In this document: positions 1-19,108 of the stretch, in pieces
How positions within the stretch are numbered: the first letter of the stretch is position 1
Layout: every line of letters begins with the position of its first letter
Source of the DNA: a virus
Taxonomy: Duplodnaviria > Heunggongvirae > Uroviricota > Caudoviricetes
Length of the DNA: 19,108 bases
Direction: 5' to 3' (one strand)
IMG/VR virus record: IMGVR_UViG_2534681697_000017
Coordinates: 1-19,108 of that record
Notes under the pieces: generated by a model
The model's database searches: none
Told to the model about the DNA's origin: nothing
Seen by the model: only the letters and a program-made list of their open reading frames with translations
Made by a program: the position numbers and the translations under genes

Positions 1-277
1 TGATAAAGCGTATTCAGGGCGCGCATTGCGCAACGAGCTGAAAAATAACGGTATAAAGGCAGTAATCCCCCGAAAGTCAAATGAGAAAATGGCATCGGAT
101 GGACGTGCACAGCTTGATCGTGATGCGTACCGCAATCGTAATGTCGTTGAACGGTGCTTTGGGCGGCTGAAAGAATATCGCCGCATCGCCACGCGTTACG
201 ACAAAACGGCGAGAAATTACCTGGCGATGGTGAAACTGGGCTGCATCCGACTCTTTTATCAACGCTTACGTAATTAA
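1..277 (+). CDS. DDE transposase, C-terminal portion (IS4/IS5 superfamily, IS427-like tail); 5' end lies outside the window
   Basis: The frame is open from base 2 to the stop at 275-277. The tail VVERCFGRLKEYRRIATRYDKTARNYLAMVKLGCIRL matches the conserved C-terminal block of IS5-family (IS427-group) transposases as I recall it. The exact IS is not recognised. Confidence 0.6.
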   Translation, partial: DKAYSGRALRNELKNNGIKAVIPRKSNEKMASDGRAQLDRDAYRNRNVVERCFGRLKEYRRIATRYDKTARNYLAMVKLGCIRLFYQRLRN

Positions 278-288
278 GGGACACAGCC
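1..288 (+). mobile_element. Partial IS element (right end), identity unresolved, abutting truncated IS600
   Basis: Transposase stop at 277; IS600 homology begins at 289, so the element terminus lies within about 278-288 (GGGACACAGCC). The boundary is inferred only from the loss of IS600 identity. Confidence 0.45.
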
Positions 289-793
289 TAATCTCCAGTT
301 TTAGCCGCTCATCACTTTGTTTTCTGTCTGAGGGTTCATGCTGTACCCAGTTGTAATAACCGCTCCTGGATACACCAAATACCTGACACATCGCTTCAAT
401 GGGAAATTGTTGTCGCCATTGTTCGATTAACGCGTATTTTTCAGCGACTCCTGTGCAAAATACGCTGTTGCTTTTTTTAATATATCTCGCTCAAGGCGAG
501 CTTCATTTAACGCCTTACGCAGTTGCAGAATTTCAGATTCCAGTTCAGCCACCGTGCGGGAACCAGGAGTACCGAGCCCTTTTCTGGCGGCGGTAACCCA
601 TTGTCCTAAAGTGCCTTCAGGAAGGGATAATCGGGAAGCGCCTTCACTGATCGAAAGTTGATTTTCAAGAACCGTTCTGACAGCTTCGGCTTTGAACTCT
701 TTAGAGTAACGTTGGGTTTTTCTGCTCATTATTAGCTCCTTCTGATGCCATTCTATTTCAGGAAGGAGTGTCCGTTAAACTCAGGCTACCTCA
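289..793 (-). mobile_element. IS600 (IS3 family), truncated copy: left inverted repeat, orfA and the first ~45 codons of orfB
   Basis: The reverse complement of 289-793 matches 2416-2920 of the complete IS600 copy at every position I compared by eye (terminal TGAGGTAGCCTGAGTTTAACGG through CTGGAGATTA); identity stops at 288/289. Confidence 0.85.
427..729 (-). CDS. IS600 OrfA (IS3-family transposase HTH subunit)
   Basis: 100-aa ORF identical in protein sequence to the orfA at 2480-2782; recognised as IS600 OrfA from memory. Confidence 0.85.
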   Translation of the reverse strand: MSRKTQRYSKEFKAEAVRTVLENQLSISEGASRLSLPEGTLGQWVTAARKGLGTPGSRTVAELESEILQLRKALNEARLERDILKKATAYFAQESLKNTR

Positions 794-952
794 CTGCGCA
801 ATTGGCATTGTGCGAATTATTCATTCAGTAAAAAAGATTGAGCGTTTTTTCACTGAAGAATAACAGCACAAATAAAACACACGATTAAATAAGAAAACAT
901 GAAAACAATCCGCACTCGCGGAGGTATCCATATATATAAACACGAGGTTAGC

Positions 953-1216
953 ATGCTCAGGACAAATCAAAAAATACTGAAGGATGCATATTTTGACAGG
1001 GGGCGAGATCTCGCAAAGCTTTGCGCCGCACTAAAAGAAATCAGTCAGTATTTCACTGATATTGAAGATGATATAGCTAACAAAGGTGCCAGTATTACAT
1101 TAGCGAACAGAGCACATTTTATGGGCTTTAATGTTTTCACAGCCATAAGAACATTAAAAGAACAAAAAGAAGAAATAGAAAAGCTCAAATACAGACATAA
1201 AGCCAAGAGGGTGTAA
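953..1216 (+). CDS. Hypothetical protein, first gene of a coupled six-gene cassette
   Basis: ORF open from 899; preferred start is ATG 953, preceded by GAGG (944-947) at 5-nt spacing. The stop overlaps the next start (TAATG at 1214-1218). No recognisable family. Confidence 0.4.
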   Translation: MLRTNQKILKDAYFDRGRDLAKLCAALKEISQYFTDIEDDIANKGASITLANRAHFMGFNVFTAIRTLKEQKEEIEKLKYRHKAKRV

Positions 1217-1419
1217 TGGCAATTAAGCATTTTCCTGTCGTTCGTTTCACCTCCAGAGACCGCGAATATGAGGTCGACGAACGACTGATTACCACTATCG
1301 ACAAACATCGTTCGGAAAAGGATGCACACCACATCTACCTCACTGACGGCACTTACTTCTGCGCCACCAACGTGGCGCGGGTGAATCTTATCCGACAGGT
1401 ACAGGAGCCACGTAGATGA
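1216..1419 (+). CDS. Hypothetical protein (67 aa)
   Basis: ATG 1216 preceded by AGAGGG; stop overlaps the next start (ATGA at 1416-1419), indicating translational coupling. Confidence 0.45.
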   Translation: MAIKHFPVVRFTSRDREYEVDERLITTIDKHRSEKDAHHIYLTDGTYFCATNVARVNLIRQVQEPRR

Positions 1420-1682
1420 CCATTCTGGACTACATCGCTACTCATCCGGGTTGTAGCGGCGGAGAGATCGCCGCAGCACTGAATACCCCAACCACAGCCA
1501 TTAATGCTGAGTTACGCCAACTTTGGCGCGGCGGCTTGGTCATCAGAACAAACCGCAGCACAGGTGGTCGCGCTCGCAAAACAGGAGGCCAGGCTTCTTA
1601 CCACGTAAACCCGATGCCATTCGGGTGTGGCAATCCACTTACTCACATGTTTAACCAGCTGCTGAAGGAAGCCAGAGCATGA
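1416..1682 (+). CDS. Hypothetical protein, possible winged-helix DNA-binding protein (88 aa)
   Basis: ATG 1416 with AGGAG upstream. The N-terminal LDYIATHPGCSGGEIAAALN...LRQLWRGGLVIR pattern resembles a winged-helix fold; that assignment is an inference. Confidence 0.45.
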   Translation: MTILDYIATHPGCSGGEIAAALNTPTTAINAELRQLWRGGLVIRTNRSTGGRARKTGGQASYHVNPMPFGCGNPLTHMFNQLLKEARA

Positions 1683-1978
1683 GCGCCATCAACCACCAGA
1701 AGCTACGCGAACTGGCATTTTCCCTGCAACGAATGGCAACGCCTCAAAAATTACTGGCATTTCGCGCAATGCTCTCGTCGTCTGCTGTGCTGGCACTGCT
1801 GGATGACCTGGAGCACGCCAGAACCACGGCTCCTGCCATTCGCCTGACACTCCATCATGAAATCGCTGATTTCTGCGCAACATTGGAGGCGCCAGGCGAA
1901 CCGGAAACGCCGGAAGCAATACAGCAAGAACTGCTGCAACGCATTGACAAGGTTTTCGATTTTTTCCTTAACCAGTAA
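1679..1978 (+). CDS. Hypothetical protein (99 aa)
   Basis: ATG 1679 overlaps the upstream stop (ATGA); GAAGGAAG ribosome-binding site upstream. Confidence 0.45.
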   Translation: MSAINHQKLRELAFSLQRMATPQKLLAFRAMLSSSAVLALLDDLEHARTTAPAIRLTLHHEIADFCATLEAPGEPETPEAIQQELLQRIDKVFDFFLNQ

Positions 1979-1988
1979 GGGCCGCAAC

Positions 1989-2192
1989 ATGAACAACAAG
2001 ACATGGTTTCGCGCATACATGTGGGCGCTGGTATGCGTCCTTGTCTCTCTCATTCTGTATGTAGGGGTACTCCCCCGAATGATTTCATCAGACAGCTCCT
2101 TCCTGGTATTGCTGGGCATTTTCATTGCCATGCTGTACCCGGCAGGCGTTGTTCGCCTTTTCAGTAAGTACATCAAGGAAATCAAACAATGA
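1989..2192 (+). CDS. Small membrane protein, two predicted transmembrane helices (67 aa)
   Basis: ATG 1989 inside the longer listed ORF 1857-2192. Two hydrophobic stretches (WALVCVLVSLILYVGVL and FLVLLGIFIAMLYPAGVV). Stop overlaps the next start (ATGA at 2189-2192). Confidence 0.45.
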   Translation: MNNKTWFRAYMWALVCVLVSLILYVGVLPRMISSDSSFLVLLGIFIAMLYPAGVVRLFSKYIKEIKQ

Positions 2193-2428
2193 AGAAATTC
2201 AAACTCTTTCAGATTCTCCCGCTTTTTGCCGCCATCCTGCTGGTTGGTTGCGATCGCGTTGAGCCAGGTAATGTGGGCATCAAAGTCAACAAGCTGGGCG
2301 ATGACAAAGGCGTTGGCGAAGTGGTTGGCGTTGGCCGCTACTGGACTGGCTGGAATACCGAGGTTTACATCTTCCCGACCTTCAAACAAATGAAGACCTA
2401 CGATGAGCCGTTCAGTGAGGTAGCCTGA
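2189..2428 (+). pseudogene. Lipoprotein with SPFH/band-7-like N-terminus, truncated by IS600 insertion
   Basis: Signal peptide plus lipobox (LLVGC). GNVGIKVNKLGD...YWTGWNTEVYIFPTFKQ resembles the start of SPFH-domain proteins. The last four codons and the stop (2417-2428) are encoded by the IS600 left terminus, so the native 3' end is missing. Confidence 0.5.
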
Positions 2429-2479
2429 GTTTAACGGACACTCCTTCCTGAAATAGAATGGCATCAGAAGGAGCTAATA

Positions 2480-2782
2480 ATGAGCAGAAAAACCCAACGT
2501 TACTCTAAAGAGTTCAAAGCCGAAGCTGTCAGAACGGTTCTTGAAAATCAACTTTCGATCAGTGAAGGCGCTTCCCGATTATCCCTTCCTGAAGGCACTT
2601 TAGGACAATGGGTTACCGCCGCCAGAAAAGGGCTCGGTACTCCTGGTTCCCGCACGGTGGCTGAACTGGAATCTGAAATTCTGCAACTGCGTAAGGCGTT
2701 AAATGAAGCTCGCCTTGAGCGAGATATATTAAAAAAAGCAACAGCGTATTTTGCACAGGAGTCGCTGAAAAATACGCGTTAA
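2480..2782 (+). CDS. IS600 OrfA
   Basis: 100-aa ORF with GGAG upstream; sequence recognised as IS600 OrfA (MSRKTQRYSKEFKAEAVR...). Confidence 0.9.
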   Translation: MSRKTQRYSKEFKAEAVRTVLENQLSISEGASRLSLPEGTLGQWVTAARKGLGTPGSRTVAELESEILQLRKALNEARLERDILKKATAYFAQESLKNTR

Positions 2783-2817
2783 TCGAACAATGGCGACAAC
2801 AATTTCCCATTGAAGCG

Positions 2818-3636
2818 ATGTGTCAGGTATTTGGTGTATCCAGGAGCGGTTATTACAACTGGGTACAGCATGAACCCTCAGACAGAAAACAAAGTGATGA
2901 GCGGCTAAAACTGGAGATTAAGGTGGCACATATCCGCACTCGCGAAACATATGGAACCCGGCGGCTCCAGACGGAGCTGGCAGAGAATGGCATCATCGTT
3001 GGTCGTGACCGACTGGCACGTCTTCGTAAGGAGCTAAGGCTACGCTGTAAGCAGAAACGCAAGTTCAGAGCGACTACGAACCCGAACCACAATCTGCCAG
3101 TTGCGCCAAATCTGCTGAACCAGACGTTCGCTCCTACAGCACCAAATCAGGTCTGGGTGGCGGACCTGACGTATGTTGCCACACAGGAGGGATGGTTGTA
3201 CCTCGCTGGCATCAAAGATGTTTATACGTGCGAAATTGTCGGCTACGCCATGGGAGAGCGCATGACAAAAGAGCTGACAGGTAAAGCCCTGTTTATGGCG
3301 CTCAGGAGCCAGCGCCCACCTGCCGGGCTAATCCACCACTCTGATCGAGGTTCACAGTACTGCGCATACGATTACCGGGTCATACAGGAGCAGTTTGGTC
3401 TGAAAACATCAATGTCGCGTAAAGGTAACTGTTACGACAACGCTCCGATGGAAAGCTTCTGGGGAACGCTGAAAAATGAGAGCCTGAGCCACTATCGTTT
3501 TAATAACCGGGATGAAGCCATCTCAGTAATACGGGAATACATTGAGATTTTCTACAATCGTCAGCGTCGTCACTCTCGTCTGGGGAATATCTCCCCGGCA
3601 GCCTTCAGGGAAAAATATCATCAGATGGCTGCTTAA
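2818..3636 (+). CDS. IS600 OrfB (DDE integrase-type transposase); normally made as an OrfAB fusion by -1 frameshifting
   Basis: 272-aa ORF with an rve-type DDE core (HSDRGSQY...CYDNAPMESFWGTLK). Coordinates are from the first in-frame ATG; the frame is open upstream into the orfA overlap. Confidence 0.9.
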   Translation: MCQVFGVSRSGYYNWVQHEPSDRKQSDERLKLEIKVAHIRTRETYGTRRLQTELAENGIIVGRDRLARLRKELRLRCKQKRKFRATTNPNHNLPVAPNLLNQTFAPTAPNQVWVADLTYVATQEGWLYLAGIKDVYTCEIVGYAMGERMTKELTGKALFMALRSQRPPAGLIHHSDRGSQYCAYDYRVIQEQFGLKTSMSRKGNCYDNAPMESFWGTLKNESLSHYRFNNRDEAISVIREYIEIFYNRQRRHSRLGNISPAAFREKYHQMAA

Positions 3637-3660
3637 AAAAAGAACAAATGGTAGTGTCCG

Positions 3661-3879
3661 CTATTGCCAGTACACCTCAAAATCACGGGTATGTAGAATT
3701 TTCGATGGTTCACCTGAATAAACCTCATCCAGAGCTCTAACGTATTCGAGAGTTTCAGCGTTGGACAACCAGTGATCCAGACGCTTCCCGAAACGTTTTG
3801 CAATATCAGTGGCATTAATCCAGCCATCAGTATTGAAGCGGATAGGTTCGCCTTTGTAATTCAGTGGAACGATATTCAT
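3661..3879 (-). pseudogene. KilA-N-like phage protein (possible antirepressor N-terminal domain), 3'-truncated by IS600
   Basis: The N-terminus MNIVPLNYKGEPIRFNTDGWINATDIAKRFGK resembles KilA-N domains. The ORF runs into the IS600 right end (native sequence only 3680-3879). Confidence 0.45.
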
Positions 3880-4026
3880 AGCGTCTTACCTTTTAGAAAG
3901 ATGAGCCTGTTCGCACAGAAAAGCCGTCCCCGAGATGGTCGCCACCATATACGGCAGTTCTCAGGCTCAGCTTTCTGAAAAACTCGGGATTGTTACGCGC
4001 TGCGATGCGCGGTTTACTGCGGACAT

Positions 4027-4052
4027 ATAAAAGCCCCGCAAGTGCGAGGCTC
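4027..4052 (-). terminator. Putative intrinsic terminator downstream of Rz
   Basis: Minus-strand RNA AGCCUCGC-ACUU-GCGGGGCU forms an 8-bp stem (one G-U pair) followed by UUUUAUA, about 30 nt after the Rz stop. Confidence 0.4.
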
Positions 4053-4083
4053 ATTAAATGGACTTTGTGATTTGCAAAAAAAT

Positions 4084-4551
4084 TTATTTCAGGCACTGAG
4101 TCCTGATGTACTCCTGAAGCATTCTCAATGCTGTCTGGTCGCTGATGATTCCGTCCCGGATACCGAGAACGTTTCGTCCAGCAACTGGAGAGAGTTCGAC
4201 GGTGGCATCATTGCCCATGCCGGAGGCGCTGGAGGTTTCGGCTGAGGATGGCACAGGGCATTTTCCTTTGACGAGCACCCGACCACCATTATCAAGCTTG
4301 CGCCGAAGAGCATCATTTTCAGCTTTCGCATCAGCTAACTCCTTCGTGTATTTAGCATCGAGTGCATCAGCAGCACGCTGGCGCTGCTGCATGTCAGTAA
4401 TGGTTGCGTTCGCCAGCTTCAGTTCTCTTGCGTTTTTGTCGCGCTGCTCTTTGTAGGTAATGGCGTTATCACGGTAATGATTAACAGCCCATGACAGGCG
4501 GACGATGATGCAGATAACCAGAGCGGAGATAATCGCGGTGACTCTGCTCAT
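4084..4551 (-). CDS. Rz: Rz, inner-membrane spanin (i-spanin)
   Basis: N-terminal transmembrane segment then a charged coiled-coil region; sits immediately after the endolysin with the start overlapping its stop; contains an embedded lipoprotein ORF in the +1 frame. Start taken as ATG 4551 (the listed ORF begins at GTG 4563). Confidence 0.8.
4125..4331 (-). CDS. Rz1: Rz1, outer-membrane lipoprotein spanin (o-spanin), embedded in Rz
   Basis: [19 protein letters not shown] lipoprotein signal followed by a proline-rich segment ([11 protein letters not shown]), entirely inside Rz in another frame: the classic Rz/Rz1 arrangement. Confidence 0.7.
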
Positions 4552-5021
4552 TGCTGCCCCCACAAACAGACTTCACGCTCAATCTCACGACGGGTCATCA
4601 GCCCTTTCCATTGCTTACCGCCAGCATATGTCCAGCGACGTAGCTGGTCACATGCGCCTTTGATATCGCCCTGGTTTATTTTGCGAAGAAGCGTCGATGT
4701 TCTGAAATTGCCAGCGCCCACGTTGTAAACGAACGAGTAAAGAGCGCCGCGCGTTGTTTCCGGTATATCGACTTTGATGTACGGGTTAATTTGTCTGGCG
4801 ACAGTGGCAAGGTCTTTATTCAGGAGAGCTTTGCATTCTGCTTCGGTATACGTTTTACCAGGCATGATGTCTTTTCCGGTGTGTCCGTGACATACAGTCC
4901 ATACACCAATGATATCTTTGTATGGTATGTAGCTGACACCTTCCAGACCATCGTTACCACCTGGGCCAGTGATTAACACAGATGCTATAGCAAACAGCCC
5001 CGCCACCAATAGCAACTGCAA
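4548..5021 (-). CDS. R: Phage lysozyme (P21 R-like SAR endolysin); N-terminus disrupted by a frameshift, listed ORF starts at a TTG
   Basis: [15 protein letters not shown]...[15 protein letters not shown] matches P21-type endolysin as recalled. The expected ATG (5046-5044, overlapping the S stop as TAATG) opens a different frame that stops after 30 codons ([30 protein letters not shown]). See findings. Confidence 0.7.
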
Positions 5022-5045
5022 CAGCCTTGCGTAATGATGGCGACA

Positions 5046-5261
5046 TTATTCACCTCTCGCAGCCTTACGCTTATCTTCTCTTATTTTGAAATACAGATTC
5101 GTCAGATAAGTCAGAAGCCCCAGAAGCAGACTTCCCAGCACACCAATCGCAGCCCACTGTGATGGACTGACCTGATCCAACCACTGCAAAAACCAGTAGC
5201 CGGCACTGCCGGCGGAGGTGCCGTAGGCAATGCCCGTTGAAATTTTATCCATGGATTTCAT
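5046..5261 (-). CDS. S: Class II holin, P21 S-like pinholin with dual-start motif
   Basis: [71 protein letters not shown] is near-identical to S21 as I recall it; Met1-Lys-Ser-Met4 dual start; strong GGAGGTGAGG ribosome-binding site upstream. Confidence 0.85.
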
Positions 5262-5550
5262 AGCCTCACCTCCGCAAATAACGGATGGCGTAGTTCTTAT
5301 ATTGGGAAGGGAAAAAGAAGGCCGCAGCGTAACTGTCACTGATGAATTCAGGATAGCCAGTGGCTACGGCTCAGTTTTGGTTGTGCTGTTGCTGGGCGGC
5401 GATGACGCCTGTACGCATTTGGTGATCCGGTTCTGCTTCCGGCATTCGCTTAATTCAGCACAACGGAAAGAGCATTTATGACTCGCATCGCGGGAAAAAG
5501 CCCACGGTAGAGAGTCGAACTCTACAAATGCTCTTACCTGTTGTGAAAAC

Positions 5551-5580
5551 AAAAAAGCCCCGACGTTTCTGCCGAGGCTC
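5551..5580 (-). terminator. Intrinsic terminator upstream of the lysis cassette (tR'-like position)
   Basis: Minus-strand AGCCUCGGC-AGAAAC-GUCGGGGCU forms a 9-bp stem (two G-U pairs) followed by UUUUUU. Confidence 0.5.
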
Positions 5581-5812
5581 TTACCTAATCTAGCCAGTAT
5601 GTCGACCCTAAATATTATCGACGACCGGGGAAATCAGGATTTCAATTTCACTGCTCAGTTCGCTTTTGCTCCGAGCATATGCAAAAAATACCACTTTCAT
5701 TTCTCGGAAGCAACGCATTTACAAAATTATTTCAGTTCAGGCCGCTATTAATGGAAATTCTTTATCCAATTCTCGTTTCATTGCATAAAACATTTCTGAC
5801 TCCAGCACTTTC

Positions 5813-6263
5813 TCACACCACTCGCTTACGACAATACTGAATATCAGCACCTGTTATATAAGAAATAATCCTGGCTATATCTTGCGTGCAATTGCGATTG
5901 CAATATCGCTTAATAGCTACATCGCGGACAGGGCTTTCACGGTGAAACGTCTTAACCATGTCCGGCATCCCACTGAGCAGACGTGAGCGTTCCGCACGAG
6001 ATACATGGTAAATAGCGATCACGCTCCCTGATATAAGCATTTACTGCCTGCTGTGCCTGCTTCAGCCAGTAACTGCGGGGTTTTAAATCGCGGCGTCTTG
6101 CTTTCAGCTTGTCTGCCTGTTCTTTTGCTGAGGCTATAGCCTTTTCTTTTCTGACCAGTTCCAGTGCACACTGACCACAACAAACTTTCTGATATGAGCG
6201 GAACGGCACAAACTGATTGCCACACACTTTGCAGTTTTTGGGTTTACGCTGTTTCATTATCAC
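5813..6263 (-). pseudogene. ninG: ninG (rap)-like recombination protein gene, disrupted
   Basis: The first 103 codons (5952-6263) match lambda NinG as recalled ([43 protein letters not shown]) and then hit a stop; the downstream sequence continues only in another frame. Confidence 0.6.
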
Positions 6264-6264
6264 C

Positions 6265-6714
6265 TCAGAAAAACGACAGCAGGCGGTTATTCAGTTCAGG
6301 ATTGTTTGTACGCCCAAACACGTGTTTCAGCGCGGCATTAATCATTGCGTTGTAGCAACGTTCAAACTCATCCTGATCCATATTCGCGTAACTCAGGCTT
6401 TTTGCCCGATATCTCACCTCACCTCTTATGGTTGTGACCACATCATAGAACCCGGCAAGAATTGTCAGATTTTTACGAAACTCATCAAACTGCGTCGCTT
6501 CATCAGAGAATTCGTATCCGGCGTGTTCAGCACACCAGTACTGAAAGCAAAAATTAAGAAAAGCGAACATCTTCCGGTGAAAAGATGGATTACGGGTAAG
6601 ATTTGCTTCCAGCGTGTACAGCTCACCGTTTTTAAATTTTGCCAGTCGGGGTAAATCGCGTTCATACGCCGGTATAAATACGCCATTAGCAGCCTTGATC
6701 ATCTCCAGCTCCAT
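6265..6714 (-). CDS. Conserved phage protein of unknown function (149 aa)
   Basis: Intact ORF whose ATG overlaps the upstream stop (ATGA at 6711-6714); lies between the primase gene and ninG. Family assignment not secure; it does not resemble Q. Confidence 0.6.
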
Positions 6715-7673
6715 CAGGCAGCCTCCGCTTTGAATTTGCGCGTCAACACATGTTCACGGGCCTCACACCCCTGAATGAGCATGTCGTTAAAATCCGGCAA
6801 GTCAGGCCAGCGAATACTGACCTTCTCCACGTCATTACGACTCATGAGATTCTTATGCCCACATTTAAAGGCAGCCGCCAGACCTGCACCATGCTCGTCA
6901 TTGTCAGCAAAGATAATCAGGTGATTAACGCCAGGTGGAGCAATAAACTTCTCCATAAAGCCAGAATTCATTGTTGACCATACGTTGCAGCGAAATATCT
7001 GGCGACATGACAGCGCCGTCTCAATCCCCTCTGCAATTCCCAGAGTTGATGACACCGGATACAGGCGTATCGCTACAGATTTGGCATATTCCAGATAAGA
7101 TTGCTCCTGTAATGCCAGCGCTTTTTTGGCAGCCTCCACACCCGCTTTGCGATCGCCATCCAGCAAGGTACGGTGCAGGTAACACAGCATGCCTTTATCA
7201 TCTGTTACGATTGAATAAATCGCCTGGTACTCCCGTCCATTAGCAATCTGCCGATTACAAAAACGAACGGATTCTGCCGGTAACTGGAGGATCCCCCTGT
7301 TTTTCAGATATGCCTCTCCTGAAGTTCCGCGCAAACATGGCAATCTGGCAAATTTAGCTGTAACCCTCTCCCGGTTTCTGGTTGTGTCAGTCACAACAGG
7401 TCTTGCGTGCTCTTTTTTCCAAGTATTACCAATCAGTCGATCGATTTCATCGCACAGAGTCACCCAAGGCTTACCCGTTGCCAGTTGCAACAACTGCATC
7501 CCATCGCCATGACCACAGACACATATCCACGATCCTGTTCCGCAACGGAATTTACCTTTAGCGCCGCAAATGGGGCAGGTGCCCTTGTAATGTTTACCGC
7601 CAGTGACAGGAGGCATACCGTAGTATTCAAAAATCCGCTCCCAGTGCCCCTTTGCTGCCTCCTTAGTTTGCAT
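6714..7673 (-). CDS. Zinc-ribbon plus Toprim domain protein (phage DNA primase-like)
   Basis: N-terminal Cys cluster (CPICGAKGKFRC...WICVCGHGD) and a Toprim-like acidic motif (LIIFADNDEHGAG); GGAGG ribosome-binding site; coupled to the helicase gene upstream. Confidence 0.75.
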   Translation of the reverse strand: MQTKEAAKGHWERIFEYYGMPPVTGGKHYKGTCPICGAKGKFRCGTGSWICVCGHGDGMQLLQLATGKPWVTLCDEIDRLIGNTWKKEHARPVVTDTTRNRERVTAKFARLPCLRGTSGEAYLKNRGILQLPAESVRFCNRQIANGREYQAIYSIVTDDKGMLCYLHRTLLDGDRKAGVEAAKKALALQEQSYLEYAKSVAIRLYPVSSTLGIAEGIETALSCRQIFRCNVWSTMNSGFMEKFIAPPGVNHLIIFADNDEHGAGLAAAFKCGHKNLMSRNDVEKVSIRWPDLPDFNDMLIQGCEAREHVLTRKFKAEAA

Positions 7674-9183
7674 GCTGGCCTCCGGTCATGGCTTTCTTGC
7701 GCCCTTTGGCATAGGCAATGATCTTTGACTTGATGAAATTGTGCACTTCAACCGAGGTTTGCAGCGGCGCGTTACTGAAGCCTTTAGGCCACACCCCGAA
7801 CTTCTCTTTGTAGGTATGAGCGCACCATCCGTCACTCAGTGGCTTACCTGTCGCGTTGCGGTAATTCTGATAGCCCTTGATCTCACTCCACCACCGCTGT
7901 TTTTCCTCGCGGCTGTATTCGCGTTTCCCTTTGTTTACGCGAGAGAGTTTTCGATCGCGGTCTGTTGCCACATCATCGCCACCAAGAGGACGAAACCCAC
8001 ATTTGGGACACATGTGTACACCAGCAGGCTTCATGAAGTGGCATTTGGGGCATTCTCTGGGAAGTTTTTCAGCTTTAACCTCGCCACCGCCAGCAGACGC
8101 TTTCATTCCGTCATTTTTGCCCGGCAGTTCGTCATACTCGATATCCTCGGGGAAACCCAGCCGATGAACCGTGCCAGAATGGTCGAAAATCAACGCACGT
8201 TGTTTACCTGGGGCTGTACGTAACGCTCTACCTATGCACTGCAACCAACGGATTTCTGATTTTGTCGGACGGGCATAGATCAGGCAGCGAACATCGCTGT
8301 CAAATCCCGCAACCAGTACGCCGACGTTGACAATTATTTTGGTCACGCCCTCTTCAAAACGGCGAATGATGTCCTGTCGTTCATCATGGAGGGTATCTGC
8401 CATCATCACCTCTGCGCCAATACCGGCCTGTAAAAACTCACGGGTAACAAAATTCGCATGCGCAACATTCACACAGAAGCAGATCGTCGGCAAATCCTCA
8501 CCATTCTCAAGCCAGTTGCGAACGATATCGCCAACCAGATCCGAACTCCCCATGATGGATGCGAGCTGCTCCTCGTTGTAATCCCGTCCAAATACGGTGT
8601 TACTGGTTTTTACGCCAGCCAGATCAGGCATTGAGGGGGCAAAAAACTCATAATCGCTCAGATCACCACGCTGAATAAGTTCACGAATCGTTGTAGGCTT
8701 GATCAGGCATTCGTAGTACTTCCCCATCCAGGCTGCGAACGGGGTACCGGAAAGTCCAAGAACCCTGATGTCTCTGTCCCGGATAACCTCAAGTAACGCA
8801 CGACGCTTCATGTGTGCTTCATCGATGATCAGCAGATCGATGTTGTCAGGAAACTCACGACGGATCAGCGTGTCGGCACTGGCAATCTGAATCAGTCGTG
8901 ACGGGTCATAGTTAGGGTGATCACGCCATACAAAACTGATTTCTTCCCACGGCAAACCGTATTCGGTGAAACGTTCCGCTGTCTGGTTCAGCAGGATGGT
9001 GTACGGACAGACAAACATCACTCGCATACCACGTTCAACCATTCCGGCGGTGACGAATGCTGCAAGACCAGTTTTGCCAGAGCCAGTGGGTGCATACATC
9101 AGGTACGTGCGATGCTGTTTCCACTGGTGCCGCAGCTGGTTTAAACCGCGCTCCTGAGCAAAGTTTGGGATTATTTTCAGCAT
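7663..9183 (-). CDS. Superfamily-2 DEAD/DEAH-box helicase with C-terminal zinc ribbon (phage replicative helicase)
   Basis: Walker A (APTGSGKT), DEAH box (LLIIDEAHM), C-terminal CPKCHFMKP...CPKCGF. 506 aa. Confidence 0.8.
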   Translation of the reverse strand: MLKIIPNFAQERGLNQLRHQWKQHRTYLMYAPTGSGKTGLAAFVTAGMVERGMRVMFVCPYTILLNQTAERFTEYGLPWEEISFVWRDHPNYDPSRLIQIASADTLIRREFPDNIDLLIIDEAHMKRRALLEVIRDRDIRVLGLSGTPFAAWMGKYYECLIKPTTIRELIQRGDLSDYEFFAPSMPDLAGVKTSNTVFGRDYNEEQLASIMGSSDLVGDIVRNWLENGEDLPTICFCVNVAHANFVTREFLQAGIGAEVMMADTLHDERQDIIRRFEEGVTKIIVNVGVLVAGFDSDVRCLIYARPTKSEIRWLQCIGRALRTAPGKQRALIFDHSGTVHRLGFPEDIEYDELPGKNDGMKASAGGGEVKAEKLPRECPKCHFMKPAGVHMCPKCGFRPLGGDDVATDRDRKLSRVNKGKREYSREEKQRWWSEIKGYQNYRNATGKPLSDGWCAHTYKEKFGVWPKGFSNAPLQTSVEVHNFIKSKIIAYAKGRKKAMTGGQHAN

Positions 9184-9563
9184 GACGCCCCCTTGCTACG
9201 TGATTTACCCGTTGCCGGGATCACGTCGATCTCATCGCTAACGTATTGATCCGGATTACGTGAACAGCGCAGAAGCACGATACCAGGAATGCCGTATAGC
9301 TTGAGTCTGCGCAGTTTCAGTATTGAACGTGCCCGTGGTGACGCTCTGTCCACCTCGATCGCGCACCGTTCACCAGATGGGGCAACGACCATGATATCGA
9401 CGAATCCGCGCTTACCGTTGCCCATATCAACCAGATAATTACGTTCGATCGCCAGTCCGGCATCACGCAATTTGGCAGCCAGCACATAATCAAACGTGAC
9501 CTTGTCTTTTCCGGTGTAGAATTTGTTTCCGAGCAGGCTGATAACCACATGTTTGATGAACAT
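9177..9563 (-). CDS. Hypothetical protein, possibly nuclease-fold (VRR-NUC/PD-(D/E)xK-like), coupled to the helicase
   Basis: 128-aa ORF whose stop overlaps the helicase start. The GFVDIMVV...AIEVD segment loosely resembles a PD-(D/E)xK core; weak inference. Confidence 0.45.
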   Translation of the reverse strand: MFIKHVVISLLGNKFYTGKDKVTFDYVLAAKLRDAGLAIERNYLVDMGNGKRGFVDIMVVAPSGERCAIEVDRASPRARSILKLRRLKLYGIPGIVLLRCSRNPDQYVSDEIDVIPATGKSRSKGASC

Positions 9564-9785
9564 GGTACTATTTCCACCGCAATAGTTGGCATAATAATAA
9601 TTTCGCCAGAAACCATCTCACCCTATACAGTGATCTACCTAACCTATGGAGCTGCCTTCCTCTGGTAGTGCCCTTACAGGCACGGATGTTACAGATCTGC
9701 CCCCTTACCCCCTTCTTAGTAAAATTTCAAGCGCAATGATTTCATGAGAAATCATTTCACAAAAAAATAATCACCTTGATGAGAT

Positions 9786-10067
9786 CTATTCCTTCCGTAT
9801 CGCTACTGGCGAAAGCATCCAGCCACGGCTGGCTCTCGCGTACTTCTGGACATACACCCGTAACCGGGTGTTGGCACTCCGTCTTGCCCTGTTGCCCTTC
9901 CTGAACGATACAGGCTCCTTGTCCCACTCTTCCTGGTACACTCTCGCGTACTCTGCTGCAATTTTTACCCTGGTGGTCGGGTCTAGCTGTAACAATTGCT
10001 CCTGTATCCAGTCCCGATCAGCATCACAGTACTGATCGGGCATAACCGTTTTGATTTGCCTGTTCAC
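9786..10067 (-). CDS. Hypothetical protein (93 aa), first gene after cro-like
   Basis: GTG start at 10067 preceded by GGAGGTG at 5-nt spacing; an alternative ATG lies at 10043. No recognisable domain. Confidence 0.5.
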   Translation of the reverse strand: MNRQIKTVMPDQYCDADRDWIQEQLLQLDPTTRVKIAAEYARVYQEEWDKEPVSFRKGNRARRSANTRLRVYVQKYARASRGWMLSPVAIRKE

Positions 10068-10089
10068 TCACACCTCCGATGGAGGGTTA

Positions 10090-10329
10090 TCAGGCTGTTT
10101 GCCTTACATGAAGCGGAATACCATCTTCCATGTTTAGGTAGTCATGCGGGTTTAGTTCATGGGGAGTTACATTCCAGTCTGTAGCTTTTGCCCATTCAAT
10201 GGCTTTCCGCCCCTGAGGCATGTATCTCCCTGTAATAACCCCACTGACAAATCCCTGAGAAACTCCAACAATCGCCGCAAAATCGGCTTGTCTGATAGAG
10301 CTTTGTCTCAAGTACTCGTCAAGAGTCAT
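10090..10329 (-). CDS. Cro-like HTH regulator (Cro/YdaS-type)
   Basis: Transcribed divergently from cI; helix-turn-helix SIRQADFAAIVGVSQGFVSGVITGR; GGGAGG ribosome-binding site 7 nt upstream of the ATG. Confidence 0.65.
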   Translation of the reverse strand: MTLDEYLRQSSIRQADFAAIVGVSQGFVSGVITGRYMPQGRKAIEWAKATDWNVTPHELNPHDYLNMEDGIPLHVRQTA

Positions 10330-10434
10330 AGAGATCCTCCCATTTCAATTTTCCGATATTAGCTTACCTGATTTAAATGTCAATAGGCTAGCTATTTGAT
10401 AAATATTTGTGTTGCTAATAAAATTGGAGGCACT
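10330..10434. promoter_or_regulatory. cI/cro divergent intergenic control region (oR-like, pR/pRM-like)
   Basis: 105-bp AT-rich spacer between divergent repressor genes; contains an imperfect dyad TAGCTTACC...GGCTAGCTA. Operators are not individually resolved. Confidence 0.5.
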
Positions 10435-11154
10435 ATGACGAAGAAAATTACAATTACTGACAAAGACATCCAGAACGCTGAACGACTGCGCAAAATCTGG
10501 GATGAAAAACGGAAACAGCTATCCCTAAGCCAGGAAAAAGCCGCAGATATCCTCGGCTTCAAAACGCAGGGGGCTGTTAGTCAGTTATTGAACGCAAAAA
10601 TTGCGTTAAATACTGAAAATACCCTTAAGTTTGCGGCTTTATTACAGGTTCCTGCGGAAGAAATTAATCCAGATCTGAGTGATTTGTTACGCAGTATTCG
10701 TACCCACACACCGGGAAACAGGCGTAACCTGTTCGAGAAATATTACGAATATCCGTTACTCTCCTGCGTACAGGCTGGAGCTTTCTCAATGGATGATTTT
10801 TCGTACACCGCAAAGGATGCGATTAAGTGGATCTCCACCACCACAAAAGCCAGTGACAGGTCGTTCTGGCTGGAGGTCAAGGGGCATTCAATGACCGCGC
10901 CGCAGGGTGGTAAACCCAGTTTCCCCGAAGGGATGCTGATACTCGTTGACCCTGAGCGGGAGATTGAGGATGGCGATTTTTGCGTGGCCCGAATGAATGG
11001 CGATGAATTCACCTTCAAACGATTCATTCGTGAGAGCGGTAAAGCGTACCTGGAGCCACTCAACCCACGATTCGACATGATTGAGTGTAACGAAAACTGC
11101 CAGTTTGTCGGAAAGGTCATAAAGTCGCAGTGGAATGATGAGACTTTTGATTGA
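10435..11154 (+). CDS. cI: Lambda-family CI repressor (HTH plus S24 LexA-like autopeptidase domain)
   Basis: C-terminal half ([32 protein letters not shown]...[11 protein letters not shown]...[14 protein letters not shown]) closely resembles the lambda CI C-terminal domain as recalled, including an Ala-Gly site (VQAGAF). N-terminal HTH is divergent. Start at ATG 10435 with GGAGG upstream. Confidence 0.9.
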
Positions 11155-11275
11155 ACTCACAGGATGATATCAATAACCTTGCAGGGAGGCTATTTTATTT
11201 CCTTTTTCAGCGAAAAATCTCCGAGAACCCTCGCCCAATGCGGGCGGGGAGCAGTCGCAATCAAGTGAGCCATAA

Positions 11276-11446
11276 ATGAACAAAGACAAATCCTTGACAC
11301 AACAAGTGGAAGAAATACTTAGCAAGCAAAAAGTTAGCGAGCAAGGAAAAATGATTCAATCATTAAAGAACATGGGCTTGATCAACAAGCCTGTTTTTAC
11401 TTTGGCTTATGGACCAGATATTACAACCTGCCAAATGCACCAATAA
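11276..11446 (+). CDS. Small ORF (56 aa) downstream of cI, unknown function
   Basis: ATG 11276 to TAA 11444-11446, immediately followed by a strong terminator; weak ribosome-binding site; below the size cutoff of the supplied ORF track. Confidence 0.3.
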   Translation: MNKDKSLTQQVEEILSKQKVSEQGKMIQSLKNMGLINKPVFTLAYGPDITTCQMHQ

Positions 11447-11478
11447 CAAAACCCGGCCTTGGTGCCGGGTTTTGTTTG
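11447..11478. terminator. Bidirectional intrinsic terminator between the cI and hicAB transcription units
   Basis: AAAACCCGGC-CTTGGT-GCCGGGTTTT perfect 10-bp stem, flanked by T-runs on both strands. Confidence 0.7.
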
Positions 11479-11560
11479 CCTCCTGCTCACCCCACCATTT
11501 ACCAGTGCGCCGTAAATTCCCCATTCTTCGGCGGTGAGGATGTCAAAGACGAAGGGAACA

Positions 11561-11905
11561 TTAAGCCCCTGTGTGATGGTTGACTTCTTTTTCCAGCGCC
11601 TTATTAACAAAGGCGTTCAGTGATAAATCTTCTTCCATCGCCATTTCAGCGACCCGACGATGCAGTTCTGGATCAAGTCTGACGTTAAACACACCTTTAA
11701 ACGGGGTATCAGGCTCCTTTCCATCCTCCACACAAGACTGTAAATACAGCTCAACCGATGTCTTAAACTCCTGTTCCAGTTCAGCTAATGTAGAAGCCTC
11801 ATAAGTTACCAGGTCTCGAATAAACGCCAGTTTTCCGTACAGGATATTATTTTCAAAATCTGGTTCTACTGTACCTAAATATCCTTTATATTTTAGATGA
11901 TTCAT
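11561..11905 (-). CDS. hicB: HicB-family antitoxin (HicB fold plus C-terminal ribbon-helix-helix)
   Basis: ATG overlaps the hicA stop (ATGA at 11902-11905); C-terminal ELHRRVAEMAMEEDLSLNAFVNKALEKEV is RHH-like. Confidence 0.7.
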   Translation of the reverse strand: MNHLKYKGYLGTVEPDFENNILYGKLAFIRDLVTYEASTLAELEQEFKTSVELYLQSCVEDGKEPDTPFKGVFNVRLDPELHRRVAEMAMEEDLSLNAFVNKALEKEVNHHTGA

Positions 11906-12156
11906 AATACCCCAGCCTCTTTCAGATTCTGTTTAATCGCTTTCAGCGTTCCACCTTTAATATAACTTTCTGGATGTGGGCGATGCATTAATATGGTGTG
12001 GTTGATTTCAGCATTGAAAAACCGCACTCTTGAGCCCTGCATTTCCTTTTTGACATATCCCAGAGAGGAAAACAAAACGACCAACTCATCCCATTCAAAC
12101 GTTTTTTTACTGTTTAAAAACTTTTCCAGTAGCTTATCTGCTTTCCCCATACCCAC
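11902..12156 (-). CDS. hicA: HicA-family toxin (mRNA interferase)
   Basis: GSRVRF...HRPHP...IKGGTLKAIKQNLKEAG matches the HicA consensus. The listed start is GTG 12156; an alternative ATG lies at 12150. Confidence 0.7.
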   Translation of the reverse strand: MGMGKADKLLEKFLNSKKTFEWDELVVLFSSLGYVKKEMQGSRVRFFNAEINHTILMHRPHPESYIKGGTLKAIKQNLKEAGVL

Positions 12157-12305
12157 ATAATCTCATCTTCGCTACATTGCAACTAATTATAGTTACAGGC
12201 GATGTTTTTGTCAAAAGCCACCAAGCCCGCTGGGTTCTCTTTGACTGTTCACTGCTTTTCTTAGTGTTATCAGGGGGTTCCCTCACACCAAATCTAACAC
12301 AGAGT

Positions 12306-12332
12306 AACCGGCCTCAGCGCCGGTTTTTCTTT
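12306..12332 (+). terminator. Plus-strand intrinsic terminator upstream of the putative early-left promoter
   Basis: AACCGGC-CTCAGC-GCCGGTT stem followed by TTTTTCTTT; no U-run on the opposite strand. Confidence 0.55.
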
Positions 12333-12443
12333 GCGCATCCTCCATAACTCACCACCTGCATTATCCTCGCTTATATTTTTTACATAAATAAATTAATCTA
12401 AAAATCAATCACATAGATTAAAATTAAATTATCAGTCTTACTA

Positions 12444-12473
12444 TTAACTGCGATCAGTTGCGCTTATTATATT
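12444..12473 (+). promoter_or_regulatory. Candidate early-left (pL-like) promoter
   Basis: TTAACT, an 18-nt spacer, then TATATT, within a very AT-rich block; read by eye only. Confidence 0.3.
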
Positions 12474-12495
12474 TTACCCAAGCCAGAAACATCGC

Positions 12496-12565
12496 GCCCT
12501 GACACAGGGCTACATAAATCAGTCGTACGGCGCGACTTAACCCGCCGCAAAATGCTCTTTAACAA
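12496..12565 (+). promoter_or_regulatory. Antitermination-like element: boxB-like hairpin (12496-12510) plus rrn-type boxA (12553-12565)
   Basis: GCCCTGACACAGGGC has the same stem as lambda nut boxB (GCCCU...AGGGC) with a different loop; TGCTCTTTAACAA equals the E. coli rrn boxA consensus as recalled. Confidence 0.4.
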
Positions 12566-12854
12566 TCTGGAGCTTTACAGCGTCAATGACCTGTTTAGAC
12601 CCCTACACGTAAACGTGCTGTATCATCGGGTGCGATCCGGTCGATGAGAGAGTATCCCCGCGCGAGAGCGAGAACGGCGTGAGAACGGGCAACACTGGCA
12701 GGAAGTTGGCGCTGACCAATACAGGGAATGTTTTGGGGTGCAGGCGGCACCGCCAAAGCATTTCCGAGAAAGGACGATATTGACTGCGTGTGATGTCGGG
12801 GCTATATTTGGCGAACACCTCATAAAACGGGTGCCGGGATTAGCACCCCGAAAG

Positions 12855-12893
12855 TTACTCGAGCGCATAACCGCGCTGAAGCGGTTTTTTTAT
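12855..12893 (+). terminator. Putative intrinsic terminator in the leader just upstream of the Rha-like gene
   Basis: CGCATAA-CCGCGCTGAAGCGG-TTTTTTTATGCG: inner hairpin (ACCGC/GCGGT) plus T7 run, enclosed by an outer CGCATAA/TTATGCG stem. Confidence 0.4.
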
Positions 12894-13057
12894 GCGTAAT
12901 GCACAGCCACATTCAAATTATGGTGAGGCGTGCGGGGCAGCCGCAAGGCTGGCCGGGTTCTCGAGTGACCGGTAGTGCTAACCCTGTGCGTCTCACCACC
13001 CATGAGATTAGCACCTCTGGTGGTGAGTTAATTAACTTATCACTTGAGGATGTCATT

Positions 13058-13435
13058 ATGGCTACTACCCTTTCTCACCCTGACGTAACCATCGAAAATG
13101 GTCGCGCCGTCACTACTTCTATTTCGATTGCTGAGTTTTTTGGCAAGCAGCATCACCATGTTGTTCAGAAAATAGAATCCCTCGAATGCTCTGAGCAATT
13201 CTTAACCCGCAACTTTTCGCGGGTTAAATTCGAACACCGAGGCAATACCTATAACGCCTACCAAATCACCAAAAACGGCTTCGTTTTTCTGGTGATGGGC
13301 TTCACCGGCAAAAAAGCAGCTGCATTCAAGGAAGCCTACATTGCTGAATTCGATCGCATGGAAAAACAACTATGGGAACAGAAACAACTGGCCCTGTCTT
13401 CTCCTGCGATGAATATCAATTTCCCTTTATCGTAG
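13058..13435 (+). CDS. Rha-family phage regulatory protein (125 aa)
   Basis: VTTSISIAEFFGKQHHHVVQKIESL resembles the Phage_pRha motif. Start at ATG 13058 with GAGGA 7 nt upstream; the longer ORF from 12899 is rejected. Confidence 0.6.
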   Translation: MATTLSHPDVTIENGRAVTTSISIAEFFGKQHHHVVQKIESLECSEQFLTRNFSRVKFEHRGNTYNAYQITKNGFVFLVMGFTGKKAAAFKEAYIAEFDRMEKQLWEQKQLALSSPAMNINFPLS

Positions 13436-13462
13436 TTTTCAGAGCATCACCCCTATGCCACG

Positions 13463-13696
13463 ATGAACTATGTTGATAGAAATACATTGCAGCTTGATAC
13501 CTCCGTCTTATTCGACATGCCAAGCCCTGCAATGCGCATATTTAATGAATTACGTCGTAACGGCTATAACGTCGATGCGGCTGTCGCCGAATTTAACGCC
13601 TTCAAGCATCTGACGGAAGAAATGCGCCGTAAATTGCTGGATATTTCCCGCACATCGGAAAAGTCTTCCCGCTTTGGTTTCAACGTTAATCTTTAA
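13463..13696 (+). CDS. Hypothetical protein (77 aa)
   Basis: ORF in the early-left operon; weak ribosome-binding site. Confidence 0.45.
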   Translation: MNYVDRNTLQLDTSVLFDMPSPAMRIFNELRRNGYNVDAAVAEFNAFKHLTEEMRRKLLDISRTSEKSSRFGFNVNL

Positions 13697-13766
13697 TTAA
13701 CCCCATCCCCGATCACATATCGGGGATTAAATTAAATATCTGGATTAATTAACCGGAGGATTTGTC

Positions 13767-13979
13767 ATGCTCAAACCTCACTACGGAACCGCATTAGTTT
13801 CTCGCGAGGACGTTAAACCCGGTACAGCAATTCTTTACAACGGGCGTTATTACATGGCGTCAGCTAACGTTAATAATGCACTTTACGCACATTCACTGAT
13901 TGAAAAAATCCGCATTATTTCAGATGCAATCGAAGTTTACCTGAACCATAAAGGCCAACCGTTAATCTCACCAGCCTGA
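13767..13979 (+). CDS. Hypothetical protein (70 aa)
   Basis: ATG preceded by CCGGAGGA. Confidence 0.55.
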   Translation: MLKPHYGTALVSREDVKPGTAILYNGRYYMASANVNNALYAHSLIEKIRIISDAIEVYLNHKGQPLISPA

Positions 13980-13990
13980 AAGGAAATATC

Positions 13991-14272
13991 ATGCTCAATC
14001 AAAAAATTAATATCAATGTAAAAAACGTCATAACGCCAGCAGAAACGATAATGGGAGAAGTTTTTATGGATGATAAAATCATCGCCTATTTTGTCGTCCT
14101 GCCTGATGAGGCTATTTCTGTTATTGATACGGAAGGCAATGTTATGTTTATCGCGGAACATCCAGAAGACATCGCATTACAGGCCGCTGCATATTTCTTC
14201 GCTAAAGAGCAGGAGGAAGAATGTAACTGCCCTGTCTGTCAGCTTTCCCGACAAATTAATTTAATGCATTAA
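13991..14272 (+). CDS. Hypothetical protein (93 aa), acidic with C-terminal CxxC
   Basis: ATG preceded by AAAGGAAA. Confidence 0.55.
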   Translation: MLNQKININVKNVITPAETIMGEVFMDDKIIAYFVVLPDEAISVIDTEGNVMFIAEHPEDIALQAAAYFFAKEQEEECNCPVCQLSRQINLMH

Positions 14273-14292
14273 CCGGAATCAGGAGTTCCGCC

Positions 14293-14574
14293 ATGAACGC
14301 ATACCTCACCTGCGACCGCATAGAGGAGCGTCGCTGGGTTAATCAGCATATTCAGGATGAAAAGGATAAATGGATTGATGATCGGGCGCAGGAGCTTATC
14401 AGCATGTTCCCCGATAAACCATTGCTTATGAGCAGCCTTTTTTTACCCAAAGAAGCCCAACTGGCACTCACTGGCGAAAAAGCTGAAGAGGCGTACAACG
14501 ATTATATCTCAGCGATCGCCTATGCTCGGGCGGAAGAAGAATGGGAGAGAAAATTCTCCCCCTGTCCTTTCTGA
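14293..14574 (+). CDS. Hypothetical protein (93 aa)
   Basis: ATG preceded by CAGGAG. Confidence 0.55.
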   Translation: MNAYLTCDRIEERRWVNQHIQDEKDKWIDDRAQELISMFPDKPLLMSSLFLPKEAQLALTGEKAEEAYNDYISAIAYARAEEEWERKFSPCPF

Positions 14575-14591
14575 TTTTCAGGACCAAAAAA

Positions 14592-15541
14592 ATGTTCGAT
14601 ATCGTTGAATTTGTTAAGCAGCAGGAGCGCTTTTTCTGCGAGGCATTAACTGAACCGACGCTGACATGGGCGAAGGAAAGTCAGTTTGCAATTCAGCAAT
14701 TCCAGAAAAATGCCTTTCTGGCTGACACAGCACGGGCAAATCTGCCCAGCGCACAGAACGCTATCATCAATGTTGCCGCCATCGGCATAACCCTGAACCC
14801 GGCCAGCAAGCTGGCGTATCTGGTCCCACGAAAAAAGGCTGTATGCCTGGATATCAGTTATATGGGGCTTCTGCATCTGGCACAGGTCACAGGAGCCATT
14901 CAGTGGGGGCAATGCAAACTTGTTTACGAGAAGGACATTTACGAGTCCAACGGTATTGACTGCGCCCCCACGCACAAATACAACCCATTCGTAGACAGGG
15001 GCGCACGCATTGGCGGTTATTGTGTCGTAAAAACATCCGAAGGCGACTATCTGACCGAAGAGATGAGCAACAGGGAAATCGAGGTCATCAGGGCGTGCAG
15101 CAAAGCCGGAAATAACGGAGGAAGTAGCCCGTGGGATAGTTTCCCCGATGAAATGGCCAGAAAAGCCATTGTAAGCGCGCCAGCAAATACTGGCCCCGTC
15201 GCGATCGCCTGGATACAGCTATCGACTACCTGAACACTCAGGCCGGTGAAGGTATCATCCTGAATGCTGATCACATCCCTGAGCGTGACGTCACTCCCGC
15301 ATCAGATGAGATTATCAATGAGATCACTCAGGCAATCACCGAAATTAACAAGACATGGGATGACCTGCTTCCCTTATGTTCCAAAACATTCCGTCGCACG
15401 ATTGCATCACATGAATATCTCAGTCAGGAAGAAGCTGTCAAAACGCTTGATTTTGTCAAAAAGAAAGCTGCCAGAAACAAGGCCACGGCGGAAGCGAAAA
15501 TTCACGCCACCACGGAAAATAGCAGCGAGGCCGTGTCATGA
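14592..15541 (+). pseudogene. recT: RecT-family single-strand annealing protein, interrupted by a -1 frameshift near 15172
   Basis: The N-terminal 213 codons (14592-15233) are RecT-like (AIGITLNPASKLAYLVPRKK...). The expected C-terminal continuation (KRASKYWPRRDRLDTAIDYLN...SEAVS) is read in the -1 frame from about 15173 to the TGA at 15539-15541, which overlaps the exonuclease start. Confidence 0.7.
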
Positions 15542-16227
15542 CACCAGAAATTATTCTCCAGCGAACTGGCGTGGATATTACCAGCCTCGACCAGGGCGAT
15601 GATGGATGGCACAAGCTGAGACTCGGTGTTATCACTGCTTCAGAAGTTCACAATGTGATAGCAAAGCCACGTTCCGGCAGCAAATGGCCTGATACAAAAA
15701 TCTCATACTTCCACACCCTGCTGGCTGAAGTTTGTACCGGCGTGGCACCGGAAGTTAACGCTAAGTCGCTCGCATGGGGAAAGCAATACGAAGATGATGC
15801 CCGTGCCATCTTCGAATTTATCGCGGATGTTACCGTCTCGGAAACGCCAATAATTTTTCGTGACGAAAGCATGCGCACCGCCTGCTCTCCCGACGGTTTA
15901 TGCAGCGACGGTAACGGCCTTGAGCTTAAATGCCCCTTCACTTCCCGCGACTTCATGAAGTTCCGGCTTGGCGGCTTTGACGCTATCAAGCCTGCTTACA
16001 TGGCCCAAGTGCAATTCAGCATGTGGGTTACAGACAAGGACGCCTGGTACTTCGCCAACTACGACCCACGCATGAAGCGTGAAGGCCTGCATTATGTCGT
16101 GGTCGAGCGGGATGAAAAGTACATGACGAGTTTTGATGAGATGGTGCCGGAGTTCATCGACAAAATGGACGAAGCACTGGCGGAAATTGGTTTTGTATTT
16201 GGAGAACAATGGGGGGTTAATAACTAA
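15538..16227 (+). CDS. YqaJ-type (lambda-exo-like) phage exonuclease, PD-(D/E)xK
   Basis: 229-aa ORF with motifs SPDGL...GLELKCP...AYMAQVQ; paired with recT upstream; GCGAGG ribosome-binding site. Confidence 0.8.
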
Positions 16228-17174
16228 TGGATGAAGTGATTTTTACTTATAACGAAGAATCAGCACTGACCGCCGGACAAGGTGGTTTTATTACCGAAAC
16301 GGGTGCGCATATCATTAACATCACCGAAGCAGAACTCAAGCAATCAGAAAAAGGTGCCCGATTCATTGAGTTTTCTGGAGAATCCGACGACGGACGGAAA
16401 ATCCAATATCTCAGTGTTTGTGTTCAGAAGAATGACGGCACTGAAAATAAATTTGGGGCGAGCATTATTCACGCCATGATGGGATGCACAGGAATTGGGC
16501 AGTTAACGCAACATATGGTTTCCGTCAGTGAATCAAAACAAATATCTGAATGCTATGTGGCGCAAAGGAGGCAAACAGTGAGCGAAATTGACTATCAGGC
16601 ACTGCGTGAAAAGGCAGAGAAAGCAACGTGGGGTGTGTGGTCGCTCGAATATGGAGAGGAGAAACTTGATGCTGATGATGCGCTAATTCACCGTGAAGTT
16701 GTTGGATATCTTCCTATTTGCAGAATTGAAGGAGCGCATCCTGAAAGCGGTTTCGATGAAGATTTCCAAATGGAACAGCAGGCCAATGCTGAATTCATCG
16801 CCGCAGCCAATCCGGCTACTGTGCTGACACTGCTGAGCGAGCTGGAAACAGCAAAAAAGCGCATAGCAGAACTGGAAGCCAAACCTGTAAGCCAGACTTA
16901 CAAGTTGAATGAGATGTCGGGCAACTCTCCGGTAATTCCGGATGGTTGGATAAGCTGTAGTGATCGAATGCCTGAAAAGGGCCAGAACGTACTTATTTCG
17001 GTGAATTTCGATAGCTCTCTGGTTGAACCGCTAATATGCTCCGCACGCTATACCGGAGGTACATTCCGGCGTGGAGATGTAACGGTTAAGCCAGGTAATG
17101 GTATTGAACAGGCAACCCACTGGATAGACTGGCCCCCTGAATCTCCAGACAACCAGTATCACTTAAATAAGTGA
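16227..17174 (+). CDS. Ead/Ea22-like protein with C-terminal DUF551-like domain; last ~15 codons and stop supplied by the IS2 terminus
   Basis: [22 protein letters not shown] is Ea22-like; the C-terminal ...ATHW resembles the DUF551 end. The reading frame continues into the IS2 left inverted repeat ([16 protein letters not shown]). Confidence 0.6.
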
Positions 17175-17357
17175 TAGTCTTAATACTAGTTTTTAGACTA
17201 GTCATTGGAGAACAGATGATTGATGTCTTAGGGCCGGAGAAACGCAGACGGCGTACCACACAGGAAAAGATCGCAATTGTTCAGCAGAGCTTTGAACCGG
17301 GGATGACGGTCTCCCTGAACCGCCCCGGGTTTCCTGGAGAGTGTTTTATCTGTGAAC

Positions 17358-18240
<883 letters not shown>

Positions 18241-18244
<4 letters not shown>

Positions 18245-18567
18245 TTTTTCCAGAGGCGGTCGAACTCCGCCTTCGCAAAATAAGCGGAAGCCTGGCGAAG
18301 GATATCGTTACTGCGGCGCAGTTCACGATTTTCACGCTCCAGCTCTTTCAGACGCTGACGTTCAGCGGTGGTGAGCCCTCCATCACCGCCCCCGGTATCC
18401 CGCTCATGCTGGCGAACCCAGACACGCAGAGTCTCCGGCGTACAGCCAATCTTTGGAGCAATGGAACAAATTGTCGCCCATTGTGAGTCATATTCGCCCT
18501 GACTTTCCAGAACCATACGGACTGCCCGTTGACGGACTTCGGGGGAAAAACGAGTATTTTTAGTCAT
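18241..18567 (-). CDS. IS629 OrfA
   Basis: 108-aa [42 protein letters not shown]... recognised from memory. Confidence 0.9.
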
Positions 18568-18847
18568 CCTGTTTACCTCTTTCTCAGGAAGTTTAGTCTC
18601 CAGGATTCCCGGGGCGGTTCACCCTCGTTGCCCGGCAACATGGTGTAGCAGCCAGCCAGTTATTTCTCTGGCGTAAGCAATACCAGGAAGGAAGTCTTAC
18701 TGCTGTGGCCGCCGGAGAACAGGTTGTTCCTGCCTCTGAACTTGCTGCCGCCATGAAGCAGATTAAAGAACTCCAGCGCCTGCTCGGCAAGAAAACGATG
18801 GAAAATGAACTCCTCAAAGAAGCCGTTGAATATGGACGGGCAAAAAA

Positions 18848-19108
18848 GTGGATAGCGCACGCGCCCTTATTGCCCGGGGATGGGGAGTAAGCTTAGTCAG
18901 CCGTTGTCTCCGGGTGTCGCGTGCGCAGTTGCACGTCATTCTCAGACGAACCGATGACTGGATGGATGGCCGCCGCAGTCGTCACACTGATGATACGGAT
19001 GTGCTTCTCCGTATACACCATGTTATCGGAGAGCTGCCCACGTATGGTTATCGTCGGGTATGGGCGCTGCTTCGCAGACAGGCAGAACTTGATGGTATGC
19101 CTGCGATC
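18848..19108 (+). CDS. insD: IS2 OrfB (InsD), 5' portion; 3' end outside window
   Basis: GTG 18848 then [45 protein letters not shown]... recognised as InsD; the frame is open to the window end. Confidence 0.8.

What the first reader, a model, noticed from the sequence alone, without database searches (positions are those of the whole stretch)
289..3679. A 1.6-kb cargo segment bounded by two inverted IS600 left ends with mismatched flanks: footprint of IS-mediated rearrangement
The complete IS600 (2416-3679) has no target duplication. Its left flank is the interior of a plus-strand lipoprotein gene and its right flank is the interior of a minus-strand KilA-N-like gene, so the two sides come from different loci. 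A second, truncated IS600 (289-793) is inverted, with its left inverted repeat facing the same segment. The segment 794-2415 is thus flanked by two outward-facing IS600 left ends, as expected after inversion or deletion by recombination between IS600 copies. Both left-end flanks are CAG.
Basis: seen in the sequence. Interest (0 to 1): 0.55.

Follow-up and report, generated by a model that had tools for sequence, protein, structure and literature searches.

The report
IS600-scrambled prophage remnants in Shigella boydii
A fragment of one dead prophage is joined to a second prophage through a copy of the insertion sequence IS600, which is the ordinary, well-documented IS-driven genome scrambling seen in Shigella, and this particular join sits in a draft assembly and cannot be fully verified.

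Summary
A complete 1264-bp IS600 lies at 2416-3679. Its flanks are CAG on the left and AAA on the right, so it has no target-site duplication. A 505-bp left-end fragment of IS600 lies inverted at 289-793, cut off by an ISSfl7-like IS at 1-288. The 1622 bp between them is not cargo. It is a collinear piece of the early region of a P88/P2-like prophage. The right flank belongs to a different, lambdoid prophage (KilA-N', lysis genes).

The window is a whole draft contig of Shigella boydii ATCC 9905. A nearly identical closed chromosome, CP026875.1, carries the two halves 1.3 Mb apart. Each half abuts an identical IS600, and the two copies are in inverted orientation. The window's join is therefore either an oriC-spanning inversion by recombination between those copies (about 0.6) or a draft mis-join across the repeat (about 0.3).

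Both IS600 copies also lack duplications in the closed genome. Ten of 20 IS600 copies sampled from closed Shigella genomes lack one, and the other ten have a 3-4 bp duplication.

IS-mediated rearrangement is supported, but it is routine for Shigella. The shared CAG is native target sequence. Novelty: already known. Interest is low.

The parts
1..288 (+). 3' end of an ISSfl7-like IS5-family element. Its right inverted repeat (...AAGGGACACAGCC) ends at 288, and it truncates the inverted IS600.
   Evidence: NCBIfam IS5 family transposase, E=1.6e-24. It is 99.8-99.9% identical to E. coli copies annotated 'IS5-like element ISSfl7 family transposase'. The full copy is in the closed genome at L003 7188-8102, with its left flank inside chpS.
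289..793 (-). Truncated IS600: the left-end 505 bp, including orfA at 427-729. It is in reverse orientation, with the left terminus at 793 abutting the prophage segment.
   Evidence: 100% reverse-complement match to 2416-2920. The same structure is present in the closed genome.
794..796 (.). CTG flank (CAG in IS orientation) of the truncated copy's left end. It is native prophage sequence.
   Evidence: E. coli prophage L001 has ctg at the homologous position 9001-9003.
794..2415 (+). 1622-bp remnant of the early region of a P88/P2-like prophage. It holds five small ORFs (899-1216, 1216-1419, MarR-like 1416-1682, 1679-1978, 1989-2192) and the 5' 227 nt of an SPFH-domain lipoprotein gene that starts at 2189.
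   Evidence: 95% identical and fully collinear with E. coli P2-like prophages, lying between cox/DUF4754 and the replication endonuclease gene. 89% identical to phage P88. MarR_2 Pfam hit.
2413..2415 (.). CAG flank of the complete IS600 left end. It is native SPFH gene sequence.
   Evidence: L001 reads ...ccgttcag|cttccag at positions 10616-10630.
2416..3679 (+). Complete IS600 (1264 bp): orfA 2480-2782, A7 frameshift site 2731-2737, orfB 2818-3636.
3680..3682 (.). AAA flank of the IS600 right end. It does not match the left flank CAG.
   Evidence: The same right-end junction is present in the closed genome (L006) and in QWSH01000451.1 (L008).
3680..3879 (-). 5' fragment (about 66 codons) of a KilA-N gene of a defective lambdoid prophage. 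Upstream on the same strand lie Rz, lysozyme and holin (4084-5261).
   Evidence: Pfam KilA-N, E=1.8e-10. The intact 173-aa homologue sits between the lysis cassette and the terminase gene in E. coli.

Best explanation
This is ordinary IS scrambling of prophage remnants in Shigella boydii.

Inferred history:
1. A P88/P2-like prophage received two independent IS600 insertions in opposite orientations, 1622 bp apart. One was in a small ORF and one in the SPFH lipoprotein gene. Both were at native CAG triplets.
2. Each IS600 then lost its original right-hand neighbour.
3. The left copy was cut at base 505 by an ISSfl7-like element. That element's own far flank is now chpS.
4. The right copy exchanged its right half and flank with another, sequence-identical IS600 sitting in the KilA-N gene of a lambdoid prophage, through RecA-type homologous recombination.

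In the closed relative these two IS600 copies are inverted and 1.30 Mb apart, on opposite sides of oriC. The exchange therefore corresponds to an oriC-spanning chromosomal inversion.

Shown: the anatomy, the different origins of the flanks, the partner copies and their orientation, and the 3-bp duplication rule for simple IS600 insertions. Inferred: the order of events, homologous recombination as the mechanism, and that the draft join is real.

The confidence of 0.6 is for this full statement, including a real inversion. That the IS600 is a recombinant copy produced by IS-mediated rearrangement of some kind holds at about 0.9.
For: - Flank origins.
- Closed chromosome CP026875.1 differs from the whole 19.1-kb window by only 1 SNP plus single-base indels. 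It carries SPFH'-[IS600, + orientation]-TAC...sat at about 1.363 Mb, and KilA-N'-[IS600, - orientation]-portal' at about 2.662 Mb.
- Both of those IS600 copies are 100% identical to the window's copy, so they are ideal substrates for recombination.
- Backbone GC skew is -0.041 on the record's + strand at 1.36 Mb and +0.012 at 2.64 Mb. The orientation of K-12 backbone genes agrees. Together these place oriC between the two copies.
- In the same contig a 1.3-kb multicopy IS629 nested in IS2 is resolved exactly as in the closed genome. The assembler could therefore bridge IS-sized repeats correctly.
- Of 20 complete IS600 copies sampled in three closed Shigella chromosomes, 10 have a 3-4 bp duplication and 10 do not.
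- IS600-mediated and oriC-spanning inversions between close Shigella strains are published (PMC1550401). IS600 is one of five IS expanded in all Shigella, among 229-348 IS insertions of all kinds per reference chromosome (PMC7373316).
Against: - The join exists only in one draft contig. The only other long assembly holding both junction ORFs, the closed genome, has different partners.
- The IS600 copies are identical, so no hybrid-copy SNP pattern can prove recombination.
- The reciprocal junction (portal'-IS600-sat flank) could not be looked for in the draft.
- The position of oriC is inferred, not located.
- Neither arrangement restores a duplication, so at least one earlier event is also needed.
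Confidence: 0.6

Rival explanations
1. The join is a draft-assembly mis-join. The assembler stitched the SPFH' flank and the KilA-N' flank through a collapsed, identical 1264-bp IS600. The real ATCC 9905 chromosome would then be arranged like CP026875.1. The IS600 next to the P2 remnant would still be a recombinant copy, but its partner would be the sat-side flank.
For: The window is a complete draft contig that begins and ends inside IS elements. The closed genome is virtually identical in sequence (1 SNP in 19 kb) but has different partners. The IS600 copies are 100% identical, so only long-range information could link the flanks. No second assembly shows the window's join.
Against: Assemblers usually break at such repeats rather than join through them. 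The same contig traverses an IS629 copy correctly. The implied event is a biologically typical oriC-spanning inversion between inverted copies, whereas a random mis-join would more often imply a lethal deletion or an intra-replichore inversion.
Confidence: 0.3
2. The structure is a composite transposon. The two inverted IS600 copies mobilised the 1.6-kb segment as cargo to this site.
For: Two inverted IS600 copies bracket a discrete segment. In the closed genome the segment sits far from any P2-type attachment context, next to chpS/ppa.
Against: The left copy lacks its outer (right) end, so the unit has only one usable terminus. The outer flanks are an ISSfl7-like element and a KilA-N gene, so there is no duplication around the unit. 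The segment carries only prophage early ORFs and a truncated gene, collinear with an intact prophage. Both junctions are simple breaks in that prophage, as expected for a remnant left in place.
Confidence: 0.03
3. The rearrangement was catalysed by the transposase rather than by homologous recombination. Examples are intramolecular transposition or IS-dimer/junction-mediated adjacent deletion or inversion by IS600.
For: IS3-family elements can form reactive IS junctions (own knowledge of IS911, IS2 and IS30, not tested here). Two recombinant IS600 copies in the closed genome have reverse-complementary flanking triplets (TTT/AAA and CAT/ATG), which homologous recombination does not explain.
Against: In the window the flanks CAG/AAA show no such relation. 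Both partner sites carry full, identical IS600 copies in the closed genome, each still attached to its native flank on one side. That is exactly what reciprocal homologous exchange predicts. Two reverse-complement matches among 10 copies has a chance probability of about 0.01 and may reflect A/T-rich target triplets.
Confidence: 0.05

Closest known systems
IS-mediated chromosomal inversions between closely related Shigella strains (S. flexneri 5b 8401 versus 2a 301; PMC1550401)
   Same: These are large inversions bounded by inverted copies of the same IS. One was attributed to IS600 and others span oriC. They occur between strains that share more than 97% of their sequence.
   Different: Here the comparison is between a draft contig and a closed genome of S. 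boydii. The reciprocal junction was not seen, so the inversion is inferred from one junction only.
IS expansion and genome degradation in Shigella (PMC7373316, PMC8072062)
   Same: IS600 is one of the five IS expanded in all Shigella. There are hundreds of IS insertions per chromosome, interrupted genes, degraded prophages and high rearrangement rates.
   Different: Nothing differs in kind. This is one local instance with three nested IS events (ISSfl7-like into IS600, and IS600 into two prophage genes).
Escherichia phage P88 / P2-like (Xuanwuvirus) prophage early region
   Same: The segment 794-2415 has the same gene order and 89-95% nucleotide identity (small ORFs, MarR-like regulator, SPFH lipoprotein).
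   Different: Only 1.6 kb survives. Integrase, cox, the replication gene and all structural genes are absent from the neighbourhood.
Composite transposons such as Tn10 or Tn5 (inverted IS pair plus cargo)
   Same: Inverted copies of one IS bracket a unique segment.
   Different: One IS is truncated and lacks its outer end. There is no flanking duplication and no selectable cargo. The inner junctions are breaks in a single prophage.

Membership tests
IS600 (IS3 family) | About 1264 bp and near-identical to reference IS600 copies | tested here: met
   2416-3679 is 1264 bp and 100% identical to copies annotated 'IS3-like element IS600 family transposase'.
IS600 (IS3 family) | Imperfect terminal inverted repeats ending 5'-TG...CA-3' | tested here: met
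   TGAGGTAGCC...GGACAC at the left end and GTGTCC...ACACCTCA at the right end.
IS600 (IS3 family) | orfA (HTH) and orfB (DDE/rve) in the 0 and -1 frames, with an A-rich slippery site | tested here: met
   HTH_Tnp_1 E=1.5e-20, rve E=3.2e-26, NCBIfam transpos_IS3 E=8e-100. The heptamer A AAA AAA lies at 2731-2737 and orfB is in the -1 frame.
Simple IS600 insertion | 3-bp direct duplication of the target on both sides | tested here: not met
   CAG versus AAA in the window. For comparison, 9 of 20 other sampled copies have a 3-bp duplication and 1 has a 4-bp duplication.
Simple IS600 insertion | The two flanks are contiguous in genomes that lack the IS | tested here: not met
   The left flank continues as the SPFH gene in P2-like prophages. 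The right flank continues as KilA-N in lambdoid prophages.
Inversion by homologous recombination between inverted IS copies | A relative carries each flank next to its own IS copy, with the two copies in inverted orientation | tested here: met
   In CP026875.1 the IS600 is in + orientation at about 1.363 Mb and in - orientation at about 2.662 Mb. Both are 100% identical to the window's copy.
Inversion by homologous recombination between inverted IS copies | The reciprocal recombinant junction is present in the same genome | not testable with these tools
   Other AERN01 contigs could not be reached.
Composite transposon | Two IS copies, each with an intact outer end | tested here: not met
   The left copy stops at IS600 base 505 and lacks its right end.
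Composite transposon | Target duplication flanking the whole unit | tested here: not met
   The outer neighbours are an ISSfl7-like element and KilA-N'.

The most novel reading that the evidence does not exclude
The draft and the closed genome differ by only 1 SNP in 19 kb. They may therefore record a very recent, roughly oriC-symmetric 1.3-Mb inversion between identical IS600 copies within one S. boydii clone. That would mean ongoing large-scale structural flip-flop, possibly heterogeneity within cultures. In addition, the 1.6-kb segment between perfect 505-bp inverted repeats may itself be invertible.
Probability: 0.5. Interest if true: 0.2.

Novelty: already known. Interest (0 to 1): 0.1.

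Why it matters
It matters little beyond bookkeeping. It is one more example of how IS600 and other IS break up prophages and reshuffle Shigella chromosomes, a process already described at genome and population scale.

The practical value is as a caution. Contigs of draft Shigella assemblies that run through full IS copies can join loci that lie more than 1 Mb apart in closed relatives. Synteny or 'island' inferences from such contigs need long-read confirmation.

Tried and rejected
1. I tried to reach the reciprocal junction in the ATCC 9905 draft.
   - A protein-database search with the portal'-IS600 fusion ORF of the closed genome returned only relatives of 88% identity or less, not the exact protein.
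   - The cluster listing showed that the exact Sat protein carries an ATCC 9905-series accession (EFW56035.1), while the exact portal' fusion ORF is on record only in the closed genome. This does not decide the question.
2. I looked for diagnostic SNPs that would show a hybrid IS600. None exist, because all three copies are identical.
3. I searched all fetched loci for the missing halves: the 3' part of SPFH next to an IS600 right end, the 3' part of KilA-N next to a left end, and the P2 sequence left of 794. None were found in the 3 x 20 kb of the closed genome available.
4. The literature search for the accessions gave only the strain name.
5. Composite-transposon and 'cargo' readings were rejected (see rivals).
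6. The idea that the shared CAG is a shuffled target duplication was rejected. Both triplets are native prophage sequence.
7. The repeat finder start of 284 was rejected in favour of 289.
Full report
**What is in the sequence**

Positions 2416-3679 are a complete 1264-bp IS600.
- Its ends are TGAGGTAGCC... and ...ACACCTCA.
- It carries orfA (2480-2782, HTH_Tnp_1) and orfB (2818-3636, rve/DDE) in the 0 and -1 frames.
- An A7 slippery run lies at 2731-2737.
- It is 100% identical to copies that RefSeq annotates as 'IS3-like element IS600 family transposase'.
- Its flanks are CAG (2413-2415) and AAA (3680-3682), so there is no target duplication.

Positions 289-796 are the perfect reverse complement of 2413-2920 (BLAST). 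That makes 289-793 the left-end 505 bp of a second IS600 in the opposite orientation, also preceded by CAG when read in IS orientation.

At 288 the right inverted repeat of an IS5-family element ends (NCBIfam IS5). This element is 99.8-99.9% identical to E. coli copies annotated ISSfl7. It is what truncates the inverted IS600.

**What the flanks are**

The 1622 bp between the two IS600 left ends is 95% identical to, and fully collinear with, the early region of P2-like prophages in about 100 E. coli genomes. There it lies between cox/DUF4754 genes and the replication endonuclease gene. It is 89% identical to phage P88. It holds five small ORFs, one of them MarR-like, and the first 227 nt of an SPFH-domain gene with a lipobox.

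In E. coli the sequence runs straight on at both break points...ggtggc|ctgcgc... on the left and ...ccgttcag|cttccag... on the right. Both CAG/CTG triplets are therefore native target sequence. The segment is a remnant of one prophage hit twice by IS600, not cargo.

The right flank (3680 onward, minus strand) is the 5' 200 nt of a KilA-N gene, followed by Rz, lysozyme and holin of a lambdoid prophage. In E. coli the KilA-N gene is intact (173 aa) and lies between the lysis cassette and the terminase genes. The two sides of the complete IS600 thus come from two unrelated prophages.

**Provenance**

Exact look-ups of the two junction ORFs show that the window is the whole contig AERN01000035.1 of draft assembly GCA_000193915.2. 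That assembly is Shigella boydii ATCC 9905 (protein names). The contig starts inside the ISSfl7-like element and ends inside IS2.

**Comparison with a closed relative**

Chromosome CP026875.1 (5.16 Mb; its exact proteins are named S. boydii) matches the whole window, with only 1 SNP and a handful of single-base indels. At window position 2072 an independent Logan contig (L005, SRR1811688) agrees with the window, so there the closed genome lacks a base. The match falls in two blocks 1.3 Mb apart.

- At about 1.36 Mb the order is: chpB - chpS' - ISSfl7-like - IS600 fragment - P2 remnant - IS600 (+) - TAC... - sat autotransporter gene.
- At about 2.66 Mb the order is: mdtBA - integrase - lambdoid prophage - KilA-N' - IS600 (-) - portal'.

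Both IS600 copies are 100% identical to the window's copy and lie in inverted orientation. Crossing-over between them would produce exactly the window's junction and would invert the 1.30 Mb between them.

GC skew of the backbone is -0.041 on the record's + strand at 1.36 Mb and +0.012 at 2.64 Mb. The orientation of the K-12 backbone genes agrees. Together these place oriC inside that interval (inference), so the event would be an oriC-spanning inversion. [quoted passage not shown]

**Real or artefact**

The IS600 copies are identical, so no hybrid SNP pattern can prove recombination. I could not reach the other contigs of the draft to look for the reciprocal junction.

In favour of a real inversion:
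- Assemblers normally break at such repeats rather than join through them.
- The same contig resolves a multicopy IS629 nested in IS2 exactly as the closed genome does.
- The implied event is of the viable, commonly observed kind.

In favour of an artefact:
- Only this draft contig shows the join.
- The only other long assembly is almost identical in sequence yet arranged differently.

I put the odds at about 0.6 real and 0.3 mis-join.

**The general conclusion does not depend on this**

In the closed genome the IS600 next to the P2 remnant has flanks CAG/TAC, and the one in KilA-N has TTT/AAA. Neither has a duplication. The ISSfl7-like element also has unrelated flanks (chpS interior on one side, IS600 interior on the other). 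Both of its flanks are TA, which is uninformative if TA is its target.

I sampled 20 complete IS600 copies in three closed Shigella chromosomes:
- 9 have a 3-bp duplication.
- 1 has a 4-bp duplication.
- 10 have none.

The 3-bp duplication is therefore the rule for simple insertions, and recombinant copies are commonplace. CAG occurs at 4 of 21 left flanks, where 0.3 would be expected.

**Mechanism**

Shown: two IS600 left ends attached to native sites of one prophage; a right end attached to a different prophage; partner copies in a relative.

Inferred, in order:
1. Two independent insertions occurred in opposite orientation.
2. Reciprocal homologous exchange with other IS600 copies followed, at least twice for the complete copy, since neither arrangement restores a duplication.
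3. An ISSfl7-associated event removed the rest of the left copy.

The composite-transposon reading is rejected. The left copy has no outer end, there is no duplication around the unit, and the inner junctions are simple breaks in a single prophage. Transposase-mediated intramolecular rearrangement cannot be excluded but is not needed.

**Novelty**

IS600 is one of five IS expanded in all Shigella, where each reference chromosome carries 229-348 IS insertions of all kinds (PMC7373316). High rearrangement rates are documented (PMC8072062). This finding is a correct reading of an ordinary, already-known phenomenon, with the added caveat that it sits in a draft contig.

Noticed in passing
window 17125-19108: IS2 starts at 17125 (TAGACTGGCCCCCTGAATC...) and runs off the contig end. 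A complete IS629 (17316-18621, 25-bp terminal inverted repeats) is nested in its orfA with a clean CCC duplication. The arrangement is identical in the closed genome.
   Followed up: partly
window 1-288; L003 7188-8102: In the closed genome the ISSfl7-like IS5-family element has chpS interior on its left and IS600 interior on its right, with TA on both sides. This is a third junction with unrelated flanks in the same 4 kb.
   Followed up: partly
L006 10201-16006 (CP026875.1, about 2.66 Mb): The same architecture recurs in the closed genome. A 3.3-kb phage fragment (portal' plus a 539-aa ORF) is bounded by two inverted complete IS600 copies with their left ends inward. Both copies have reverse-complementary flanking triplets (TTT/AAA and CAT/ATG). 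For one copy this extends to a 10-bp palindrome, GATTT|AAATC. The chance probability is about 0.01 and the pattern is unexplained.
   Followed up: partly
IS600 left flanks in window, L013, L015: CAG directly precedes the IS600 left end at 4 of 21 sampled ends. One of these is a bona fide CAG duplication (L015). This suggests a target preference.
   Followed up: partly
window 67, 2072, 9188, 10569, 11246, 11467: At these positions the closed genome lacks a single C or G that the window has. At 2072 an independent Logan contig (L005, SRR1811688) agrees with the window, so at least there the closed genome lacks a base; if the other sites are the same kind of error, some of its gene calls are split by them.
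   Followed up: partly
window 3680-12160: The lambdoid prophage looks defective. There is no tRNA and no Q antiterminator gene call between the short NinG ORF (101 aa, 5952-6257) and holin (5046-5261). The lysozyme ORF (4548-5021) has no ATG and has an in-frame stop near its expected start. All head and tail genes are missing beyond KilA-N'.
   Followed up: partly
window 11561-12156 (minus strand): A HicA/HicB toxin-antitoxin pair lies inside the prophage immunity region (Pfam families listed).
   Followed up: no
L003 11492-17429 (CP026875.1, about 1.36 Mb): In the closed genome the sat serine-protease autotransporter gene (1295 aa; the exact protein is also recorded for ATCC 9905 as EFW56035.1) lies between two inverted IS600 copies that both lack duplications. 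This is another potentially invertible, IS-bounded block.
   Followed up: no
window 3680: The first base after the IS600 right end is A, where the E. coli KilA-N homologue has G (ccggAATCAC in E. coli versus AAATCAC in the window). This is either a SNP or a junction-associated change.
   Followed up: no

Follow-up and report, generated by a model that had tools for sequence, protein, structure and literature searches.

Four coupled small genes between inverted IS600 copies in Shigella boydii, a probable relic of a P88-like early lytic operon

Introduction

Four small genes of a Shigella contig, each overlapping the next, lie between insertion sequences and next to the lysis genes of a prophage. 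To which phage do they belong, and what might they do for it? The window, meaning the whole stretch of DNA that was analysed, is by exact protein matches contig AERN01000035.1 of Shigella boydii ATCC 9905 in full (19,108 bp). An earlier note on this DNA had taken the genes, here called g1 to g4, for one functional unit and had placed them after the lysis genes of a lambdoid prophage, where accessory or phage-exclusion cargo is often carried. Our analysis leads elsewhere: window positions 797–2412 are very probably a relic of a P88-like prophage of the P2 family, the middle of its early lytic operon left in S. boydii ATCC 9905 by two inverted IS600 copies.

Results

Two IS600 copies delimit the locus on both sides. 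A repeat search found an inverted repeat of 513 nt, 100% complementary, whose IS600 arms lie at 284–796 and 2413–2925, and the sole non-IS DNA between the two is therefore 797–2412 (1,616 nt; Table 1). The earlier note had put the genes at the head of an IS600-bounded segment; they do lie between IS600 copies, and the segment has to be corrected to these 1,616 nt. IS600 interrupts a gene at either border. On the left it cuts the 37-aa ORF, of which the last 22 codons are left (797–863), and on the right it cuts the SPFH gene after codon 74, where a chimeric 79-aa ORF runs on to 2428.

The outer surroundings of the left copy record further insertions. The left IS600 is itself cut at 284 by another IS, whose transposase C-terminus lies at 26–277 (DDE_Tnp_1_2 match). 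Nested IS insertions of the kind seen at window positions 1–283 are typical of Shigella. The inward ends of the two IS600 copies (794–799 and 2408–2415) are flanked by one and the same trinucleotide, read towards the IS: at the right copy CAG precedes TGAGGTAGCC, and the left copy has CTG, the reverse complement. These flanks could reflect a target preference or be a trace of how both copies arose.

Table 1. Features of the IS600-bounded fragment and its surroundings (window coordinates unless a locus is named)
Feature	Coordinates	Strand	Description
Left IS600	284..796	-	Partial; orfA-proximal end towards the fragment; 513-nt inverted repeat
Left IS600 orfA	427-729	-	From the ORF list
37-aa small membrane-protein gene, 3' end	797..863	+	P88 gp07 homologue; from alignment with P88 and E. 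coli prophages
A/T-rich inverted repeat/hairpin	822..858	.	Arms 824-835 and 846-857; spans the end of the 37-aa ORF
Short GC hairpin TCCGCACTCGCGGA	909..922	.	Intergenic; kept in g1-less P88 too
g1	953..1216	+	87-aa predicted helical protein (105 aa from 899); PHROG 21900, function unknown
g2	1216..1419	+	67-aa orphan, predicted all-beta five-strand small barrel or sheet; PHROG 3459; P88 gp08 homologue
g3	1416..1682	+	88-aa predicted winged helix, MarR_2-type wHTH at residues 2-53; PHROG 1687 'MarR family'; P88 gp09 homologue
g4	1679..1978	+	99-aa predicted helical protein, Ead/Ea22-like motif at residues 25-51 (sub-threshold); PHROG 4144; P88 gp10 homologue
g5	1989..2192	+	67-aa membrane protein; PHROG 1130; P88 gp11 homologue; paired with the SPFH gene
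SPFH/Band_7 lipoprotein gene, 5' part	2189..2412	+	276 aa when intact; P88 gp12; truncated by IS600
Right IS600	2413..3678	+	Complete copy; orfA 2480-2782, orfB 2818-3636
'Derepression' protein gene	L002 12595-12825; L003 12490-12720; L001 5282-5512		Outside the window

Nucleotide identity and gene order both assign the fragment to a P88-like phage. Positions 797–2412 are 95% identical over 1.62 kb (1,622 nt) to prophages of 18 complete E. coli genomes and 89% identical to Escherichia phage P88 (Xuanwuvirus P88, NC_026014), a myovirus of the P2 family (Peduoviridae, genus Xuanwuvirus). P88 and all intact prophages examined have one gene order: integrase, C-type repressor, cox, DUF4761, hypothetical, DUF4754, 37-aa, (g1), g2, g3, g4, (67-aa membrane protein, SPFH), derepression, 121-aa and gpA, with optional genes in parentheses and all genes on the lytic strand. 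The 37-aa CDS is annotated just upstream of g1 in intact prophages. Behind gpA, P88-like prophages carry partition or other cargo genes, then portal and terminase. The identical order recurs in 80 IMG/VR loci and around a g2 relative of 50% identity, and at every locus examined the homologues of g1–g4 sit in P2-like prophages.

The genes thus belong to a P2-type cox-to-gpA early operon, on the lytic strand and in company with integrase, C repressor, portal, terminase and P2 tail genes; the E. coli P88-like prophages with equivalent genes are integrated beside pdxB. Because the cox-to-gpA order holds in all relatives examined, we read 797–2412 as the middle piece of such an operon. The window does not contain the operon intact, with early promoter, cox and gpA: 797–2412 alone survives between the IS600 copies.

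Two further features of P88-like phages lie outside the window. Just upstream of gpA they encode a 76-aa 'Derepression' protein (PF25738, weak; 'derepression protein' in P88), which presumably resembles the epsilon antirepressor of satellite P4. In many of them gpA is followed by ParM/StbB-type partition genes, a hint of plasmid-like maintenance or of cross-talk with other P2-type prophages.

The neighbouring lysis genes belong to a different phage. From about 3.7 to 18.6 kb the window holds a lambdoid prophage on the minus strand, with genes for KilA-N, Rz, lysozyme, holin, NinG, primase and helicase. The closed genome CP026875.1 carries the same IS600-flanked fragment, there adjacent to ppa and to a gene for a PemK toxin; next after the fragment comes a gene for a serine-protease autotransporter (Peptidase_S6). 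Comparison of window positions 3636–3700 with positions 5448–5500 of L174, the CP026875.1 locus, shows that the two sequences part precisely where the right IS600 ends on its outer side, window position 3678; the apparent site behind the lysis genes is therefore a junction at IS600, not a cargo insertion site in a lambdoid phage. The difference between the two sequences stems either from an IS600-mediated rearrangement between strains or from a chimeric join in the draft assembly. Nor is the cassette a lambdoid moron downstream of a lysis cassette, for a complete IS600 separates it from the lysis genes. The proposal that it is cargo of the lambdoid prophage has to be given up: it is a piece of a different, P88-like phage. 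On the far side of the right IS600, the adjoining KilA-N ORF (3661–3879, minus strand, 72 aa) is probably truncated by IS insertion, and the lambdoid prophage would therefore be cut at this IS600 as well.

The small genes form a coupled run that is longer than first described. Their coordinates and junctions were given correctly in the earlier note: g1 and g2 share TAATG at 1214–1218, g2 and g3 share ATGA at 1416–1419, and g3 and g4 share ATGA at 1679–1682. The run does not end at 1978, since g5 and the SPFH gene follow, g5 starting 10 nt after g4 and overlapping the SPFH gene in another ATGA, so that the coupled run comprises six genes. All four of g1–g4 are under purifying selection (dN/dS 0.17–0.37 against homologues), and judged from sequence they are real genes. 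Each has its own PHROG family, and databases already list their products, from thousands of E. coli, Shigella and Salmonella genomes, as hypothetical, MarR-family or ead/Ea22-like proteins. NCBIfam equivalogs and solved structures gave no match for g1–g4, and we found no literature on these genes under Xuanwuvirus or the P2-like early operon.

Across relatives, gene order never varies but gene content does. Our conservation set comprised 80 g2-anchored IMG/VR viral loci; junctions and the presence of g3 were scored in 77 loci. The g2/g3 ATGA junction is kept in all loci that have g3, and the g3/g4 ATGA in 64 of the 77, which upholds translational coupling as one part of the idea that the genes act as a unit. 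Conservation as a single four-gene unit fails: g1 is present in 5 of the 80 loci, and g3 is absent from 11 of the 77, where g2 directly overlaps a g4-like gene. Downstream of g4, the membrane-protein and SPFH pair is found in about 10 of the 80. The g2 relative of 50% identity has a wHTH gene and a PHROG-4144 protein downstream and two unrelated genes in the g1 slot. A more distant one (44% identity, L183) has neither g3 nor g4; its neighbours are an exonuclease, a ParE-like gene, a Dam methylase and a DUF4406 protein.

From these loci g2–g3–g4 emerge as the common core, and the membrane-protein and SPFH pair as an optional module. That the stretch varies in gene content between related phages is supported, and 'accessory' is a reasonable label for it. 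The earlier note had itself named two findings that would speak against it, homology to genes of a known phage module and a failure of the genes to be conserved together; both are found, and its interpretation largely fails.

The optional pair extends beyond P2-like phages. DNA of the 5' part of the SPFH gene is about 89–90% identical to genes labelled 'serine protease' or 'lipoprotein' in phiP27 and many Stx2a-converting phages, and the membrane-protein and SPFH module (1989–2412 in the window) is therefore common to P2-like and lambdoid/Stx phages. PHROG labels g5 'moron, auxiliary metabolic gene and host takeover'.

The first gene, g1, is an insertion of low GC content, carried by few loci, in a slot whose content varies. 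Its GC content is 0.31–0.43, against 0.53–0.58 for g2–g4. At 90% identity the family falls into no more than nine clusters, each from E. coli, and g1 occurs in none of 50,697 deposited phage genomes; the copy in the window is 100% identical to E. coli copies. Alignment with P88 sets the insertion point after window position ~930, and the alternative start codon at 899 therefore falls in shared non-coding sequence. The earlier note had begun the gene at 953, and this choice stands against 899, the start called by most pipelines. A GAGG lies 5 nt upstream of 953 and a Shine-Dalgarno is absent at 899; the 87-aa form is annotated in six of the nine g1 protein clusters; the codon at 899 is GTG in several homologues; and 899 lies within DNA that g1-less P88 shares as non-coding sequence. 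The 87-aa form is thus probably the likelier product. In a PDB profile search, g1 gave only matches with E > 0.1.

The second gene encodes an orphan with a confidently modelled fold. The AF2 model of g2 is all beta (pLDDT 90.5). Its family counts just 16 representatives among 1.84 billion. When species-representative genomes were scanned with the g2 alignment, only two true loci emerged, and the PDB profile search with g2 returned only E > 0.1. For g1, g2 and g4 alike, nothing characterised matched significantly in sequence or structure.

Two further leads concern g2. A 1,016-aa repeat protein of the representative library (P0142) contains five copies of a segment 41% identical to g2 residues 19–53, with the motif 'NHFIYLADGTKVCFTYVYD'; this may be a beta-hairpin motif shared with g2, or chance. 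The match runs through a 'HFIYLADGTKVCFTYV'-like strand pair and was set aside as a short-motif resemblance. PHROG 19053 spans both g2 and g3 and prompted a search for fusions with a concatenated g2+g3 query. The longer matches (P0005, P0008, P0012–P0018, P0022) were discarded as frameshifted or chimeric products of low-quality assemblies, and the concatenated query gave no Rosetta-stone evidence for the pair.

The third gene carries the DNA-binding signature of the core. An N-terminal winged helix had been suspected in g3, and the match to Pfam MarR_2 bears this out (29.1 bits against a gathering score of 27, E 1.1e-6); an identical protein is named 'MarR family winged helix-turn-helix transcriptional regulator' at NCBI, and PDB profile matches are marginal (E 0.05–1). 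The C-terminal tail is invariant (NPMPFG..NPLT..FNQLLKEAR). The resemblance to the MarR family lies in the wHTH core. Unlike canonical MarR proteins of ~140–150 aa, g3 lacks the N- and C-terminal helices that form the dimer and the ligand pocket; with 88 aa and a wHTH that begins at residue 2, it does not have the full-length MarR architecture. Its predicted domain layout is that of a minimal wHTH protein, not of a canonical MarR.

The fourth gene bears a distant or partial resemblance to Ead/Ea22. The family of g4 is confined to Escherichia and close relatives, its structure model is helical at low confidence (pLDDT 60.8), and a PDB profile search gave only E > 0.1. What g4 has in common with lambdoid Ead/Ea22 is a motif of about 27 residues, LLAFRAMLS..AVLALLDDLE; sub-threshold matches to Ead_Ea22 occur in 15 of 16 family members (best family E 1.2e-4), some of which NCBI labels ead/Ea22-like. 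The match of g4 itself reaches 14.8 bits, below the PF13935 gathering score of 27 that marks membership, and covers positions 57–83 of the 139-position profile, or one fifth. By these scores the likeness appears to go no further than that.

The A/T-run inverted repeat noticed upstream of g1 is real, and a role as terminator may be considered for it. Its arms are complementary at 11 of 12 positions across a 10-nt spacer. It is the sole repeat of such quality in 797–2412, and at least one arises in 4.7% of composition-matched shuffles; as RNA it folds with -11.8 kcal/mol (z = -3.3 against shuffles). The repeat lies inside the 3' end of the IS600-cut 37-aa ORF and is kept in homologues, where its variants show no clear compensatory changes. 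The site corresponds to the terminator position in P2 and 186; the stem is a weak A/U one, and a U-tract is absent downstream. No sigma-70-like promoter was found on the plus strand inside 797–2412, and an Rfam search of 700–2500 gave no match.

Discussion

We propose a conventional role for these genes in the phage from which they came. By analogy with annotated P2 and 186, infection by an intact phage, or its induction, would lead to their joint transcription from the early promoter, which the repressor controls. Ribosomes would re-initiate at each TAATG or ATGA junction, a hand-over that would tie the yields of the products together, and the coupling would hold ribosomes on the message through the small ORFs as far as gene A, which is essential. 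Most likely the products are early proteins that the phage can do without and that act, in lytic development, on regulators or DNA. Among them, g3 may be a small MarR-type winged-helix DNA binder or regulator, the small beta barrel g2 and the helical, Ead/Ea22-like g4 its usual partners, and g1 a separately acquired small helical protein.

In S. boydii the genes have lost this setting. Since the promoter, cox, A and all late genes have been lost, the cassette is most probably silent, unless transcription reads through from IS600 or flanking DNA, and the fragment is most probably an inert, still-intact and recently stranded relic. All of its ORFs are intact and g1 is identical to the E. coli copies, which could instead reflect retention by selection.

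The same genes invite bolder readings. In one, g2–g3–g4 would be an early module specific to P88-like phages with a new host-takeover, counter-defence or replication-licensing function, and g1 an independently acquired small inhibitor in a swap-in slot before the trio; we consider this unlikely. If it were true, an orphan beta-barrel protein, essentially without relatives outside the lineage, would be joined with a minimal winged helix and an Ead/Ea22-like protein.

In another, g1, g2 and/or g4 would act as lytic growth begins and inhibit host or prophage immunity or some process of the host. We rank this early counter-defence or host takeover as the most interesting reading still standing and at the same time as distinctly unlikely. 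The genes belong to an early operon, and their proteins are small, fast-evolving and lineage-restricted, g2 with 16 representatives among 1.84 billion and g1 with nine clusters and 0 of 50,697 deposited phage genomes. The slot that g1 entered as a low-GC insertion is filled by different genes in other phages, and a distant relative has a Dam methylase, an exonuclease and a ParE-like gene in the same stretch. The argument is purely one from context, however: the proteins show no similarity to characterised anti-defence proteins in the libraries searched, and a role in regulation would suit the DNA-binding wHTH of the core trio no less well.

Prophage defence is a poorer fit. As superinfection-exclusion cargo the genes would be expressed in the lysogen and act perhaps through the membrane-protein and SPFH pair; the variable gene content of the stretch between related phages, the presence of that pair downstream and the PHROG 'moron' label on the membrane protein are what such cargo might show. 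A search of PADLOC-DB 2.0 with the six proteins and their full-length neighbours found nothing significant, however (the best matches, g3 at E 0.0074 and g5 at E 0.008, are marginal), and the full-length SPFH protein and the other neighbours were without a match. Early-operon genes are repressed in a lysogen, and g1–g4 lie on the lytic strand of a repressor-controlled early operon, with no promoter of their own detected. The fragment is also not part of a lambdoid prophage. For P2-like phages the defence hotspot is documented between gpA and gpQ, not at the position of g1–g4 (PMC9122126). We regard exclusion cargo as very improbable, and with no significant PADLOC match and the documented hotspot elsewhere, this suggestion of the earlier note is not sustained.

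The gpA–gpQ hotspot offers one observation of its own. In the P88-like E. coli M9682-C1 prophage (L012), the stretch between gpA and portal (15958–18485) holds three genes on the minus strand, of 269, 114 and 459 aa and without a Pfam match; the set is a candidate uncharacterised defence system, unrelated to g1–g4.

A type II toxin–antitoxin addiction module of g2 (beta barrel) and g3 (wHTH), coupled through ATGA, would have the typical layout of two small overlapping genes, one with a DNA-binding domain, yet it is scarcely credible, as 11 of 77 loci have g2 but no g3, the g2 relative in L183 stands without g3 and g4, PADLOC, Pfam and NCBIfam gave no toxin–antitoxin or abortive-infection match, and a promoter of its own was not found.

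What remains, with the P88-like relic as the preferred reading, is chiefly a corrected annotation: a 1.6-kb, IS600-trapped relic of a second, P2-like prophage, not lambdoid cargo. The locus exemplifies the dismantling of prophages by IS600 in Shigella boydii, and the way in which IS copies in draft contigs can bring remnants of unrelated phages together. In its middle, the early operon of the P2 family consists of a mosaic of small uncharacterised genes. This stretch is distinct from the gpA–gpQ hotspot and could be mined, and to such mining the window adds nothing unique.

Set beside known systems, the locus represents no departure from a known kind. P88 gp08–gp12 are direct homologues of its genes (g2/gp08 E 1e-36, g3/gp09 2e-43, g4/gp10 1e-56, g5/gp11 1e-41, SPFH/gp12), with the same gene order, strand, overlaps and position between cox and gpA. 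The two differ in that P88 is without g1, whereas the window copy has lost to IS600 all that preceded the 37-aa ORF and all that followed SPFH codon 74. In P2 and 186, orf80–83 and CP80–84 occupy the same place in the early operon, between B or dhr and gene A, with the same TAATG/ATGA-type overlaps. The record of 186 describes CP80–84 as 'not essential' and translation to the end of orf84 as apparently necessary for translation of A. The proteins of the window show no sequence homology to the P2 and 186 ORFs at that position (all phmmer E > 0.1), so the likely non-essentiality of g1–g4 is a matter of analogy only. The domains differ as well, DksA-like zinc finger, DUF2732, DUF5405, exonuclease and PAPS reductase in P2 and 186 against a predicted wHTH, beta barrel and Ead/Ea22-like protein in the window. 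On protein comparison, then, orf80–83 and CP80–84 appear as positional analogues of g1–g4, not homologues, and the overlapping starts and stops that first drew attention to the locus are the normal architecture of the early operon across the P2 family.

Follow-up and report, generated by a model that had tools for sequence, protein, structure and literature searches.

The window, i.e., the whole analysed stretch of 19,108 nucleotides of viral DNA, includes a fragment of a P2-like prophage enclosed between two copies of IS600. The fragment (794-2415) has a contiguous 95% DNA identity with IMG/VR P2-like contigs over all of its 1622 bp and a mosaic identity with E. coli ETEC4090. In the intact prophage its genes sit between cox and the gene of the replication endonuclease gpA. 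At its right end lie a small gene encoding a two-helix membrane protein (hereafter the hairpin protein) and the first part of a gene encoding an SPFH/band-7 lipoprotein. The features are as follows.

289-793, minus strand: partial IS600 (IS positions 1-505; orfA 427-729), with 100% identity to the full copy
794-2415, plus strand: fragment of the early operon (cox to gpA) of a P2-like prophage, 1.6 kb, assigned by DNA identity
899-1216, plus strand: early-operon ORF, 105 aa (phrog_21900, E 7e-72)
1216-1419, plus strand: early-operon ORF, 67 aa, with an ATGA overlap with the preceding ORF (phrog_3459, E 6e-45)
1416-1682, plus strand: MarR-type winged-helix protein, 88 aa (Pfam MarR_2, E 1e-6)
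1679-1978, plus strand: early-operon ORF, 99 aa (phrog_4144, E 4e-61)
1989-2192, plus strand: small two-helix inner-membrane protein, 67 aa, intact, partner of the SPFH protein (hydropathy, AlphaFold2, phrog_1130)
2073-2117, plus strand: inter-helix loop and start of helix 2 of the hairpin protein (conserved Pro29, Ser33 and Gly43)
2189-2192, plus strand: ATGA stop/start overlap of the hairpin gene and the lipoprotein gene (from the sequence)
2189-2251, plus strand: lipoprotein signal peptide up to the lipobox L-V-G-C (Cys21), followed by Asp22 (from the sequence)
2189-2415, plus strand: native 5' part of the SPFH/band-7 lipoprotein gene (from the alignment with the intact gene)
2416-2428, plus strand: IS600-derived tail of the truncated lipoprotein ORF, which completes codon 76 as Ser and then adds E-V-A-stop
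2416-3679, plus strand: complete IS600, 1264 bp, with orfA at 2480-2782 and the orfB region at 2818-3636 (identity to annotated IS600)
3661-3879, minus strand: truncated KilA-N ORF of an unrelated lambdoid prophage (Pfam KilA-N, E 2e-10)

Counterparts of the 1416-1682 protein in intact prophages are annotated as MarR family regulators. The 1679-1978 protein has a faint similarity to Ead/Ea22 (Pfam Ead_Ea22, E 0.045). No promoter-like site was found on the plus strand of 794-2415.

IS600 and the broken end of the lipoprotein gene

The two IS600 copies on both sides of the fragment are inverted relative to each other and 100% identical. The 1264-bp element is 100% identical to elements annotated by PGAP as “IS3-like element IS600 family transposase”. 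It is a full-length IS600 with orfA, orfB and terminal inverted repeats; its ends are of the TGAGGTAGCC...GGTGTACTGG type. The IRL end of the partial copy is turned toward the phage fragment; at the opposite end this copy is truncated by another transposase gene (1-288, with a DDE_Tnp_1_2 match for 26-274).

In the alignment with an intact E. coli copy of the lipoprotein gene the homology stops at 2415, and the IS600 end TGAGGTAGCC starts at 2416. Thus the initial annotation, which had placed the IS600 cut after 75 codons, was exact: the window copy keeps 75 complete native codons and 2 nt out of 276 codons, i.e., only the first β-strands of the SPFH domain.

A simple insertion of IS600 into the SPFH gene would be expected to give a 3-bp target duplication. 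The complete IS600 lacks it, its left flank being CAG and its right flank AAA. In addition, an unrelated truncated gene lies beyond the element: the KilA-N ORF runs into the right end of IS600 and is followed by Rz, lysozyme and holin genes on the minus strand. We therefore rejected a simple insertion and regard IS600 as a recombination joint at which remnants of two different prophages meet. What is missing of the SPFH gene was lost through an IS600-mediated rearrangement. The exact junction between SPFH and IS600 was not found in the GTDB species representatives and is covered nowhere in 5,426 complete E. coli genomes.

A tblastn search revealed no SPFH residues beyond 1-76 elsewhere in the window. 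Since a target duplication, further SPFH coding sequence and a promoter-like site are all lacking, we consider the window copy a dead remnant, as the initial annotation did in regarding its function as lost. Nothing functional is left in the window, except perhaps an unexpressed hairpin gene. By itself this copy is of little consequence, being a dead stump in an IS-scrambled patchwork of remnant prophages. Identical genes in intact form are already known from the annotation of E. coli prophages and of phage P88.

The two proteins and their intact homologues

The ORF at 1989-2192 is preceded by AAGGG 8 nt before its ATG. All 25 distinct DNA homologues of this ORF are free of stops, and their differences from the window copy are distributed over codon positions 1, 2 and 3 as 54, 32 and 138. 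The stop-free homologues together with this coding-type substitution pattern indicate a real gene. Its product had been described as a 67-aa double-transmembrane protein, which agrees with our results: hydropathy reveals two hydrophobic segments, and the AlphaFold2 model is a helical hairpin (helices 3-32 and 37-66, pLDDT 86).

The protein belongs to PHROG 1130, whose members we recognized by a profile match (E 8.8e-22 in this case), a length of 55-85 aa with two helices, and a conserved Pro and Ser in the loop. The same profile is matched by eight of 12 aligned hairpin partners. In the alignment of the family, which covers 12 phage lineages, Pro29 is invariant, Ser33 and Gly43 are conserved in at least 90% of sequences, and no other residues are conserved. 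A further, independent set of 15 likewise shows no variation at Pro29 or Ser33. The PHROG category of the partner is “moron, auxiliary metabolic gene and host takeover”. A word-indexed search with the hairpin protein returned nothing beyond close E. coli relatives, and a single-sequence phmmer search retrieved just 13 proteins from 1.84 billion representatives. Therefore the family diverges too fast for a census based on sequence only.

The lipoprotein gene starts within the ATGA overlap at 2189-2192, as initially described. The N-terminus of the encoded protein, MKKFKLFQILPLFAAILLVGC, has the features of a lipoprotein signal peptide: a basic n-region, a hydrophobic core, and the lipobox L-V-G-C, which fits the pattern [LVI][ASTVI][GAS]C, with Asp at position +2. 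Lipidation is thus predicted at Cys21 (codon at 2249-2251). Residues G20, C21 and D22 are conserved in at least 90% of 24 enterobacterial homologues. In E. coli, Asp at +2 is the Lol-avoidance signal that retains lipoproteins in the inner membrane. The window copy carries this signal (Asp22), and inner-membrane localization is predicted for its product. Of 13 aligned phage homologues, 12 have a lipobox-like sequence with a Cys. The +2 residue is Tyr in N4 gp20 and Ser, Ala, Asn or Gly in other phages, which counts against the inner-membrane prediction. The homologues from RcXuper and from Staphylococcus and Enterococcus phages have an N-terminal membrane anchor in place of the lipobox, which counts in its favour.

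The 79-aa stump alone has no Pfam match because only about 55 mature residues are left. The SPFH assignment is therefore taken from full-length homologues. Full-length copies of 276 aa were found, as the initial annotation had anticipated, and the likeness to SPFH/band-7 proteins noted there is borne out through them: residues 23-209 of an intact homologue match Pfam Band_7 (PF01145) with 108.4 bits (E 5.7e-31), the gathering score being 23.6 bits. The homologue also matches PHROG 200 (E 2e-112). The predicted structure has an SPFH fold. The AlphaFold2 model of the homologue P0021 (pLDDT 78.5) includes strands at 21-95, helices at 97-162, a strand at 164-176 and a helix at 179-243, i.e., an SPFH domain and a 65-residue helix, as in cage-forming members of the superfamily. 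The last 30 residues are modelled with low confidence in the monomer, yet they contain the conserved motif KW[ND]GxLP.

Foldseek matches to prohibitin, HflK/C, erlin, stomatin and flotillin have probability 1.0 with E from 1e-14 to 1e-8, and QmcA is likewise matched at probability 1.0. The structural matches to cage-forming SPFH proteins span the whole length of the homologue. By profile, the nearest PDB sequences are prohibitin and HflK/HflC (E about 1e-6). The protein is not an HflK or HflC equivalog: it scores 25.7 bits with the NCBIfam hflC model against a cut-off of 134.4 and 23.5 bits with the hflK model against 159.4 (TIGR01932/TIGR01933). Thus the SPFH lipoprotein resembles HflK/C and is not a member of that family, and the similarity is remote.

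Pairing and distribution in phage genomes

The ATGA overlap implies translational coupling of the hairpin gene and the lipoprotein gene. Overlapping or abutting starts of the pair recur in N4, SE_PL, Gekk3-15, OLIVR5, RcXuper and Stx2_EH2201. A small two-helix ORF just 5' of the SPFH gene is found in P2-like, lambdoid, N4-like and jumbo phages, and the same order is seen in phages of Aeromonas, Pseudomonas, Agrobacterium, Rhodobacter and Burkholderia.

An HMM-detectable hairpin partner on the same strand is present at 191 of 214 SPFH loci; the automated count under-called partners in high-GC genomes (because of wrong longest-ORF starts) and missed divergent ones, and we set such cases right by inspection. 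The inspected misses turned out to be divergent two-helix ORFs, and a few others were contig edges or artefacts of ORF calling. As a background, a comparable upstream ORF precedes only 5% of other genes in the same loci. The reverse test was built on phmmer matches of the hairpin protein: seven of eight independently retrieved hairpin homologues have a Band_7 gene directly downstream. In a search for related loci the Gekk3-15 SPFH protein gave two loci only and the OLIVR5 protein one. The two genes therefore co-occur outside this locus, and their pairing is real and ancient.

Homologues of the SPFH protein were detected in 768 of 50,697 phage records. They belong to P2-like, lambdoid, N4-like, jumbo, Vi01-like and T4-like phages, Kayvirus and haloarchaeal viruses, and their hosts range from Enterobacteria to Rhodobacter, Caulobacter, Gram-positive bacteria and archaea. 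Strictly lytic phages (N4, Seunavirus, Kolesnikvirus and jumbo phages) carry the pair as well. Its neighbours in P2-like, lambdoid, N4-like and phage-plasmid-like genomes are early or replication genes, and the lysis cassette is far away. For example, an Stx2 phage has the pair on the same strand, flanked by the cI-side genes and xis-int; in the middle-gene region of N4 it corresponds to gp19/gp20, and contigs of about 110 kb have it next to the genes of gp32, an exonuclease and RecA. In N4-like phages, and in no other group, an AAA ATPase gene adjoins the pair; we therefore count it as synteny only, not as a link to a protease.

The module is a phage early-operon pair (PHROGs 1130 and 200), not a host membrane-stress operon; it is common and already catalogued in phages. 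The initial annotation had referred the locus to a recurrent architecture of a membrane partner and an SPFH protein, associated with membrane stress and phage-related functions. The pairing does extend far outside this locus and the association with phages holds, in the P2-like early operon in particular. The host membrane-stress role does not apply, and neither does the classical SPFH-NfeD architecture, as the partner is not NfeD. Published mentions of the phage pair are at the level of annotation (PMC13239085, PMC7150955), and we found no functional study of it in the literature. According to a 2026 paper (PMC13239085), it is not clear why phages carry SPFH genes.

Possible function and comparison with known systems

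As a whole, the locus is very probably a dead remnant of a conserved two-gene membrane module of phages. In intact copies, as the N-terminal sequence suggests, the lipoprotein would be exported and receive its lipid at Cys21, and Asp at +2 would keep it in the inner membrane. Such retention would place the SPFH domain and the long helix on the periplasmic face of the membrane, as in HflK/C and prohibitin. Homology and topology suggest that the lipoprotein may oligomerize into a ring or a cage over a patch of the inner membrane and that the hairpin protein, made in about equal amount, may be its integral-membrane partner inside or under the cage. The Pro/Ser loop of the hairpin is predicted to face the periplasm. 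Judging by gene position, the module would be made early in lytic growth.

The most likely function predicted from these data is a periplasm-facing cage on the inner membrane, similar to that of HflK/C or prohibitin. By analogy, our best guess is that it would sequester or shield an inner-membrane machine, with FtsH as the strongest single candidate. The exclusion of superinfecting DNA, membrane integrity and lysis timing are close alternatives to the FtsH purpose. Homologues are found in haloarchaeal viruses, and haloarchaeal hosts, to our knowledge, lack FtsH; this speaks for a more general membrane role. More speculatively, the pair may be a distinct pan-phage early module: a cage resembling HflK/C or prohibitin, built by the phage on the outer face of the cytoplasmic membrane, with a minimal two-helix partner replacing NfeD, which may capture or shield FtsH or a component of DNA entry or secretion and thereby control membrane proteostasis or access.

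Several other explanations should be weighed against the main reading. An early-made cage with the hairpin might block the DNA of later phages at the inner membrane, as superinfection exclusion proteins do; T4 Imm (a two-helix protein acting with Sp), P22 SieA and HK97 gp15 would be analogues. The predicted periplasm-facing topology at the inner membrane, the early or middle position of the pair in lytic phages and in temperate early operons, the PHROG category of the partner and the accessory-like spread over unrelated phages are all consistent with exclusion. We nevertheless consider it rather unlikely, since the SPFH protein has no PADLOC match and that of the partner is marginal, and conservation from Enterobacteria to archaeal viruses is more in keeping with a general membrane role than with the exclusion of particular rivals. 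Moreover, the P2-like pair is inside a repressed early operon and has no promoter-like site in front of it, therefore a lysogen would not be protected. The pair might also be a prophage-borne anti-phage defence or abortive infection system of benefit to the lysogen. This reading is suggested by the initial link between SPFH proteins and phage-related functions, by the frequent presence of defence genes in prophages, and by a host-level virulence phenotype of an SPFH/HflK/C-like protein of a P. multocida prophage (PMC9872710). It is very improbable. In PADLOC-DB 2.0 there is no match for the SPFH protein, and the hairpin protein has only a 20-residue match (E 0.008) to the candidate model PDC-M18B; we dropped the defence reading for lack of a usable match. 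In addition, the pair is present in the strictly lytic phages and belongs to an early lytic operon rather than to a moron-type cassette with its own promoter.

Control of lysis or of membrane integrity is doubtful, slightly more so than exclusion. According to it, holins or other membrane proteins of the phage would be confined by the SPFH scaffold, or the energized membrane would be stabilized by it till lysis; in a variant, the scaffold might help lytic enzymes to be secreted, as has been proposed for Kayvirus MbpS. Indeed, mbpV-mbpS of Staphylococcus Kayvirus lie between the endolysin and transglycosylase genes, and the authors regard MbpV as holin-like and suggest that MbpS may aid Sec export of Tgl (PMC7150955). 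One partner homologue also has a holin-family Pfam match, weak enough (E 0.04) to be at noise level, and the P2-like, lambdoid, N4-like and phage-plasmid-like genomes keep the pair away from their lysis genes. Finally, it is hardly credible that the pair is a classical SPFH-NfeD operon of the host with a housekeeping or membrane-stress role, even though the order (membrane partner, then SPFH gene) and the tight coupling are similar and QmcA-YbbJ is among the fold matches. No NfeD Pfam match was obtained at E up to 0.1 for 12 members of the hairpin family, and we rejected the NfeD identity of the partner: it consists of two helices only, and 67 aa leave no room for an OB-fold. Furthermore, the genes sit in phages and prophages, not in the core chromosome. 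QmcA faces the cytoplasm, whereas the topology predicted for the phage protein is periplasmic.

The pair ranks among the more widely distributed accessory modules of phages. It follows a strict gene-order rule, and its predicted topology is the one that HflK/C and prohibitin use to control FtsH-type proteases. The spread, the rule and the topology together make a concrete hypothesis that is cheaply testable in N4 or P88. If the proposed cage module is real, SPFH cages would be a general takeover tool of bacterial and archaeal viruses, and N4 gp19-gp20 would be an experimentally accessible model of what annotation papers leave unexplained.

Among known phage proteins, the putative SPFH protein of Escherichia phage P88 shows 100% identity with the intact copy from E. 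coli that we used. N4 gp20 is 61.5% identical, and N4 gp19 belongs to the hairpin family. In Kayvirus the SPFH protein MbpS follows the small membrane protein MbpV, which has one transmembrane helix; MbpS has a membrane anchor, not a lipobox of the enterobacterial type. The P88, N4 and Kayvirus copies are intact, unlike the truncated window copy. The HflK/C-like protein PM0222 of Pasteurella multocida, compared here by its description, is also a prophage-encoded member of the SPFH superfamily; it is reported to be present in outer-membrane vesicles and to be a TLR1/2 agonist and a virulence factor, and its phenotype concerns the animal host, not phage biology (PMC9872710). Besides PM0222, we found no experimentally studied prophage SPFH proteins in the literature.

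QmcA-YbbJ (PDB 8Z5G; fold match E 3e-8) and the other SPFH-NfeD operons likewise combine an SPFH protein with a small membrane partner. They differ in gene order, topology, host context and the NfeD OB-fold, which is absent from the phage partner. In mitochondrial prohibitin the SPFH domain faces the compartment equivalent to the extracytoplasmic one, and the complex partners with an FtsH-type AAA protease. Prohibitin PHB1/PHB2 (PDB 8RRH, 9O9Z, 9URZ) is the top match both of Foldseek and by profile and has a similar length; however, it is eukaryotic and hetero-oligomeric, is anchored by a transmembrane helix and has only 14-18% identity to the phage protein. HflK/HflC of E. coli (PDB 7VHP, 7WI3, 9CZ2), which form the cage modulating FtsH, rank among the best PDB matches in both the sequence and the profile comparison. 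They too have an SPFH domain followed by a long helix, and the phage SPFH domain is predicted to lie, as theirs does, on the periplasmic face of the inner membrane. The phage protein, which scores far below the hflK and hflC cut-offs, is encoded by one gene instead of a K/C heteropair, has about 255 mature residues versus 334-419, and is predicted to be anchored by a lipid-modified Cys, whereas HflK/C are anchored by an N-terminal transmembrane helix.

The gene pair and its interruption by IS600

Two overlapping ORFs on the plus strand of the window, encoding a small membrane protein and the beginning of a lipoprotein, lie in a fragment of a P2-like early operon that is bordered by IS600 sequences on both sides.

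Features of the window (coordinates, strand where assigned, description)
1-288: 3' end of a DDE transposase gene (Pfam DDE_Tnp_1_2, E 1e-9)
289-793: partial IS600 copy, inverted, its IRL end abutting the phage fragment
794-2415, plus: P2-like early operon fragment, contiguous 1.6 kb, 95% identity to IMG/VR contigs over its whole length
1989-2192, plus: small two-helix ORF, 67 aa, MNNKTWFRAYMWALVCVLVSLILYVGVLPRMISSDSSFLVLLGIFIAMLYPAGVVRLFSKYIKEIKQ (ORF reading)
2189-2428, plus: lipoprotein ORF, IS-terminated (ORF reading)
2416-3679: complete IS600, 1264 bp, 100% identity to PGAP-annotated IS600 elements
Start of the 3661-5339 region, minus: KilA-N ORF truncated by the IS600 right end
4084-4563, minus: Rz, lambdoid lysis cassette
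4548-5021, minus: lysozyme, same cassette
5046-5339, minus: P21-type holin, same cassette
6714-7673, minus: Toprim primase, lambdoid prophage
7663-9183, minus: helicase, lambdoid prophage
10396-11154, plus: cI-like S24 repressor, lambdoid prophage
12899-13435, plus: Rha/Ash protein, lambdoid prophage
16227-17174, plus: Ea22-like protein, lambdoid prophage
17358-18026, minus: orfB of an apparently interrupting IS3-family element (ORF translation only)
18241-18567, minus: orfA of the same element (ORF translation only)

The ATGA overlap reported in the initial annotation is present in the sequence: the TGA of the small ORF overlaps the ATG of the lipoprotein ORF, and a Shine-Dalgarno-like AAGG stands approximately 8 nt 5' of both starts. 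The N-terminus of the second ORF, MKKFKLFQILPLFAAILLVGC followed by DRVEPGNVGIKVN, with the lipobox L-V-G-C and Asp at +2, reads as a textbook lipoprotein signal peptide. In the alignment, identity to the intact E. coli copy extends through base 2415, after which the native sequence gives way to TGAGGTAGCC, the terminus of the insertion sequence. Therefore 75 codons and two bases remain of the native SPFH gene, and the frame closes four codons inside the IS; the initial description of a cut by IS600 after 75 codons was accurate to the base.

The 3' end of the DDE transposase gene cuts the partial IS600 at IS position 505, i.e., one IS is nested in another. The three-base flanks of the complete IS600 are unlike (CAG vs AAA), and its far end runs into the truncated KilA-N ORF of a lambdoid prophage. 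No remaining parts of the SPFH gene were found elsewhere in the window and no sigma-70-like promoter on the plus strand of the 794-2415 fragment, from which the cox-side promoter region is missing. No GTDB species representative has the exact SPFH/IS600 junction, and among 5,426 complete E. coli genomes no match runs across it. IS600-mediated rearrangement produced this lineage-specific window copy, which, as initially supposed, is almost certainly non-functional.

CAG precedes both IS600 IRL ends in the IS orientation (794-796 and 2413-2415), which could be due to chance (1 in 64) or could be a vestige of how the rearrangement came about. Positions 6714-17174 carry the remainder of a lambdoid prophage. 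At 17171-18567 the start of an IS2-like orfA appears to be broken by another IS3-family element.

Nature of the two proteins

The ORF at 1989-2192 is a real gene: its 25 distinct DNA homologues from the fetched loci are all stop-free, and their differences from the window copy are distributed over codon positions 1, 2 and 3 as 54/32/138. The double-transmembrane character ascribed to its product agrees with two hydrophobic segments in the hydropathy profile and with an AlphaFold2 model (15-sequence alignment, pLDDT 86) of a helical hairpin, H3-32 and H37-66. The protein matches PHROG 1130 (“membrane protein”, E 9e-22). By the positive-inside rule, the basic residues at its two ends and its short polar loop point to an N-in/C-in orientation with a periplasmic loop. 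In the alignment of the partner ORFs from 12 phage lineages, one Pro around this inter-helix loop is invariant and Ser and Gly are nearly invariant; Pro and Ser are conserved again in a second, independent partner set. An assignment to NfeD was rejected, as the protein lacks an OB-fold domain and 12 family members gave no match to Pfam NfeD. The sole PADLOC match covers 20 residues (E 0.008).

The stump of the lipoprotein alone has no match in Pfam. By megablast, 112 complete E. coli genomes carry intact copies, whose annotation is “SPFH domain-containing protein”; their 276-aa product matches Pfam Band_7 (108 bits, E 6e-31) and PHROG 200 (“lipoprotein”, E 2e-112). In the AlphaFold2 model (pLDDT 78.5) of a homologue with 92% identity, the signal helix is followed by an alpha/beta domain and then by one helix at residues 179-243; Foldseek matches the model over its full length, at probability 1.0, to PDB structures of prohibitin, HflK/HflC, erlin, stomatin, flotillin and QmcA. 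Thus the lipoprotein, initially called SPFH-like, is an SPFH protein. An HflK or HflC orthologue was rejected, since the NCBIfam equivalog models score 23-26 bits vs cut-offs of 134-159. No PADLOC model matches the SPFH protein.

Pairing and distribution among phages

A same-strand two-helix ORF of 55-85 aa lies 5' of the SPFH gene in all 12 proteobacterial phage lineages sampled (adjacent or overlapping in eight, within about 150-700 bp in four); public records omit or mis-annotate two of these ORFs. An HMM of the partner alignment finds a same-strand partner at 191 of 214 SPFH loci. Among the 23 misses, 12 were inspected: 11 have a divergent two-helix ORF in the same place, and phiCbK has a three-helix ORF there. 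In three further misses the SPFH gene is at a contig edge. Two other apparent absences, in the cluster count, are ORF-start artefacts of high-GC genomes. Staphylococcus, Enterococcus and Halorubrum viruses have a single-helix small neighbour instead. The background for other genes in these loci under the same criterion is 5% (18/343). For the reverse test, phmmer was run with the partner, irrespective of SPFH, against 1.84 billion representatives; a Band_7 gene lies directly 3' of seven of the eight homologues looked up, and the eighth is a C-terminally aberrant orphan. Given both tests and the low background, pairing is the rule of the family.

The SPFH family occurs in 768 of 50,697 phage records. 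In the P2-like prophage of E. coli ETEC4090 the pair has the divergent repressor/cox switch on its 5' side and the replication endonuclease gpA on its 3' side; portal and terminase genes come after gpA. Another locus with a 73%-identical partner has the same arrangement. The SPFH protein of the P2-like Escherichia phage P88 is 100% identical to the intact E. coli copy. In an Stx2 phage the pair is between cI-side genes and xis-int, on the same strand, and in N4 it is gp19/gp20, directly after the RNAP2 genes. The family is also found in N4-like Erwinia phages, one Salmonella jumbo phage, Seunavirus, Kolesnikvirus, Aeromonas, Pseudomonas, Agrobacterium, Rhodobacter, Burkholderia and Caulobacter phages, Staphylococcus and Enterococcus myoviruses, and haloarchaeal viruses. 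On contigs L097-L099 (50-110 kb), which may be phage-plasmids, a 74%-identical pair is beside genes of a gp32-like SSB, a 5'-3' exonuclease and RecA. Wherever its position is readable, the pair is among early, middle or replication genes. It is a phage module and not a host operon. The initial observation is confirmed and its reading as a recurrent membrane-partner and SPFH pair is supported, with the corrections that the module belongs to phages and that the partner is not NfeD.

No promoter-like site was found in front of the pair in the P2-like prophage. By synteny with the P2 Pe/cox operon, the pair should be silent in the lysogen and made early after induction or infection.

At locus L001 a GC-rich hairpin with a run of seven T (10538-10553) lies 168 bp 3' of the intact SPFH gene and is followed by promoter-like sites, so that the pair may end a transcription unit inside the P2-like early region. 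Complete E. coli genomes have 194 matching places on plasmids. The partner gene has no annotation in the Stx2a phage Stx2_EH2201 (LC567829; L083 2316-2504) and is overlain by an annotated opposite-strand CDS in Pseudomonas phage HHBS55_2 (PQ287648; L089 828-1040). In several records the SPFH protein is named “serine protease” or “putative transposase”, names for which the Pfam result gives no support.

Proposed role of the intact copies

Genome papers have repeatedly noted phage SPFH genes, on T4-like phages (PMC1524935), on Kayvirus, as MbpV/MbpS (PMC7150955), and on an N4-like phage, whose authors remark that the reason for the gene “remains unclear” (PMC13239085). A Pasteurella prophage SPFH protein, possibly of the same subfamily, was studied as a TLR1/2-activating virulence factor (PMC9872710). 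We found no functional study of the phage pair in the literature. The gene pair is already catalogued, and the window locus is an ordinary member of it, though a broken one; the family, being widespread and strictly paired, is of modest general interest.

Asp at +2 is the Lol-avoidance signal of E. coli. It is at least 90% conserved among 24 enterobacterial homologues, and a membrane anchor replaces the lipobox in some distant ones, and both features argue that the lipoprotein is retained in the cytoplasmic membrane and exposes its SPFH domain on the non-cytoplasmic side. Coupled translation of the two genes would yield the hairpin protein in comparable quantity. Conservation in the hairpin protein is confined to residues around its loop, on the predicted periplasmic side, which is also the expected place of the SPFH domain. 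The proposal is that early in infection the SPFH protein would assemble on the periplasmic face into a ring or cage, and that the patch of membrane under it would hold the hairpin protein.

Such a structure might modulate FtsH or act in membrane proteostasis, a role we propose tentatively. Of the named roles it is the likeliest, at less than even odds, followed by superinfection exclusion at the inner membrane and, slightly less likely again, control of lysis or membrane integrity; the remaining weight falls on other roles. As homologues also occur in haloarchaeal viruses, a general membrane role is favoured over a strictly FtsH-tied one. An AAA/AAA_2 (Clp/FtsH-type) ATPase gene adjoins the pair in N4-like phages (L084 2437-3192, L221 3509-4204, L222 110-859); it is suggestive given SPFH-AAA protease partnerships, but may be synteny only, since it is confined to this group. 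For FtsH modulation or membrane proteostasis the relevant known systems are HflK/C and prohibitin, the two SPFH assemblies built around FtsH-type proteases. By sequence profile (E about 1e-6) both are the closest solved relatives of the phage protein, and both have the topology predicted for it, with the SPFH domain outside the cytoplasm.

Follow-up and report, generated by a model that had tools for sequence, protein, structure and literature searches.

The lysis cassette of phage 21 is the closest described counterpart of the locus analysed here. It encodes the pinholin S21, the endolysin R21 and the spanins Rz and Rz1. R21 is a signal-anchor-release (SAR) endolysin, and its structure is deposited both as the full-length chain (PDB 3HDE) and as a 140-residue chain (PDB 3HDF). 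In SAR segments, basic residues at the N-terminus precede a membrane span that is weakly hydrophobic and rich in Gly and Ala, and the motif E-X8-D-X5-T has been described for lysozymes of this type (PMC9239132). In R21, the SAR segment is the signal for export and tethering and contributes to the refolding by which the enzyme becomes active (reviewed in PMC6116005). RrrD (PDB 4ZPU), encoded by DLP12, a defective prophage in E. coli K-12, is a member of this family, and many prophage genes in E. coli and Shigella share its annotation name, lysozyme RrrD. These copies are intact, whereas the copy described below is frameshifted.

The window, by which we mean the whole stretch of DNA analysed (19,108 nucleotides), is contig AERN01000035.1 of assembly GCA_000193915.2, which is entered as Shigella boydii ATCC 9905 in a published strain table (PMC6397287). 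Its lysis region reads on the minus strand and has the layout of the phage 21 cassette: a dual-start class II holin gene (S) that overlaps the endolysin gene (R), followed by Rz with Rz1 embedded in it. Both cassettes have S and R overlapping as TAATG and the same ribosome binding site, and the phage 21 R gene is 94% identical to the window copy at the nucleotide level. The two cassettes differ in that the C-terminal half of Rz and Rz1 belong to another allele in the window, and in that the window R gene has a 1-nt insertion after codon 18 and does not encode the full-length protein. We consider it highly probable that the locus represents a recent, strain-private pseudogenisation of a SAR endolysin gene of the phage 21/DLP12 type (R21, RrrD) in a defective prophage of Shigella boydii ATCC 9905.

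The endolysin gene and its two frames

The holin gene (5046–5261, minus strand) is intact and encodes a 71-aa class II holin (pinholin) of the phage 21 S type (PF04971, E = 1e-35) with the dual-start motif MKSM. The protein is identical to the copy from an intact cassette at 70 of 71 residues and to phage 21 S at 67 of 71. The holin stop codon TAA (5048–5046, minus strand) overlaps an ATG (5046–5044) as TAATG, and the coordinates confirmed the original prediction that this ATG opens a dead-end frame of 30 codons. The resulting 5′ piece of the endolysin gene (4954–5046, minus strand) comprises 18 authentic codons and 12 that are out of frame, and ends at TAA 4956–4954; the 30-residue peptide it encodes is accordingly authentic over its first 18 residues. 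The 3′ piece (4548–5021, minus strand; PF00959, E = 8e-46) lies in the +1 frame, which is open from TTG 5021. It is authentic from AIASVLITG onward and contains the second half of the SAR segment and the whole GH24 lysozyme domain.

The window was first aligned with its counterparts in two E. coli prophages and in phage 21, and later with further copies. At 4992–4994 (minus strand) the window has a TTT run where the intact alleles have TT. Intact alleles read GCT GTT GCT (Ala17-Val18-Ala19) and the window GCT GTT T GCT, so that GGG GCT GTT GCT ATA GCA of the intact genes (with ATT for GTT in phage 21) becomes GGG GCT GTT TGC TAT AGC. Over the whole gene (499 nt in the window vs 498 nt), the alignment with nine intact copies from different genomes contains one gap and no mismatches. 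A 1-nt insertion had been predicted at this site relative to an ancestor encoding GGGAIAIA. The insertion is borne out by the alignment, but the ancestor is not: the closest intact allele encodes GGGAVAIA, and GGGAIAIA is the sequence of phage 21 itself. In phage 21 R and the related intact genes of E. coli and Shigella, translation starts at the holin-overlapping ATG and continues in a single frame; none of them starts at the TTG or GTG.

When the extra T is removed, the gene encodes a 165-aa protein. A public protein collection lists the identical protein, named lysozyme RrrD, for at least 449 contigs, and because the repaired open reading frame matches it residue for residue, a chance match is out of the question. 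The repaired protein also matches the phage 21 lysozyme 3HDE (E = 4e-107) and RrrD 4ZPU (E about 1e-107), each over all 165 residues, and the 140-residue chain 3HDF aligns to its residues 27–165. Both the family model, which the +1-frame piece matches, and the matches of the repaired protein to solved structures place the enzyme in PF00959 (GH24, R21/RrrD subfamily). The catalytic motif E-X8-D-X5-T is present in the +1 frame within a 17-residue stretch, as E35, D44 and T50 in the numbering of the repaired protein.

The insertion divides the endolysin between codons 18 and 19, within the codons of the SAR membrane segment, as had been suspected when the segment was first described as compromised. 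The ATG frame retains the basic residues together with the first half of the SAR segment, and the second half and the enzyme fall in the +1 frame. In a SAR endolysin, two or three basic residues, the Gly/Ala-rich segment and the enzyme are contiguous in one frame, as they were in the ancestral gene; in the window they are not. GAGGT, which in phage 21 is annotated as the ribosome binding site of R, is unchanged, as is the coupled ATG, and therefore any translation would yield the 30-residue peptide. According to the reading that we prefer, the addition of one T to a TT run in the middle of the N-terminal SAR segment would direct ribosomes that start at the holin-coupled ATG into this dead end, and would leave the lysozyme domain in the +1 frame without a proper start signal. 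Normal export, tethering and activation of the endolysin are likely lost, and with them, presumably, its function in lysis.

With the extra T, the holin and lysozyme frames coincide (5021–5048, minus strand) and are separated only by the holin TAA. Readthrough of this codon would give a holin-lysozyme fusion; such a product is hypothetical only, and there is no sign that it occurs.

Authenticity and distribution of the insertion

The same frameshifted endolysin gene is present in the complete 5.16-Mb chromosome CP026875.1 (assembly GCA_002950355.1), which comes from the same strain as ATCC 9905 or from a relative and was assembled separately from the window. Over 12.6 kb, CP026875.1 and the window differ by one substitution and by four one-base length differences in runs of G or C (window positions 9191, 10572, 11249 and 11469), with CP026875.1 one base shorter at every one. 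Three of the four sites could be compared with an E. coli outgroup, which sided with the window at all three. These length differences, together with the agreement of the outgroup with the window, indicate that the two sequences were built separately. The differences in the G/C runs are probably consensus errors in CP026875.1. One of them leaves the CP026875.1 helicase gene in pieces of 454 and 175 aa, compared with 506 and 128 aa in the window.

Because the separately sequenced CP026875.1 carries the same T, the insertion is very probably genuine rather than a read error; this second assembly does not restore the frame. That the T arose in sequencing or assembly, and that the organism itself has an intact gene, is in our judgement very unlikely. 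Such an error would fit with the confinement of the allele to one lineage, with the draft status of the window contig and with the visible homopolymer errors elsewhere in CP026875.1, and an artefact common to both assemblies keeps a small probability. However, TTT is agreed upon by two separately built assemblies, the errors of CP026875.1 are one-base deletions in G/C runs rather than insertions in T runs, the draft sides with the outgroup at all three homopolymer sites open to comparison, and a run that grows from two to three bases is short for a homopolymer miscall. An exact 21-mer scan also returned one IMG/VR contig with the extra T and the same prophage layout as CP026875.1. As this match may derive from the CP026875.1 assembly, it was left out of the independent support.

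A 65-mer spanning the frameshift had no exact match in 5426 complete E. coli genomes, and the best matches all showed the one-base gap. Likewise, neither a frameshifted 39-mer nor, subsequently, a 21-mer had an exact match in the GTDB species-representative genomes. From these searches, we conclude that the mutation is real and private to the Shigella boydii ATCC 9905/CP026875.1 lineage. It is also recent, because the rest of the gene is unchanged.

Other lesions were found in the same endolysin gene in Shigella/E. coli assemblies. ADUP01000038.1 has a 1-nt deletion (GGTGGCG to GGTGCG, at about 1363 in the extracted locus) 10 nt upstream of the position of the window insertion, in the same SAR-coding stretch, and CP026831.1 has an IS3-family element (193–1430 in the extracted locus) within the 5′ third of R. 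These lesions, which are independent and lie at different positions, show that loss of the gene recurs; they do not mark the site of the window insertion as special.

Residual expression of the lysozyme frame

The catalytic domain lies, as predicted, in a different frame from the ATG, but its possible starts are not limited to TTG 5021 and GTG 5006, as had been proposed: TTG 5015, TTG 5009 and an internal ATG at codon 61 are also available. Gene callers disagree on this point: one assembly has a 155-aa model from TTG 5015, the other a 105-aa model from the internal ATG. The best Shine-Dalgarno-like match is AAGG, 9 nt upstream of TTG 5015.

A truncated endolysin could in principle be made from TTG 5021, TTG 5015 or GTG 5006 and still work, with its Leu-rich N-terminus (M, or MQ, followed by 17 residues) acting as a membrane anchor. 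The +1 frame is open from 5021, a gene caller selected TTG 5015, which has AAGG at 9 nt, and the first 17–19 residues are by accident hydrophobic, with a mean Kyte-Doolittle value of 2.1–2.4 vs 2.1 for the native segment. Nonetheless, we regard this as highly improbable. The start codons are weak, with at best a 4-base Shine-Dalgarno match, and they sit inside a stretch that is translated from the strong, coupled ATG. Proteins started there would lack Arg6 and Lys7, basic residues of the kind that precede SAR segments (PMC9239132). A Leu-rich stretch would take the place of half of the Gly/Ala-rich segment. Small, weakly hydrophobic residues then make up about 0.4 of the segment instead of 0.60, and a lower content of such residues should hinder SAR release, as known from SAR domains. 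Moreover, none of the intact relatives compared uses these starts, and the late operon is without its antiterminator. Under the preferred reading of pseudogenisation, the weak TTG and GTG codons would give at most traces of an N-terminally altered protein.

Alternatively, programmed or leaky +1 ribosomal frameshifting at GUU-U could restore the full-length wild-type protein. On sequence alone, a slip at GUU U GCU gives exactly that protein, and the G-rich, Shine-Dalgarno-like GGCGGGG 2 nt upstream loosely resembles the prfB site. After the slip, however, the Val tRNA would face UUU with a mismatch at the first position, and UGC, the codon that follows, is an ordinary Cys codon, not a stop and not known to be hungry. 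The G-rich stretch is nothing more than the Gly-Gly-Gly-Ala codons, which every intact allele has; the frameshifted allele, being confined to one lineage, shows no conservation that would point to selection, and the surrounding prophage is defective. The site thus departs from programmed +1 sites of the prfB type in its poor re-pairing and in the UGC that follows, and the arrangement is present in none of the relatives compared. We give this reading almost no chance of being correct.

A weaker version of both ideas is that the extra T, beside the G-rich Gly codons, has accidentally produced a site at which a small fraction of ribosomes slip +1 at GUU-U and make wild-type endolysin, or that the Leu-rich, TTG-started variant acts as a permanently tethered lysozyme. 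This seems extremely unlikely. If it were true, a "dead" gene would still supply the cell with muralytic activity at a low, non-lethal level.

Decay of the surrounding prophage

The other genes of the cassette are open. Rz encodes a 155-aa i-spanin (4084–4551, minus strand; PF03245), and the o-spanin gene Rz1 inside it (4125–4331, minus strand) is identical to the copy in an intact cassette. The open holin, Rz and Rz1 show that the cassette is only slightly decayed at the sequence level, which counts against our preferred explanation of pseudogenisation. At Rz codon 18 (4498–4500, minus strand), in the membrane segment near the N-terminus (IIVRLSW), the window has Arg in place of the Cys of phage 21 and two intact relatives, a missense change that may be damaging. 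The tRNA genes that lie upstream of the holin in phage 21 and some relatives were sought, and none is present in the window. A promoter and terminator scan of the window gave counts near the shuffled expectation and was set aside.

Upstream of the holin, the intact Q gene that controls the late operon in phage 21-type cassettes is missing. In E. coli CE10, an intact 204-aa Q-like homologue (phrog_753, "anti-termination protein Q-like", E = 2e-67) directly precedes the holin. In the window, only codons 130–204 of 204 remain (75 codons; 5740–5959, minus strand), and the reading frame is broken again between codons 177 and 178. This remnant is joined directly to a ninG gene truncated to 103 codons (5952–6263, minus strand), compared with 187 aa in an intact relative, in which ninG is followed by ninH and then Q. 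A deletion joins the truncated ninG to the 3′ end of the Q gene. By analogy with lambdoid biology, the late operon would not be read through without Q.

Downstream of Rz, an IS600 element of the IS3 family (2413–3680, plus strand; orfA 2480–2782, orfB 2818–3636) is inserted in a KilA-N/Rha-type gene, which it cuts after 72 codons (3879–3661); the gene product is 198 aa in intact cassettes. A second piece of IS600 lies at 289–796, and IS3/IS2 sequences occupy the right end of the contig (about 17120–19108). Between the IS600 copies, window positions 797–2412 match an unrelated E. coli segment that encodes hypothetical proteins, a MarR family regulator and an SPFH domain protein. Here the arrangement of the draft contig departs from that of the complete genome: in CP026875.1, the portal gene follows IS600. 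In that chromosome, the portal and large terminase genes are inverted between two IS600 copies, and genes of the ipaH type (NEL and LRR_TTSS domains) come next. These genes, at 17925–19687 of the extracted locus and outside the window, adjoin the prophage remnant, as fits a Shigella chromosome.

Judged by these lesions, the prophage is a defective lambdoid one that was already crippled by insertion sequences and deletions. The original prediction considered the frameshift by itself; with Q lost and a neighbouring gene cut by IS600, the frameshift becomes one further step of decay and not an isolated oddity. It would be neutral, because the late operon was already without its antiterminator and the virion genes were disrupted.

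Prophage decay driven by insertion sequences and point mutations is typical of Shigella genomes. The locus is a case of ordinary gene decay, which is already known biology, and it does not depart from the familiar erosion of Shigella prophages; its importance beyond annotation is small. Genes of this kind receive inconsistent, truncated models from gene callers, and the locus should be annotated as a frameshifted pseudogene of an rrrD/R21-type endolysin and not as a "lysozyme" of 155 or 105 aa. An intact pinholin and spanins alongside a broken endolysin also make the cassette a natural "R-minus" allele, which is mildly useful.

Follow-up and report, generated by a model that had tools for sequence, protein, structure and literature searches.

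The defective lambdoid prophages of E. coli K-12 and Shigella, such as DLP12, Qin and Rac, are riddled with IS elements and keep parts of the nin region together with an S21-type lysis cassette. Other genes have been deleted or frameshifted, as in the prophage described here. In the phage 21 antiterminator Q21, helix H2 and loops L1 and L2 of the N-terminal part make up a ring within the RNA-exit channel of RNA polymerase, the DNA-binding helix-turn-helix consists of helices H5 and H6, and the protein binds two TGAGCA direct repeats between the -35 and the -10 (PMC6606751). A preliminary description of the present locus placed no Q-type antiterminator between a ninG remnant and the holin gene. 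We consider it highly probable that this interval holds a late-regulation module of the phage 21 kind that was wrecked by prophage decay, in which a remnant of Q has been kept along with the promoter and terminator.

The window, i.e. the whole 19,108-nt stretch of DNA that was analysed, is an IS-riddled, defective lambdoid prophage remnant from Shigella. Its content is that of contig AERN01000035.1 of assembly GCA_000193915.2, which appears as Shigella boydii ATCC 9905 in a published strain table (PMC6397287). The lysis strand is the minus strand, on which a cro-like gene, a 128-aa gene, a helicase, a primase, a 149-aa gene and ninG' (the 5' half of ninG) precede the interval. After the interval, the late operon consists of the holin, the frameshifted endolysin, Rz and a KilA-N-like fragment, and is then cut by the IS600-like element of the IS3 family (Table 1). 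The endolysin had been called a pseudogene and this is borne out by R21, which aligns in two frames, -2 for residues 1-18 and -3 for residues 16-165. The 149-aa protein is a DUF1367/NinB-type recombination protein, and not an antiterminator, by its matches to Pfam DUF1367 (E = 1.3e-23) and to phrog_319, 'NinB/Orf recombination mediator' (E = 9e-62). The window has three elements or fragments of the IS3 family, two of them with the IS600 pattern of 100-aa and 272-aa ORFs. In CP026875.1, portal and terminase genes in inverted orientation come next to the IS that follows the lysis genes. The window has unrelated small genes at this position, a difference which suggests an IS-mediated rearrangement. 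The recT gene is represented by an ORF of 230 aa, which aligns to positions 28-227 of a profile with 387 positions.

Table 1. Features of the window discussed in the text, in order of position
Feature	Position	Strand	Remarks
IS3-family piece	427-729	-	
IS600-like element	2480-3636	+	IS3-family orfA and orfB, 100-aa and 272-aa; ORF sizes fit IS600
KilA-N-like fragment, 72 aa	3661-3879	-	Between Rz and the IS600-like element
Rz-type spanin, intact	4084-4563	-	Last late gene; phrog_13, E = 1e-73
SAR endolysin pseudogene	4548-5046	-	Frameshift near 4993-5000, inside the N-terminal membrane segment
Class II (S21-type) holin, intact	5046-5261	-	Dual start MKSM; 96% identity to S21 over 71 aa; holin PHROG families
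83-codon antisense ORF	5230-5481	+	First 24 residues match phrog_19985 (function unknown)
62-codon ORF, TTG start	5364-5552	-	Starts inside the terminator T-tract
Short hairpin	5507-5525	-	GTAGAG-TTCGACT-CTCTAC; -7.5 kcal/mol, z = -1.3, fold not significant
Intrinsic terminator, tR' type	5546-5582	-	Stem-loop 5553-5582, T-tract to 5546; ~100 nt downstream of the probable start
Conserved initial transcribed block	5649-5679	-	TATGCTCGGAGCAAAAGCGAACTGAGCAG, about 29 nt; nearly invariant across 56 unique loci; same block in L002-L087
GAGCA copies	5671-5667, 5656-5652	-	Downstream of the probable start
-10-like element TATGCT	5679-5674	-	Starts block TATGCTCGGAGCAAAAGCGAACTGAGCAG
Putative late promoter, PR' type	5685-5713	-	Conservation after the Q-like gene
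-10 TATTTT	5690-5685	-	
17-bp spacer	Between -35 and -10	-	Conserved GAAAT..AAGT motif (5705-5691)
-35 TTGCTT	5713-5708	-	
Remnant of Q-like antiterminator gene (phrog_753 family)	5737-5959	-	Codons 130-204 of 204; C-terminal helices including the likely helix-turn-helix
75-codon ORF	5813-6040	-	27 codons of out-of-frame ninG and 48 codons of in-frame Q remnant
5-bp deletion site	5814-5821	-	One GTGGT copy of the tandem GTGGTGTGGTGTG lost
ninG', 5' half of ninG	5952-6263	-	103 aa; ~100 native codons, then 2 foreign codons and a TAA stop
Deletion/recombination joint	5957-5960	-	Three-way alignment with ninG parent (L007) and Q parent (L003)
149-aa DUF1367/NinB-type protein	6265-6714	-	Upstream neighbour of ninG'
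LexA-like repressor gene	10396-11154	+	Immunity region
hicA/hicB toxin-antitoxin pair	11561-12156	-	Adjoins the LexA-like repressor gene, immunity region
IS3-family piece	17358-18567	-	

The ORF coordinates agree with the preliminary description in ending the ninG remnant at about 5952 and starting the holin at 5261. The ninG' product matches Pfam NinG (PF05766) only over positions 1-111 of 193, and in a tblastn search with a 187-aa NinG, residues 1-100 align at 6257-5958 with 91% identity. The DNA on the late side belongs to a different gene, being 89-96% identical to the 3' end of a gene for a 204-aa 'hypothetical protein' that lies between rusA and the holin in E. coli prophages, which is the Q slot. 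By tblastn, residues 130-177 of the 204-aa protein fall at 5959-5816 (98% identity), and a change of frame places residues 178-204 at 5820-5740 (96% identity). When corrected for the frameshift, the 74-aa remnant matches phrog_753 (E = 5e-18) from position 115 to position 186 of the 189-position profile, covering the last 38% of it. The 5-bp loss shifts the frame of the remnant and creates the TGA that ends the ORF at 5813-6040. It cuts the remnant inside its last helix, the likely recognition helix, and the invariant W178 is lost. From the PHROG cross-match and the helices of the predicted model, the remnant appears to correspond to the helix-turn-helix end of Q21, with the ring-forming N-terminal two thirds missing.

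The 75-codon ORF had been described as the out-of-frame tail of ninG and not Q-like, which is correct for codons 1-27 only. ATG 5959 is in frame with ATG 6040, hence the ORF continues into Q codons. Codons 28-75 (5959-5816) are 98% identical to residues 130-177 of the Q-like protein, and residues 28-74 of the product match phrog_753, 'anti-termination protein Q-like' (E = 3e-11). ATG 5959, with which the Q remnant begins, overlaps the stop codon of ninG' through ATGGTTAA, where translational coupling could in principle yield a 48-aa peptide. A tblastn search of the 19.1 kb with Q proteins of the lambda, 21, 933W and 204-aa phrog_753 types returned no intact Q and nothing beyond this remnant, of which only residues 130-204 are present, split over two frames. 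The window is therefore without a functional Q, both between ninG' and the holin and elsewhere, as had been proposed, but the interval is not free of Q: it holds a truncated and frameshifted Q pseudogene at 5959-5737. The profile search of the interval that had been suggested as a check does return a Q-like match, to a frameshifted C-terminal fragment of 75 of the 204 codons and not to a working gene.

Comparison with intact relatives, also suggested earlier, has defined the endpoints of the lesion, which couples ninG codon ~101 to Q codon 130, so that ninG codons ~101-187 and Q codons 1-129 are lost. At the joint, the ninG side ends ...GGACAT and the Q-like side continues GGTTAAG. The ninG parent reads ...GGCCAT/TACCG and the Q parent ...GTGAT/GGTCAAG, and the only sequence that the parents have in common here is the dinucleotide AT (5959-5958), a 2-nt microhomology. 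Matches of the early region to E. coli and phages stop exactly at 5958, and those of the late region start exactly at 5959. No complete E. coli genome spans the joint, the 43-nt junction has no exact match in a species-representative genome collection, a look-up of the 103-aa NinG' product returned no match, and an ancestor with exactly this ninG type joined to this Q type was not recovered. Four more assemblies or sequencing runs have exactly the same junction. Two of these were aligned, including the complete genome CP026875.1, and they carry both the 5-bp deletion and the frameshift of the endolysin with base-for-base identity; the lesions are therefore fixed in the lineage rather than errors of assembly.

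The ancestor would have had ninG and, after it, the 204-aa Q-like antiterminator, probably with one or more small nin genes between them, followed by its cognate late promoter, a promoter-proximal pause element, a terminator and the lysis genes. One illegitimate joining across the 2-nt microhomology would have cost ninG its 3' half and Q its first 129 codons, together with whatever lay between them (about 1.0-1.9 kb if this was a simple deletion), and a later 5-bp slippage deletion would have frameshifted what remained of Q. A simple deletion of this size is plausible since 31 of the 85 loci that carry this Q type have ninG upstream of it, at a distance of 364-1206 bp. A different route to the same functional outcome, which we hold possible but on the whole unlikely, is illegitimate recombination between two resident prophages, of which one would have contributed an early region like that of Stx phages and the other this type of Q together with S21-type lysis genes. 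At 5958-18622, the early region is indeed 93-95% identical to Stx-phage-type prophages, and in L007, the one relative (91% identical) that was looked at closely, the genes after ninG are ninH, a Q of the PF06530 type and tRNA genes; the exact break of the E. coli matches at 5958/5959, and the lack of a complete E. coli genome spanning the joint, also fit two parents. However, lambdoid phages are mosaic, this Q type is found together with ninG in the 31 of 85 loci, for example in UPF_BP1, and a 2-nt microhomology is compatible with either route.

Whether by one route or the other, the reading of the interval as a wrecked late-regulation module depends on the nature of the 204-aa family, for which PHROG provides the label 'anti-termination protein Q-like' as an annotation. 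Relatives of the protein are encoded on 339 viral contigs. In functional phages the gene always lies between nin/rusA genes and lysis genes, directly upstream of the late promoter, with examples just before the lysis or late genes in Salmonella phage UPF_BP1 (P22-like), E. coli phage PhiR5_2, Cronobacter phage ENT47670 and, more distantly, ST64B (Sb49). The NCBI pipeline names this Q-slot family 'hypothetical protein' (L002:3614-4228, L095:617-1231, L096:632-1234), and in the records of two phages, Pantoea PA-1 and Yersinia vB_YenM_29.18, it carries the label 'class II holin', apparently by mistaken annotation.

The family is without a Pfam or NCBIfam model, and neither an intact relative nor the window remnant matches PF06530 (Phage_antitermQ) at E <= 1, a model which Q21 and the 933W-type Q do match. 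The intact relative matches phrog_753 from end to end (E = 6.5e-68), and Q21 matches the same profile (E = 6e-10). A weak profile link between the family and Q21 is also given by hhalign (E = 8.6e-5). A member from a Yersinia phage (39% identical) passes the cutoff of DUF1133 (PF06576) with 25 bits against 23.1, Q21 with 22 bits falls just short of it, and the E. coli/Shigella-type 204-aa protein has no DUF1133 match at E <= 1. In a profile search of PDB sequences, only marginal matches to Q21 were obtained (E about 0.8); ERp29, a stronger match than Q21 in that search, was set aside as irrelevant. Q21 is the top structural match of the predicted structure of the intact relative by a clear margin, with Foldseek E-values that are weak (about 0.07) and a model that has low-confidence loops. 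The predicted model of intact relatives has the fold of Q21, namely a sigma-region-4-like helical bundle with a C-terminal helix-turn-helix. The link between the family and Q21 thus appears to be one of fold and not of sequence. The member from a Hafnia phage (L094:671-1297) has a non-significant match to the N-terminal domain of the anti-sigma factor RseA (E = 0.12), which echoes a published remark that helix H1 of Q21 reportedly packs like RseA on sigma region 4.

The DNA that follows the gene is conserved as well. A putative promoter is found after the Q-like gene in 56 unique loci, in which TTG and TA...T are invariant, and the block reads TTGc...cGcgAAAT..AAGTaGTA.aTTttgtgTATGCTCGGAGCAaaAGCGaAC.GAGcAG. 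It comprises a -35 of TTGnnn, a 17-bp spacer, a -10 of TAnnnT that varies only at non-critical positions, five further bases and the -10-like TATGCT. This layout is preserved in relatives with 27-63% protein identity, where the corresponding position reads [T/C]A[T/A]GCT; in the Yersinia phages this is TAAGCT, which is the sequence at the annotated pause element of phage 21. A simple consensus scan does not list the proposed promoter because its -35 matches at only 3 of 6 positions, and the transcription start, probably at about 5680, is therefore deduced from conservation. Taking TATGCT as the -10 of the promoter itself was rejected, as no -35 or extended -10 fits it, and the upstream TTGnnn/17 bp/TAnnnT pair is conserved instead, with variation only at non-critical positions. 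The initial transcribed block holds a TGCTC/GAGCA palindrome, followed 15 nt later by another GAGCA. It was also considered whether the two arms that contain GAGCA pair as an RNA hairpin; one stem position varies between T and A without compensation, hence a DNA-level element is more likely. The block may be a sigma-dependent pause and Q-loading site.

Both a terminator and a short hairpin had been reported in the interval, and both are present, the former strong (z = -4.9) and the latter weak. A terminator scan gives a 12-pair stem with a 6-nt loop followed by TTTTTTGTTTT, which folds at -18.4 kcal/mol, a value reached by 0 of 200 shuffled sequences. This is the GC-rich stem-loop and U-tract of a Rho-independent terminator, and every relative has a terminator at the equivalent place, 20-110 nt beyond the -10-like element. 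At the sequence level, the interval therefore retains a cognate promoter, a -10-like pause element and an intrinsic terminator. The sequence of the short hairpin is common to the E. coli relatives, and its loop resembles that of a tRNA T-arm at a place where phage 21 and other relatives carry tRNA genes. Scanning of 5000-6300 with ARAGORN and Rfam gave no tRNA or known RNA family, apart from a single chance snoRNA match (E = 3), and the idea of a tRNA remnant is therefore unsupported. The statement that the lysis strand has no ORF over about 40 codons here was wrong as written, given the 62-codon ORF at 5364-5552; this has no family match and starts in the T-tract, and is therefore probably not coding. 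The antisense ORF at 5230-5481 is probably non-coding too. No Q-like match was found for either of these or for the plus-strand ORFs at 5599-5751, 5666-5788 and 5679-5840.

The Q-like label of the family is thus supported by three independent lines, which are its position, its profile and fold likeness to Q21, and its cognate DNA, and its members would be expected to be true antiterminators. Curated model libraries could add the 204-aa family as a Q-type antiterminator because of its Q21-like predicted fold and the conserved late promoter module that resembles that of phage 21. It is improbable, in our view, that the family is instead some other late regulator with a sigma-region-4-like fold, such as an activator of the late promoter, in which case the remnant would be a dead activator gene. 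Q21 leads the structural matches by a clear margin, and in every relative the transcript opens with a -10-like element, as it does in phage 21, and an intrinsic terminator stands between the conserved promoter and the late genes. Such a layout of promoter, -10-like element and terminator makes sense only for antitermination.

If the 204-aa protein was the antiterminator of this prophage, RNA polymerase starting at about 5680 would stop at 5553-5582. The promoter, pause element and terminator are intact in the absence of a Q in cis, so late transcripts should end at the terminator. No antiterminator would be made in cis, and the lysis cassette, holin included, would stay silent unless a matching Q were supplied in trans. 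The proposal that late gene expression is uncoupled from early transcription was therefore overstated, as termination and silence are to be expected here rather than a new form of regulation. The outcome is ordinary prophage decay, the context of which includes the frameshifted endolysin, the IS600-like elements and the same lesions in other assemblies.

One may ask whether the surviving unit has been kept because it is useful, either as an intact Q-responsive promoter and terminator before an intact pinholin or as the source of a blocking 48-aa peptide, which we judge very improbable. Breakage affects Q and the endolysin but spares the promoter module and the holin, ATGGTTAA links the frames of ninG' and the Q remnant, and the lesions are common to several isolates. 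On this reading, and with just as little probability, the broken module would act as a sensor, its cassette being switched on by a phage of the same Q type that superinfects or is co-resident. If true, premature membrane depolarisation and early cell death would follow, a trap resembling abortive infection. A weaker variant is that the 48-aa helix-turn-helix remnant, translationally coupled at the ATG (5959) and ninG' stop, could compete for Q sites and so block such phages. However, the copies are 100% identical across isolates and therefore give no sign of selection, the remnant is cut inside the likely recognition helix with loss of the invariant W178, and the IS insertions and frameshifted endolysin point to plain decay.

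That Q is wholly absent, the interval being terminator and non-coding DNA and the 75-codon ORF merely out-of-frame ninG, is hardly credible, for although the window has no intact Q and Pfam and NCBIfam find nothing in the 75-codon ORF or the intact relative, codons 28-75 of that ORF match the Q-slot protein and phrog_753 as given above and identity to the 3' end of the Q-like gene begins exactly at 5959, which already refutes this detail. Decay of a phage 21-kind module, our preferred reading, has little weight beyond annotation, in which the interval is now corrected to a truncated Q pseudogene with its cognate late promoter and terminator, and exact lesion coordinates are now given for the cryptic prophage of Shigella boydii.

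Compared with phage 21, the protein of the window family is larger, with 204 aa against the 162 aa of Q21 (PDB 6P18, 6JNX), and the two have 10-14% identical residues in structural alignments. Both have a CR(K/R)(R/E)V motif in the likely recognition helix. The annotated PR' of phage 21 has the same geometry and layout as the window promoter, and its pause element is annotated at the equivalent place, with the sequence TAAGCTG from the alignment. The subsites differ in position: the TGAGCA of Q21 lies between the -35 and -10, whereas the GAGCA copies of the window family lie in the transcribed block, and TGAGCA repeats are absent between the -35 and -10 of the window, where the spacer is CCGAGAAATGAAAGTGG. 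Unlike the phage 21 system, the window copy holds only the last 75 codons of its Q gene, and these are frameshifted. Among defective prophages, DLP12 and Qin retain intact Q homologues (quuD and quuQ, respectively), in contrast to the truncated Q of the prophage in the window.

Follow-up and report, generated by a model that had tools for sequence, protein, structure and literature searches.

An Eru1-type helicase–primase module in a lambdoid prophage, with a G-rich candidate origin and an optional gene for a predicted nuclease-fold protein

Sequence comparison identifies the helicase–primase genes within this 19,108-nucleotide stretch of DNA (the whole of which is called the window) as the Eru1 replication unit of Shiga-toxin-type lambdoid prophages, which has already been published and is known rather than new. 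Eru1 was described in the Stx2 phages TL-2011c, P13374 and phi3538/95 (Llarena et al. 2021, PMC8044961), and Eru typing is also found in PMC8951638. An earlier, sequence-only reading of the window had recognized the module correctly, which was no discovery, and had overlooked that publication. The Stx2 phages from the 2006 Norwegian O103:H25 and 2011 European O104:H4 outbreaks carry the module, and in them it has been associated with unstable lysogeny and a high output of toxin (PMC8044961). The explanation that we find probable as a whole is an Eru1-type module with a G-rich origin, in which an R-loop would trigger the helicase–primase start and the 128-residue protein would be an accessory.

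We add four things to the published unit, each of them a defined target for experimenters. These are a fold assignment for the gp29-type protein, previously without annotation; a universal fourth gene, a 93-residue ORF that the RefSeq record of TL-2011c does not annotate; grounds for placing 'eru1C' (DUF1367) in the nin region and outside the replication core; and a conserved, precisely delimited candidate origin.

The module and its identity with Eru1

The module lies on the minus strand downstream of cI and cro; its genes and the features next to them are as follows.

6265..6714, minus strand: DUF1367/NinB-like protein, 149 aa (Pfam DUF1367, 1.3e-23; PHROG 319 'NinB/Orf', 9.3e-62)
6714..7673, minus strand: predicted DnaG/P4-alpha-type primase, 319 aa, Eru1B orthologue (zinc ribbon, DUF7146, Toprim_3)
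7663..9183, minus strand: SF2 DEAH-box helicase, 506 aa, Eru1A orthologue (Pfam, PHROG, comparison with TL-2011c)
9177..9563, minus strand: optional protein of predicted PD-(D/E)xK fold, 128 aa, PHROG 1347 (AlphaFold2)
9564..9785, minus strand: non-coding region, 222 bp, candidate origin (alignment of 30 loci)
9786..10067, minus strand: 93-aa protein at the cII position, PHROG 852
10356..10383, minus strand: pR-like promoter, TTGACA-16-TATAAT-like (consensus scan, 10/12 matches)

The three ORFs described from the letters alone are all present at these positions, and their stop-to-start overlaps are confirmed. The 128-residue ORF and the helicase gene share 7 nt (ATGCTGA), and the helicase and primase genes share 11 nt (ATGCAAACTAA), with GGAGG a few nucleotides upstream; the junction of the primase and DUF1367 genes is TGATG. 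The promoter lies between the S24 repressor gene (10396-11154, plus strand) and the HTH cro-like gene (10090-10329, minus strand), and would drive transcription of cro and the 93-residue ORF and then, through the G-rich element, of the helicase operon. Flanked by the ORF at the cII position and the nin genes, the module occupies the same place as lambda O and P. It stands there instead of them, as had been proposed: no O- or P-type protein (Phage_rep_O, P) was matched among the ORFs scanned from cI to the lysis genes, and that interval codes for no other initiator of replication and for no other helicase loader. Recombination genes are also found nearby, namely those for the NinB-like protein and NinG, with RecT at 14541-15233.

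All the marks of Eru1 are present. The Eru1A and Eru1B orthologues are adjacent, DUF1367 follows the primase, and O and P are absent. Nucleotide identity is ~92% to 98 Stx-phage records and 153 E. coli genomes. The window shares with the Eru1 phages the order cI, cro, the 93-residue ORF, the small ORF, helicase, primase, DUF1367 and NinG, but differs from them in a diverged primase N-terminus, an E2855-type small ORF, a truncated NinG and the absence of Q, tRNAs and stx. The Eru1 papers name the DUF1367 gene eru1C, and do not discuss gp29, the 93-residue ORF or an origin (PMC8044961; PMC8951638); the role of the eru1 genes in replication has been assigned by position alone (PMC8044961). A literature search for mechanistic work on Eru1 found nothing besides the two typing papers.

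The helicase and the primase

The helicase is 97% identical to gp30 of TL-2011c (YP_007001450, Eru1A). It matches ResIII (4e-15), Helicase_C (1.5e-10) and DEAD (3.1e-10) in Pfam, and PHROG 16 'DNA helicase' at 2.6e-108. Motifs I, II, III and VI of the SF2 enzymes are present (GSGKT at 34, DEAH at 121, SGTP at 145 and QCIGRALR at 315), together with the two RecA-like domains (ResIII and Helicase_C). A zinc ribbon follows at residues 378-395, with CPKC at 378 and at 392, and its four cysteines are kept in at least 97% of 61 homologues. The assignment as a zinc-ribbon helicase of the SF2 DEAH type is borne out by Pfam and by the conserved motifs and cysteines. Downstream of the ribbon is a tryptophan-rich C-terminal domain without a match. 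The best relative in both PDB and NCBIfam is RadD (6jde at 1.4e-15). The score against the NCBIfam RadD model NF053632 is 87.2 bits, compared with a curated equivalog cut-off of 720, so that we regard the protein as RadD-like and not as a RadD orthologue. Matches to PriA are weak and confined to motif I.

The primase is 85% identical to gp31 of TL-2011c (Eru1B), and matches Zn_Ribbon_Prim (9.1e-8), DUF7146 (1.7e-16) and Toprim_3 (1.5e-11), the last confirming the Toprim domain that had been proposed, as well as PHROG 510 'DNA primase' (5.1e-127). The N-terminal zinc ribbon has CPIC at 33 and CVC at 51, and the Toprim residues E215, D257 and D259 are kept in 59 of 61 homologues. On these features it is a predicted Toprim primase of the DnaG/P4-alpha type with its catalytic residues intact. 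The N-terminal two thirds constitute a diverged allele; nucleotide identity to the Eru1 phages is 70-80% over 6958-7645, compared with 90-100% across the helicase gene.

The conserved unit in related prophages

How general is this arrangement? We compared related prophage loci across the Enterobacterales, 82-84 depending on the count; the loci are not phylogenetically independent, and the counts should be read accordingly. Helicase and primase are neighbours in 81 of 84 loci. The 93-residue ORF precedes the helicase in 82 of 84, and precedes the helicase–primase pair in Vibrio phage 1.233.B also. Its family alignment has 12 invariant residues; no relative was found in Pfam, NCBIfam or PDB, and the family profile gave only chance-level matches. 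The trio that the sequence-only reading took as a unit is not conserved as such, since the 128-residue ORF is present in 17 of 82 loci while the 93-residue ORF, which it omitted, is almost always there. By this comparison the conserved unit across the Enterobacterales is the 93-residue protein, a slot, the helicase and the primase. DUF1367 occurs in only 2 of 84 loci, directly 3′ of the primase in one, and on this distribution 'eru1C' is a nin-region gene that lies outside the conserved core.

The contents of the slot are of three kinds. It may hold a G-rich non-coding element alone, the element with a small PD-(D/E)xK gene, or, instead of the element, a RepL-like winged-helix initiator or another gene. 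Of the loci that carry no gene between the 93-residue ORF and the helicase, 46 of 47 have the G-rich element; of those that carry a RepL-like gene or one of the 'big' type (function not assigned) there, 15 of 18 are without it. The RepL domains of the slot genes were confirmed. In Vibrio phage 1.233.B a RepL-like gene and ACGACAGAACCTGTCG repeats are directly upstream of the helicase–primase pair, and variant loci combine the pair with iteron-associated initiators of RepL type.

The 128-residue protein

A faint PD-(D/E)xK-like signature had been noted in this protein. We consider the signature to be real, because AlphaFold2 with an alignment of 29 sequences predicts a core of alpha-alpha-beta-beta-beta-alpha-beta form at pLDDT 88.3 (the alignment was built by profile search; the prediction from a single sequence reached only 36.7). 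This includes the alpha-beta-beta-beta-alpha-beta core of the PD-(D/E)xK fold. The suggested VRR-NUC assignment (Pfam PF08774) fails, as that family profile is not matched. Indeed Pfam gave no match even at E = 10, NCBIfam and phmmer against PDB returned nothing, and the family profile against PDB gave AF1548 and XisH as weak hints only. The invariant residues of the family are E70, D72, P76, R77, S80 and K83, with D56 at least 90% conserved. The motif is D56...E70-x-D72 and not D-ExK, with the invariant K83 on the next helix; judged by the conserved residues this would be a BamHI-like variant of the catalytic motif. The protein shares only 13-19% sequence identity with the PD-(D/E)xK nucleases of BamHI/OkrAI/BstYI type, NucS, AF1548, XisH and Bax1, and compared with these it is much smaller, a stand-alone domain, and without a Pfam family.

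We conclude that the protein is most likely a dispensable accessory, either an Mg-dependent nuclease or a structure-specific DNA binder, acting at or near the origin. The 65 of 82 loci without it keep the same helicase, primase and cis element. Alternatively the gene could encode a mobile or defence nuclease (a homing or exclusion nuclease) inserted at a permissive site, with no part in replication, given that in one locus (L044) this slot is taken by a NUMOD4/HNH homing endonuclease. The patchy distribution is in keeping with this, as are the occurrence as allelic cassettes, the matches of the fold to homing and restriction enzymes, a relative (P0061) fused to an HNH domain, and distant homologues outside replication contexts in two loci (L003 and L004). 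Against it, the gene holds its place immediately upstream of the helicase in at least eight genera, and its association with replication domains recurs: the same domain forms the middle of O-like initiators (P0018, Phage_rep_O at 1.3e-32; also P0037 with Phg_2220_C and P0025 with DnaT), and in locus L007 the gene is directly upstream of an O-like initiator. On balance we think a mobile or defence nuclease without a part in replication rather unlikely.

A candidate origin between the 93-residue ORF and the slot gene

The intergenic region contains a conserved, strand-specific composite element in which G5-TAA-G5 and a GATC box are flanked by an inverted repeat on one side and a repeat half-site on the other. 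Its parts in the window are the following.

9735..9757, minus strand: left inverted repeat AAATGATTTC-tcat-GAAATCATT, class A site, in the AT-rich patch (sequence)
9700..9712, minus strand: G-rich core GGGGGTAAGGGGG, on the coding (non-template) strand; its sole occurrence in the window
9621..9648, minus strand: conserved GATC box CATAGGTTAGGTAGATCACTGTATAGGG, nearly identical in E. coli, Salmonella and Yersinia
9596..9604, minus strand: right half-site GAAATTATT, class A like the left inverted repeat (sequence)

This layout is kept across genera. In other loci class-specific inverted repeats lie at the position of the left repeat, and right-hand class-specific copies ~110-120 nt after the G-motif. 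A GATC site (9694-9697) directly follows the G-rich core, and in 35 of 83 gaps GTAGATC is found ~70 nt past the G-motif. The G-motif is almost confined to this place and to one strand: in the 670 kb of 82 loci, G5+N1-4G5+ occurs 60 times on the same strand, 58 of them in the gap between the 93-residue ORF and the helicase, and the opposite strand has a single occurrence. A 15-mer, GGGGGGTAAGGGGGG, was tried as a marker of the module and rejected; ~24 of 120 exact matches in viral contigs adjoin the module, and most are unrelated to it, as chance predicts. No paper was found in a literature search for the G-motif string.

It had been suggested that the origin may lie in this region, with iterons or an AT-rich element to be looked for. 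An AT-rich patch is there (28-30% GC over 9710-9799). The iterons are not: no direct-repeat family was detected in 9564-9785, which holds one inverted repeat and one half-site of GAAATNATT only and lacks the three or more direct repeats of an iteron-type origin. DnaA boxes (TTATNCACA) with one mismatch or fewer are absent from 6862-11600, and hence from 9564-9785. The class-specific inverted repeats showed no clean co-variation with the 93-residue protein, the helicase or primase domains, or Cro; identities between the classes are as high as 0.81-1.0, and there is a mixture of Cro types. Nevertheless the region is the best candidate for the origin, because 46 of 47 gene-free slots have the G-rich element, which is mostly lost where the slot holds a RepL-like or 'big' gene, and the conservation of the element and the strand bias of its G-motif point the same way. 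We infer that the origin is the G-rich element at 9596-9757.

Could the element instead be a transcriptional or RNA control site, such as a terminator or antiterminator, a nut- or put-like site or a pause, governing the entry of pR transcription into the replication genes? It lies inside the pR transcript, homologues of N, CII and CIII are absent from the Eru1 phages, and the strict strand bias of the G-motif would fit a role at the RNA level or one coupled to transcription. A 6-bp hairpin with a GNRA loop, GTGCCTGTAAGGGCAC, is found at 9668-9683, and is not kept in Lyz12581Vzw. Conservation of RNA structure is not seen, however. RNAalifold on 30 loci gave 0 conserved pairs, the fold of the intergenic RNA is not stable (z-score -1.16), and a scan of the region against Rfam gave no match. 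That a RepL-like initiator gene, where there is one, largely takes the place of the element suits an origin better than a terminator, and we regard a control site as unlikely.

Still less probable is an obligate trio equivalent to O and P, with the 128-residue protein as origin-specific initiator. The three genes overlap stop-to-start in the window, the Vibrio phage slot carries a true initiator-type gene, the small-protein domain is elsewhere fused to O-like origin-binding domains, and, as might be expected of a specificity determinant, the small gene has two alleles of 37% protein identity inside modules otherwise ~99% identical (that of the window is E2855-type, 37% identical to gp29 of TL-2011c). 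Yet both alleles adjoin identical class A repeats and G-core, and the small ORF is dispensed with by the 65 loci noted above. The proposed coupling of the small ORF to the helicase stands for the window, but it is specific to E. coli alleles: the two are 10-34 nt apart in Salmonella, Yersinia and Klebsiella, and >200 nt apart in Xenorhabdus.

A possible mechanism of initiation

In the explanation that we favour, an Eru1-type module with a G-rich origin, early rightward transcription from pR would pass through cro, the 93-residue protein gene, the 222-bp element, the optional 128-residue gene, the helicase and the primase. The helicase would open or remodel the DNA at the G-rich element and the primase would then prime, with the replisome completed by host polymerase and probably also by host DnaB. 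The most likely trigger is a transcription-dependent opening, an R-loop, at the G-runs, because they occupy the non-template strand a short way past a strong early promoter. By analogy with PriA, which recognizes R-loops and D-loops and starts primosome assembly, the R-loop could be recognized by the zinc-ribbon SF2 helicase. The 128-residue protein may act as an accessory at or near the origin.

Several observations stand against this explanation as a whole. SF2 helicases are not classical replicative helicases, and RadD, the nearest relative, is a repair protein; moreover there are no iterons or DnaA boxes, and the inverted repeats co-vary with none of the proteins compared. The G-motif 15-mer is also not diagnostic when taken alone, and the small protein has D-ExD in place of D-ExK. 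The pair might on the first ground be a recombination, repair or replication-restart module, replication being started by host factors or another phage gene, and the enzymes are not ring-shaped and have recombination genes (NinB-like, NinG, RecT) beside them, but we hold this very doubtful given a primase of P4-alpha/DnaG type with intact catalytic residues, the lack of any other initiator or loader from cI to the lysis genes, and the joining of the pair to RepL-type initiators with iterons in variant loci.

A more far-reaching proposal, to which we give a low probability, is that phages of Eru1 type, among them the Stx2 phages of the O104:H4 and O103:H25 outbreaks, start replication without a sequence-specific initiator protein, through an R-loop or G-quadruplex. 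Transcription from pR over the conserved G5-6-NNN-G5-6 would generate the structure in the non-template strand, to be recognized in PriA-like manner by the zinc-ribbon SF2 helicase and used by the Toprim primase. Firing might be tuned by the 93-residue protein, by the class-specific inverted repeats at the flanks and by Dam acting on the two GATC sites through methylation, and the small PD-(D/E)xK protein, where present, might process the structure, for example by a nick leading to a switch to rolling-circle replication.

Comparison with known systems

In RadD and PriA, SF2 helicases are associated with zinc-binding elements, and here too the SF2 core is followed by a Cys4 zinc ribbon. The primase domains of P4 alpha and T7 gp4 have a zinc ribbon (Zn_Ribbon_Prim) and a Toprim domain with the conserved E and DxD, as does the present protein, but here the primase is a separate polypeptide with an SF2 partner and is not fused to an SF3 or SF4 helicase.

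Origins primed by R-loops or G-rich sequences are known in ColE1 RNA II and mitochondrial CSB II. The G-rich element resembles these in having two G5-6 runs on the non-template strand, a promoter upstream and an adjoining AT-rich segment; the likeness is a functional analogy only, to be taken as a lead, and involves no sequence homology.

The closest comparison of position is with lambda O and P, which share with the module a place downstream of pR, cro and cII. Firing of the lambda origin requires transcription from pR, and the candidate element, like ori-lambda, lies inside the pR transcript. The two differ in that the window has no homologue of Phage_rep_O or P and no iterons inside a gene. 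Finally, lambda hijacks DnaB through P, whereas the phage of the window has a helicase and primase of its own.

Organization and identity of the replication module

The three minus-strand open reading frames of the sequence-only reading, with their overlapping starts and stops, are confirmed. They are set out here with their neighbours.

5813-6263, truncated NinG gene, downstream of the DUF1367/NinB-like gene
6265-6714, minus, DUF1367/NinB-like gene, downstream of the primase gene
6714-7673, minus, 319-aa ORF, primase-type zinc ribbon/Toprim
7663-9183, minus, 506-aa ORF, SF2 helicase
9177-9563, minus, 128-aa ORF
9786-10067, minus, 93-aa ORF in the cII position, upstream of the module
10090-10329, minus, HTH cro-like gene
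10356-10383, pR-like promoter
10396-11154, S24 repressor gene, divergent

The start-over-stop overlaps are ATGCTGA between the 128-aa ORF and the helicase gene, ATGCAAACTAA between the helicase and primase genes, with GGAGG upstream, and TGATG between the primase gene and that of the DUF1367 protein. The 506-aa protein matches ResIII, Helicase_C and DEAD in Pfam, and carries the SF2 motifs GSGKT, DEAH, SGTP and QCIGRALR together with a zinc ribbon (CPKC-x10-CPKC) whose four cysteines are kept in at least 97% of 61 homologues. Among characterised proteins it stands closest to the repair helicase RadD (PDB 6jde, 1.4e-15), but it scores only 87 bits against an NCBIfam cut-off of 720; RadD proper is therefore rejected, and on these matches the protein is classed as RadD-like. 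In the 319-aa protein Pfam finds a primase-type zinc ribbon, DUF7146 and Toprim_3, and the Toprim glutamate and DxD are conserved among homologues, bearing out the proposed Toprim assignment. The proposal that helicase and primase replace lambda O and P also holds.

The module is already published, so its novelty is low. The DNA is ~92% identical to 98 phage records, mainly of Stx2a-converting phages in the genus Oslovirus; among 5426 complete E. coli genomes, 153 carry matching prophages (~92% identity). Llarena et al. 2021 (PMC8044961) named the unit Eru1, with eru1A coding for the 506-aa helicase, eru1B for the Toprim protein and eru1C for the protein with DUF1367, and assigned its function from map position alone. 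Our literature search turned up no later work on its mechanism. The window helicase and primase are 97 and 85% identical to their counterparts in the Eru1 phage TL-2011c. Nucleotide comparison with Eru1 phages shows the module to be a mosaic: the helicase gene is 90-100% identical, while the stretch encoding the primase's N-terminal two thirds (6958-7645, minus) falls to 70-80% identity to Stx phages between flanks of 90-100%, and by this comparison is a recombinant, diverged allele. For the 128-aa ORF, the window shares its allele with the E. coli E2855 prophage (100% amino acid identity); identity to the allele of TL-2011c and Lyz12581Vzw is only 37%.

The surrounding prophage

NinG is cut to 103 aa, against ~187 aa in TL-2011c, and homology to Eru1 phages ends at 5958, with a DLP12-like lysis region beyond. 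As the window also contains no Q antiterminator, tRNA or stx, the prophage is probably defective. The junction at ~5958 is found in none of the 5426 complete E. coli genomes. Just past the Rz lysis gene lies an IS3-family insertion sequence (orfA and an rve integrase-core orfB; 2480-3636, plus), and a HicA toxin/HicB antitoxin pair (11561-12156, minus) separates the repressor gene from the leftward early genes. The leftward early region (12899-17174) showed no N-like antiterminator; it includes:

12899-13435, plus, Rha/Ash-domain protein
14541-15233, plus, RecT
16227-17174, plus, Ead/Ea22 and DUF551 protein

How general is the unit?

We gathered 84 related loci from Escherichia, Salmonella, Klebsiella, Yersinia, Proteus, Morganella, Providencia, Xenorhabdus, Photorhabdus, Serratia, Pantoea, Citrobacter, Enterobacter, Gilliamella and others. 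The helicase and primase genes are adjacent in 81 of the 84, and the 93-aa ORF lies upstream of the pair in 82. The trio of 128-aa ORF, helicase and primase is not a conserved unit, since a PD-(D/E)xK ORF of the 128-aa type is present in just 17 of 82 loci. DUF1367 is found in only 2 of 84, and immediately follows the primase in one.

The 93-aa family is well conserved, with 12 invariant residues in the alignment, and profile searches revealed no known relatives. Its homologue in TL-2011c (L215, NC_019442; 1044-1337) has 97 aa and a GTG start. The Eru1 literature places nothing at the cII position in Eru1 phages, perhaps because the RefSeq record of TL-2011c leaves this homologue unannotated. 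In Vibrio phage 1.233.B a 93-aa-type gene likewise lies ahead of the same helicase-primase pair.

A conserved G-rich element upstream of the helicase operon

The sequence-only reading had suggested that the origin may lie at 9564-9785, and that iterons or AT-rich unwinding elements be looked for there. The location stands as a candidate and an AT-rich stretch is present; iterons are absent. Nor did 9564-9785 yield DnaA boxes, an Rfam match or a significant RNA fold, and RNAalifold found no conserved RNA pairing across loci. Comparison of the loci did reveal a conserved composite element in this region, with the following parts.

9735-9757, AT-rich stretch with inverted repeat
9700-9712, coding strand, G5-6-NNN-G5-6 core, then GATC
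variable spacer between the G-core/GATC and the CATAGGTTARGTAGATC box
9621-9648, CATAGGTTARGTAGATC box
9596-9604, second copy of the repeat half-site

The window version comprises G5-TAA-G5, two GATC sites and GAAATNATT repeats. The related loci, 670 kb in all, contain the G-motif 60 times on the same strand, 58 of these in this gap, and just once on the opposite strand. The repeats flanking the G-core stand at fixed distances from it and fall into at least three sequence classes: a GAAATNATTTC type, a GTACTAG..CTAGTAC type and a TAGACGTCTA type (9735-9757 and 9596-9604 in the window; also L012, L024, L077 and other loci). Repeat class does not co-vary with the helicase, the primase, Cro or the 93-aa protein. 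Within the same gap a hairpin with a GNRA loop, GTGCC(T)GTAAGGGCAC (9668-9683, minus), is kept in the E2855 prophage (C for T) and absent from Lyz12581Vzw; it may be a boxB-like element, or chance.

The slot between the 93-aa ORF and the helicase gene differs between loci.

Slot content and G-element, in numbers of loci that are not phylogenetically independent
Slot content; G-element present; G-element absent
No gene; 46; 1
RepL-like winged-helix initiator gene; 1 (weak motif); 6
Uncharacterised 275-312-aa gene; 2; 9
PD-(D/E)xK gene; 13; 4

From these counts, a locus mostly has either the G-element or an initiator-type gene at this position. That is our main argument for reading the G-element as the origin of the initiator-less variants, an assignment that we infer from counts of phylogenetically non-independent loci. 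In Vibrio phage 1.233.B (L092; 4975-5100, 5105-7992) a 133-aa RepL/HTH_36 protein and clear ACGACAGAACCTGTCG repeats precede the helicase-primase pair, the repeats lying with AT-rich DNA ahead of the RepL-like gene; the helicase there is mis-annotated as 'TMhelix containing protein'. The 275-312-aa family (N-terminus MRMIIK..KHR..WKPARAV..; L026, L028, L041, L043, L046, L052, L053, L058) has no Pfam match, and its loci mostly lack the G-rich element.

The 128-aa protein has a nuclease fold

The 128-aa protein has no sequence match in Pfam, NCBIfam or the PDB, and an exhaustive search with HMMER brought up 74 relatives. In four phage proteins of 250-490 aa (P0018, P0037, P0025, P0061) the domain is internal, accompanied by Phage_rep_O, Phg_2220_C, DnaT or HNH. 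An AlphaFold2 model from a 29-sequence alignment (pLDDT 88.3) has a nuclease fold, as had been suspected; the suggested VRR-NUC membership is rejected, the protein lying outside that family. E70, D72 and K83 are invariant; together with D56 they make up a D...ExD arrangement of BamHI-like type.

The gene could be a mobile, selfish nuclease, given its patchy presence, its occurrence as allelic cassettes and the HNH homing endonuclease found in the same slot in locus L044. Against this, the domain forms the middle of longer phage proteins, joined to an N-terminal Phage_rep_O origin-binding domain (1.3e-32), DnaT or Phg_2220_C. On an unrelated contig a 128-aa-type gene stands immediately upstream of an O-like initiator. 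These fusions and this adjacency tie the protein to replication initiation, and by a small margin we favour an accessory role at the origin over a selfish nuclease.

A possible mechanism of initiation

Gene identities, folds, catalytic residues, synteny and a conserved strand-specific cis element are observed in the module, and can be accommodated in a scheme in which the composite G-rich element would be the origin. Transcription from pR across the non-template G-runs would open the element as an R-loop, and the opened structure might then be recognised by the zinc-ribbon SF2 helicase in a PriA-like manner. The Toprim primase would provide priming, and host enzymes would carry out the remaining steps. 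What remains of interest in these medically important phages is a previously unreported candidate origin, an overlooked 93-aa gene and a nuclease-fold accessory protein. The candidate R-loop origin may have functional analogues in ColE1 RNA II and mitochondrial CSB II.

Follow-up and report, generated by a model that had tools for sequence, protein, structure and literature searches.

Probable immunity recombination in the CI repressor of an Eru1-type lambdoid prophage

Gene content and repressor architecture at the cI locus

The analysis covered a 19,108-nucleotide stretch of viral DNA (the window), in which the ORF list places a cI gene with its ATG at 10435 and its stop codon at 11152-11154, next to a divergently transcribed cro gene and upstream of a short reading frame (Table 1). 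The cI product is 100% identical to WP_000162429.1 from three sequenced loci (L011, L012 and L013), and the 720-bp coding sequence is already annotated in RefSeq relatives, where it translates to the identical protein. No mention of WP_000162429.1, the phage name or the sequence was found in the papers searched or in the supplements of Fagerlund et al. 2022. The cro product is of the Pfam HTH_3 type and matches the transcriptional repressor family phrog_35 (E 5e-17), and the hairpin and T-run at 11450-11477, read straight off the sequence, probably marks the end of the cI transcript.

Table 1. Features of the immunity region, with positions in the window
Feature	Position	Strand	Basis
Immunity block A: cro, OR and cI codons 1-103	10083..10742		blastn gap versus TL-2011c
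cro-like gene, 79 aa, HTH_3 type	10090..10329	-	Pfam HTH_3; phrog_35
PR-like promoter, TTGACA-16-TAATAT, predicted to drive cro	10356..10383	-	consensus scan 10/12; inferred
Predicted OR1, ATTAG-CTTAC-CTGAT	10358..10372		exact match to AWYAG-N5-CTRWT
Predicted OR2, AATAG-GCTAG-CTATT	10382..10396		AWYAG-N5-CTRWT match; perfect dyad in half-sites
PRM-like promoter, TTGATA-17-TAAAAT, predicted to drive cI	10396..10424	+	consensus scan 10/12
Predicted OR3, ATTTG-TGTTG-CTAAT	10405..10419		pattern with 1 mismatch
cI repressor gene, 239 aa	10435..11154	+	ORF; Pfam HTH_3 and Peptidase_S24; 3BDN match; WP_000162429.1 identity
cI codons 1-103, N-terminal HTH domain and linker, immunity-specific part	10435..10743	+	identity to TL-2011c and lambda
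cI codons 104-239, cleavage-site region and S24 catalytic/oligomerisation domain, shared chassis	10744..11154	+	identities
56-aa ORF and hairpin/T-run, 3' of cI	11276..11477	+	ORF; phrog_28875; relatives' WP_164834428.1
Immunity block B: OL/PL region	12335..12478		identity to same- versus hetero-immune loci
Possible weak OL3, ATCAA-TCACA-TAGAT	12404..12418		7/10 half-site positions fit pattern
Predicted OL2, ATCAG-TCTTA-CTATT	12431..12445		exact pattern match
PL-like promoter, TTAACT-18-TATATT	12444..12473	+	consensus scan; relatives' alignment
Predicted OL1, ATCAG-TTGCG-CTTAT	12453..12467		pattern with 1 mismatch

Pfam assigned residues 24-77 of CI to HTH_3 (E 3e-7, above the curated cutoff) and residues 107-229 to Peptidase_S24 (PF00717, full model length, E 2e-28). 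In a sequence search of the PDB, the lambda repressor 3BDN aligned with CI over its full length (E 4e-74), the lambda C-terminal domain structures 8GMU, 2HO0, 1KCA and 1F39 matched at E 1e-46 to 2e-59, and residues 2-82 matched the lambda N-terminal domain 1LMB (phmmer, E 6e-11); no chains other than those of lambda CI and LexA matched at E up to 1e-3. As far as sequence matches to known structures can decide it, the fold of CI is settled. The N-terminal domain structures of 434 and P22 are present in the PDB, and their absence from the matches suggests that they bear no close similarity to CI. By alignment, Ala114-Gly115, Ser152 and Lys195 correspond to lambda A111-G112, S149 and K192, so that the Ala-Gly cleavage site and the Ser/Lys dyad are intact and the protein combines a helix-turn-helix, a C-terminal Peptidase_S24 domain and the residues characteristic of LexA/CI-type self-cleaving repressors.

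Alignment with lambda CI (reference sequence from NC_001416) revealed that divergence is spread unevenly along the protein, with 36% identity over residues 1-92, none of 11 positions identical in the linker (residues 93-103) and 32% over residues 1-103, versus 65% over residues 104-239 (88/136) and 64% over residues 120-239 (77/120). The original prediction had described the C-terminal 120 residues as closely resembling lambda CI; their lambda-like character is borne out, but "closely" is generous for 65% identity. Its claim of a divergent N-terminal HTH region also agrees with the 32% identity, yet the region is still homologous to that of lambda, as the 1LMB match indicates. Pairwise comparisons covered the repressors of lambda, HK544, P22 (C2), 933W and TL-2011c; divergence from lambda CI is clearly non-uniform, and the uniform divergence that had been named as the contrary outcome was not seen. 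Identity in the C-terminal domain is 42% to P22 C2 and 17% to 933W.

The recognition helix (helix 3) reads QGAVSQLLN in CI versus QSGVGALFN in lambda, and three base-contacting lambda residues are changed (S45 to G, N55 to I and K5 to I). The acidic residues E34 and D38, which we take to be the lambda positive-control patch, are conserved. Within the C-terminal domain, 9 of 13 positions that presumably make the cooperativity contacts of lambda are identical.

Mosaic structure of the immunity region

The strongest evidence for mosaicism comes not from lambda but from TL-2011c, a phage with the immunity type of BAA2326, whose repressor has been characterised. Over residues 104-239 the two proteins are 99% identical (135/136; 95.6% at the DNA level), while over the N-terminal domain and linker (codons 1-103) identity falls to 31% in amino acids and 48% in nucleotides, which bears out the proposal that a lambda-like C-terminal domain is joined to a different DNA-binding domain. 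Nucleotide identity is 95.8% in orf93, 39% in cro and 45% in OR, and blastn homology to TL-2011c ends at 10082 and restarts at 10743, giving block A sharp borders at ~10083 and ~10743. Because identity drops at one border from 96% to 39-48% and climbs back at the other to 96%, each time over a stretch of about 30 nt, the alignments argue that this CI is a recombinant and not a product of rate variation. The swapped unit also takes in OR, the linker in its entirety and a cro gene whose product belongs to a different fold class.

An account without recombination, in which the N-terminal domain evolved faster under diversifying selection for new immunity and the C-terminal domain was constrained, is extremely improbable. 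On that account, lambda-like and window-like proteins would have a single unbroken history. It can appeal to the DNA-binding domain often being the more variable part in repressor families, and the lambda contrast of 32% versus 65%, taken by itself, could in principle reflect rate heterogeneity. However, nucleotide identity to TL-2011c, synonymous sites included, doubles at codon 103/104, where a single 30-nt interval separates 48% from 96%, and a second jump lies at the cro/orf93 border. The cro genes fall into different Pfam families (HTH_3 versus PF09048, the lambda Cro family, which TL-2011c Cro matches at E 3e-34), the OL block, though unlinked, changes type together with block A, and TL-2011c CI is itself about uniformly diverged from lambda (56% in the N-terminal part, 65% in the C-terminal domain). 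The step-function identity profile effectively refutes this account in favour of recombination.

All three DNase-footprinted BAA2326 operators (PMC5977221) are present exactly in the OR of TL-2011c, so the C-terminal domain shared with the window belongs to an experimentally characterised repressor, one that binds OR1 and OR2 cooperatively, activates PRM and represses PRM at OR3 (PMC5977221). None of the BAA2326 operators OR1-OR3 occurs in the window at up to 3 mismatches. With operators, N-terminal domain and cro all unmatched, the window lies outside the BAA2326/TL-2011c immunity group; it also lies outside that of lambda and HK544, where operators, N-terminal domain with its recognition helix and Cro type are equally unmatched. 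The swap of N-terminal domain, operators and cro thus supports the suggested different immunity specificity on the same induction chassis. That chassis is lambda-like, as proposed, but its immediate partner is the Eru1/TL-2011c (BAA2326) repressor lineage and not lambda itself.

A second exchanged block coincides with 12340-12480, which had been singled out as a candidate operator region, and co-varies with immunity type. Block B is 92% identical in the same-immunity strain 48 and 42-43% identical in the TL-type prophage of FHI_NMBU_10, with flanks that are 92-99% identical across these comparisons. The entire interval 12245-12466, which F039 has and TL-2011c does not, was considered as immunity-linked and rejected; by alignment 12245-12334 is the 3' end and terminator of an upstream cargo gene, and the block was narrowed to its present limits because this part is common to both immunity types. 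Of 5426 complete E. coli genomes, 16 carry block A at 95% identity or higher, and the immunity module is present in 23 phage records; block B has the same distribution, with exactly 23 records and 16 genomes. This co-occurrence is partly clonal, since the 23 phage records are closely related, and the main independent support for co-variation of the two blocks is the comparison of FHI_NMBU_10 with strain 48.

Predicted operators and promoters

Beside the divergent cI/cro arrangement, promoter-like hexamers together with three OR and two OL pattern sites are predicted at lambda-like positions. The core operators that we propose are 15 bp long and follow the pattern ATYAG-N5-CTRWT; OR would hold three of them, and OL two or three. 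The model was built on positional analogy with the footprinted BAA2326 OR and on comparative alignments. The predicted OR1 falls within the PR spacer, overlaps the -10 element and is invariant in five same-immunity loci; OR2 overlaps the PR -35 by 2 bp and adjoins the PRM -35, its relatives varying in the central spacer only; and OR3 would sit between the -35 and -10 of PRM. Their centres (10365, 10389 and 10412) are spaced 24 and 23 bp apart. As the predicted PRM start lies ~3 nt before the ATG, the cI transcript would be near-leaderless, its exact start being uncertain.

In block B, the PL-like promoter, whose -35 reads TTGACT in four relatives, faces away from cI towards isrK/C4, a Rha-like gene and recombination genes. 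The predicted OL1 lies within the PL spacer and OL2 shares 2 bp with the PL -35; both have conserved half-sites and variable spacers (at OL1 all five spacer positions vary across five loci). In the candidate OL3 the half-sites are invariant and three variable columns fall in the central spacer, but the site is tentative because it was picked partly for this variation pattern.

The pattern has three exact matches in the window versus 0.28 expected, all in OR or OL, a figure to be read in the light of its post hoc derivation from the same sites that it scores; the semi-independent tests are confined to OL2, the sole exact match outside OR in the 19-kb window, and to cross-locus specificity. Among the fetched loci it occurs in same-immunity loci only, and no match was found in ~59 kb of lambda, HK544, P22, 933W, TL-2011c and FHI_NMBU_10. 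Across five same-immunity loci, 2 of 60 half-site columns vary versus 14 of 30 central spacer columns (Fisher p 1e-6). With one mismatch allowed, 16 matches occur in the window versus 6.7 expected, the half-sites being short and AT-rich. The stated absence of lambda operator sequences was confirmed: the window holds no copy of lambda OR1, OR2, OR3 or OL1, even with up to 3 mismatches allowed, although the same search found them in the lambda locus used as positive control, and no TATCACCGC half-site occurs at up to one mismatch in 10330-10434 or 12340-12480.

It is unlikely, though by no means negligible, that the repressor binds operators other than those proposed, for example only the 20-bp palindrome TCAATAGGCTAGCTATTTGA or longer, BAA2326-like weakly symmetric sites, or that there is no OL and block B serves a different regulator, for instance Cro or the Rha-like protein. 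The footprinted BAA2326 operators are weakly symmetric and have little mutual similarity (PMC5977221), which makes operator prediction from sequence risky in this repressor family. Blind searches also gave little: a generic repeat finder run on 10300-10450 returned a single imperfect palindrome (10380-10399), a strict palindrome scan returned none, and an unbiased shared-k-mer comparison of OR with 12245-12500 yielded nothing convincing at stringent settings, the pattern itself being degenerate. Speaking for the proposed sites are the restriction of the pattern to same-immunity loci, the lambda-like spacing and placement relative to -35 and -10 elements, the conservation of OL1 and OL2 half-sites beside varying spacers, and the co-variation of block B with N-terminal domain type.

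Proposed switch and relation to known systems

Very probably, this CI is the maintenance repressor of an Eru1-type prophage and a recombinant in which two immunity cassettes were exchanged and the cleaving module kept, yielding a heteroimmune phage. In the proposed switch, CI dimers would bind the core operators through the N-terminal helix-turn-helix, at OR1-3 between cI and cro and at two or three OL sites 2 kb away at the PL-like promoter. Binding would silence PR, and with it cro and the helicase/primase replication genes, as well as PL with isrK/C4, the Rha-like regulator and the recombination genes, while occupancy of OR2 probably activates PRM and that of OR3 probably represses it. The C-terminal part would provide dimerisation and cooperativity between dimers, and its Ser152/Lys195 dyad would cleave the protein at Ala114-Gly115 under stimulation by RecA, so that DNA damage would induce the prophage. 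As to origin, cassette 1 (cro, OR and cI codons 1-103) and the unlinked cassette 2 (OL/PL) would have been exchanged relative to the TL-2011c/BAA2326 type, with the remainder of the phage, including the C-terminal self-cleavage module, left in place, so that the heteroimmune outcome keeps the same induction chassis.

The host element appears to be a lambdoid, Shiga-toxin-phage-like prophage of the Eru1 type (Llarena et al. 2021; Fagerlund et al. 2022), TL-2011c-like and Oslovirus-related. Upstream of cI, Eru1 helicase and primase genes replace O and P; the replication region holds Toprim and Zn-ribbon primase domains (Pfam) and a helicase ORF at 7663-9183, and identity to the helicase/primase region of TL-2011c is 90% over 5958-9196. 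The prophage looks defective, and CI may no longer control a viable phage, because NinG is truncated, the Q-like gene is reduced to fragments and two IS3-family elements flank the region; the window also lacks an stx gene. From these same features it is conceivable, if somewhat doubtful, that cI no longer serves as a lysis-lysogeny switch and survives as a relic of a prophage in decay, where any benefit that retains it would fall to the host, through superinfection immunity or through regulation of the neighbouring HicAB/orf56 cargo. However, other prophages carry a CI identical to this one (100%), that of apparently complete Stx2a phages is nearly so (98.7%), and the same phages match the intact OR, cro and OL of the window at 97-99% identity. 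The relic reading concerns the state of the host element and is compatible with CI being a recombinant maintenance repressor.

The gene is already catalogued and annotated, and the locus is a textbook lambdoid modular exchange around an ordinary CI-type repressor that involves no new principle, to which the predicted operator set and OL would be modest additions. It is nonetheless a clean, quantifiable case in lambdoid/Stx-type prophages of an immunity change that leaves the SOS-sensing module untouched, and since such a change lets near-identical phages co-lysogenise one host, it bears on Stx-prophage load and toxin output. Eru1-type Stx phages have been described as having "no readily identifiable OL" (PMC5977221); the proposed OL/PL cassette would lie ~2-3 kb from OR and be swapped together with the repressor N-terminal domain. 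The central operator spacers, presumably non-contacted, are unusually variable and could tune repressor affinity and hence the induction threshold. Because the C-terminal domains are near-identical and both types can occupy one genome, as in E. coli E2855, where 132/136 C-terminal positions are identical, repressors of the two immunity types could form mixed dimers or mixed higher oligomers, which, if true, would link the repression of two Stx-type prophages sharing a cell, or make it less stable. The combined reading, that Eru1-type Stx phages have a swapped OL/PL cassette and that the two types' repressors could mix, is put forward tentatively as a possibility we do not favour. In practical terms, the analysis offers an operator prediction for an uncharacterised immunity type in O145, O103 and O111 STEC phages, a location for the OL/PL cassette of the Eru1 phage group and, as a question, mixed repressor oligomers in double lysogens.

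The closest known repressor system is that of the Eru1-type Stx2a phage BAA2326/TL-2011c (Chakraborty et al. 2018, PMC5977221; Llarena et al. 2021, PMC8044961). TL-2011c shares with the window the replication genes (90-96% nucleotide identity) and the layout of cro, OR, cI, lysogeny cargo, PL-like promoter, isrK/C4 and Rha-like gene, and N, cII and cIII homologues are absent from both the window and TL-2011c-type phages (PMC8044961). The differences lie in the lysogeny cargo (HicAB and a 56-aa ORF in the window versus a BsuBI-type restriction-modification system), in Cro (HTH_3 versus lambda-Cro type) and in the replaced OL/PL block. For the N-terminal domain, short HTH repressors from Serratia and metagenomic sources (P0004-P0007, 140-151 aa) are 56-65% identical and have a similar recognition helix (TQGAVSQ / TQSTVSQ); unlike CI they end in a short helical C-terminus with no S24 domain and are presumably not inactivated by self-cleavage. 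They came from a word-indexed protein search that gave seven matches and missed full-length CI, and it offers no basis for counting C-terminal partners.

Lambda CI has the same two-domain architecture and a similar length (237 versus 239 aa), shares the Ala-Gly site and Ser/Lys dyad in a C-terminal domain 65% identical, and has an N-terminal domain 32-38% identical with differing base-contacting residues. The predicted tripartite OR has the 24/23-bp spacing and the PR/PRM overlap of lambda OR1-3, whereas lambda Cro belongs to another fold family and the rexAB and N genes of lambda have no counterpart in the window. In heteroimmune lambdoid pairs and hybrids (lambda/imm434/imm21), immunity specificity is set by a cassette that can be exchanged and holds the DNA-binding region of the repressor, the operators and cro. 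Recombination joints in lambdoid phages lie at domain or gene borders (Campbell-Botstein modular evolution; Degnan et al. 2007). The window resembles the classical pairs in both the exchangeable cassette and the border joints. A comparable split within the repressor is seen in 434 and P22 c2, which have similar C-terminal domains and different N-terminal domains (Sauer et al. repressor sequences). What sets the window apart from the classical pairs is that its cassette is divided into two blocks, one of cro, OR and the N-terminal domain and one of OL/PL, while the cargo that separates the blocks and the C-terminal domain of the repressor are shared.

Domain histories of the repressor

The intact ORF running from ATG 10435 to TGA 11152-11154 encodes a product of 239 aa that matches HTH_3 (residues 24-77) and full-length Peptidase_S24 (residues 107-229) in Pfam. 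It is WP_000162429.1 ("LexA family protein"), with an identical CDS in E. coli strain 48, JNEC-KY204, and JNEC-KY176, and shares 98.7% identity with the repressor of Stx2 phage F039 (annotated "phage repressor protein CI"); the cI gene is therefore real, intact, and already correctly annotated in public records. Its best match among all PDB sequences is the full-length lambda repressor (3BDN, E 4e-74, residues 2-238), followed by lambda C-terminal fragments (E 1e-46 to 2e-59), lambda N-terminal domains (E ~6e-11, residues 2-82), and weak LexA matches. Against lambda CI (cI reference from NC_001416), identity is 36% over residues 1-92, 0/11 over residues 93-103, and 65% (88/136) over residues 104-239, so that the non-uniform divergence claimed in the original prediction was borne out. 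The close resemblance it saw in the last 120 residues holds as similarity (64%) but falls short of near-identity, and the N-terminal domain, diverged from lambda as proposed, is nevertheless a homologue of the lambda domain rather than an unrelated one.

Residue alignment with lambda indicated that the cleavage site A114-G115 and the catalytic S152 and K195 are kept, while helix 3 reads Q45-G-A-V-S-Q-L-L-N53 against Q44-S-G-V-G-A-L-F-N52 in lambda. Lambda S45, N55, and K5, which we take to be base-contacting residues, are replaced by G, I, and I, which is consistent with an altered DNA specificity; E34 and D38, presumably the lambda positive-control patch, are both retained, which is compatible with PRM activation by the window CI. 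Among 13 C-terminal positions assumed to be lambda cooperativity contacts, 9 are identical and 4 are substituted (N148 to H, D197 to E, F202 to Y, and Y210 to F).

By tblastn against phage genomes, CI homologues fell into three tiers: the 23 closest records share 95-99% identity, another 73 share 60-80%, and lambda-type repressors share ~50%. Every sampled record of the second tier (TL-2011c, PA2, ArgO145, and others) stood at 69.9%, a value explained by domain-wise comparison: CI of the Eru1-type phage TL-2011c agrees with the window CI at 135/136 residues from Y104 on and shares 31% before Y104. Relative to lambda CI, the TL-2011c protein is about equally diverged in its N-terminal part (56% identity) and its C-terminal domain (65%). 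At the nucleotide level, identity between the window and TL-2011c is 95.8% in orf93, 39% in cro, 45% in OR, 48% in cI codons 1-103, and 95.6% in codons 104-239; both transitions occur within ~30 nt, and blastn alignments end at 10082 and start again at 10743. Because identity changes as a step function, synonymous sites included, the pattern, as read from these alignments, means recombination, and the same property rules out rate heterogeneity as the cause of the uneven CI divergence.

The YEYP motif marks the right joint and is also where the self-cleaving lambda fragment "101-229" starts (query residues 103-232 align with PDB 2HO0); the exchanged unit thus takes in cro, OR, and the DNA-binding domain with its flexible linker. 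In the window, Cro is of the HTH_3 type; that of TL-2011c is a member of the lambda Cro family (PF09048, E 3e-34), with a reported 62% identity to lambda Cro (Llarena et al., PMC8044961), and by these domain assignments the two cro products differ in fold family. In Salmonella, a relative of the window N-terminal domain (78% identity) is joined to a diverged S24 C-terminal domain, and in Serratia and metagenomic proteins the same N-terminal lineage (56-65%) precedes short non-S24 C-termini, a distribution of related sequences that underlines the modular use of this domain.

A second exchanged block and the predicted operators

The predicted OL/PL region at 12335-12478 switches with immunity type, placing well the second operator region expected at 12340-12480. 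A natural comparison was offered by strain 48 (window-type immunity) and FHI_NMBU_10 (TL-2011c-type), which share the same HicAB cargo and flanking genes: in a four-way alignment the window block is 92% identical to strain 48 and 42% to FHI_NMBU_10, the latter two are 43% identical to each other, and the flanks are 92-99% identical in every comparison. Exactly 23 phage records contain the 145-bp block, as do 16 complete E. coli genomes. These counts equal those of the N-terminal domain and its block, with the same records wherever listed, and the strain 48 match was checked directly.

As had been proposed, lambda operators are absent: a search that tolerates up to 3 mismatches, and that recovers them in the lambda locus, found none in the whole window. 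None of the three BAA2326 operators is present in the window either. Operator cores were derived from dyad symmetry and from correspondence in position with the footprinted BAA2326 OR, giving a five-site model of 15-bp cores (ATYAG-N5-CTRWT) that we regard as fairly probable (table).

Coordinates of predicted regulatory elements and neighboring features
Feature	Position	Strand	Description
Predicted OR1	10358-10372		ATTAG-CTTAC-CTGAT; in PR spacer, overlaps PR -10
Predicted OR2	10382-10396		AATAG-GCTAG-CTATT; overlaps PR -35 by 2 bp, abuts PRM -35
Predicted OR3	10405-10419		ATTTG-TGTTG-CTAAT, 1 mismatch; between PRM -35 and -10
Predicted OL2	12431-12445		ATCAG-TCTTA-CTATT; overlaps PL -35
Predicted OL1	12453-12467		ATCAG-TTGCG-CTTAT, 1 mismatch; in PL spacer
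Possible weak OL3	12404-12418		Picked partly for its variation pattern
PR-like hexamers	-35 10378-10383; -10 10356-10361	minus
PRM-like hexamers	-35 10396-10401; -10 10419-10424
PL-like promoter	12444-12473
orf128	9177-9563	minus	phrog_1347, E 2e-50; no Pfam match
orf93	9786-10067	minus	phrog_852, E 5e-43; no Pfam match
HicB/HicA toxin-antitoxin pair	11561-12156	minus	In lysogeny-cargo slot between cI and OL
HicBA promoter	12186-12214	minus	Perfect TTGACA-17-TATAAT
isrK	12815-12891		Rfam match above gathering score, 61.6 bits
C4 antisense RNA	12916-13003		Rfam match above gathering score, 78.6 bits
AATCACCGCAAGTTATA, TL-2011c-type phages	L003 6373-6389; L010 (FHI_NMBU_10) 4892-4908		Resembles footprinted BAA2326 OR2 and OR1
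E2855 repressor loci	L014 1897-2610; L015 1553-2272

The pattern, which was built from the same sites it is scored on, matches the 19-kb window exactly at 3 places (0.28 expected), all in OR or OL; among the fetched loci it occurs in those of the same immunity only, with 0 matches in ~59 kb of lambda, HK544, P22, 933W, TL-2011c, and FHI_NMBU_10. With one mismatch allowed it is non-specific (16 matches against 6.7 expected in the window), and sequence-based prediction is risky in this repressor family because the BAA2326 operators defined by footprinting have only weak symmetry. The predicted OR centres (10365, 10389, and 10412) lie 24 and 23 bp apart, the lambda OR1-OR2-OR3 spacing, and the sites are placed relative to promoter-like hexamers as in lambda. 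Comparison of five distinct loci of the same immunity gave 2/60 variable columns in half-sites, each of them at the degenerate third position, 14/30 in central spacers, and 13/159 in surrounding intergenic DNA (spacer versus half-site columns, Fisher's test, p ~1e-6).

The high-variation spacers are 10363-10367, 10387-10391, 10410-10414, 12436-12440, and 12458-12462, with variation strongest at OL1 and OL2; such variable centres may serve to tune repressor affinity, or constraint may simply be relaxed there beside constrained promoter elements. A fourth exact match was also observed (2557-2571 in L012 and L013, further loci with WP_000162429.1, and L002 7341-7355), ~60-75 bp upstream of a Panacea-domain cargo gene in the same-immunity relatives carrying that gene, and may represent chance or repressor control of this gene.

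Prophage context and a double lysogen

The window covers a segment of a TL-2011c-like prophage of the Eru1 type (Oslovirus-related), in which lysis genes (4084-5339), a truncated NinG gene, primase and helicase, orf128 and orf93, cro, OR, and cI are followed by orf56 (a 56-aa ORF) with a terminator, HicBA on the opposite strand, OL/PL, isrK and C4 RNAs, an Ash/Rha-family ORF, and RecT and exonuclease genes. The content of the cargo slot that follows cI differs among relatives, which have a BsuBI-type restriction-modification system, Panacea-domain genes, or HicAB there. The conserved orf93 and orf128 lie between cro and helicase, in the position of lambda cII; orf93 falls immediately beyond the immunity block, with 96% identity between phages of the two immunity types. 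The isrK and C4 RNAs, annotated in F039 too, lie just downstream of the predicted PL, preceding and overlapping the start of the Ash and Rha-domain ORF (12899-13435), an arrangement resembling the P1 immI/Gifsy-1 isrK-type RNA-controlled antirepressor module.

By its gene content the prophage appears defective. NinG is truncated (103 aa, positions 1-111 of a 193-position model; defect region 5340-6263), the Q-like antiterminator gene persists as DNA fragments at ~5590-5960 without an intact ORF, and no stx gene lies between NinG and holin. RecT is seemingly split (14541-15233 and 15264-15602), and IS3-family transposase genes occupy both window ends (427-3636 and 17358-18567, with an ALIL frameshift pseudoknot at 18170-18286).

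E. coli E2855 (NZ_AP018796.1) carries two otherwise very similar Eru1-type prophages, one per immunity type, with identical helicase, orf128, and orf85 proteins and repressor C-terminal domains identical at 132/136 residues. Judged by its genome, E2855 is a natural heteroimmune double lysogen, in which mixed repressor dimers or oligomers are conceivable, and its possession of both types illustrates the selective value of the immunity swap.

Relation to known immunity systems

Immunity-cassette exchange and repressors with domains of different history are textbook features of lambdoid phages. Stx-phage CI diversity has been catalogued (PMC8951638; PMC8044961), and the exact protein is present in RefSeq and deposited phage genomes. 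In the literature covered, we did not find stated that the two Eru1 immunity types differ by a clean exchange of cro, OR, and the N-terminal domain together with a separate OL swap, an operator prediction for the window immunity type, or the OR2-like AATCACCGCAAGTTATA in the PL-like promoter of TL-2011c/BAA2326-type phages. This last element lies between the TTTACA -35 and TATATT -10 in their equivalent of the window OL/PL block, and suggests that these phages do have an OL, against the statement that none was readily identifiable (PMC5977221).

The TL-2011c OR holds exact copies of all three DNase I-footprinted operators of BAA2326, an O104:H4 Stx2a phage whose repressor is 61% identical to lambda CI, binds cooperatively to OR1 and OR2, activates PRM from OR2, and represses it at OR3 (PMC5977221). 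Since 99% of the C-terminal domain is shared, it is not DNA specificity but dimerisation, cooperativity, and cleavage that can reasonably be inferred to be the same in the window CI as in the BAA2326 repressor.

Follow-up and report, generated by a model that had tools for sequence, protein, structure and literature searches.

A probable self-contained hicAB operon of the IncX4 plasmid lineage downstream of cI in a defective lambdoid prophage

Downstream of cI in a defective lambdoid prophage of Escherichia coli lies a pair of genes that we read from the sequence, with a probability of roughly 0.85, as a functional, self-contained type II hicAB operon. It would belong to Gerdes class 4, with a ribbon-helix-helix (RHH) HicB, and to the overlapping-ORF lineage of IncX4 plasmids, here an accessory cassette with transcription of its own, placed in the slot downstream of cI. 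The window, by which we mean the whole stretch of 19,108 nucleotides that was analysed, is a Stx-phage-like E. coli prophage that is defective: it carries IS3-family insertions, its RecT is split and the late-regulation block is missing.

In the mechanism that we propose, transcription would begin at a sigma-70 promoter (12214–12186), run leftward through hicA and then hicB, and end at a terminator at 11445–11476; these elements are seen directly, and the transcript is what they predict. Translation of hicB is probably coupled to that of hicA through an ATGA overlap of the two genes. HicB would bind and neutralise HicA by means of its N-terminal partial RNase H-like domain, as can be expected from an IncX4 pair whose two proteins are 96% and 95% identical to those described here, and an RHH dimer of HicB seated on an 8-4-8 palindrome over the -10 hexamer would repress the operon, as the conservation of that palindrome suggests. 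HicA that is free of its partner would arrest growth, most likely as a ribosome-independent RNase like other HicAs.

Assignment of HicA and HicB

The toxin gene hicA (11902–12150, minus strand) encodes 82 aa and the antitoxin gene hicB (11561–11905, minus strand) 114 aa. The first-pass annotation of this DNA had named the pair as hicA and hicB, overlapping by ATGA, and had ascribed to HicA an N-terminal extension of roughly 20 residues; all of this stands. The overlap is 4 nt long (11902–11905), with the ATG of hicB running into the TGA of hicA. In profile searches, the check set beforehand for the family assignment, both proteins score above the curated cut-offs. HicA matches the Pfam family HicA_toxin (PF07927) with 45 bits against a cut-off of 27 (E 1.2e-11, profile positions 1–58 of 58) and phrog_8887, "toxin", end to end at 9e-35. 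HicB matches PF05534 with 71 bits against a cut-off of 21 and phrog_9151, "HicB-like antitoxin", end to end at 1.5e-50; PF15919 (HicB_lk_antitox) gives no match to HicB at E<=0.01. At the level of identity, all 82 residues of HicA agree with RefSeq WP_000513533.1, a protein that carries the HicA annotation in nearly identical E. coli prophages, and HicB agrees at 112–113 of 114 with WP_000681611.1.

Predicted structures are consistent with these assignments. For the AlphaFold model of HicA (pLDDT 90.4), the best PDB matches found by Foldseek are 1WHZ, 6G26_E/F and 4C26, with a probability of 0.72–1.00, a target-normalised TM of 0.59–0.72 and an rmsd of 2.4–2.8 over 58–67 columns. The model of HicB (pLDDT 87) combines an N-terminal HicB fold with a C-terminal RHH region. 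Its N-domain, with strands within residues 4–37 and a helix at 40–60, adopts a partial RNase H-like fold (beta-beta-beta-alpha-beta), and the top Foldseek matches are 6G26_A/B, 2DSY and 6G1C (probability 0.91–1.00). At the C-terminus, an extended segment is followed by helices 79–91 and 96–112 in a helix-turn-helix-like arrangement; residues 72–112 match Arc-like repressor PHROGs, the CopG RHH structure 9KKD and YlcI/YnfO.

That both reading frames arose by chance, or that the proteins have been assigned to the wrong family, could be argued from searches of the PDB with single sequences, which return no HicA match for HicA and only weak RHH matches for HicB, and from Foldseek E-values that reach only about 1e-2 for both proteins. 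Single-sequence PDB searches are, however, poor for this pair, so that profiles and a fold search were needed. The evidence of profile, fold, conservation and selection already refutes the idea, and with 1526 further cluster representatives matching the HicA profile at E<=1e-3, we give it next to no chance of being right. When compared with the IncX4 copy, at a dS of 0.25–0.30, dN/dS is 0.04 for hicB and 0.06 for hicA, the latter indicating strong purifying selection on the toxin.

Taken from a GTG at 12156, the ORF of hicA spans 11902–12156 (84 aa). We consider this in-frame start less likely and reject it, preferring the ATG at 12150: it is the start annotated in RefSeq, homologues open with M-G-K from it, and the IncX4 copy lacks the in-frame extension of the reading frame. 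The Pfam match spans residues 22–83 of the 84-aa ORF, leaving some 20 residues ahead of the conserved core, and in the AlphaFold model these form a helix (3–13) and a short strand (17–19). The whole HicA subfamily shares this N-terminal extension.

Promoter, operator and expression

The hicAB promoter (12186–12214, minus strand), identified by a promoter scan, is a perfect sigma-70 consensus, TTGACA-17 nt-TATAAT, with matches at 12 of 12 positions. Its -35 element is invariant as TTGAC in the homologous loci of IncX4 plasmids, Salmonella and Photorhabdus. Overlapping the -10 hexamer and centred on it is an inverted repeat, TGTAACTA-TAAT-TAGTTGCA (12178–12197, minus strand; 8-4-8 with one mismatch), which is the probable operator for HicB. 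The palindrome emerged from reading the sequence and from alignment across loci, as a generic inverted-repeat finder missed it because the arms are only 8 nt each. These arms are conserved across loci in which the flanks and the 4-nt spacer have diverged, and are perfect in two of them (L004 and L009).

The Shine-Dalgarno of hicB (GAGG/GGGG) sits within the 3′ end of hicA. It is better than that of hicA, and together with the ATGA coupling would favour an excess of antitoxin. The leader of the prophage hicA lacks a good Shine-Dalgarno and contains an out-of-frame upstream ATG, so the output of HicA may be very low. On the minus strand, a terminator scan returned nothing terminator-like from 11905 to 12156. 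The internal hicA terminator of the IncI2 "HicA-T-B" subfamily was looked for and is absent, and the regulatory model of that subfamily is therefore inapplicable here. With hicA first, an RHH HicB, overlapping ORFs and no intergenic terminator, the pair fits class 4 as defined by Gerdes (PMC10865869) and the "HicA-O-B" type as defined by Lin et al. (PMC11878559).

Relatives in prophages, plasmids and chromosomes

Lambdoid prophages of E. coli, among them those of strain 48 (an stx1c prophage) and 2015C-3121, match the locus at 98–99% nucleotide identity. The prophage relatives in RefSeq share the order cro, cI, orf56, hicB-hicA, then onward to gam, recT and exo, and show essentially no difference at the hicAB pair. 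To the right of the slot the window has an isrK RNA, a C4 RNA and the Rha gene, whereas the corresponding block of strain 48 carries a hypothetical protein and AntA/AntB.

The "HicA-O-B" pair of IncX4 plasmids (pJIE143, p14EC007a and pCSZ4) is about 90% identical in nucleotide sequence over 11545–12216, a similarity that takes in the -35, the -10 and the palindrome. HicA is identical at 79 of 82 positions (96%) to WP_000520549.1 of p14EC007a, the differences being A4T, E9A and V81L, and HicB at 109 of 115 (95%) to WP_000681613.1. The plasmid pair resembles that of the prophage in its overlapping ORFs and in having no internal terminator. It differs in being carried on a conjugative plasmid and not in a prophage, in lacking both orf56 and the flanking slot terminators, and in its leader, which has a better Shine-Dalgarno and is without the 8-nt insertion that contains the out-of-frame ATG in the prophage. 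In E. coli, the p14EC007a pair was found to be toxic and fully neutralised (Lin et al. 2025, Fig. 5D, PMC11878559); the same work reports only a slight advantage in plasmid competition for the IncX4 pair. On IncX4 plasmids the overlapping-ORF lineage is the dominant one. The combination of an 82-aa and a 114/115-aa protein with a 4-nt overlap is retained in the Salmonella and Photorhabdus loci.

The "hif-contiguous" HicAB of Haemophilus influenzae, with which the family was founded, is a chromosomal locus beside a pilus gene cluster; its HicB (Q9LA69) is 61% identical over 95%, is also 114 aa long and also belongs to PF05534. Identity falls to about 20% for the HicABs with solved structures, those of Burkholderia pseudomallei (6G26/4C26), Yersinia pestis (HicA3B3, 4P78) and Streptococcus pneumoniae (5YRZ); the structurally characterised HicAB of E. 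coli K-12 did not come up in our searches. The dsRBD-like core of HicA, the toxin gene in first place, the P-H-P histidine, and a HicB made of a partial RNase H-like N-domain and a DNA-binding C-domain are common to them and to the present pair. The present clade differs from them by an added N-terminal helix and strand, by arginine in place of histidine in G-S-H, and by an additional, nearly invariant histidine three residues before that of P-H-P.

An arginine at the position of the catalytic histidine

In characterised HicAs the catalytic histidine is that of a G-S-H motif, H24 in B. pseudomallei, H36 in S. pneumoniae and H23 in E. coli; in Y. pestis HicA3 it is reportedly H28. The importance of this residue is stated in a review (PMC11594946). 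Profile alignments to 4C26/6G26, 5YRZ and 4P78 place Arg41 of the present toxin at this position. Among 106 representatives of the subfamily, position 41 is Arg in 93 and His in a single one; His59, the counterpart of the P-H-P histidine in the B. pseudomallei toxin, is invariant (106/106), and His56 is kept in 105. A predicted beta-hairpin pairs His56 across from position 41. Given Arg41 at the canonical position, RNase chemistry identical to that of the studied HicAs cannot be assumed, and in the HicA literature that we examined no biochemical data on RNA cleavage were found for the G-S-R / H-x-P-H-P clade.

One interpretation of Arg41 is that HicA is catalytically dead, or is not an RNase, and that the module is decaying or has been repurposed. 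An arginine where three solved HicAs have an essential histidine would fit this, as would the state of the host prophage, with its IS3-family insertions, split RecT and lost late-regulation block. However, arginine at position 41 is the rule of the subfamily, accompanied by the nearly invariant His56 and His59, and so is not a lesion of the present copy. Moreover, a 96% identical HicA that also carries GSR is toxic in E. coli, the three substitutions that separate the two proteins (A4T, E9A and V81L) fall outside the conserved motifs, and the dN/dS of 0.06 reflects strong purifying selection. We therefore regard a dead toxin as very improbable, and continue to read the present HicA as a functional one.

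More speculative is the idea that the extended clade with G-S-R…H-x-P-H-P, which includes the present toxin and that of IncX4 plasmids, and in which the extended toxins of phages mEp234 and HK106 are also grouped, may have relocated its catalytic histidine to His56, possibly together with His59. Its active-site geometry or its specificity in RNA cleavage may then differ from those of all characterised HicAs, and the clade may act as an abortive-infection module in the hot spot next to cI. We put this forward tentatively, as an unlikely extension of the data.

The slot downstream of cI

cI lies on the plus strand. Its ORF, taken from a TTG start, spans 10396–11154 and encodes an S24 peptidase plus HTH; the product starts at the ATG at 10432 (MTKKITI), as RefSeq annotates a 720-nt homologue. 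With both hic ORFs on the minus strand, the pair is convergent with cI. This opposite orientation had been noted in the first-pass annotation, as had a bidirectional terminator shared by the two sides (given as 11447–11478) and a plus-strand terminator beyond the pair (12306–12332), and each of these observations was confirmed. The shared element is an intrinsic terminator that folds on both strands, with a 13-bp stem at 11445–11476 and symmetric A/T tracts. It folds with -23.2 kcal/mol (z = -4.2) on the plus strand and with -24.5 kcal/mol (z = -3.9) on the minus strand, and none of 200 shuffles folds equally well. From its sequence, it appears to serve both a cI/orf56 transcript on the plus strand and the hicAB transcript on the minus strand. 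The plus-strand terminator, recovered by terminator scan and fold, has its stem at 12306–12325 and a T tract reaching to about 12332.

This second stem closes a plus-strand segment (12246–12332) that opens with an apparent leftover of the slot's past: 12246–12305 reads as the 3′ end of the ancestral last gene. The tract 12245–12500 is 92% identical to phage Lyz12581Vzw and related Stx2a phages, and in alignments with Lyz12581Vzw and strain KY204, the partner of a Panacea-domain gene ends with a TAA that abuts the same hairpin. The plus-strand terminator marks where the slot ended ancestrally and forms its conserved right-hand boundary; it is not a component of hicAB. Other cargo fills the slot in relatives: a methyltransferase and BsuBI restriction enzyme together with a Panacea-domain pair in one case, an SDH protease in another, and in a third a Panacea-domain pair accompanied by a transmembrane protein. 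In these prophages, the position beside cI is a hot spot for cargo.

A further small gene, orf56 (11276–11446, plus strand; 56 aa), overlooked at first pass, lies between cI and the shared terminator and is co-directional with cI. It matches phrog_28875 (function unknown) at 1e-30 and is annotated as a hypothetical protein beside hicAB in relatives. It is absent from the KY204 prophage; the IncX4 copies, which align with the window only from 11545 onward, downstream of orf56, lack it as well, and a tblastn search of the phage collection gave no match. ArgR-like Pfam/NCBIfam matches (E 0.003–0.007, far below the cut-offs) were treated as noise. orf56 is a neighbour of hicAB within a prophage-specific cassette (about 11263–12333), and is not demonstrably part of the toxin-antitoxin pair.

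In lambda, the slot adjacent to cI carries rexAB, a membrane-depolarising exclusion system that is co-transcribed with cI. The first-pass annotation had read hicAB as occupying this slot. Synteny favours that reading, as does the precedent of mEp234 and HK106 (EF120460 and EF120461, which presumably date to 2007), where hicAB lies between cI and Timm/oL/pL, in the place of rexAB. The parallel fails for transcription, the pair here being convergent and not co-transcribed with cI. Map position by cI and presumed expression in the lysogen are what hicAB and rexAB have in common; there is no relationship in sequence or fold, as searches of Pfam, NCBIfam and PHROG yield no families other than HicA/HicB and RHH. 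The HicA of mEp234/HK106 belongs to the same subfamily as ours, having the N-terminal extension, GSG at G-S-x and an H-E-P-H-P motif, at 35% identity; HicB is 43% identical and is 152 aa long there. In those phages hicA-hicB-orf is co-oriented with cI and ends at Timm, and could thus be read from pRM like rexAB, whereas the present pair runs the other way, with a promoter of its own, and the bidirectional terminator insulates it.

An early-left promoter region had also been placed to the right of the pair. It could not be located, because no plausible oL/pL operator repeats were found: the cro/cI intergenic region and 12157–12900 have no 11-mers in common, and the sole 12-mer matches with up to two mismatches, two overlapping reverse-complement ones (10325/10326 versus 12233/12234), are implausible as an operator.

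Role of the operon

Most likely, hicAB is a selfish cassette travelling between plasmids and prophages, whose contribution to element retention or competition is modest at best. It may have a part in abortive infection, and the suggestion of phage exclusion or prophage stabilisation made at first pass is a guess.

A rival explanation holds that the operon acts mainly in abortive infection or phage exclusion on behalf of the lysogen, as an analogue of rexAB, HicA being freed when a phage stops host transcription. The slot lends itself to this view, carrying as it does restriction-modification and Panacea-domain pairs in relatives and rexAB in lambda, and in mEp234 and HK106 hicAB stands exactly in the place of rexAB. 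A consensus promoter of constitutive type would, moreover, keep hicAB expressed in the lysogen, and Gerdes (2024) makes a case, based on genetic contexts, for anti-phage defence by HicA domains (PMC10865869). However, a 2024 review (PMC11594946) treats the defence role as a proposal drawn from genetic contexts, and both HicABs whose defence was tested in the literature that we examined showed none. Deletion of the IncI2-type hicAB of plasmid p45, a pair of the HicA-T-B subfamily that is less than 26% identical to the present lineage, left resistance to lytic coliphages unchanged, and the prophage HicAB2 of Pseudomonas putida gave no defence against the phages tested; P. putida prophage HicAB was also without effect on prophage stability. 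No PADLOC model matches, in that PADLOC-DB 2.0 returns no defence family at E<=0.01 for HicA, HicB or orf56. The distribution of the cassette also speaks against a primary role in the lysogen, as across 5426 E. coli genomes it occurs at 465 places on conjugative plasmids and at only 12 on chromosomes. We consider a main function in exclusion possible but doubtful, and retain the selfish cassette as the most likely role.

Significance

The hicAB pair as such is already known, as it is routinely annotated and its closest relative has been tested experimentally, and the presence of hicAB in the lambdoid rexAB slot is already annotated in EF120460 and EF120461. The details that are new here are the promoter, the palindrome, the dN/dS values, Arg41 with His56/His59, the subfamily-wide extension and the cargo of the slot.

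Taken with the plasmid copies, the prophage locus indicates that a single lineage of hicAB travels, together with its promoter and putative operator, between prophages of the Stx type and IncX4 resistance plasmids. The cI-adjacent slot could be mined for defence genes. Within the HicA family there is a large clade, with about 1500 cluster representatives that match the profile, in which the histidine regarded in the literature as a conserved catalytic residue is missing, so that the usual account of how HicA works may not extend to this clade.

The prophage and its hicAB pair

The window carries a lambdoid prophage whose orientation is reversed relative to the lambda map. A cro-like HTH gene, a DEAD-box helicase gene and a primase-like replication module lie on the minus strand, and RecT, a YqaJ-type exonuclease and Ea22 lie on the plus strand beyond cI, together with a homologue of RefSeq-annotated gamL (14293–14574, plus strand, 93 aa) that has no Pfam match. 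The prophage looks defective. There are two IS3-family elements with HTH_Tnp_1 and rve ORFs (2480–3636, plus strand, and 17358–18567, minus strand), the right-hand one with an ALIL frameshifting pseudoknot at 18170–18286 (115.7 bits); RecT is split into two plus-strand ORFs (14541–15233 and 15264–15602), which suggests a frameshift; and only about 1.2 kb separates the lysozyme gene (4548–5021, minus strand) from DUF1367 (6265–6714), an interval where the related strain 48 prophage carries NinG, NinH, Q, stx1c and more.

The cI gene, with S24 peptidase and HTH domains, lies within ORF 10396–11154 on the plus strand. Beyond it are two minus-strand ORFs that overlap by ATGA and are thus convergent with cI. 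The upstream ORF, hicA (11902–12156; 84 aa from GTG, or 82 aa if translation starts at the ATG at 12150), matches Pfam HicA_toxin with 45 bits against a cut-off of 27, and its product matches a PHROGs "toxin" family over its full length (9e-35). The downstream ORF, hicB (11561–11905; 114 aa), matches Pfam HicB (PF05534) with 71 bits against a cut-off of 21 and, again at full length, the PHROGs "HicB-like antitoxin" family (1.5e-50), with PHROGs matches to Arc-like repressors at residues 72–111. The first-pass annotation had described exactly such an overlapping hicAB pair opposite to cI; the observation is confirmed, and its reading of the pair is supported. The pair is already known, being annotated in RefSeq, and is a classical class 4 module in Gerdes's scheme, that is, hicAB with an RHH-type HicB. 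Two database proteins, P0225 (182 aa) and P0301 (168 aa), carry PF07927 (HicA) and PF05534 in a single polypeptide; these are either HicA-HicB fusions of the subfamily, like Gerdes's classes 11–13, or gene-calling read-through of the ATGA overlap.

Near-identical copies and a tested relative

Of 5426 complete E. coli genomes searched by megablast, a few have the order cI-orf56-hicB-hicA on the chromosome, with about 98% identity; orf56 is a small ORF next to cI, and the genes matching the pair carry the RefSeq label of type II HicA and HicB. HicA of the window is identical to WP_000513533.1 (82/82) and HicB nearly so to WP_000681611.1 (113/114). The core of the cassette (11545–12216) is also about 90% identical to one that hundreds of conjugative plasmids carry, most of them IncX4, with matches to 792 PLSDB records and, in the E. 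coli genomes, 465 plasmid places versus 12 chromosomal ones. Comparison of the prophage copy with the IncX4 copy gives a dN/dS of 0.06 for hicA, with 11 synonymous and 3 non-synonymous changes, and of 0.04 for hicB (dS 0.25–0.30), which shows strong purifying selection on both.

Among these relatives, p14EC007a encodes WP_000520549.1 and WP_000681613.1, which are identical to the window proteins at 79/82 and 109/115 positions. Its HicA is toxic in E. coli K-12 and is fully neutralised by its HicB (Lin et al. 2025, PMC11878559). Homology to this tested pair shows the window proteins to be a probable toxin and antitoxin. The same work names the overlapping-ORF, terminator-less hicAB lineage HicA-O-B and reports that it confers only a slight advantage in plasmid competition (PMC11878559).

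Expression signals

The minus strand has a perfect TTGACA-17-TATAAT directly upstream of hicA (12214–12186), picked up by the promoter scan; by our own arithmetic, chance alone would give about 7e-4 such 12/12 matches with 16–18 nt spacing in 1.9 kb, counting both strands. An inverted repeat, TGTAACTA-TAAT-TAGTTGCA (12178–12197), is centred on the −10 element. We compared by alignment the upstream region of the window with those of a prophage variant (94% identical), an IncX4 plasmid, two Salmonella-type loci and two Photorhabdus loci (HicA 71–76% identical). The −35 core TTGAC is invariant and the palindrome arms nearly so (perfect in the compared loci L004 and L009, with one mismatch in the window and IncX4 copies, the Salmonella-type loci and L010), whereas the loci differ in the spacer, in the flanks and even in the −10. 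This pattern fits a putative operator bound by a HicB RHH dimer, through which hicAB would be autorepressed.

The terminator scan gives no terminator-like site between hicA and hicB. Besides the overlap, hicB has a Shine-Dalgarno sequence (GAGG/GGGG) within the hicA 3′ end, whereas no good one precedes hicA in the prophage copies. Relative to the IncX4 plasmids, the hicA leader of these copies (12150–12178, minus strand) carries an 8-nt insertion, ATGTGGGT, which creates an out-of-frame upstream ATG opening a short frame, of about 14 codons as read from the sequence, and puts a weak Shine-Dalgarno sequence in place of the plasmid's AGGGGA. The insertion may lower translation of the toxin. As a whole, the translation signals favour the antitoxin, which would be made in excess over HicA.

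The protein models and a possibly displaced active-site histidine

The AlphaFold model of HicB (pLDDT 87) has an N-terminal sheet with a long helix and a C-terminal RHH-like helix pair. Among PDB entries it is closest to B. pseudomallei HicB (6G26 A/B, 6G1C) and TTHA0281 (2DSY), and the window HicB shares 61% identity with the founding HicB of H. influenzae. The HicA model (pLDDT 90.4) is closest to the HicA structures 1WHZ, 6G26 chains E and F, and 4C26. The N-terminal extension noted in the first pass is visible as a helix (3–13) and a short strand (17–19) preceding the alpha-beta-beta-beta-alpha core. Searching 1.84 billion cluster representatives with a profile gave 1526 relatives at E<=1e-3, of which 252 reach E<=1e-10; the majority of the best 150 measure 80–92 aa and align end to end, so the extension is common among relatives and not peculiar to this copy.

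In profile alignments, Arg41 of HicA occupies the catalytic-histidine position of three solved HicAs, namely the G-S-H of S. pneumoniae HicA and of Y. pestis HicA3, and the H24A site of B. pseudomallei 4C26. A 2024 review regards the G-S-H histidine as catalytic and conserved among characterised HicAs (PMC11594946). Within the subfamily this position is Arg in 93/106 representatives and His in 1/106, and an H-x-P-H-P motif is nearly invariant (His56 in 105/106, His59 in 106/106). Strands 41–46 and 51–56 of the model form a hairpin, and residue 56 is thus expected to lie opposite residue 41, which suggests that the catalytic histidine of this clade may have been relocated. Since the IncX4 HicA shares the GSR motif and its toxicity is shown, the GSR clade is active, and HicA would presumably act as an RNase.

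The slot downstream of cI

In lambda, rexAB occupies the place between cI and Timm/oL/pL. The analogy in position drawn by the first-pass annotation is right and already documented: GenBank EF120460 has hicA-hicB-orf at exactly this place, co-oriented with cI, and tblastn of phage records finds HicA genes of the same subfamily in the lambda-immunity phages mEp234, HK106 and mEp506, the mEp234 protein being 35% identical to window HicA with GSG and HEPHP motifs. In contrast to EF120460, the pair in the window is turned against cI and has a promoter of its own, with the proposed shared terminator as insulation. This hairpin (11445–11476) has a 13-bp stem with symmetric A/T tracts. Its folding energies for the two strands are −23.2 and −24.5 kcal/mol, with 0/200 shuffles as stable, and it makes a credible bidirectional terminator.

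The first pass had not mentioned orf56, a 56-aa plus-strand ORF (11276–11446) directly downstream of cI and ending at this terminator. It matches phrog_28875, a family without assigned function, is 55–56/56 identical in two translated relatives (strains 48 and 2015C-3121), and is spanned by megablast matches in six more chromosomal copies; it is not in the KY204 variant or in IncX4 plasmids, and tblastn found no match in the phage collection. Lambda rexA is co-transcribed with cI, and in the window orf56 is the gene so placed that it could be likewise.

The cargo of the slot varies among Stx-type prophages (slot regions L003 616–4066, which is phage Lyz12581Vzw, L002 3770–5184 and L004 4143–6048). 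In Lyz12581Vzw, a methyltransferase and a BsuBI-type restriction enzyme accompany a Panacea-domain pair; in strain 2015C-3121, orf56 and hicAB occur with a transmembrane protein and an SDH protease (Clp-fold); and strain KY204 has a transmembrane protein, hicAB and the Panacea-domain pair. We regard the slot as a candidate defence and accessory hot spot.

The plus-strand terminator reported beyond the pair is real by scan and fold (stem 12306–12325, then a T tract). The preceding 60 nt (12246–12305) align to the last 60 nt of the gene after the Panacea-domain gene in Lyz12581Vzw and KY204, whose TAA stop abuts the same hairpin, and 12246–12332 is therefore an orphaned remnant outside hicAB. 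By this comparison the terminator is the conserved ancestral right boundary of the slot, and the remnant indicates replacement of cargo through deletion or recombination.

The early-left promoter region that the first pass had placed beyond the pair was not located, because we found neither an N gene right of the slot nor operator repeats common to that region and the cro/cI intergenic region. The best plus-strand promoter-like site, TTGACT-17-TATATT (12780–12808), lies directly upstream of an isrK Hfq-binding RNA (12815–12891, 61.6 bits) with its terminator at 12869–12886; a C4 antisense RNA (12916–13003, 78.6 bits) and a Rha-family gene within ORF 12899–13435 follow, all on the plus strand and both RNAs at Rfam gathering level. 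A Pfam "Phage_ASH" match to residues 5–60 of this ORF overlaps the C4 RNA, and the true Rha start is therefore probably the ATG near 13049. The segment 12780–13435 looks like a P1/Gifsy-type RNA-controlled antirepressor module.

Biological role

We regard abortive infection as a serious but less likely role of hicAB. A defence role of HicA has been proposed from genomic contexts (PMC10865869), but PADLOC has no model matching the pair, deletion of hicAB from an IncI2 plasmid left sensitivity to lytic coliphages unchanged in a published test, and a functional P. putida prophage HicAB had no effect on prophage stability or on defence against the phages tested. Most likely, the pair is a mobile, selfish cassette whose effects on retention or competition are modest. 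The residual interest of the locus lies in the cargo hot spot adjoining cI and in the non-canonical active site of a large HicA clade.

What the first reader, a model, noticed from the sequence alone, without database searches (positions are those of the whole stretch)
12306..13057. About 700-nt ORF-free, GC-rich structured leader bracketed by two intrinsic terminators
Between the hicA promoter region and the Rha-like gene no plus-strand ORF over about 35 codons with a start codon exists. The segment begins with a clean terminator (12306-12332) and ends with a nested hairpin plus T7 run (12855-12893), and contains several short GC stems (for example GGGTGC-N8-GCACCC at about 12828-12847). This is the position where lambda has N. 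It could be a cis-acting regulatory RNA, a small RNA, or the remains of a deleted antiterminator gene.
Basis: seen in the sequence. Interest (0 to 1): 0.5.

Follow-up and report, generated by a model that had tools for sequence, protein, structure and literature searches.

The report
Prophage early-left leader: nutL-like RNA, IsrK, C4
The "empty" 750 bases are the control region of a prophage's early-left operon: a terminator, a promoter, a conserved folded leader RNA with a host antitermination signal (the phi80-type nutL, here with no N protein), and two known small RNAs that control an anti-repressor gene.

Summary
The sequence features are real, but this is not one leader bracketed by two terminators. 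It is five separate units.

1. 12306-12332: the terminator that closes the upstream cI-side operon.
2. 12444-12473: an early-left (pL-like) promoter in a 23% GC stretch.
3. 12528-12712: a leader RNA. It has a hairpin, a boxA identical to the E. coli rrnB boxA, and a 133-nt multi-helix domain with strong covariation. A model built from relatives scores it 194 bits, and it occurs once. GenBank calls this element "nutL" in phage phi80. It is not in Rfam.
4. 12780-12891: the IsrK small RNA with its own promoter and terminator (Rfam 61.6 bits).
5. 12916-13003: a C4-type antisense RNA (78.6 bits). Its loops pair with IsrK and with the ribosome site of the Rha/anti-repressor gene (ATG 13058).

No gene remnant is present. 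IsrK and C4 are ordinary. The leader is the interesting part: about 100 Stx phages, including the O104:H4 outbreak phage, carry it without the phi80 N protein. It has no rightward copy, and a same-strand terminator usually follows within 1 kb. The best reading is a Nus-factor-dependent antitermination RNA that may not need N. That function is inferred, not shown.

The parts
12245..12307 (+). Relic 3' end (about 21 codons and the TAA stop) of the gene that ends the cI-side inserted-gene operon in relatives. Here it is cut off on its 5' side by the hicAB insertion.
   Evidence: Similarity to the Stx phages begins at window 12245. In F039 the CDS at L001 3686-4066 ends in GAGTAA just before the terminator stem.
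12306..12332 (+). Intrinsic terminator (AACCGGC-loop-GCCGGTT plus TTTTTCTTT) that closes the upstream cI-side operon. It is the functional analogue of the lambda t_imm terminator and lies upstream of the pL-like promoter.
   Evidence: Terminator scan. It is conserved at the same place in F039, an O111 prophage and, with a different stem sequence, in P13374.
12444..12473 (+). pL-like early-left promoter: -35 TTAACT (TTGACT in close relatives), 18-nt spacer, -10 TATATT. The inferred transcription start is about 12480. The spacer holds the palindrome AACTG-CGAT-CAGTT, a possible operator.
   Evidence: Promoter scan. It aligns with the annotated pL -35/-10 and CI operators of phi80 and with the annotated promoter of HK225. 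In Stx phages of other immunity types, similarity begins at 12467. Local GC is 23%.
12528..12547 (+). P0: a GC hairpin (CGGCG/CGCCG) directly upstream of boxA. The rrn leader has the same order, hairpin then boxA.
   Evidence: RNAalifold pairs at columns 48-50/63-65; all 3 pairs show changes on both sides. Compared with the rrnB leader.
12553..12565 (+). boxA, TGCTCTTTAACAA, unpaired in the consensus structure. Inferred binding site for NusB-NusE(S10).
   Evidence: Including the next base (12553-12566) it is identical 14/14 to the E. coli rrnB leader boxA. It matches the consensus GYTCTTTAANA of PMC5725501. A boxA-like block sits at this position in 133 of 134 true copies. phi80 annotates the homologous bases as 'nutL boxA'.
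12580..12712 (+). 133-nt structured RNA domain: closing helix P1 (12580-86 with 12706-12), P2, P3, hairpin P4 (12606-17, the phi80 'nutL core'), invariant hairpin P5 (12623-47) and variable hairpin P6. The joining strands are strongly conserved.
   Evidence: Of 34 consensus pairs, 16 show changes on both sides. 97.5% of cells pair, against 28-42% when the partners are slid, and 0 of 500 shuffles reach the observed values. Model R1 matches 12553-12714 at 194.4 bits; the next best match in the window is 9.6 bits. It lies inside the phi80 'nutL regulatory signal' of M11919.
12725..12768 (+). Long hairpin without a U-tract, between the structured domain and the isrK promoter. Function unknown.
   Evidence: Minimum-free-energy fold of 12480-12814. 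It is shared with P13374 but not with phi80 or HK225.
12780..12808 (+). isrK promoter: TTGACT, 17-nt spacer, TATATT.
   Evidence: Promoter scan, 10 of 12 matches. It ends 6 nt before the first position of the IsrK model match. It is conserved in P13374.
12815..12891 (+). IsrK small RNA, including its Rho-independent terminator (12869-12886 plus T7). It carries the upstream target copies a1 (GAUUAGCACC, 12836-45) and b1 (GUUACUCGAG, 12855-64).
   Evidence: Rfam RF01394, 61.6 bits against a gathering score of 50, full length 1-77. Duplex calculations with C4. A weak c4-a1b1 match lies at 12802-12854.
12916..13003 (+). C4-type antisense RNA, the counterpart of STnc1160 in the 'orf45' region of Gifsy-1. 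Its loop CUCGAGUGAC and its single strand AGUGCUAAC are the antisense elements.
   Evidence: Rfam RF01695, 78.6 bits against a gathering score of 45, full length 1-87. Annotated as ncRNA in Stx phage F039. Duplex calculations.
13008..13049 (+). Downstream C4 targets: a2 (GAUUAGCACC, 13008-17) and b2 (UCACUUGAGG, 13040-49). b2 covers the Shine-Dalgarno sequence of the Rha gene.
   Evidence: Direct repeat of the IsrK motifs, and complementarity to C4 (and the sequence).
13058..13696 (+). Rha-domain regulator or anti-repressor gene controlled by the module. It is interrupted by an in-frame TAG at 13433-13435.
   Evidence: Pfam Phage_pRha, E = 8.9e-27. The two ORFs match the two halves of phrog_995. 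P13374 ORF26 aligns across the stop, with W where the window has TAG.

Best explanation
The segment is the control region at the head of the early-left (pL) operon of a lambdoid prophage of the N-less 'Eru1'/Oslovirus Stx-phage type.

Shown:
- A terminator ends the cI-side operon.
- A promoter-like site aligns with the phi80 pL.
- A conserved leader RNA follows, made of hairpin P0, a consensus boxA and a covariation-supported 133-nt domain. This is the element GenBank labels nutL in phi80.
- Next come IsrK, with its own promoter and terminator, and a C4-type RNA.
- The C4 loops are complementary to IsrK and to the ribosome site of the Rha/anti-repressor gene.

Inferred mechanism:
- After induction, RNA polymerase starting at pL transcribes boxA. 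boxA recruits NusB-S10 and the other host Nus factors.
- The adjacent folded domain takes the place that boxB and N hold in lambda.
- The modified polymerase resists Rho on about 580 nt of untranslated RNA. It also reads through the IsrK terminator into rha, recT and exo.
- Transcripts that start at the isrK promoter, downstream of the element, are not modified. Most of them stop, which gives short IsrK.
- C4, processed from read-through RNA, blocks the rha ribosome site. IsrK titrates C4 and opens it, as in P1 immI and Gifsy-1.

The confidence of 0.6 is for the whole statement. The identity of the parts is near certain. The antitermination role of the leader is about even odds or a little better.
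For: Known RNA families and their logic:
- Rfam finds IsrK and C4 above their gathering scores.
- The a1-b1 / C4 / a2-b2 complementarity has b2 over the Shine-Dalgarno sequence. The Gifsy-1 mechanism is described in PMC4825925.

The leader element:
- It sits in the pL leader, downstream of cI, in phi80, HK225, KO-TP1, Edno5 and more than 100 Stx phages.
- Its structure is supported: 16 of 34 pairs change on both sides, 97.5% of cells pair against 28-42% when slid, and 0 of 500 shuffles reach the observed values.
- The model finds exactly one copy in the window and one in each of 99 related loci.
- boxA is identical to the rrnB boxA and is preceded by a hairpin, as in rrn. It matches the published consensus.
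- phi80 records call this stretch nutL.

Independence from N:
- The genes that follow the element are unrelated between lineages.
- None of 40 representative downstream ORFs belongs to a PHROG family described as an antiterminator, among the 25 of 49 matched families that the tool listed.
- phi80 N homologues occur in only 22 phage records. Apart from phi80 itself, none of these is among the records that carry the element.
- Four phages that have the N homologue lack the element.
- PMC8044961 states that Eru1 phages lack N.

Terminators downstream:
- 61 of 86 distinct downstream contexts have a strong same-strand intrinsic terminator within 1 kb. The antisense strand of the 2 kb downstream has one in 19 of 86, and same-strand windows 2.5-4.5 kb further on in 3 of 58.
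- At least six different terminator sequences are involved.
Against: - No transcription, Nus-factor or read-through data exist for this element in the window or in Stx phages. The function is inferred from anatomy and context.
- The commonest variant of the element (phi80 type, 75 of 133 copies) has GCTTTTTAACA. This departs from the boxA consensus at position C4, one of the two positions changed together in the C4T/T6C mutant that abolished SuhB association in PMC5725501.
- In phi80 the element was described together with an N gene. An unrecognised phage factor could therefore still be needed.
- The related loci are not independent samples. Most sequences are 93-97% identical, and the invariant hairpin P5 shows almost no informative variation.
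- The start site of the pL transcript is not mapped.
- The window's -35 is weaker (TTAACT) than in relatives.
- The rha gene is broken by a stop codon, so this copy of the module may no longer be under selection.
Confidence: 0.6

Rival explanations
1. The leader element is a canonical nut site. It works only with a phage-encoded N-like RNA-binding protein that has not been recognised. That protein would be small and fast-evolving, would differ between lineages, and could be encoded elsewhere in the prophage. Hairpin P4 would play the part of boxB.
For: - phi80 records annotate the stretch as nutL, with an N gene 290 nt downstream and the tL1 terminators after it.
- P4 is a short hairpin with an A-rich loop placed after boxA.
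- HK225 gp40 and its relative in L082 have a basic N-terminal stretch, LPKKRQKPRKQAIKEA.
- N proteins are notoriously hard to detect by sequence.
Against: - The first genes downstream are unrelated between lineages. In the window the element is followed by RNAs, not by a small basic protein.
- The phi80 N family and the element are not inherited together.
- The P4 loop varies in length and sequence among near-identical elements (UAAA, AAAA, GAGAAA, CAAA, UUUAAU). The invariant parts are P5 and the joining strands.
- There is no second, rightward copy in the window, in 99 loci, or in the phi80 annotation.
Confidence: 0.25
2. The structured domain does not act on transcription elongation. It is a processing or stability element, or a discrete RNA cut out of the early transcript that works in trans, as C4 and the P4 CI RNA do. 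boxA would then be an independent neighbour that only protects the untranslated leader from Rho.
For: - The domain is a self-contained fold closed by helix P1.
- The lambda N leader also carries a large processed structure (RNase III site; own knowledge).
- boxA alone is known to protect long untranslated RNAs (rRNA, suhB leader; PMC5725501).
- The folding energy of the leader is well below shuffles, z = -3.5.
Against: - The spacing between boxA and P1 is held at 14-17 nt, and the two always occur together (133 of 134 copies).
- The downstream genes vary, so a gene-specific translational role is unlikely.
- There is no own promoter or terminator.
- The strong enrichment of a same-strand terminator just downstream fits an elongation-control role better.
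Confidence: 0.12
3. The region is a decayed protein gene, an N or antiterminator remnant, and its hairpins are incidental.
For: - It occupies the position of lambda N.
- Short ORFs exist on both strands, including 81 aa and 71 aa on the minus strand and 53 aa on the plus strand.
Against: - None of the six ORFs lying wholly inside the region matches a PHROG family.
- Translated searches with the phi80, HK225, KO-TP1 and Edno5 downstream genes find nothing.
- The stretch is 93-97% conserved across phages whose flanks differ, and variation is compensatory in helices.
- A 2-nt indel in divergent members shifts the frame across the conserved GGGCAACACUGGCAG block.
- Two Rfam families account for the 3' third.
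Confidence: 0.02

Closest known systems
phi80 nutL (GenBank M11919 'nutL regulatory signal' 661-938; JX871397 'nutL boxA' and 'nutL core')
   Same: It is the same element. The model scores 201 bits in phi80 and 194 bits in the window. The position after pL/OL is the same. boxA and the P4 'core' hairpin are homologous base for base.
   Different: - phi80 has a 98-aa 'N' gene downstream. The window and the Eru1 Stx phages have none.
- The annotation names only a 9-nt boxA and a 12-nt core. Comparison shows a 133-nt domain of six helices plus an upstream hairpin.
- The window's boxA is the perfect consensus. The phi80 boxA has the C4-to-T variant.
Lambda-type nut sites with N protein
   Same: - A boxA lies in the nascent leader just after the early promoter.
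- An intrinsic terminator follows within the operon.
- The place in the genome is the same.
   Different: - There is no 15-nt boxB with a conserved pentaloop 8 nt after boxA.
- No arginine-rich N protein is found.
- There is no nutR copy.
- The hairpin precedes boxA, as in rrn.
HK022 put RNAs (protein-independent antiterminator RNAs)
   Same: Both are cis-acting folded RNAs in the early leader of a lambdoid phage that lacks a working N. If the novel reading is right, both act without a phage protein.
   Different: - put is about 70 nt with two stem-loops and no boxA, and it has left and right copies (PMC9378689).
- There is no sequence or model similarity to HK022.
- This element is 133 nt, multi-branched, single-copy and tied to boxA.
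E. coli rrn leader antitermination signal (boxB hairpin, boxA, boxC)
   Same: The boxA plus the next base is identical at 14 of 14 positions, and a GC-rich hairpin lies directly upstream.
   Different: What follows boxA has no resemblance to the rrn sequence. The rrn signal is cellular and precedes rRNA. This one heads a phage operon.
Gifsy-1 isrK-orf45-anrP locus (PMC4825925) and the P1/P7 immI c4-icd-ant module
   Same: - IsrK has its own promoter and a leaky terminator.
- A C4-like RNA lies under an upstream ORF.
- An anti-repressor-type gene follows.
- The a1-b1 / antisense / a2-b2 logic is present.
   Different: - Here the module sits directly behind the pL leader, not behind antQ.
- The upstream ORF (ATG 12899 and 12920) is fused in frame to rha instead of ending near its start.
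- The regulated gene has a Rha domain and carries an amber stop.

Membership tests
IsrK (Rfam RF01394) | Covariance-model score above the curated gathering score, over the full length | tested here: met
   61.6 bits against 50, model positions 1-77 of 77, at 12815-12891.
IsrK (Rfam RF01394) | Own sigma-70 promoter and a Rho-independent terminator, located upstream of a small ORF and an anti-repressor-type gene | tested here: met
   Promoter-like site at 12780-12808, terminator at 12869-12886 plus T7, ORF from 12899 and the Rha gene at 13058. Promoter activity was not measured.
IsrK (Rfam RF01394) | Hfq binding, and activation in trans of translation of the read-through mRNA | not testable with these tools
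   Only the complementarity to the downstream C4 region could be computed.
C4 antisense RNA (Rfam RF01695, clan CL00128) | Covariance-model score above the gathering score | tested here: met
   78.6 bits against 45, model positions 1-87 of 87, at 12916-13003.
C4 antisense RNA (Rfam RF01695, clan CL00128) | Two antisense elements complementary to target pairs both upstream (a1, b1) and downstream (a2, b2), the downstream pair covering a ribosome-binding site | tested here: met
   - The C4 loop CUCGAGUGAC pairs with GUUACUCGAG (12855-64) and with UCACUUGAGG (13040-49, the rha Shine-Dalgarno sequence).
- The C4 single strand AGUGCUAAC pairs with GAUUAGCACC at 12836-45 and at 13008-17.
- The Rfam c4-a1b1 model scores only 17.5 bits against a gathering score of 46.7.
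C4 antisense RNA (Rfam RF01695, clan CL00128) | Maturation from a longer transcript by RNase P | not testable with these tools
   No processing data are available.
phi80-type nutL element | Homology to the stretch annotated 'nutL regulatory signal' in phi80, at the same place after pL/OL | tested here: met
   Model R1 scores 194.4 bits in the window and 201.2 bits in M11919 and JX871397, inside the annotated feature. The synteny is shown.
phi80-type nutL element | Presence of the phi80 N protein | tested here: not met
   A translated search of phi80 N against the window gives a best E-value of 0.36. No Stx phage appears among the 22 records with a homologue.
Lambda-type nut site | boxA consensus in the leader RNA | tested here: met
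   GCTCTTTAACA matches GYTCTTTAANA and is identical to the rrnB boxA.
Lambda-type nut site | boxB: a 5-bp stem with a conserved pentaloop a few bases after boxA | tested here: not met
   boxA is followed 14 nt later by helix P1 of a 133-nt domain. The small hairpin P4 has a loop of variable length and sequence.
Lambda-type nut site | A cognate N protein with an arginine-rich motif, and a second site (nutR) in the rightward operon | tested here: not met
   No N is found (and PMC8044961). The element is single-copy in the window and in 99 loci. No nutR is annotated in phi80.
HK022 put RNA | About 70 nt with two stem-loops, related in sequence to putL and putR, with left and right copies | tested here: not met
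   blastn finds no match better than chance. The model finds no hit in the HK022 early region. The architecture differs.
HK022 put RNA | Acts on RNA polymerase without any protein factor, through the beta-prime zinc-binding domain | not testable with these tools
   This needs in vitro transcription or genetics.
rrn-type Nus-factor antitermination signal | A hairpin directly followed by consensus boxA | tested here: met
   P0 (12528-12547, supported by covariation) is followed by boxA (12553-12565). The rrnB leader has the same order.
rrn-type Nus-factor antitermination signal | [quoted passage not shown] | not testable with these tools
   No binding or genetic data are available.

The most novel reading that the evidence does not exclude
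The phi80-type 'nutL' is not an N-utilisation site at all. It would be a self-sufficient antiterminator RNA in which a consensus boxA recruits the host Nus complex and the attached 133-nt folded domain does the job of N plus boxB. That would make it a third class of phage processive antitermination signal, between nut (protein plus Nus factors) and put (RNA alone). It would explain how the N-less Eru1 Stx phages, including the O104:H4 outbreak phage, express their early-left operon.
Probability: 0.3. Interest if true: 0.8.

Novelty: new variant of a known kind. Interest (0 to 1): 0.55.

Why it matters
- Two of the three RNAs here (IsrK and C4) are textbook cases and add nothing new.
- The leader element deserves attention. 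It is a large, covariation-supported RNA that is absent from Rfam 15. Until now it appears only as a 'putative nutL' label in phi80 records.
- It is nearly invariant in the Stx2a phages of the most virulent EHEC lineages (O104:H4, O103:H25, O145, O111). Those phages are reported to have no N protein.
- If it is the antitermination device of these phages, it shows how early gene expression is released after induction in a clinically important phage group.
- It would also give a compact and easily testable model of RNA-plus-Nus-factor control of RNA polymerase.
- It is a ready candidate for a new RNA family. The alignment A4 and the model R1 built here could seed it.

Tried and rejected
- HK022 put similarity: blastn and the model find nothing.
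- Rfam at permissive thresholds across 12100-13200: only IsrK, C4, a weak c4-a1b1 match and a chance snoRNA hit.
- A second, nutR-like copy: none in the window with filters off, and none in 99 loci.
- Operator repeats shared between the cI/cro intergenic region and the putative OL: no shared 8-mers. The operators stay unassigned.
- Coding readings: the six ORFs lying wholly inside the region have no PHROG hits. The basic 34-codon GTG ORF at 12679-12783 starts in a conserved block, but a 2-nt indel breaks its frame in divergent members.
- The 'antitermination' ORF26 of P13374 is an ORF6N (anti-repressor-type) protein, not an antiterminator.
- The genome-collection scan with the 20-base pattern gave mostly chance hits in high-GC genomes. 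Only nine Enterobacteriaceae hits were real.
- The paper by King et al. 2011 on new put-like RNAs could not be read. Overlap with their elements is excluded only for HK022 itself.
- The original 1985 and 1988 phi80 papers are not in the library. What was shown experimentally for phi80 nutL is known to me only through the GenBank feature tables.
Full report
**What is in the sequence.** I read 11700-13800, listed the ORFs and ran Rfam over the whole window. Two curated families lie in the 3' third of the finding. IsrK is at 12815-12891 (61.6 bits, gathering score 50). A C4-type antisense RNA is at 12916-13003 (78.6 bits, gathering score 45). Both are full-length matches on the plus strand, just upstream of a Rha-domain gene whose ATG is at 13058 (Pfam Phage_pRha).

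The GGGTGC-N8-GCACCC stem is the second hairpin of IsrK. A promoter-like site, TTGACT-17-TATATT, ends at 12808, six bases before the IsrK model starts. The hairpin plus T-run at 12306-12325 is also real.

The region is not uniformly GC-rich. 12350-12449 is 23% GC, and 12600-12749 is 61%. It is also not strictly ORF-free. However, no ORF lying wholly inside it matches any phage protein family.

**Genomic setting.** The window is a lambdoid prophage.
- A cI-like repressor lies at 10435-11154 (+).
- A cro-like gene and a helicase/primase replication module lie on the minus strand.
- hicAB lies at 11561-12156 (-).
- After the finding, on the plus strand, come rha, recT, a YqaJ-type exonuclease and ea22.

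So the finding sits where lambda has pL, nutL and N. The closest relatives are Stx2a phages of the Oslovirus or 'Eru1' type: F039, P13374 from O104:H4, TL-2011c, and prophages of O111 and O145. Their order is cI, restriction-modification genes, a toxin-antitoxin pair, a terminator, about 500 nt with no gene, isrK, C4, rha, kil, gam, bet, exo.

Similarity to the window starts at 12245. That is the last 21 codons of the gene which ends that upstream operon. Here hicAB has replaced the rest. The terminator at 12306 therefore closes the cI-side operon. It plays the role of the lambda t_imm terminator (own knowledge) and lies upstream of the promoter, not inside a leader.

**The promoter.** The site at 12444-12473 reads TTAACT, 18 nt, TATATT. 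In F039 and the O111 prophage the -35 is TTGACT. The site aligns with the annotated pL -35/-10 and CI operators of phi80 and with the annotated promoter of HK225. In Stx phages of other immunity types, similarity to the window begins abruptly at 12467. That is what a swapped operator/promoter module followed by a shared leader would give. I could not identify operators shared with the cI/cro intergenic region.

**The leader element.**
- *Distribution.* Bases about 12553-12740 are 93-97% identical to a stretch in phi80, HK225 and Klebsiella phage KO-TP1. Part of the stretch is 78% identical in Edwardsiella phage Edno5. In each case it lies between cI/OL and the first early-left gene. An exact-pattern scan of IMG/VR returned at least 119 contigs, giving 77 distinct core sequences.
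- *Structure.* An alignment of 42 non-redundant members gave an RNAalifold consensus of 34 pairs, 16 of them with changes on both sides. In the control count, 97.5% of cells pair, against 28-42% when the partners are slid. Sixteen pairs with double changes were seen against 7.3 +/- 1.5 in shuffles, and 0 of 500 shuffles reached the observed values.
- *Anatomy in window coordinates.* Hairpin P0 is at 12528-12547. An unpaired boxA, TGCTCTTTAACAA, is at 12553-12565. Fourteen bases later comes a 133-nt domain (12580-12712). It is closed by P1 and holds P2, P3, hairpin P4, the invariant hairpin P5 (UCAYCGGGYGCGAUCCGGUCGRUGA) and a variable hairpin P6. The joining strands are strongly conserved.
- *Copy number and range.* A covariance model finds one copy in the window (194.4 bits; the next best is 9.6 bits). 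It finds exactly one in each of 99 related loci and none in HK022. Among GTDB species representatives, true hits occur only in Enterobacter, Kluyvera and Escherichia.
- *Rfam.* Rfam has nothing here even at E = 5.

**boxA.** The window's boxA with the next base is identical, 14 of 14, to the boxA of the E. coli rrnB leader. In rrnB, too, a GC-rich hairpin directly precedes it. It matches the gamma-proteobacterial consensus GYTCTTTAANA of Baniulyte et al. (PMC5725501). A boxA-like block is present at this position in 133 of 134 true copies. However, the commonest (phi80-type) variant is GCTTTTTAACA, which departs from the consensus at one position.

**It already has a name.** GenBank M11919 (phi80, 1985) marks 661-938 as 'nutL regulatory signal'. 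That feature covers P0, boxA and the whole domain. The phi80 genome record marks 'nutL boxA; putative' and 'nutL core; putative'; the core is my P4 hairpin. It also marks a 98-aa 'N' gene 290 nt downstream and the tL1A and tL1B terminators. The element is therefore the phi80-type nutL. I could not read the original papers, so I do not know how much of this was shown by experiment.

**Is it tied to N?** The evidence says no.
- The first genes after the element are unrelated in phi80, HK225, KO-TP1 and Edno5, and none has a trace in the window.
- Clustering of downstream ORFs from 121 loci shows many unrelated families.
- None of 40 representatives hits a PHROG family described as an antiterminator, among the 25 of 49 matched families that the tool listed. 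Pfam gives nothing for the phi80, HK225, KO-TP1 and Edno5 proteins, nor for a fifth ORF from an IMG/VR locus.
- Homologues of phi80 'N' occur in only 22 phage records. These include a virulent Kagunavirus and Vibrio phages. Apart from phi80 itself, none is among the records that carry the element.
- Four phages that have the homologue show no copy of the element within 2.5 kb.
- Llarena et al. (PMC8044961) state that Eru1 phages lack homologues of N, CII and CIII.
- The 'antitermination' ORF26 of P13374 is an ORF6N anti-repressor-type protein.
- No rightward copy exists, not even in the phi80 annotation.

**Context that points to antitermination.** In 61 of 86 distinct downstream contexts, a strong intrinsic terminator lies on the same strand within 1 kb of the element. 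The antisense strand of the 2 kb downstream has one in 19 of 86. Same-strand windows 2.5-4.5 kb further on have one in 3 of 58. At least six different terminator sequences are involved. These contexts are related to one another, so the counts are not independent.

In the window that terminator is the IsrK terminator, the only strong plus-strand terminator before recT and exo. The operon continues on the same strand beyond it. In addition, about 580 nt of RNA from the inferred start to the rha ATG are untranslated. That is the situation in which boxA-Nus complexes are known to block Rho (rRNA and the suhB leader, PMC5725501; CRISPR arrays, own knowledge).

**The IsrK/C4/rha module.** The C4 loop CUCGAGUGAC is complementary to GUUACUCGAG in IsrK (12855-64). 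It is also complementary to UCACUUGAGG at 13040-49, which includes the rha Shine-Dalgarno sequence. The C4 single strand AGUGCUAAC is complementary to GAUUAGCACC, which occurs both in IsrK (12836-45) and in the rha leader (13008-17).

This is the a1-b1 / c4 / a2-b2 layout of P1 immI (own knowledge; Rfam keeps a c4-a1b1 family, which scores weakly here). It fits the Gifsy-1 experiments, in which short IsrK acts in trans on the read-through isrK-orf45-anrP RNA to switch on translation (PMC4825925). Here the orf45 counterpart (ATG at 12899 and 12920) is fused in frame to rha.

**Most likely working.**
- *In the lysogen:* pL is repressed. The isrK promoter gives mostly short IsrK and a little read-through. 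C4 keeps rha silent.
- *After induction:* pL fires. boxA and the folded domain, on the nascent RNA, load the host Nus factors and make the polymerase resistant to termination. It crosses the untranslated stretch and the IsrK terminator and goes on to express the recombination genes.
- *Status of the steps:* the RNA families, the structure, the complementarities, the synteny and the terminator enrichment are shown. The promoter assignments rest on homology and consensus. Nus recruitment, read-through and independence from a phage protein are inferred.

**Verdict.** Most of the segment is ordinary and explained: a terminator, a promoter, IsrK and C4. The middle part is a known but barely characterised element, the phi80 nutL. 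This analysis shows it to be a much larger conserved RNA fold than annotated, single-copy, rrn-like at its 5' end, and widespread in N-less Stx phages. I rate it a new variant of a known kind, with interest 0.55.

Noticed in passing
window 13433-13435 (within 13058-13696): The Rha/anti-repressor gene is split by an in-frame TAG. P13374 ORF26 reads PLSWFSDNHPYATMNYVDR where the window reads PLS*FSEHHPYATMNYVDR. The two ORFs match the two halves of phrog_995. This is probably a nonsense-inactivated gene, although a 77-aa stand-alone family (phrog_17980) also exists.
   Followed up: partly
window 11561-12245: A hicAB toxin-antitoxin pair on the minus strand, with a perfect consensus promoter (12214-12186), replaces the restriction-modification and Panacea-domain genes found here in related Stx phages. 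Only the last 21 codons of the displaced operon remain (12245-12307).
   Followed up: partly
window 12495-12509: The hairpin GCCCU-GACAC-AGGGC lies near the inferred 5' end of the pL transcript. Its stem is that of the lambda boxB and its loop resembles the P22 boxB loop GACAA (own knowledge). Only 6 relatives have GACAC, 22 have UACAC, and most copies of the element lack the hairpin. It is probably coincidental or a 5' stabiliser.
   Followed up: partly
window 12899-13057: The ORF that overlies the C4 RNA, the counterpart of Gifsy-1 orf45, is fused in frame to rha instead of stopping before it. PHROG profiles of this regulator family include the extension. Gene callers therefore routinely annotate the C4 RNA as protein.
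   Followed up: no
window 12725-12768: A 19-bp hairpin without a U-tract lies between the structured domain and the isrK promoter. It is shared with P13374 but not with phi80 or HK225. Its function is unknown.
   Followed up: no
L015, L027, L043, L044, L066, L100, L061, L041, L025 (columns about 247-285 of alignment A3): In many IMG/VR relatives, helix P1 is followed at once by a strong Shine-Dalgarno sequence and a mini-ORF of 2-5 codons, for example AGAGGAGUGAUUCCAAUGAAGCACUAA. This is a start-stop or minigene arrangement. It is not present in the window.
   Followed up: no
L178-L181 (Escherichia phage 26, Salmonella STGO-35-1, Erwinia EhrS_59, Hafnia yong1): Homologues of the phi80 'N' protein sit among small genes in unrelated contexts. 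One is a virulent Kagunavirus. In Erwinia EhrS_59 it sits next to a different gene that the annotators link by HHpred to lambda N. The 'N' label of the phi80 protein may be wrong.
   Followed up: partly
window 17358-18567 (ALIL pseudoknot at 18286-18170, minus strand): An IS3-family insertion sequence with its frameshift pseudoknot (Rfam ALIL, 115.7 bits) lies at the far end of the early-left operon.
   Followed up: no
L126 13011-13632; L004 5109-5206 (minus strand): Four tandem RtT RNA repeats lie in one IMG/VR locus. An isrB-family match (38.2 bits, gathering score 35) lies in the early-left region of HK225.
   Followed up: no

Follow-up and report, generated by a model that had tools for sequence, protein, structure and literature searches.

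The window, i.e. the whole stretch of 19,108 nucleotides analysed here, belongs to a lambdoid prophage that is close kin of the Oslovirus (Sepvirinae) Stx2a phages Lyz12581Vzw, P13374, TL-2011c, and phi191. A cI gene of the LexA/S24 type, faced by a cro-like gene, is followed by a hicAB pair on the minus strand and then by the leader under study, 3' of which the genes are arranged in the order isrK, C4, Rha, kil, gamL, recT, exo, and ea22 (Table 1). A preliminary description of this DNA had assigned the leader to the early-left region, and its position bears this out, 3' of cI and in the same orientation, and 5' of Rha, kil, gamL, recT, exo, and ea22. The leader occupies the slot that PL-nutL-N holds in lambda, and the term early-left leader is therefore correct.

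Two RNA genes that were absent from the preliminary description, isrK and a C4-type antisense RNA gene, lie between the leader and Rha and score above the gathering scores of their Rfam families. Together with Rha and the promoter in front of isrK they resemble the isrK-C4-Rha/AnrP module of Gifsy-1 and immI of P1 and P7, and isrK has a dedicated promoter in Gifsy-1 as well (PMC4825925). The 3' end of the isrK gene is an intrinsic terminator (stem 12869-12886 followed by a U-run in the terminator scan), the first one facing PL transcripts in the window. The module differs from the leader in being a passenger located 3' of it, and most members of the leader family carry other genes in this slot.

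The window prophage is decayed. A tryptophan codon of Rha has turned into a stop (...NFPLS*FSEHH in the window vs. ...NFPLSWFSEHH in Lyz12581Vzw), RecT carries a frameshift, NinG is truncated, two IS3-family insertions are present, and nothing of Q and the stx region remains in the window prophage. Because of this decay, the element described below may be inactive in the window copy.

Table 1. Features of the leader region and neighbouring genes, with positions in the window
Feature	Position	Strand	Evidence or remark
cro-like gene	10329-10090	minus	faces the cI gene
LexA/S24-type cI gene	10396-11154	plus	upstream of the leader and co-oriented with it
Promoter-like TTAACT-N18-TATATT, PL equivalent	12444-12473	+	promoter scan 9/12
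5'-proximal stem-loop GCCCUGACACAGGGC	12496-12510	+	predicted fold; lineage-specific
Hairpin CGGCG-N10-CGCCG directly 5' of boxA	12528-12547	+	predicted fold in the window
Covariance-model match (model R1), boxA through domain and 3' flank	12549-12727	+	198.6 bits, E 4e-39
boxA UGCUCUUUAACAA	12553-12565	+	taken as identical to the rrn consensus; unique in the window
Variable local hairpin ACAG(C)GUC-AAU-GACCUGU	12577-12594	+	local predicted fold; between boxA and domain
Multi-helix RNA domain, 113 nt	12590-12702	+	RNAalifold, covariation
GU-rich boxC-like stretch UUUUGGGGUG	12731-12740	+	shares UUUGGGGUG with the lambda nutL boxC region
isrK promoter TTGACT-N17-TATATT	12780-12808	+	promoter scan 10/12
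isrK sRNA gene	12815-12891	+	Rfam RF01394, 61.6 bits vs. gathering score 50
C4-type antisense RNA gene (immI-like module)	12916-13003	+	Rfam RF01695, 78.6 bits vs. gathering score 45
Rha-family regulator gene	13058-13696	+	Pfam Phage_pRha; in-frame stop at 13433-13435

The leader family and its boxA

The promoter-like sequence TTAACT-N18-TATATT reported previously was recovered by our promoter scan, and transcription from it would be predicted to start near 12480. In relatives, a -10 element directly precedes the start of the conserved leader, and what lies upstream switches with the immunity type. Likewise, homology between the window and P13374 sets in at the promoter -10, and in phi80 the annotated O-L region is located directly upstream of the leader. 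No operators common to the cI/cro intergenic region and the leader promoter were found at the 8-mer level, so that the case for repressor control here depends on how phi80 is annotated and on the mosaic boundary.

Both motifs of the preliminary description were found where it had placed them, GCCCTGACACAGGGC at 12496-12510 and TGCTCTTTAACAA at 12553-12565, 42 nt apart. The second motif is a 13-mer that we take to be identical to the E. coli rrn boxA consensus, whereas lambda has CGCUCUUA, and it occurs once in the window vs. 0.00 copies expected from 200 shuffles. It also matches perfectly the functional boxA consensus GYTCTTTAANA (PMC5725501), and its classification as an rrn-type boxA stands. 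In the window and in phi80-type leaders alike, boxA is predicted to be unpaired with a hairpin on either side; the 5' one is a different hairpin in phi80-type leaders, predicted as GGCG(G)AC-AGCAA-GUCGCC at the place equivalent to 12528-12547.

Sensitive BLAST searches revealed that the segment 12553-12740 of the window, which starts exactly at boxA, is 93-94% identical to phi80, HK225, and Klebsiella KO-TP1, while the flanks of this match are unrelated. The match in phi80 (3001-3188, 94% identical) lies between the O-L region and a gene annotated as ‘N’, and a covariance-model match covers 2997-3175 with 205.8 bits; this homology to the phi80 PL leader had been missed in the preliminary description. 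Weaker BLAST matches were obtained for Edwardsiella phage Edno5 and e14-like E. coli prophages, and Providencia PSTCR7lys, Klebsiella ST13-OXA48phi12.2, and the Hamiltonella APSE phages were added to the family by a second scan and further BLAST searches. Carriers are ~170 IMG/VR contigs and named phages of Escherichia, Shigella, Klebsiella, Edwardsiella, Providencia, and Hamiltonella (APSE). The conservation of the element extends over six host genera and includes compensatory changes of base pairs. Between the window and inducible Stx phages, the leader is 97% identical. The genomic context is constant, with the element just 3' of, and co-oriented with, an S24/LexA-type cI-like repressor gene at the head of the early-left genes. 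A search of genome contigs with the motif GCGATCCGGTN{15,30}CGAGAG yielded GC-rich chance matches and was discarded as too unspecific. In the open-access literature, we found neither the sequences of the element nor boxA in these phages nor functional data on the element.

The family was sampled by scanning IMG/VR with a motif from inside the conserved block, boxA excluded, which resulted in ~117 true loci. At 74-80 nt 5' of the core motif, essentially all of them have a sequence resembling boxA, and the UUUAACA core of boxA is present in 115. The variants UGCUUUUUAACAA (74 loci), UGCUCUUUAACAA (23), and CGCUCUUUAACAA (6) are accompanied by few one-base variants. The commonest boxA of the family, GCUUUUUAACA, departs from GYTCTTTAANA at position 4, and a suhB double mutant with one of its changes at boxA position 4 has lost Nus recruitment (PMC5725501). 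The homologous leaders show boxA to be under strong selection. The boxA at 12553-12565 is genuine and constitutes the 5' end, i.e. the first module, of a conserved non-coding leader RNA. The only established role of boxA that we are aware of is the recruitment of NusB/NusE. Acting without N, boxA protects long untranslated rrn and CRISPR-array transcripts from Rho (PMC7665894).

An RNA domain supported by covariation

A 113-nt RNA domain lies directly 3' of boxA, which had gone unnoticed in the preliminary description. Its closing helix (CCUGUU / CUGGCAGG, window 12590-12595 with 12697-12702) is accompanied by a CCC/GGG helix and three hairpins, one of them with an invariant GAGA tetraloop (12664-12667), and the junction strands are highly conserved and include two copies of the repeat GAGAACGG. 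RNAalifold returned the same consensus fold from two MAFFT alignments of non-redundant members, A3 with 28 and A5 with 25 sequences. Paired cells amount to 96.5% in A3, with compensatory changes in 17 of 34 pairs, and to 96.0% in the more diverse A5, with compensatory changes in 23 of 31. In shuffles of A5, compensatory pairs reached 12.6 +/- 1.7 (vs. 23) and compensatory cells 31.5 (vs. 120). In A5, none of the 500 shuffles reached the observed value in any of the five measures, and in A3 the same held for four of the five, while slid controls gave at most 12 pairs and 19 cells in A5 and similar values in A3. The domain is supported by covariation as an RNA structure, and its many G-U pairs fit the plus strand only, which is the direction of PL transcription.

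Codon periodicity is absent from the conserved block, with variable columns distributed 37/38/35 over the codon positions. A coding reading via an antisense ORF (12603-12818) was rejected, as this ORF is missing in divergent members and shows no codon periodicity; it recurs in many close relatives because the DNA itself is conserved.

The local hairpin predicted between boxA and the domain is variable, and its 3' arm overlaps the closing helix. By locus, its types are T1 (101), T2 (18), T3 (5), and unclassified (3). No covariation was detected for this hairpin in either alignment, and in the Edno5 type its 3' arm covaries with the distal strand instead.

With filters off, the match of the covariance model R1 is the only significant one in the 19-kb window. 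The window copy possesses all helices of the family, a boxA located 74-80 nt from the GCGAUCC loop, and the position after a cI-like gene. Rfam searches over 12400-13100, with E values up to 10, returned nothing that covers the leader. Whatever its function, the leader is a well-supported new RNA family, absent from Rfam 15.

The 5' hairpin, the absence of N, and the downstream sequence

The preliminary description had interpreted the stem-loop at 12496-12510 as a lambda-like boxB. This likeness holds for the 5-bp stem, which is identical, but neither for the loop GACAC nor for the position of the hairpin before boxA. According to the lambda record, nutL reads CGCTCTTA-N8-GCCCTGAAGAAGGGC, then ...TTTGGGGTGTGTG, and nutR reads CGCTCTTA-N9-GCCCTGAAAAAGGGC. 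Both lambda boxB loops end in A in this record, whereas the window loop ends in C, and the final A is needed for the fold recognised by N. The sequence GCCCTGANNNAGGGC occurs once in the window vs. 0.01 copies expected from window shuffles. Among the 23 IMG/VR loci with the Stx variant of the leader, the loop is UACAC in 19, as in P13374, and GACAC in 4; a loop starting with U removes the G that begins both lambda boxB loops. Moreover, the hairpin is confined to this variant of the 5' leader, which occurs in the Stx-phage group only, and it is missing from most family members, where the 5' leader is another one, CCCAUCGAAACGAAACAUCGACAG.... Exact copies of the 15-mer hairpin elsewhere in IMG/VR were considered as boxB and rejected, being chance matches in coding regions of unrelated phages and never beside an N gene. 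Located outside the conserved element, 5' of boxA, restricted to the Stx variant, and mostly equipped with a UACAC loop, the hairpin finds no support as a boxB with a part in antitermination. We regard it as a 5' stem-loop particular to this lineage, which possibly serves as a cap that stabilises the transcript.

The absence of an N-like gene, on the other hand, was upheld: there is no ORF with an arginine-rich N-terminus and no match to an N family in the window or downstream in relatives. Across 115 loci, no consistent downstream ORF with an arginine-rich N-terminus was found, only sporadic and spurious-looking frames. The 98-aa ‘N’ protein of phi80 itself has no arginine-rich N-terminus, and homologues of it are absent from the window and occur in 7 of 127 loci only. 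P13374, the inducible Stx2a phage of the 2011 O104:H4 outbreak, is complete and functional and carries the element without an annotated N. Directly after the element, the first gene varies between loci and comes from any of many unrelated families without a known function; the flanks have no protein family in common except for the cI-type repressor. A lost N, as suggested previously, and an eroded N coding region both have to be abandoned given that the leader is conserved as RNA, lacks codon periodicity, and is present in functional phages.

A single copy of the element was found per locus (127 loci), as well as in the 34-kb early half of P13374. Searches by eye, motif, nhmmer, and covariance model (filters off) detected no second copy or nutR-like site in the window, and no boxA or model match is located downstream of the cro-like gene in the window. 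Since both N/nut and put use two copies, the element would, if antiterminating, serve the left operon only.

Within 3 kb downstream of the element, 66 of 78 non-redundant loci possess at least one strong canonical intrinsic terminator on the transcribed strand, with a mean of 1.08 terminators vs. 0.28 on the opposite strand. Such a terminator is mostly located between the variable first gene and the kil, gam, and recombination genes. The layout of the family is that of PL-nutL-N-tL1 in lambda, with arbitrary cargo in place of the N gene. Over ~580 nt the window transcript is untranslated, and it is hence a natural substrate for Rho.

The GU-rich, boxC-like stretch UUUUGGGGUG follows boxA at a distance of ~165 nt, which would give the window the order of a hairpin abutting boxA on its 5' side (in both leader variants), boxA, and a non-adjacent boxC-like sequence. 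The motif UKGGGRUK is present in 41 of 116 distinct relatives (17 of these 41 read UUUGGGGUGUGG), and those without the GU-rich stretch have a Shine-Dalgarno sequence and a three-codon mini-ORF instead. The 3' flank of the domain falls into at least two unrelated classes.

A candidate antitermination route in phages without N

In the boxA-led leader RNA, lambdoid phages devoid of N have a strong candidate for a new variant of processive antitermination. We see about an even chance that the element is an RNA-based antitermination site of the early-left operon, independent of N, assisted by host Nus factors, and distinct from lambda nut and HK022 put. This agrees with one part of the preliminary interpretation, a host-factor-driven or RNA-based route without N, which is still the best reading, while its other parts, a role for boxB and a lost N, are not retained. 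The cis-acting leader RNA of ~180-250 nt would be transcribed from the early-left (PL-equivalent) promoter, with its modules in the order hairpin, single-stranded boxA, variable hairpin, 113-nt domain, and, in this lineage, the boxC-like stretch. The nascent leader RNA would stay with the transcribing RNA polymerase, boxA would recruit host NusB/NusE and hence the Nus complex, and the folded domain might take the place of the N-boxB module by direct contact with RNA polymerase or a Nus factor. The resulting elongation complex would resist Rho across the untranslated isrK/C4 region and would read through the intrinsic terminators between the leader and the recombination, kil, and integration genes, and phage N protein would play no part. 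Against this reading stand the single copy on the left side, unlike N/nut and put, and the departure of the commonest boxA variant at position 4. On its own, moreover, the Nus complex (rrn type) is good at suppressing Rho-dependent termination but inefficient at intrinsic terminators, and an extra activity of the domain is for this reason a conjecture. A regulatory RNA that senses a ligand or a protein would likewise be compatible with the conserved junctions of the domain.

Several known systems share parts of this arrangement. The PL leader of phi80 (GenBank X13065) contains the same element between O-L and the first early-left gene. It differs by another 5' leader segment without the GCCCUGACACAGGGC hairpin, by a boxA that reads UGCUUUUUAACAA, and by a 98-aa ORF annotated as ‘N’ and followed by a terminator, while isrK-C4-Rha occupies this slot in the window. 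Tanaka and Matsushiro (Gene 1985) reportedly called this leader the ‘nutL region’. Lambda nutL and nutR resemble the window element in their position directly after PL, the boxA, the GU-rich stretch sharing UUUGGGGUG, and the terminator after the first gene, but the window element has neither N nor an arginine-rich partner, is present in one copy, and has no nutR equivalent. Further, the conserved GNRA-like boxB of lambda is replaced by the 113-nt domain 3' of boxA; the hairpin 3' of boxA in the window is variable and has a 3-nt loop, and the lambda-like one lies 42 nt 5'. The E. coli rrn leader (boxB-boxA-boxC, with Nus factors, S4, and SuhB) has in common the boxA 13-mer, an abutting 5' hairpin, GU-rich sequence downstream, an untranslated transcript, and independence from a phage protein, but no large conserved structured domain follows boxA there, and the obstacles in the window include strong intrinsic terminators. 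The boxA sites of CRISPR arrays and suhB (Wade laboratory) are examples of a consensus boxA without N on non-ribosomal transcripts, with Rho protection; boxA is alone there, whereas here it is tied, physically and in evolution, to a structured RNA domain of a phage operon. HK022 putL and putR are, like the element, cis-acting folded RNAs just after an early promoter of an N-less lambdoid phage, and put can be regarded as the conceptual precedent for RNA-only antitermination (PMC9378689). However, put sites are ~70 nt long with two stems, contain no boxA, need no host factors, and come in two copies. Searches for homology between the element and put in the HK022 immunity region, which contains putL and putR, by blastn, nhmmer, and covariance model (filters off) detected none, the best match reaching 11.2 bits (E 1.6).

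Four other explanations were weighed against N-independent antitermination. One that we consider rather improbable, though to be taken seriously, assumes that boxA does nothing but recruit the Nus complex, for Rho protection or folding of the leader or for translation repression as in suhB, and that the domain has a separate job as a riboswitch-like or protein-binding sensor, a stability or processing element, or a small RNA precursor. That Nus and boxA act without N has been established in rrn, suhB, and CRISPR arrays (PMC5725501, PMC7665894), the multi-way junction with its highly conserved unpaired strands and invariant GNRA loop is aptamer-like, and the long untranslated transcript of the window would suit such a role. 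Yet no conserved expression platform is discernible in the heterogeneous 3' flank, no Rfam riboswitch or sRNA family matched at E values up to 10, and the intrinsic terminators downstream would be left unexplained; moreover, boxA and the domain keep a fixed spacing and are inherited jointly as one block, which suggests a single device. Unlikely to a greater degree is a conventional nut-type site, at which the variable first genes would code for unrecognised antiterminators and the variable hairpin would be the boxB equivalent. The succession of boxA, a hairpin 11-13 nt later, a small first gene, and a terminator copies PL-nutL-N-tL1 of lambda, and candidate proteins exist with the 98-aa protein of phi80, the gene of which is annotated as ‘N’, and a 70-aa phrog_5305 protein, the N-terminal part of which includes a basic stretch. 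The latter is enriched together with the T2 hairpin (7 of 18 T2 vs. 2 of 101 T1 loci), but HK225 combines phrog_5305 with a T1 hairpin, so that this association looks like linkage. The phi80 ‘N’ is limited to the 7 loci mentioned above, the RNA is near-invariant while the first genes are unrelated to each other and to N families, and in the Stx-phage lineage, to which the window belongs, this place is taken by RNA genes and Rha rather than by a small basic protein. The variable hairpin, too, lacks the covariation support seen in the domain.

The remaining two explanations are contradicted by distribution and conservation data. We deem it very improbable that 12496-12510 works as a lambda-type boxB with boxA in rrn order, perhaps for the N of co-resident prophages: the stem identical to lambda boxB and the 0.01 copies of GCCCTGANNNAGGGC expected by chance speak for it, but most of the family does without the hairpin, UACAC prevails in its own lineage (19 of 23 loci and P13374), the GACAC loop ends in C where lambda loops end in A, and the exact copies in IMG/VR are randomly placed in coding regions, none beside an N gene. 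It is hardly credible, finally, that the leader is a decaying remnant, i.e. an eroded N gene or a dead nut site in a defective prophage. The Rha nonsense codon, the RecT frameshift, the missing Q/stx region, and the IS insertions would fit a remnant, whereas the 97% identity to inducible Stx phages, the spread over six host genera with compensatory changes, and the lack of coding periodicity do not.

To our knowledge, HK022 with its put sites is the only case in which it is known how N-less lambdoid phages pass early terminators. Recent genome papers on N-less phages default to ‘maybe put-like’ (PMC12315714). The boxA leader, conserved in well over a hundred N-less lambda-like phages, points to an undescribed way of overriding terminators, and for many of these phages the element is a concrete candidate, with a boxA, four covarying helices, a GAGA loop, and a NusB/E hypothesis. 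It might represent a third early antitermination device of lambda-like phages besides N/nut and put, in which a consensus boxA is fused to the 113-nt domain in a single leader RNA that acts through host Nus factors and RNA polymerase only, a proposal that we find plausible but a little short of probable. If true, a boxA joined to a dedicated structured RNA would be without precedent and would link rrn-type and put-type strategies. The element is widespread (phi80, HK225, Oslovirus Stx2a phages with that of the O104:H4 outbreak among them, APSE phages of aphid symbionts, and Providencia, Klebsiella, and Edwardsiella phages), and such a device would therefore affect how recombination, kil, and integration genes are expressed in prophages of medical relevance. 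The element is present in Stx2a phages of the O104:H4, O103:H25, and O111 outbreak lineages, where it would, on the same premise, gate the early-left operon.

The leader RNA and its relatives

Within the 3' strands of the multi-helix RNA domain of the early-left leader lies a direct repeat, GAGAACGG...GAGAACGG (window 12668-12688), that is near-invariant throughout the leader family and could be a site of protein or polymerase contact. Many family members (e.g. loci L183, L185, and L210) have no boxC-like stretch within the 60 nt past the domain and carry another module in its place: a Shine-Dalgarno sequence with a mini-ORF of three codons (AUG AAG CAC UAA or a similar one), together with the hairpin GCGGACAGACCGC. 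This combination is an alternative 3' module to the boxC-like stretch.

The APSE phages of Hamiltonella defensa, an aphid symbiont, also carry the element (APSE-2, L349 114-298, 123.7 bits), as does Providencia phage PSTCR7lys (L350 3496-3677, 144.4 bits). The element precedes early-left recombination genes in APSE-2, where the record stops short of the repressor side; the order in PSTCR7lys is cI, element, and uncharacterised early-left ORFs. Across our family scans, the sole hint of an N-like partner for the leader is the phrog_5305 product, which in phage HK225 (gp40) has an N-terminal stretch rich in lysine and arginine (LPKKRQKPRKQAIKEAQ). This family is commoner beside the T2 type of the variable hairpin between boxA and the RNA domain (7 of 18 loci) vs the T1 type (2 of 101).

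Modules and candidate operators around the leader

The isrK-C4 block is a Gifsy-1 / P1 immI-like module inserted within the early-left operon. A Pfam match to 'Phage_ASH' on the ORF at 12899-13435 is only the C4 RNA in translation. Two candidate operators were located at the leader promoter, and no 8-mers are common to them (window 12394-12459) and the cI/cro intergenic region. The moron slot between cI and the leader holds hicA/hicB here; in relatives its cargo is either a restriction-modification system or else a gene with a Panacea domain.

Features of the window and of phage HK225 (L005)
Feature	Coordinates	Strand	Remarks
IS3-family insertion sequence 1	2480-3636	+	transposase HTH and rve ORFs
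hicA/hicB toxin-antitoxin pair	11561-12214	-	between cI and leader
hicA/hicB promoter	12214-12186	-	perfect consensus, TTGACA-17-TATAAT
Candidate operator	12394-12420		TAATCTA-N13-TAGATTA, at leader promoter
Candidate operator	12446-12459		palindrome AACTGCGATCAGTT, overlaps -35 and spacer of leader promoter
isrK promoter	12780-12808		isrK's own
isrK sRNA gene with own terminator, then C4 antisense RNA gene	12815-13003		between leader and Rha
IS3-family insertion sequence 2	about 17350-18600	-	
HK225 gp40, phrog_5305	L005 3233-3445		70-aa first-gene product

Decay of the prophage

The Rha gene (13058-13696) contains an in-frame stop at 13433-13435 (NFPLS*FSEHH vs NFPLSWFSEHH in the close Stx2a phage relative Lyz12581Vzw) and is probably a pseudogene or encodes a truncated protein. 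A frameshift is likely in RecT (14592-15538) because tblastn recovers it in two pieces, 14592-15197 and 15140-15538, which lie in different frames and overlap; its neighbours gamL and exo are intact. The right arm (4084-6714) is deleted: the DUF1367 and NinG ORFs are short (149 and 103 aa), each aligning with only the N-terminal part of its own Pfam profile, and holin, lysozyme, and Rz follow within ~600 bp. No Q, stx, or tRNA region is present, and the prophage is therefore a relative of Stx2a phages that is defective and lacks the toxin. Two IS3-family insertion sequences are also present, the second of which contains an ALIL frameshifting pseudoknot (18170-18286, 115.7 bits).
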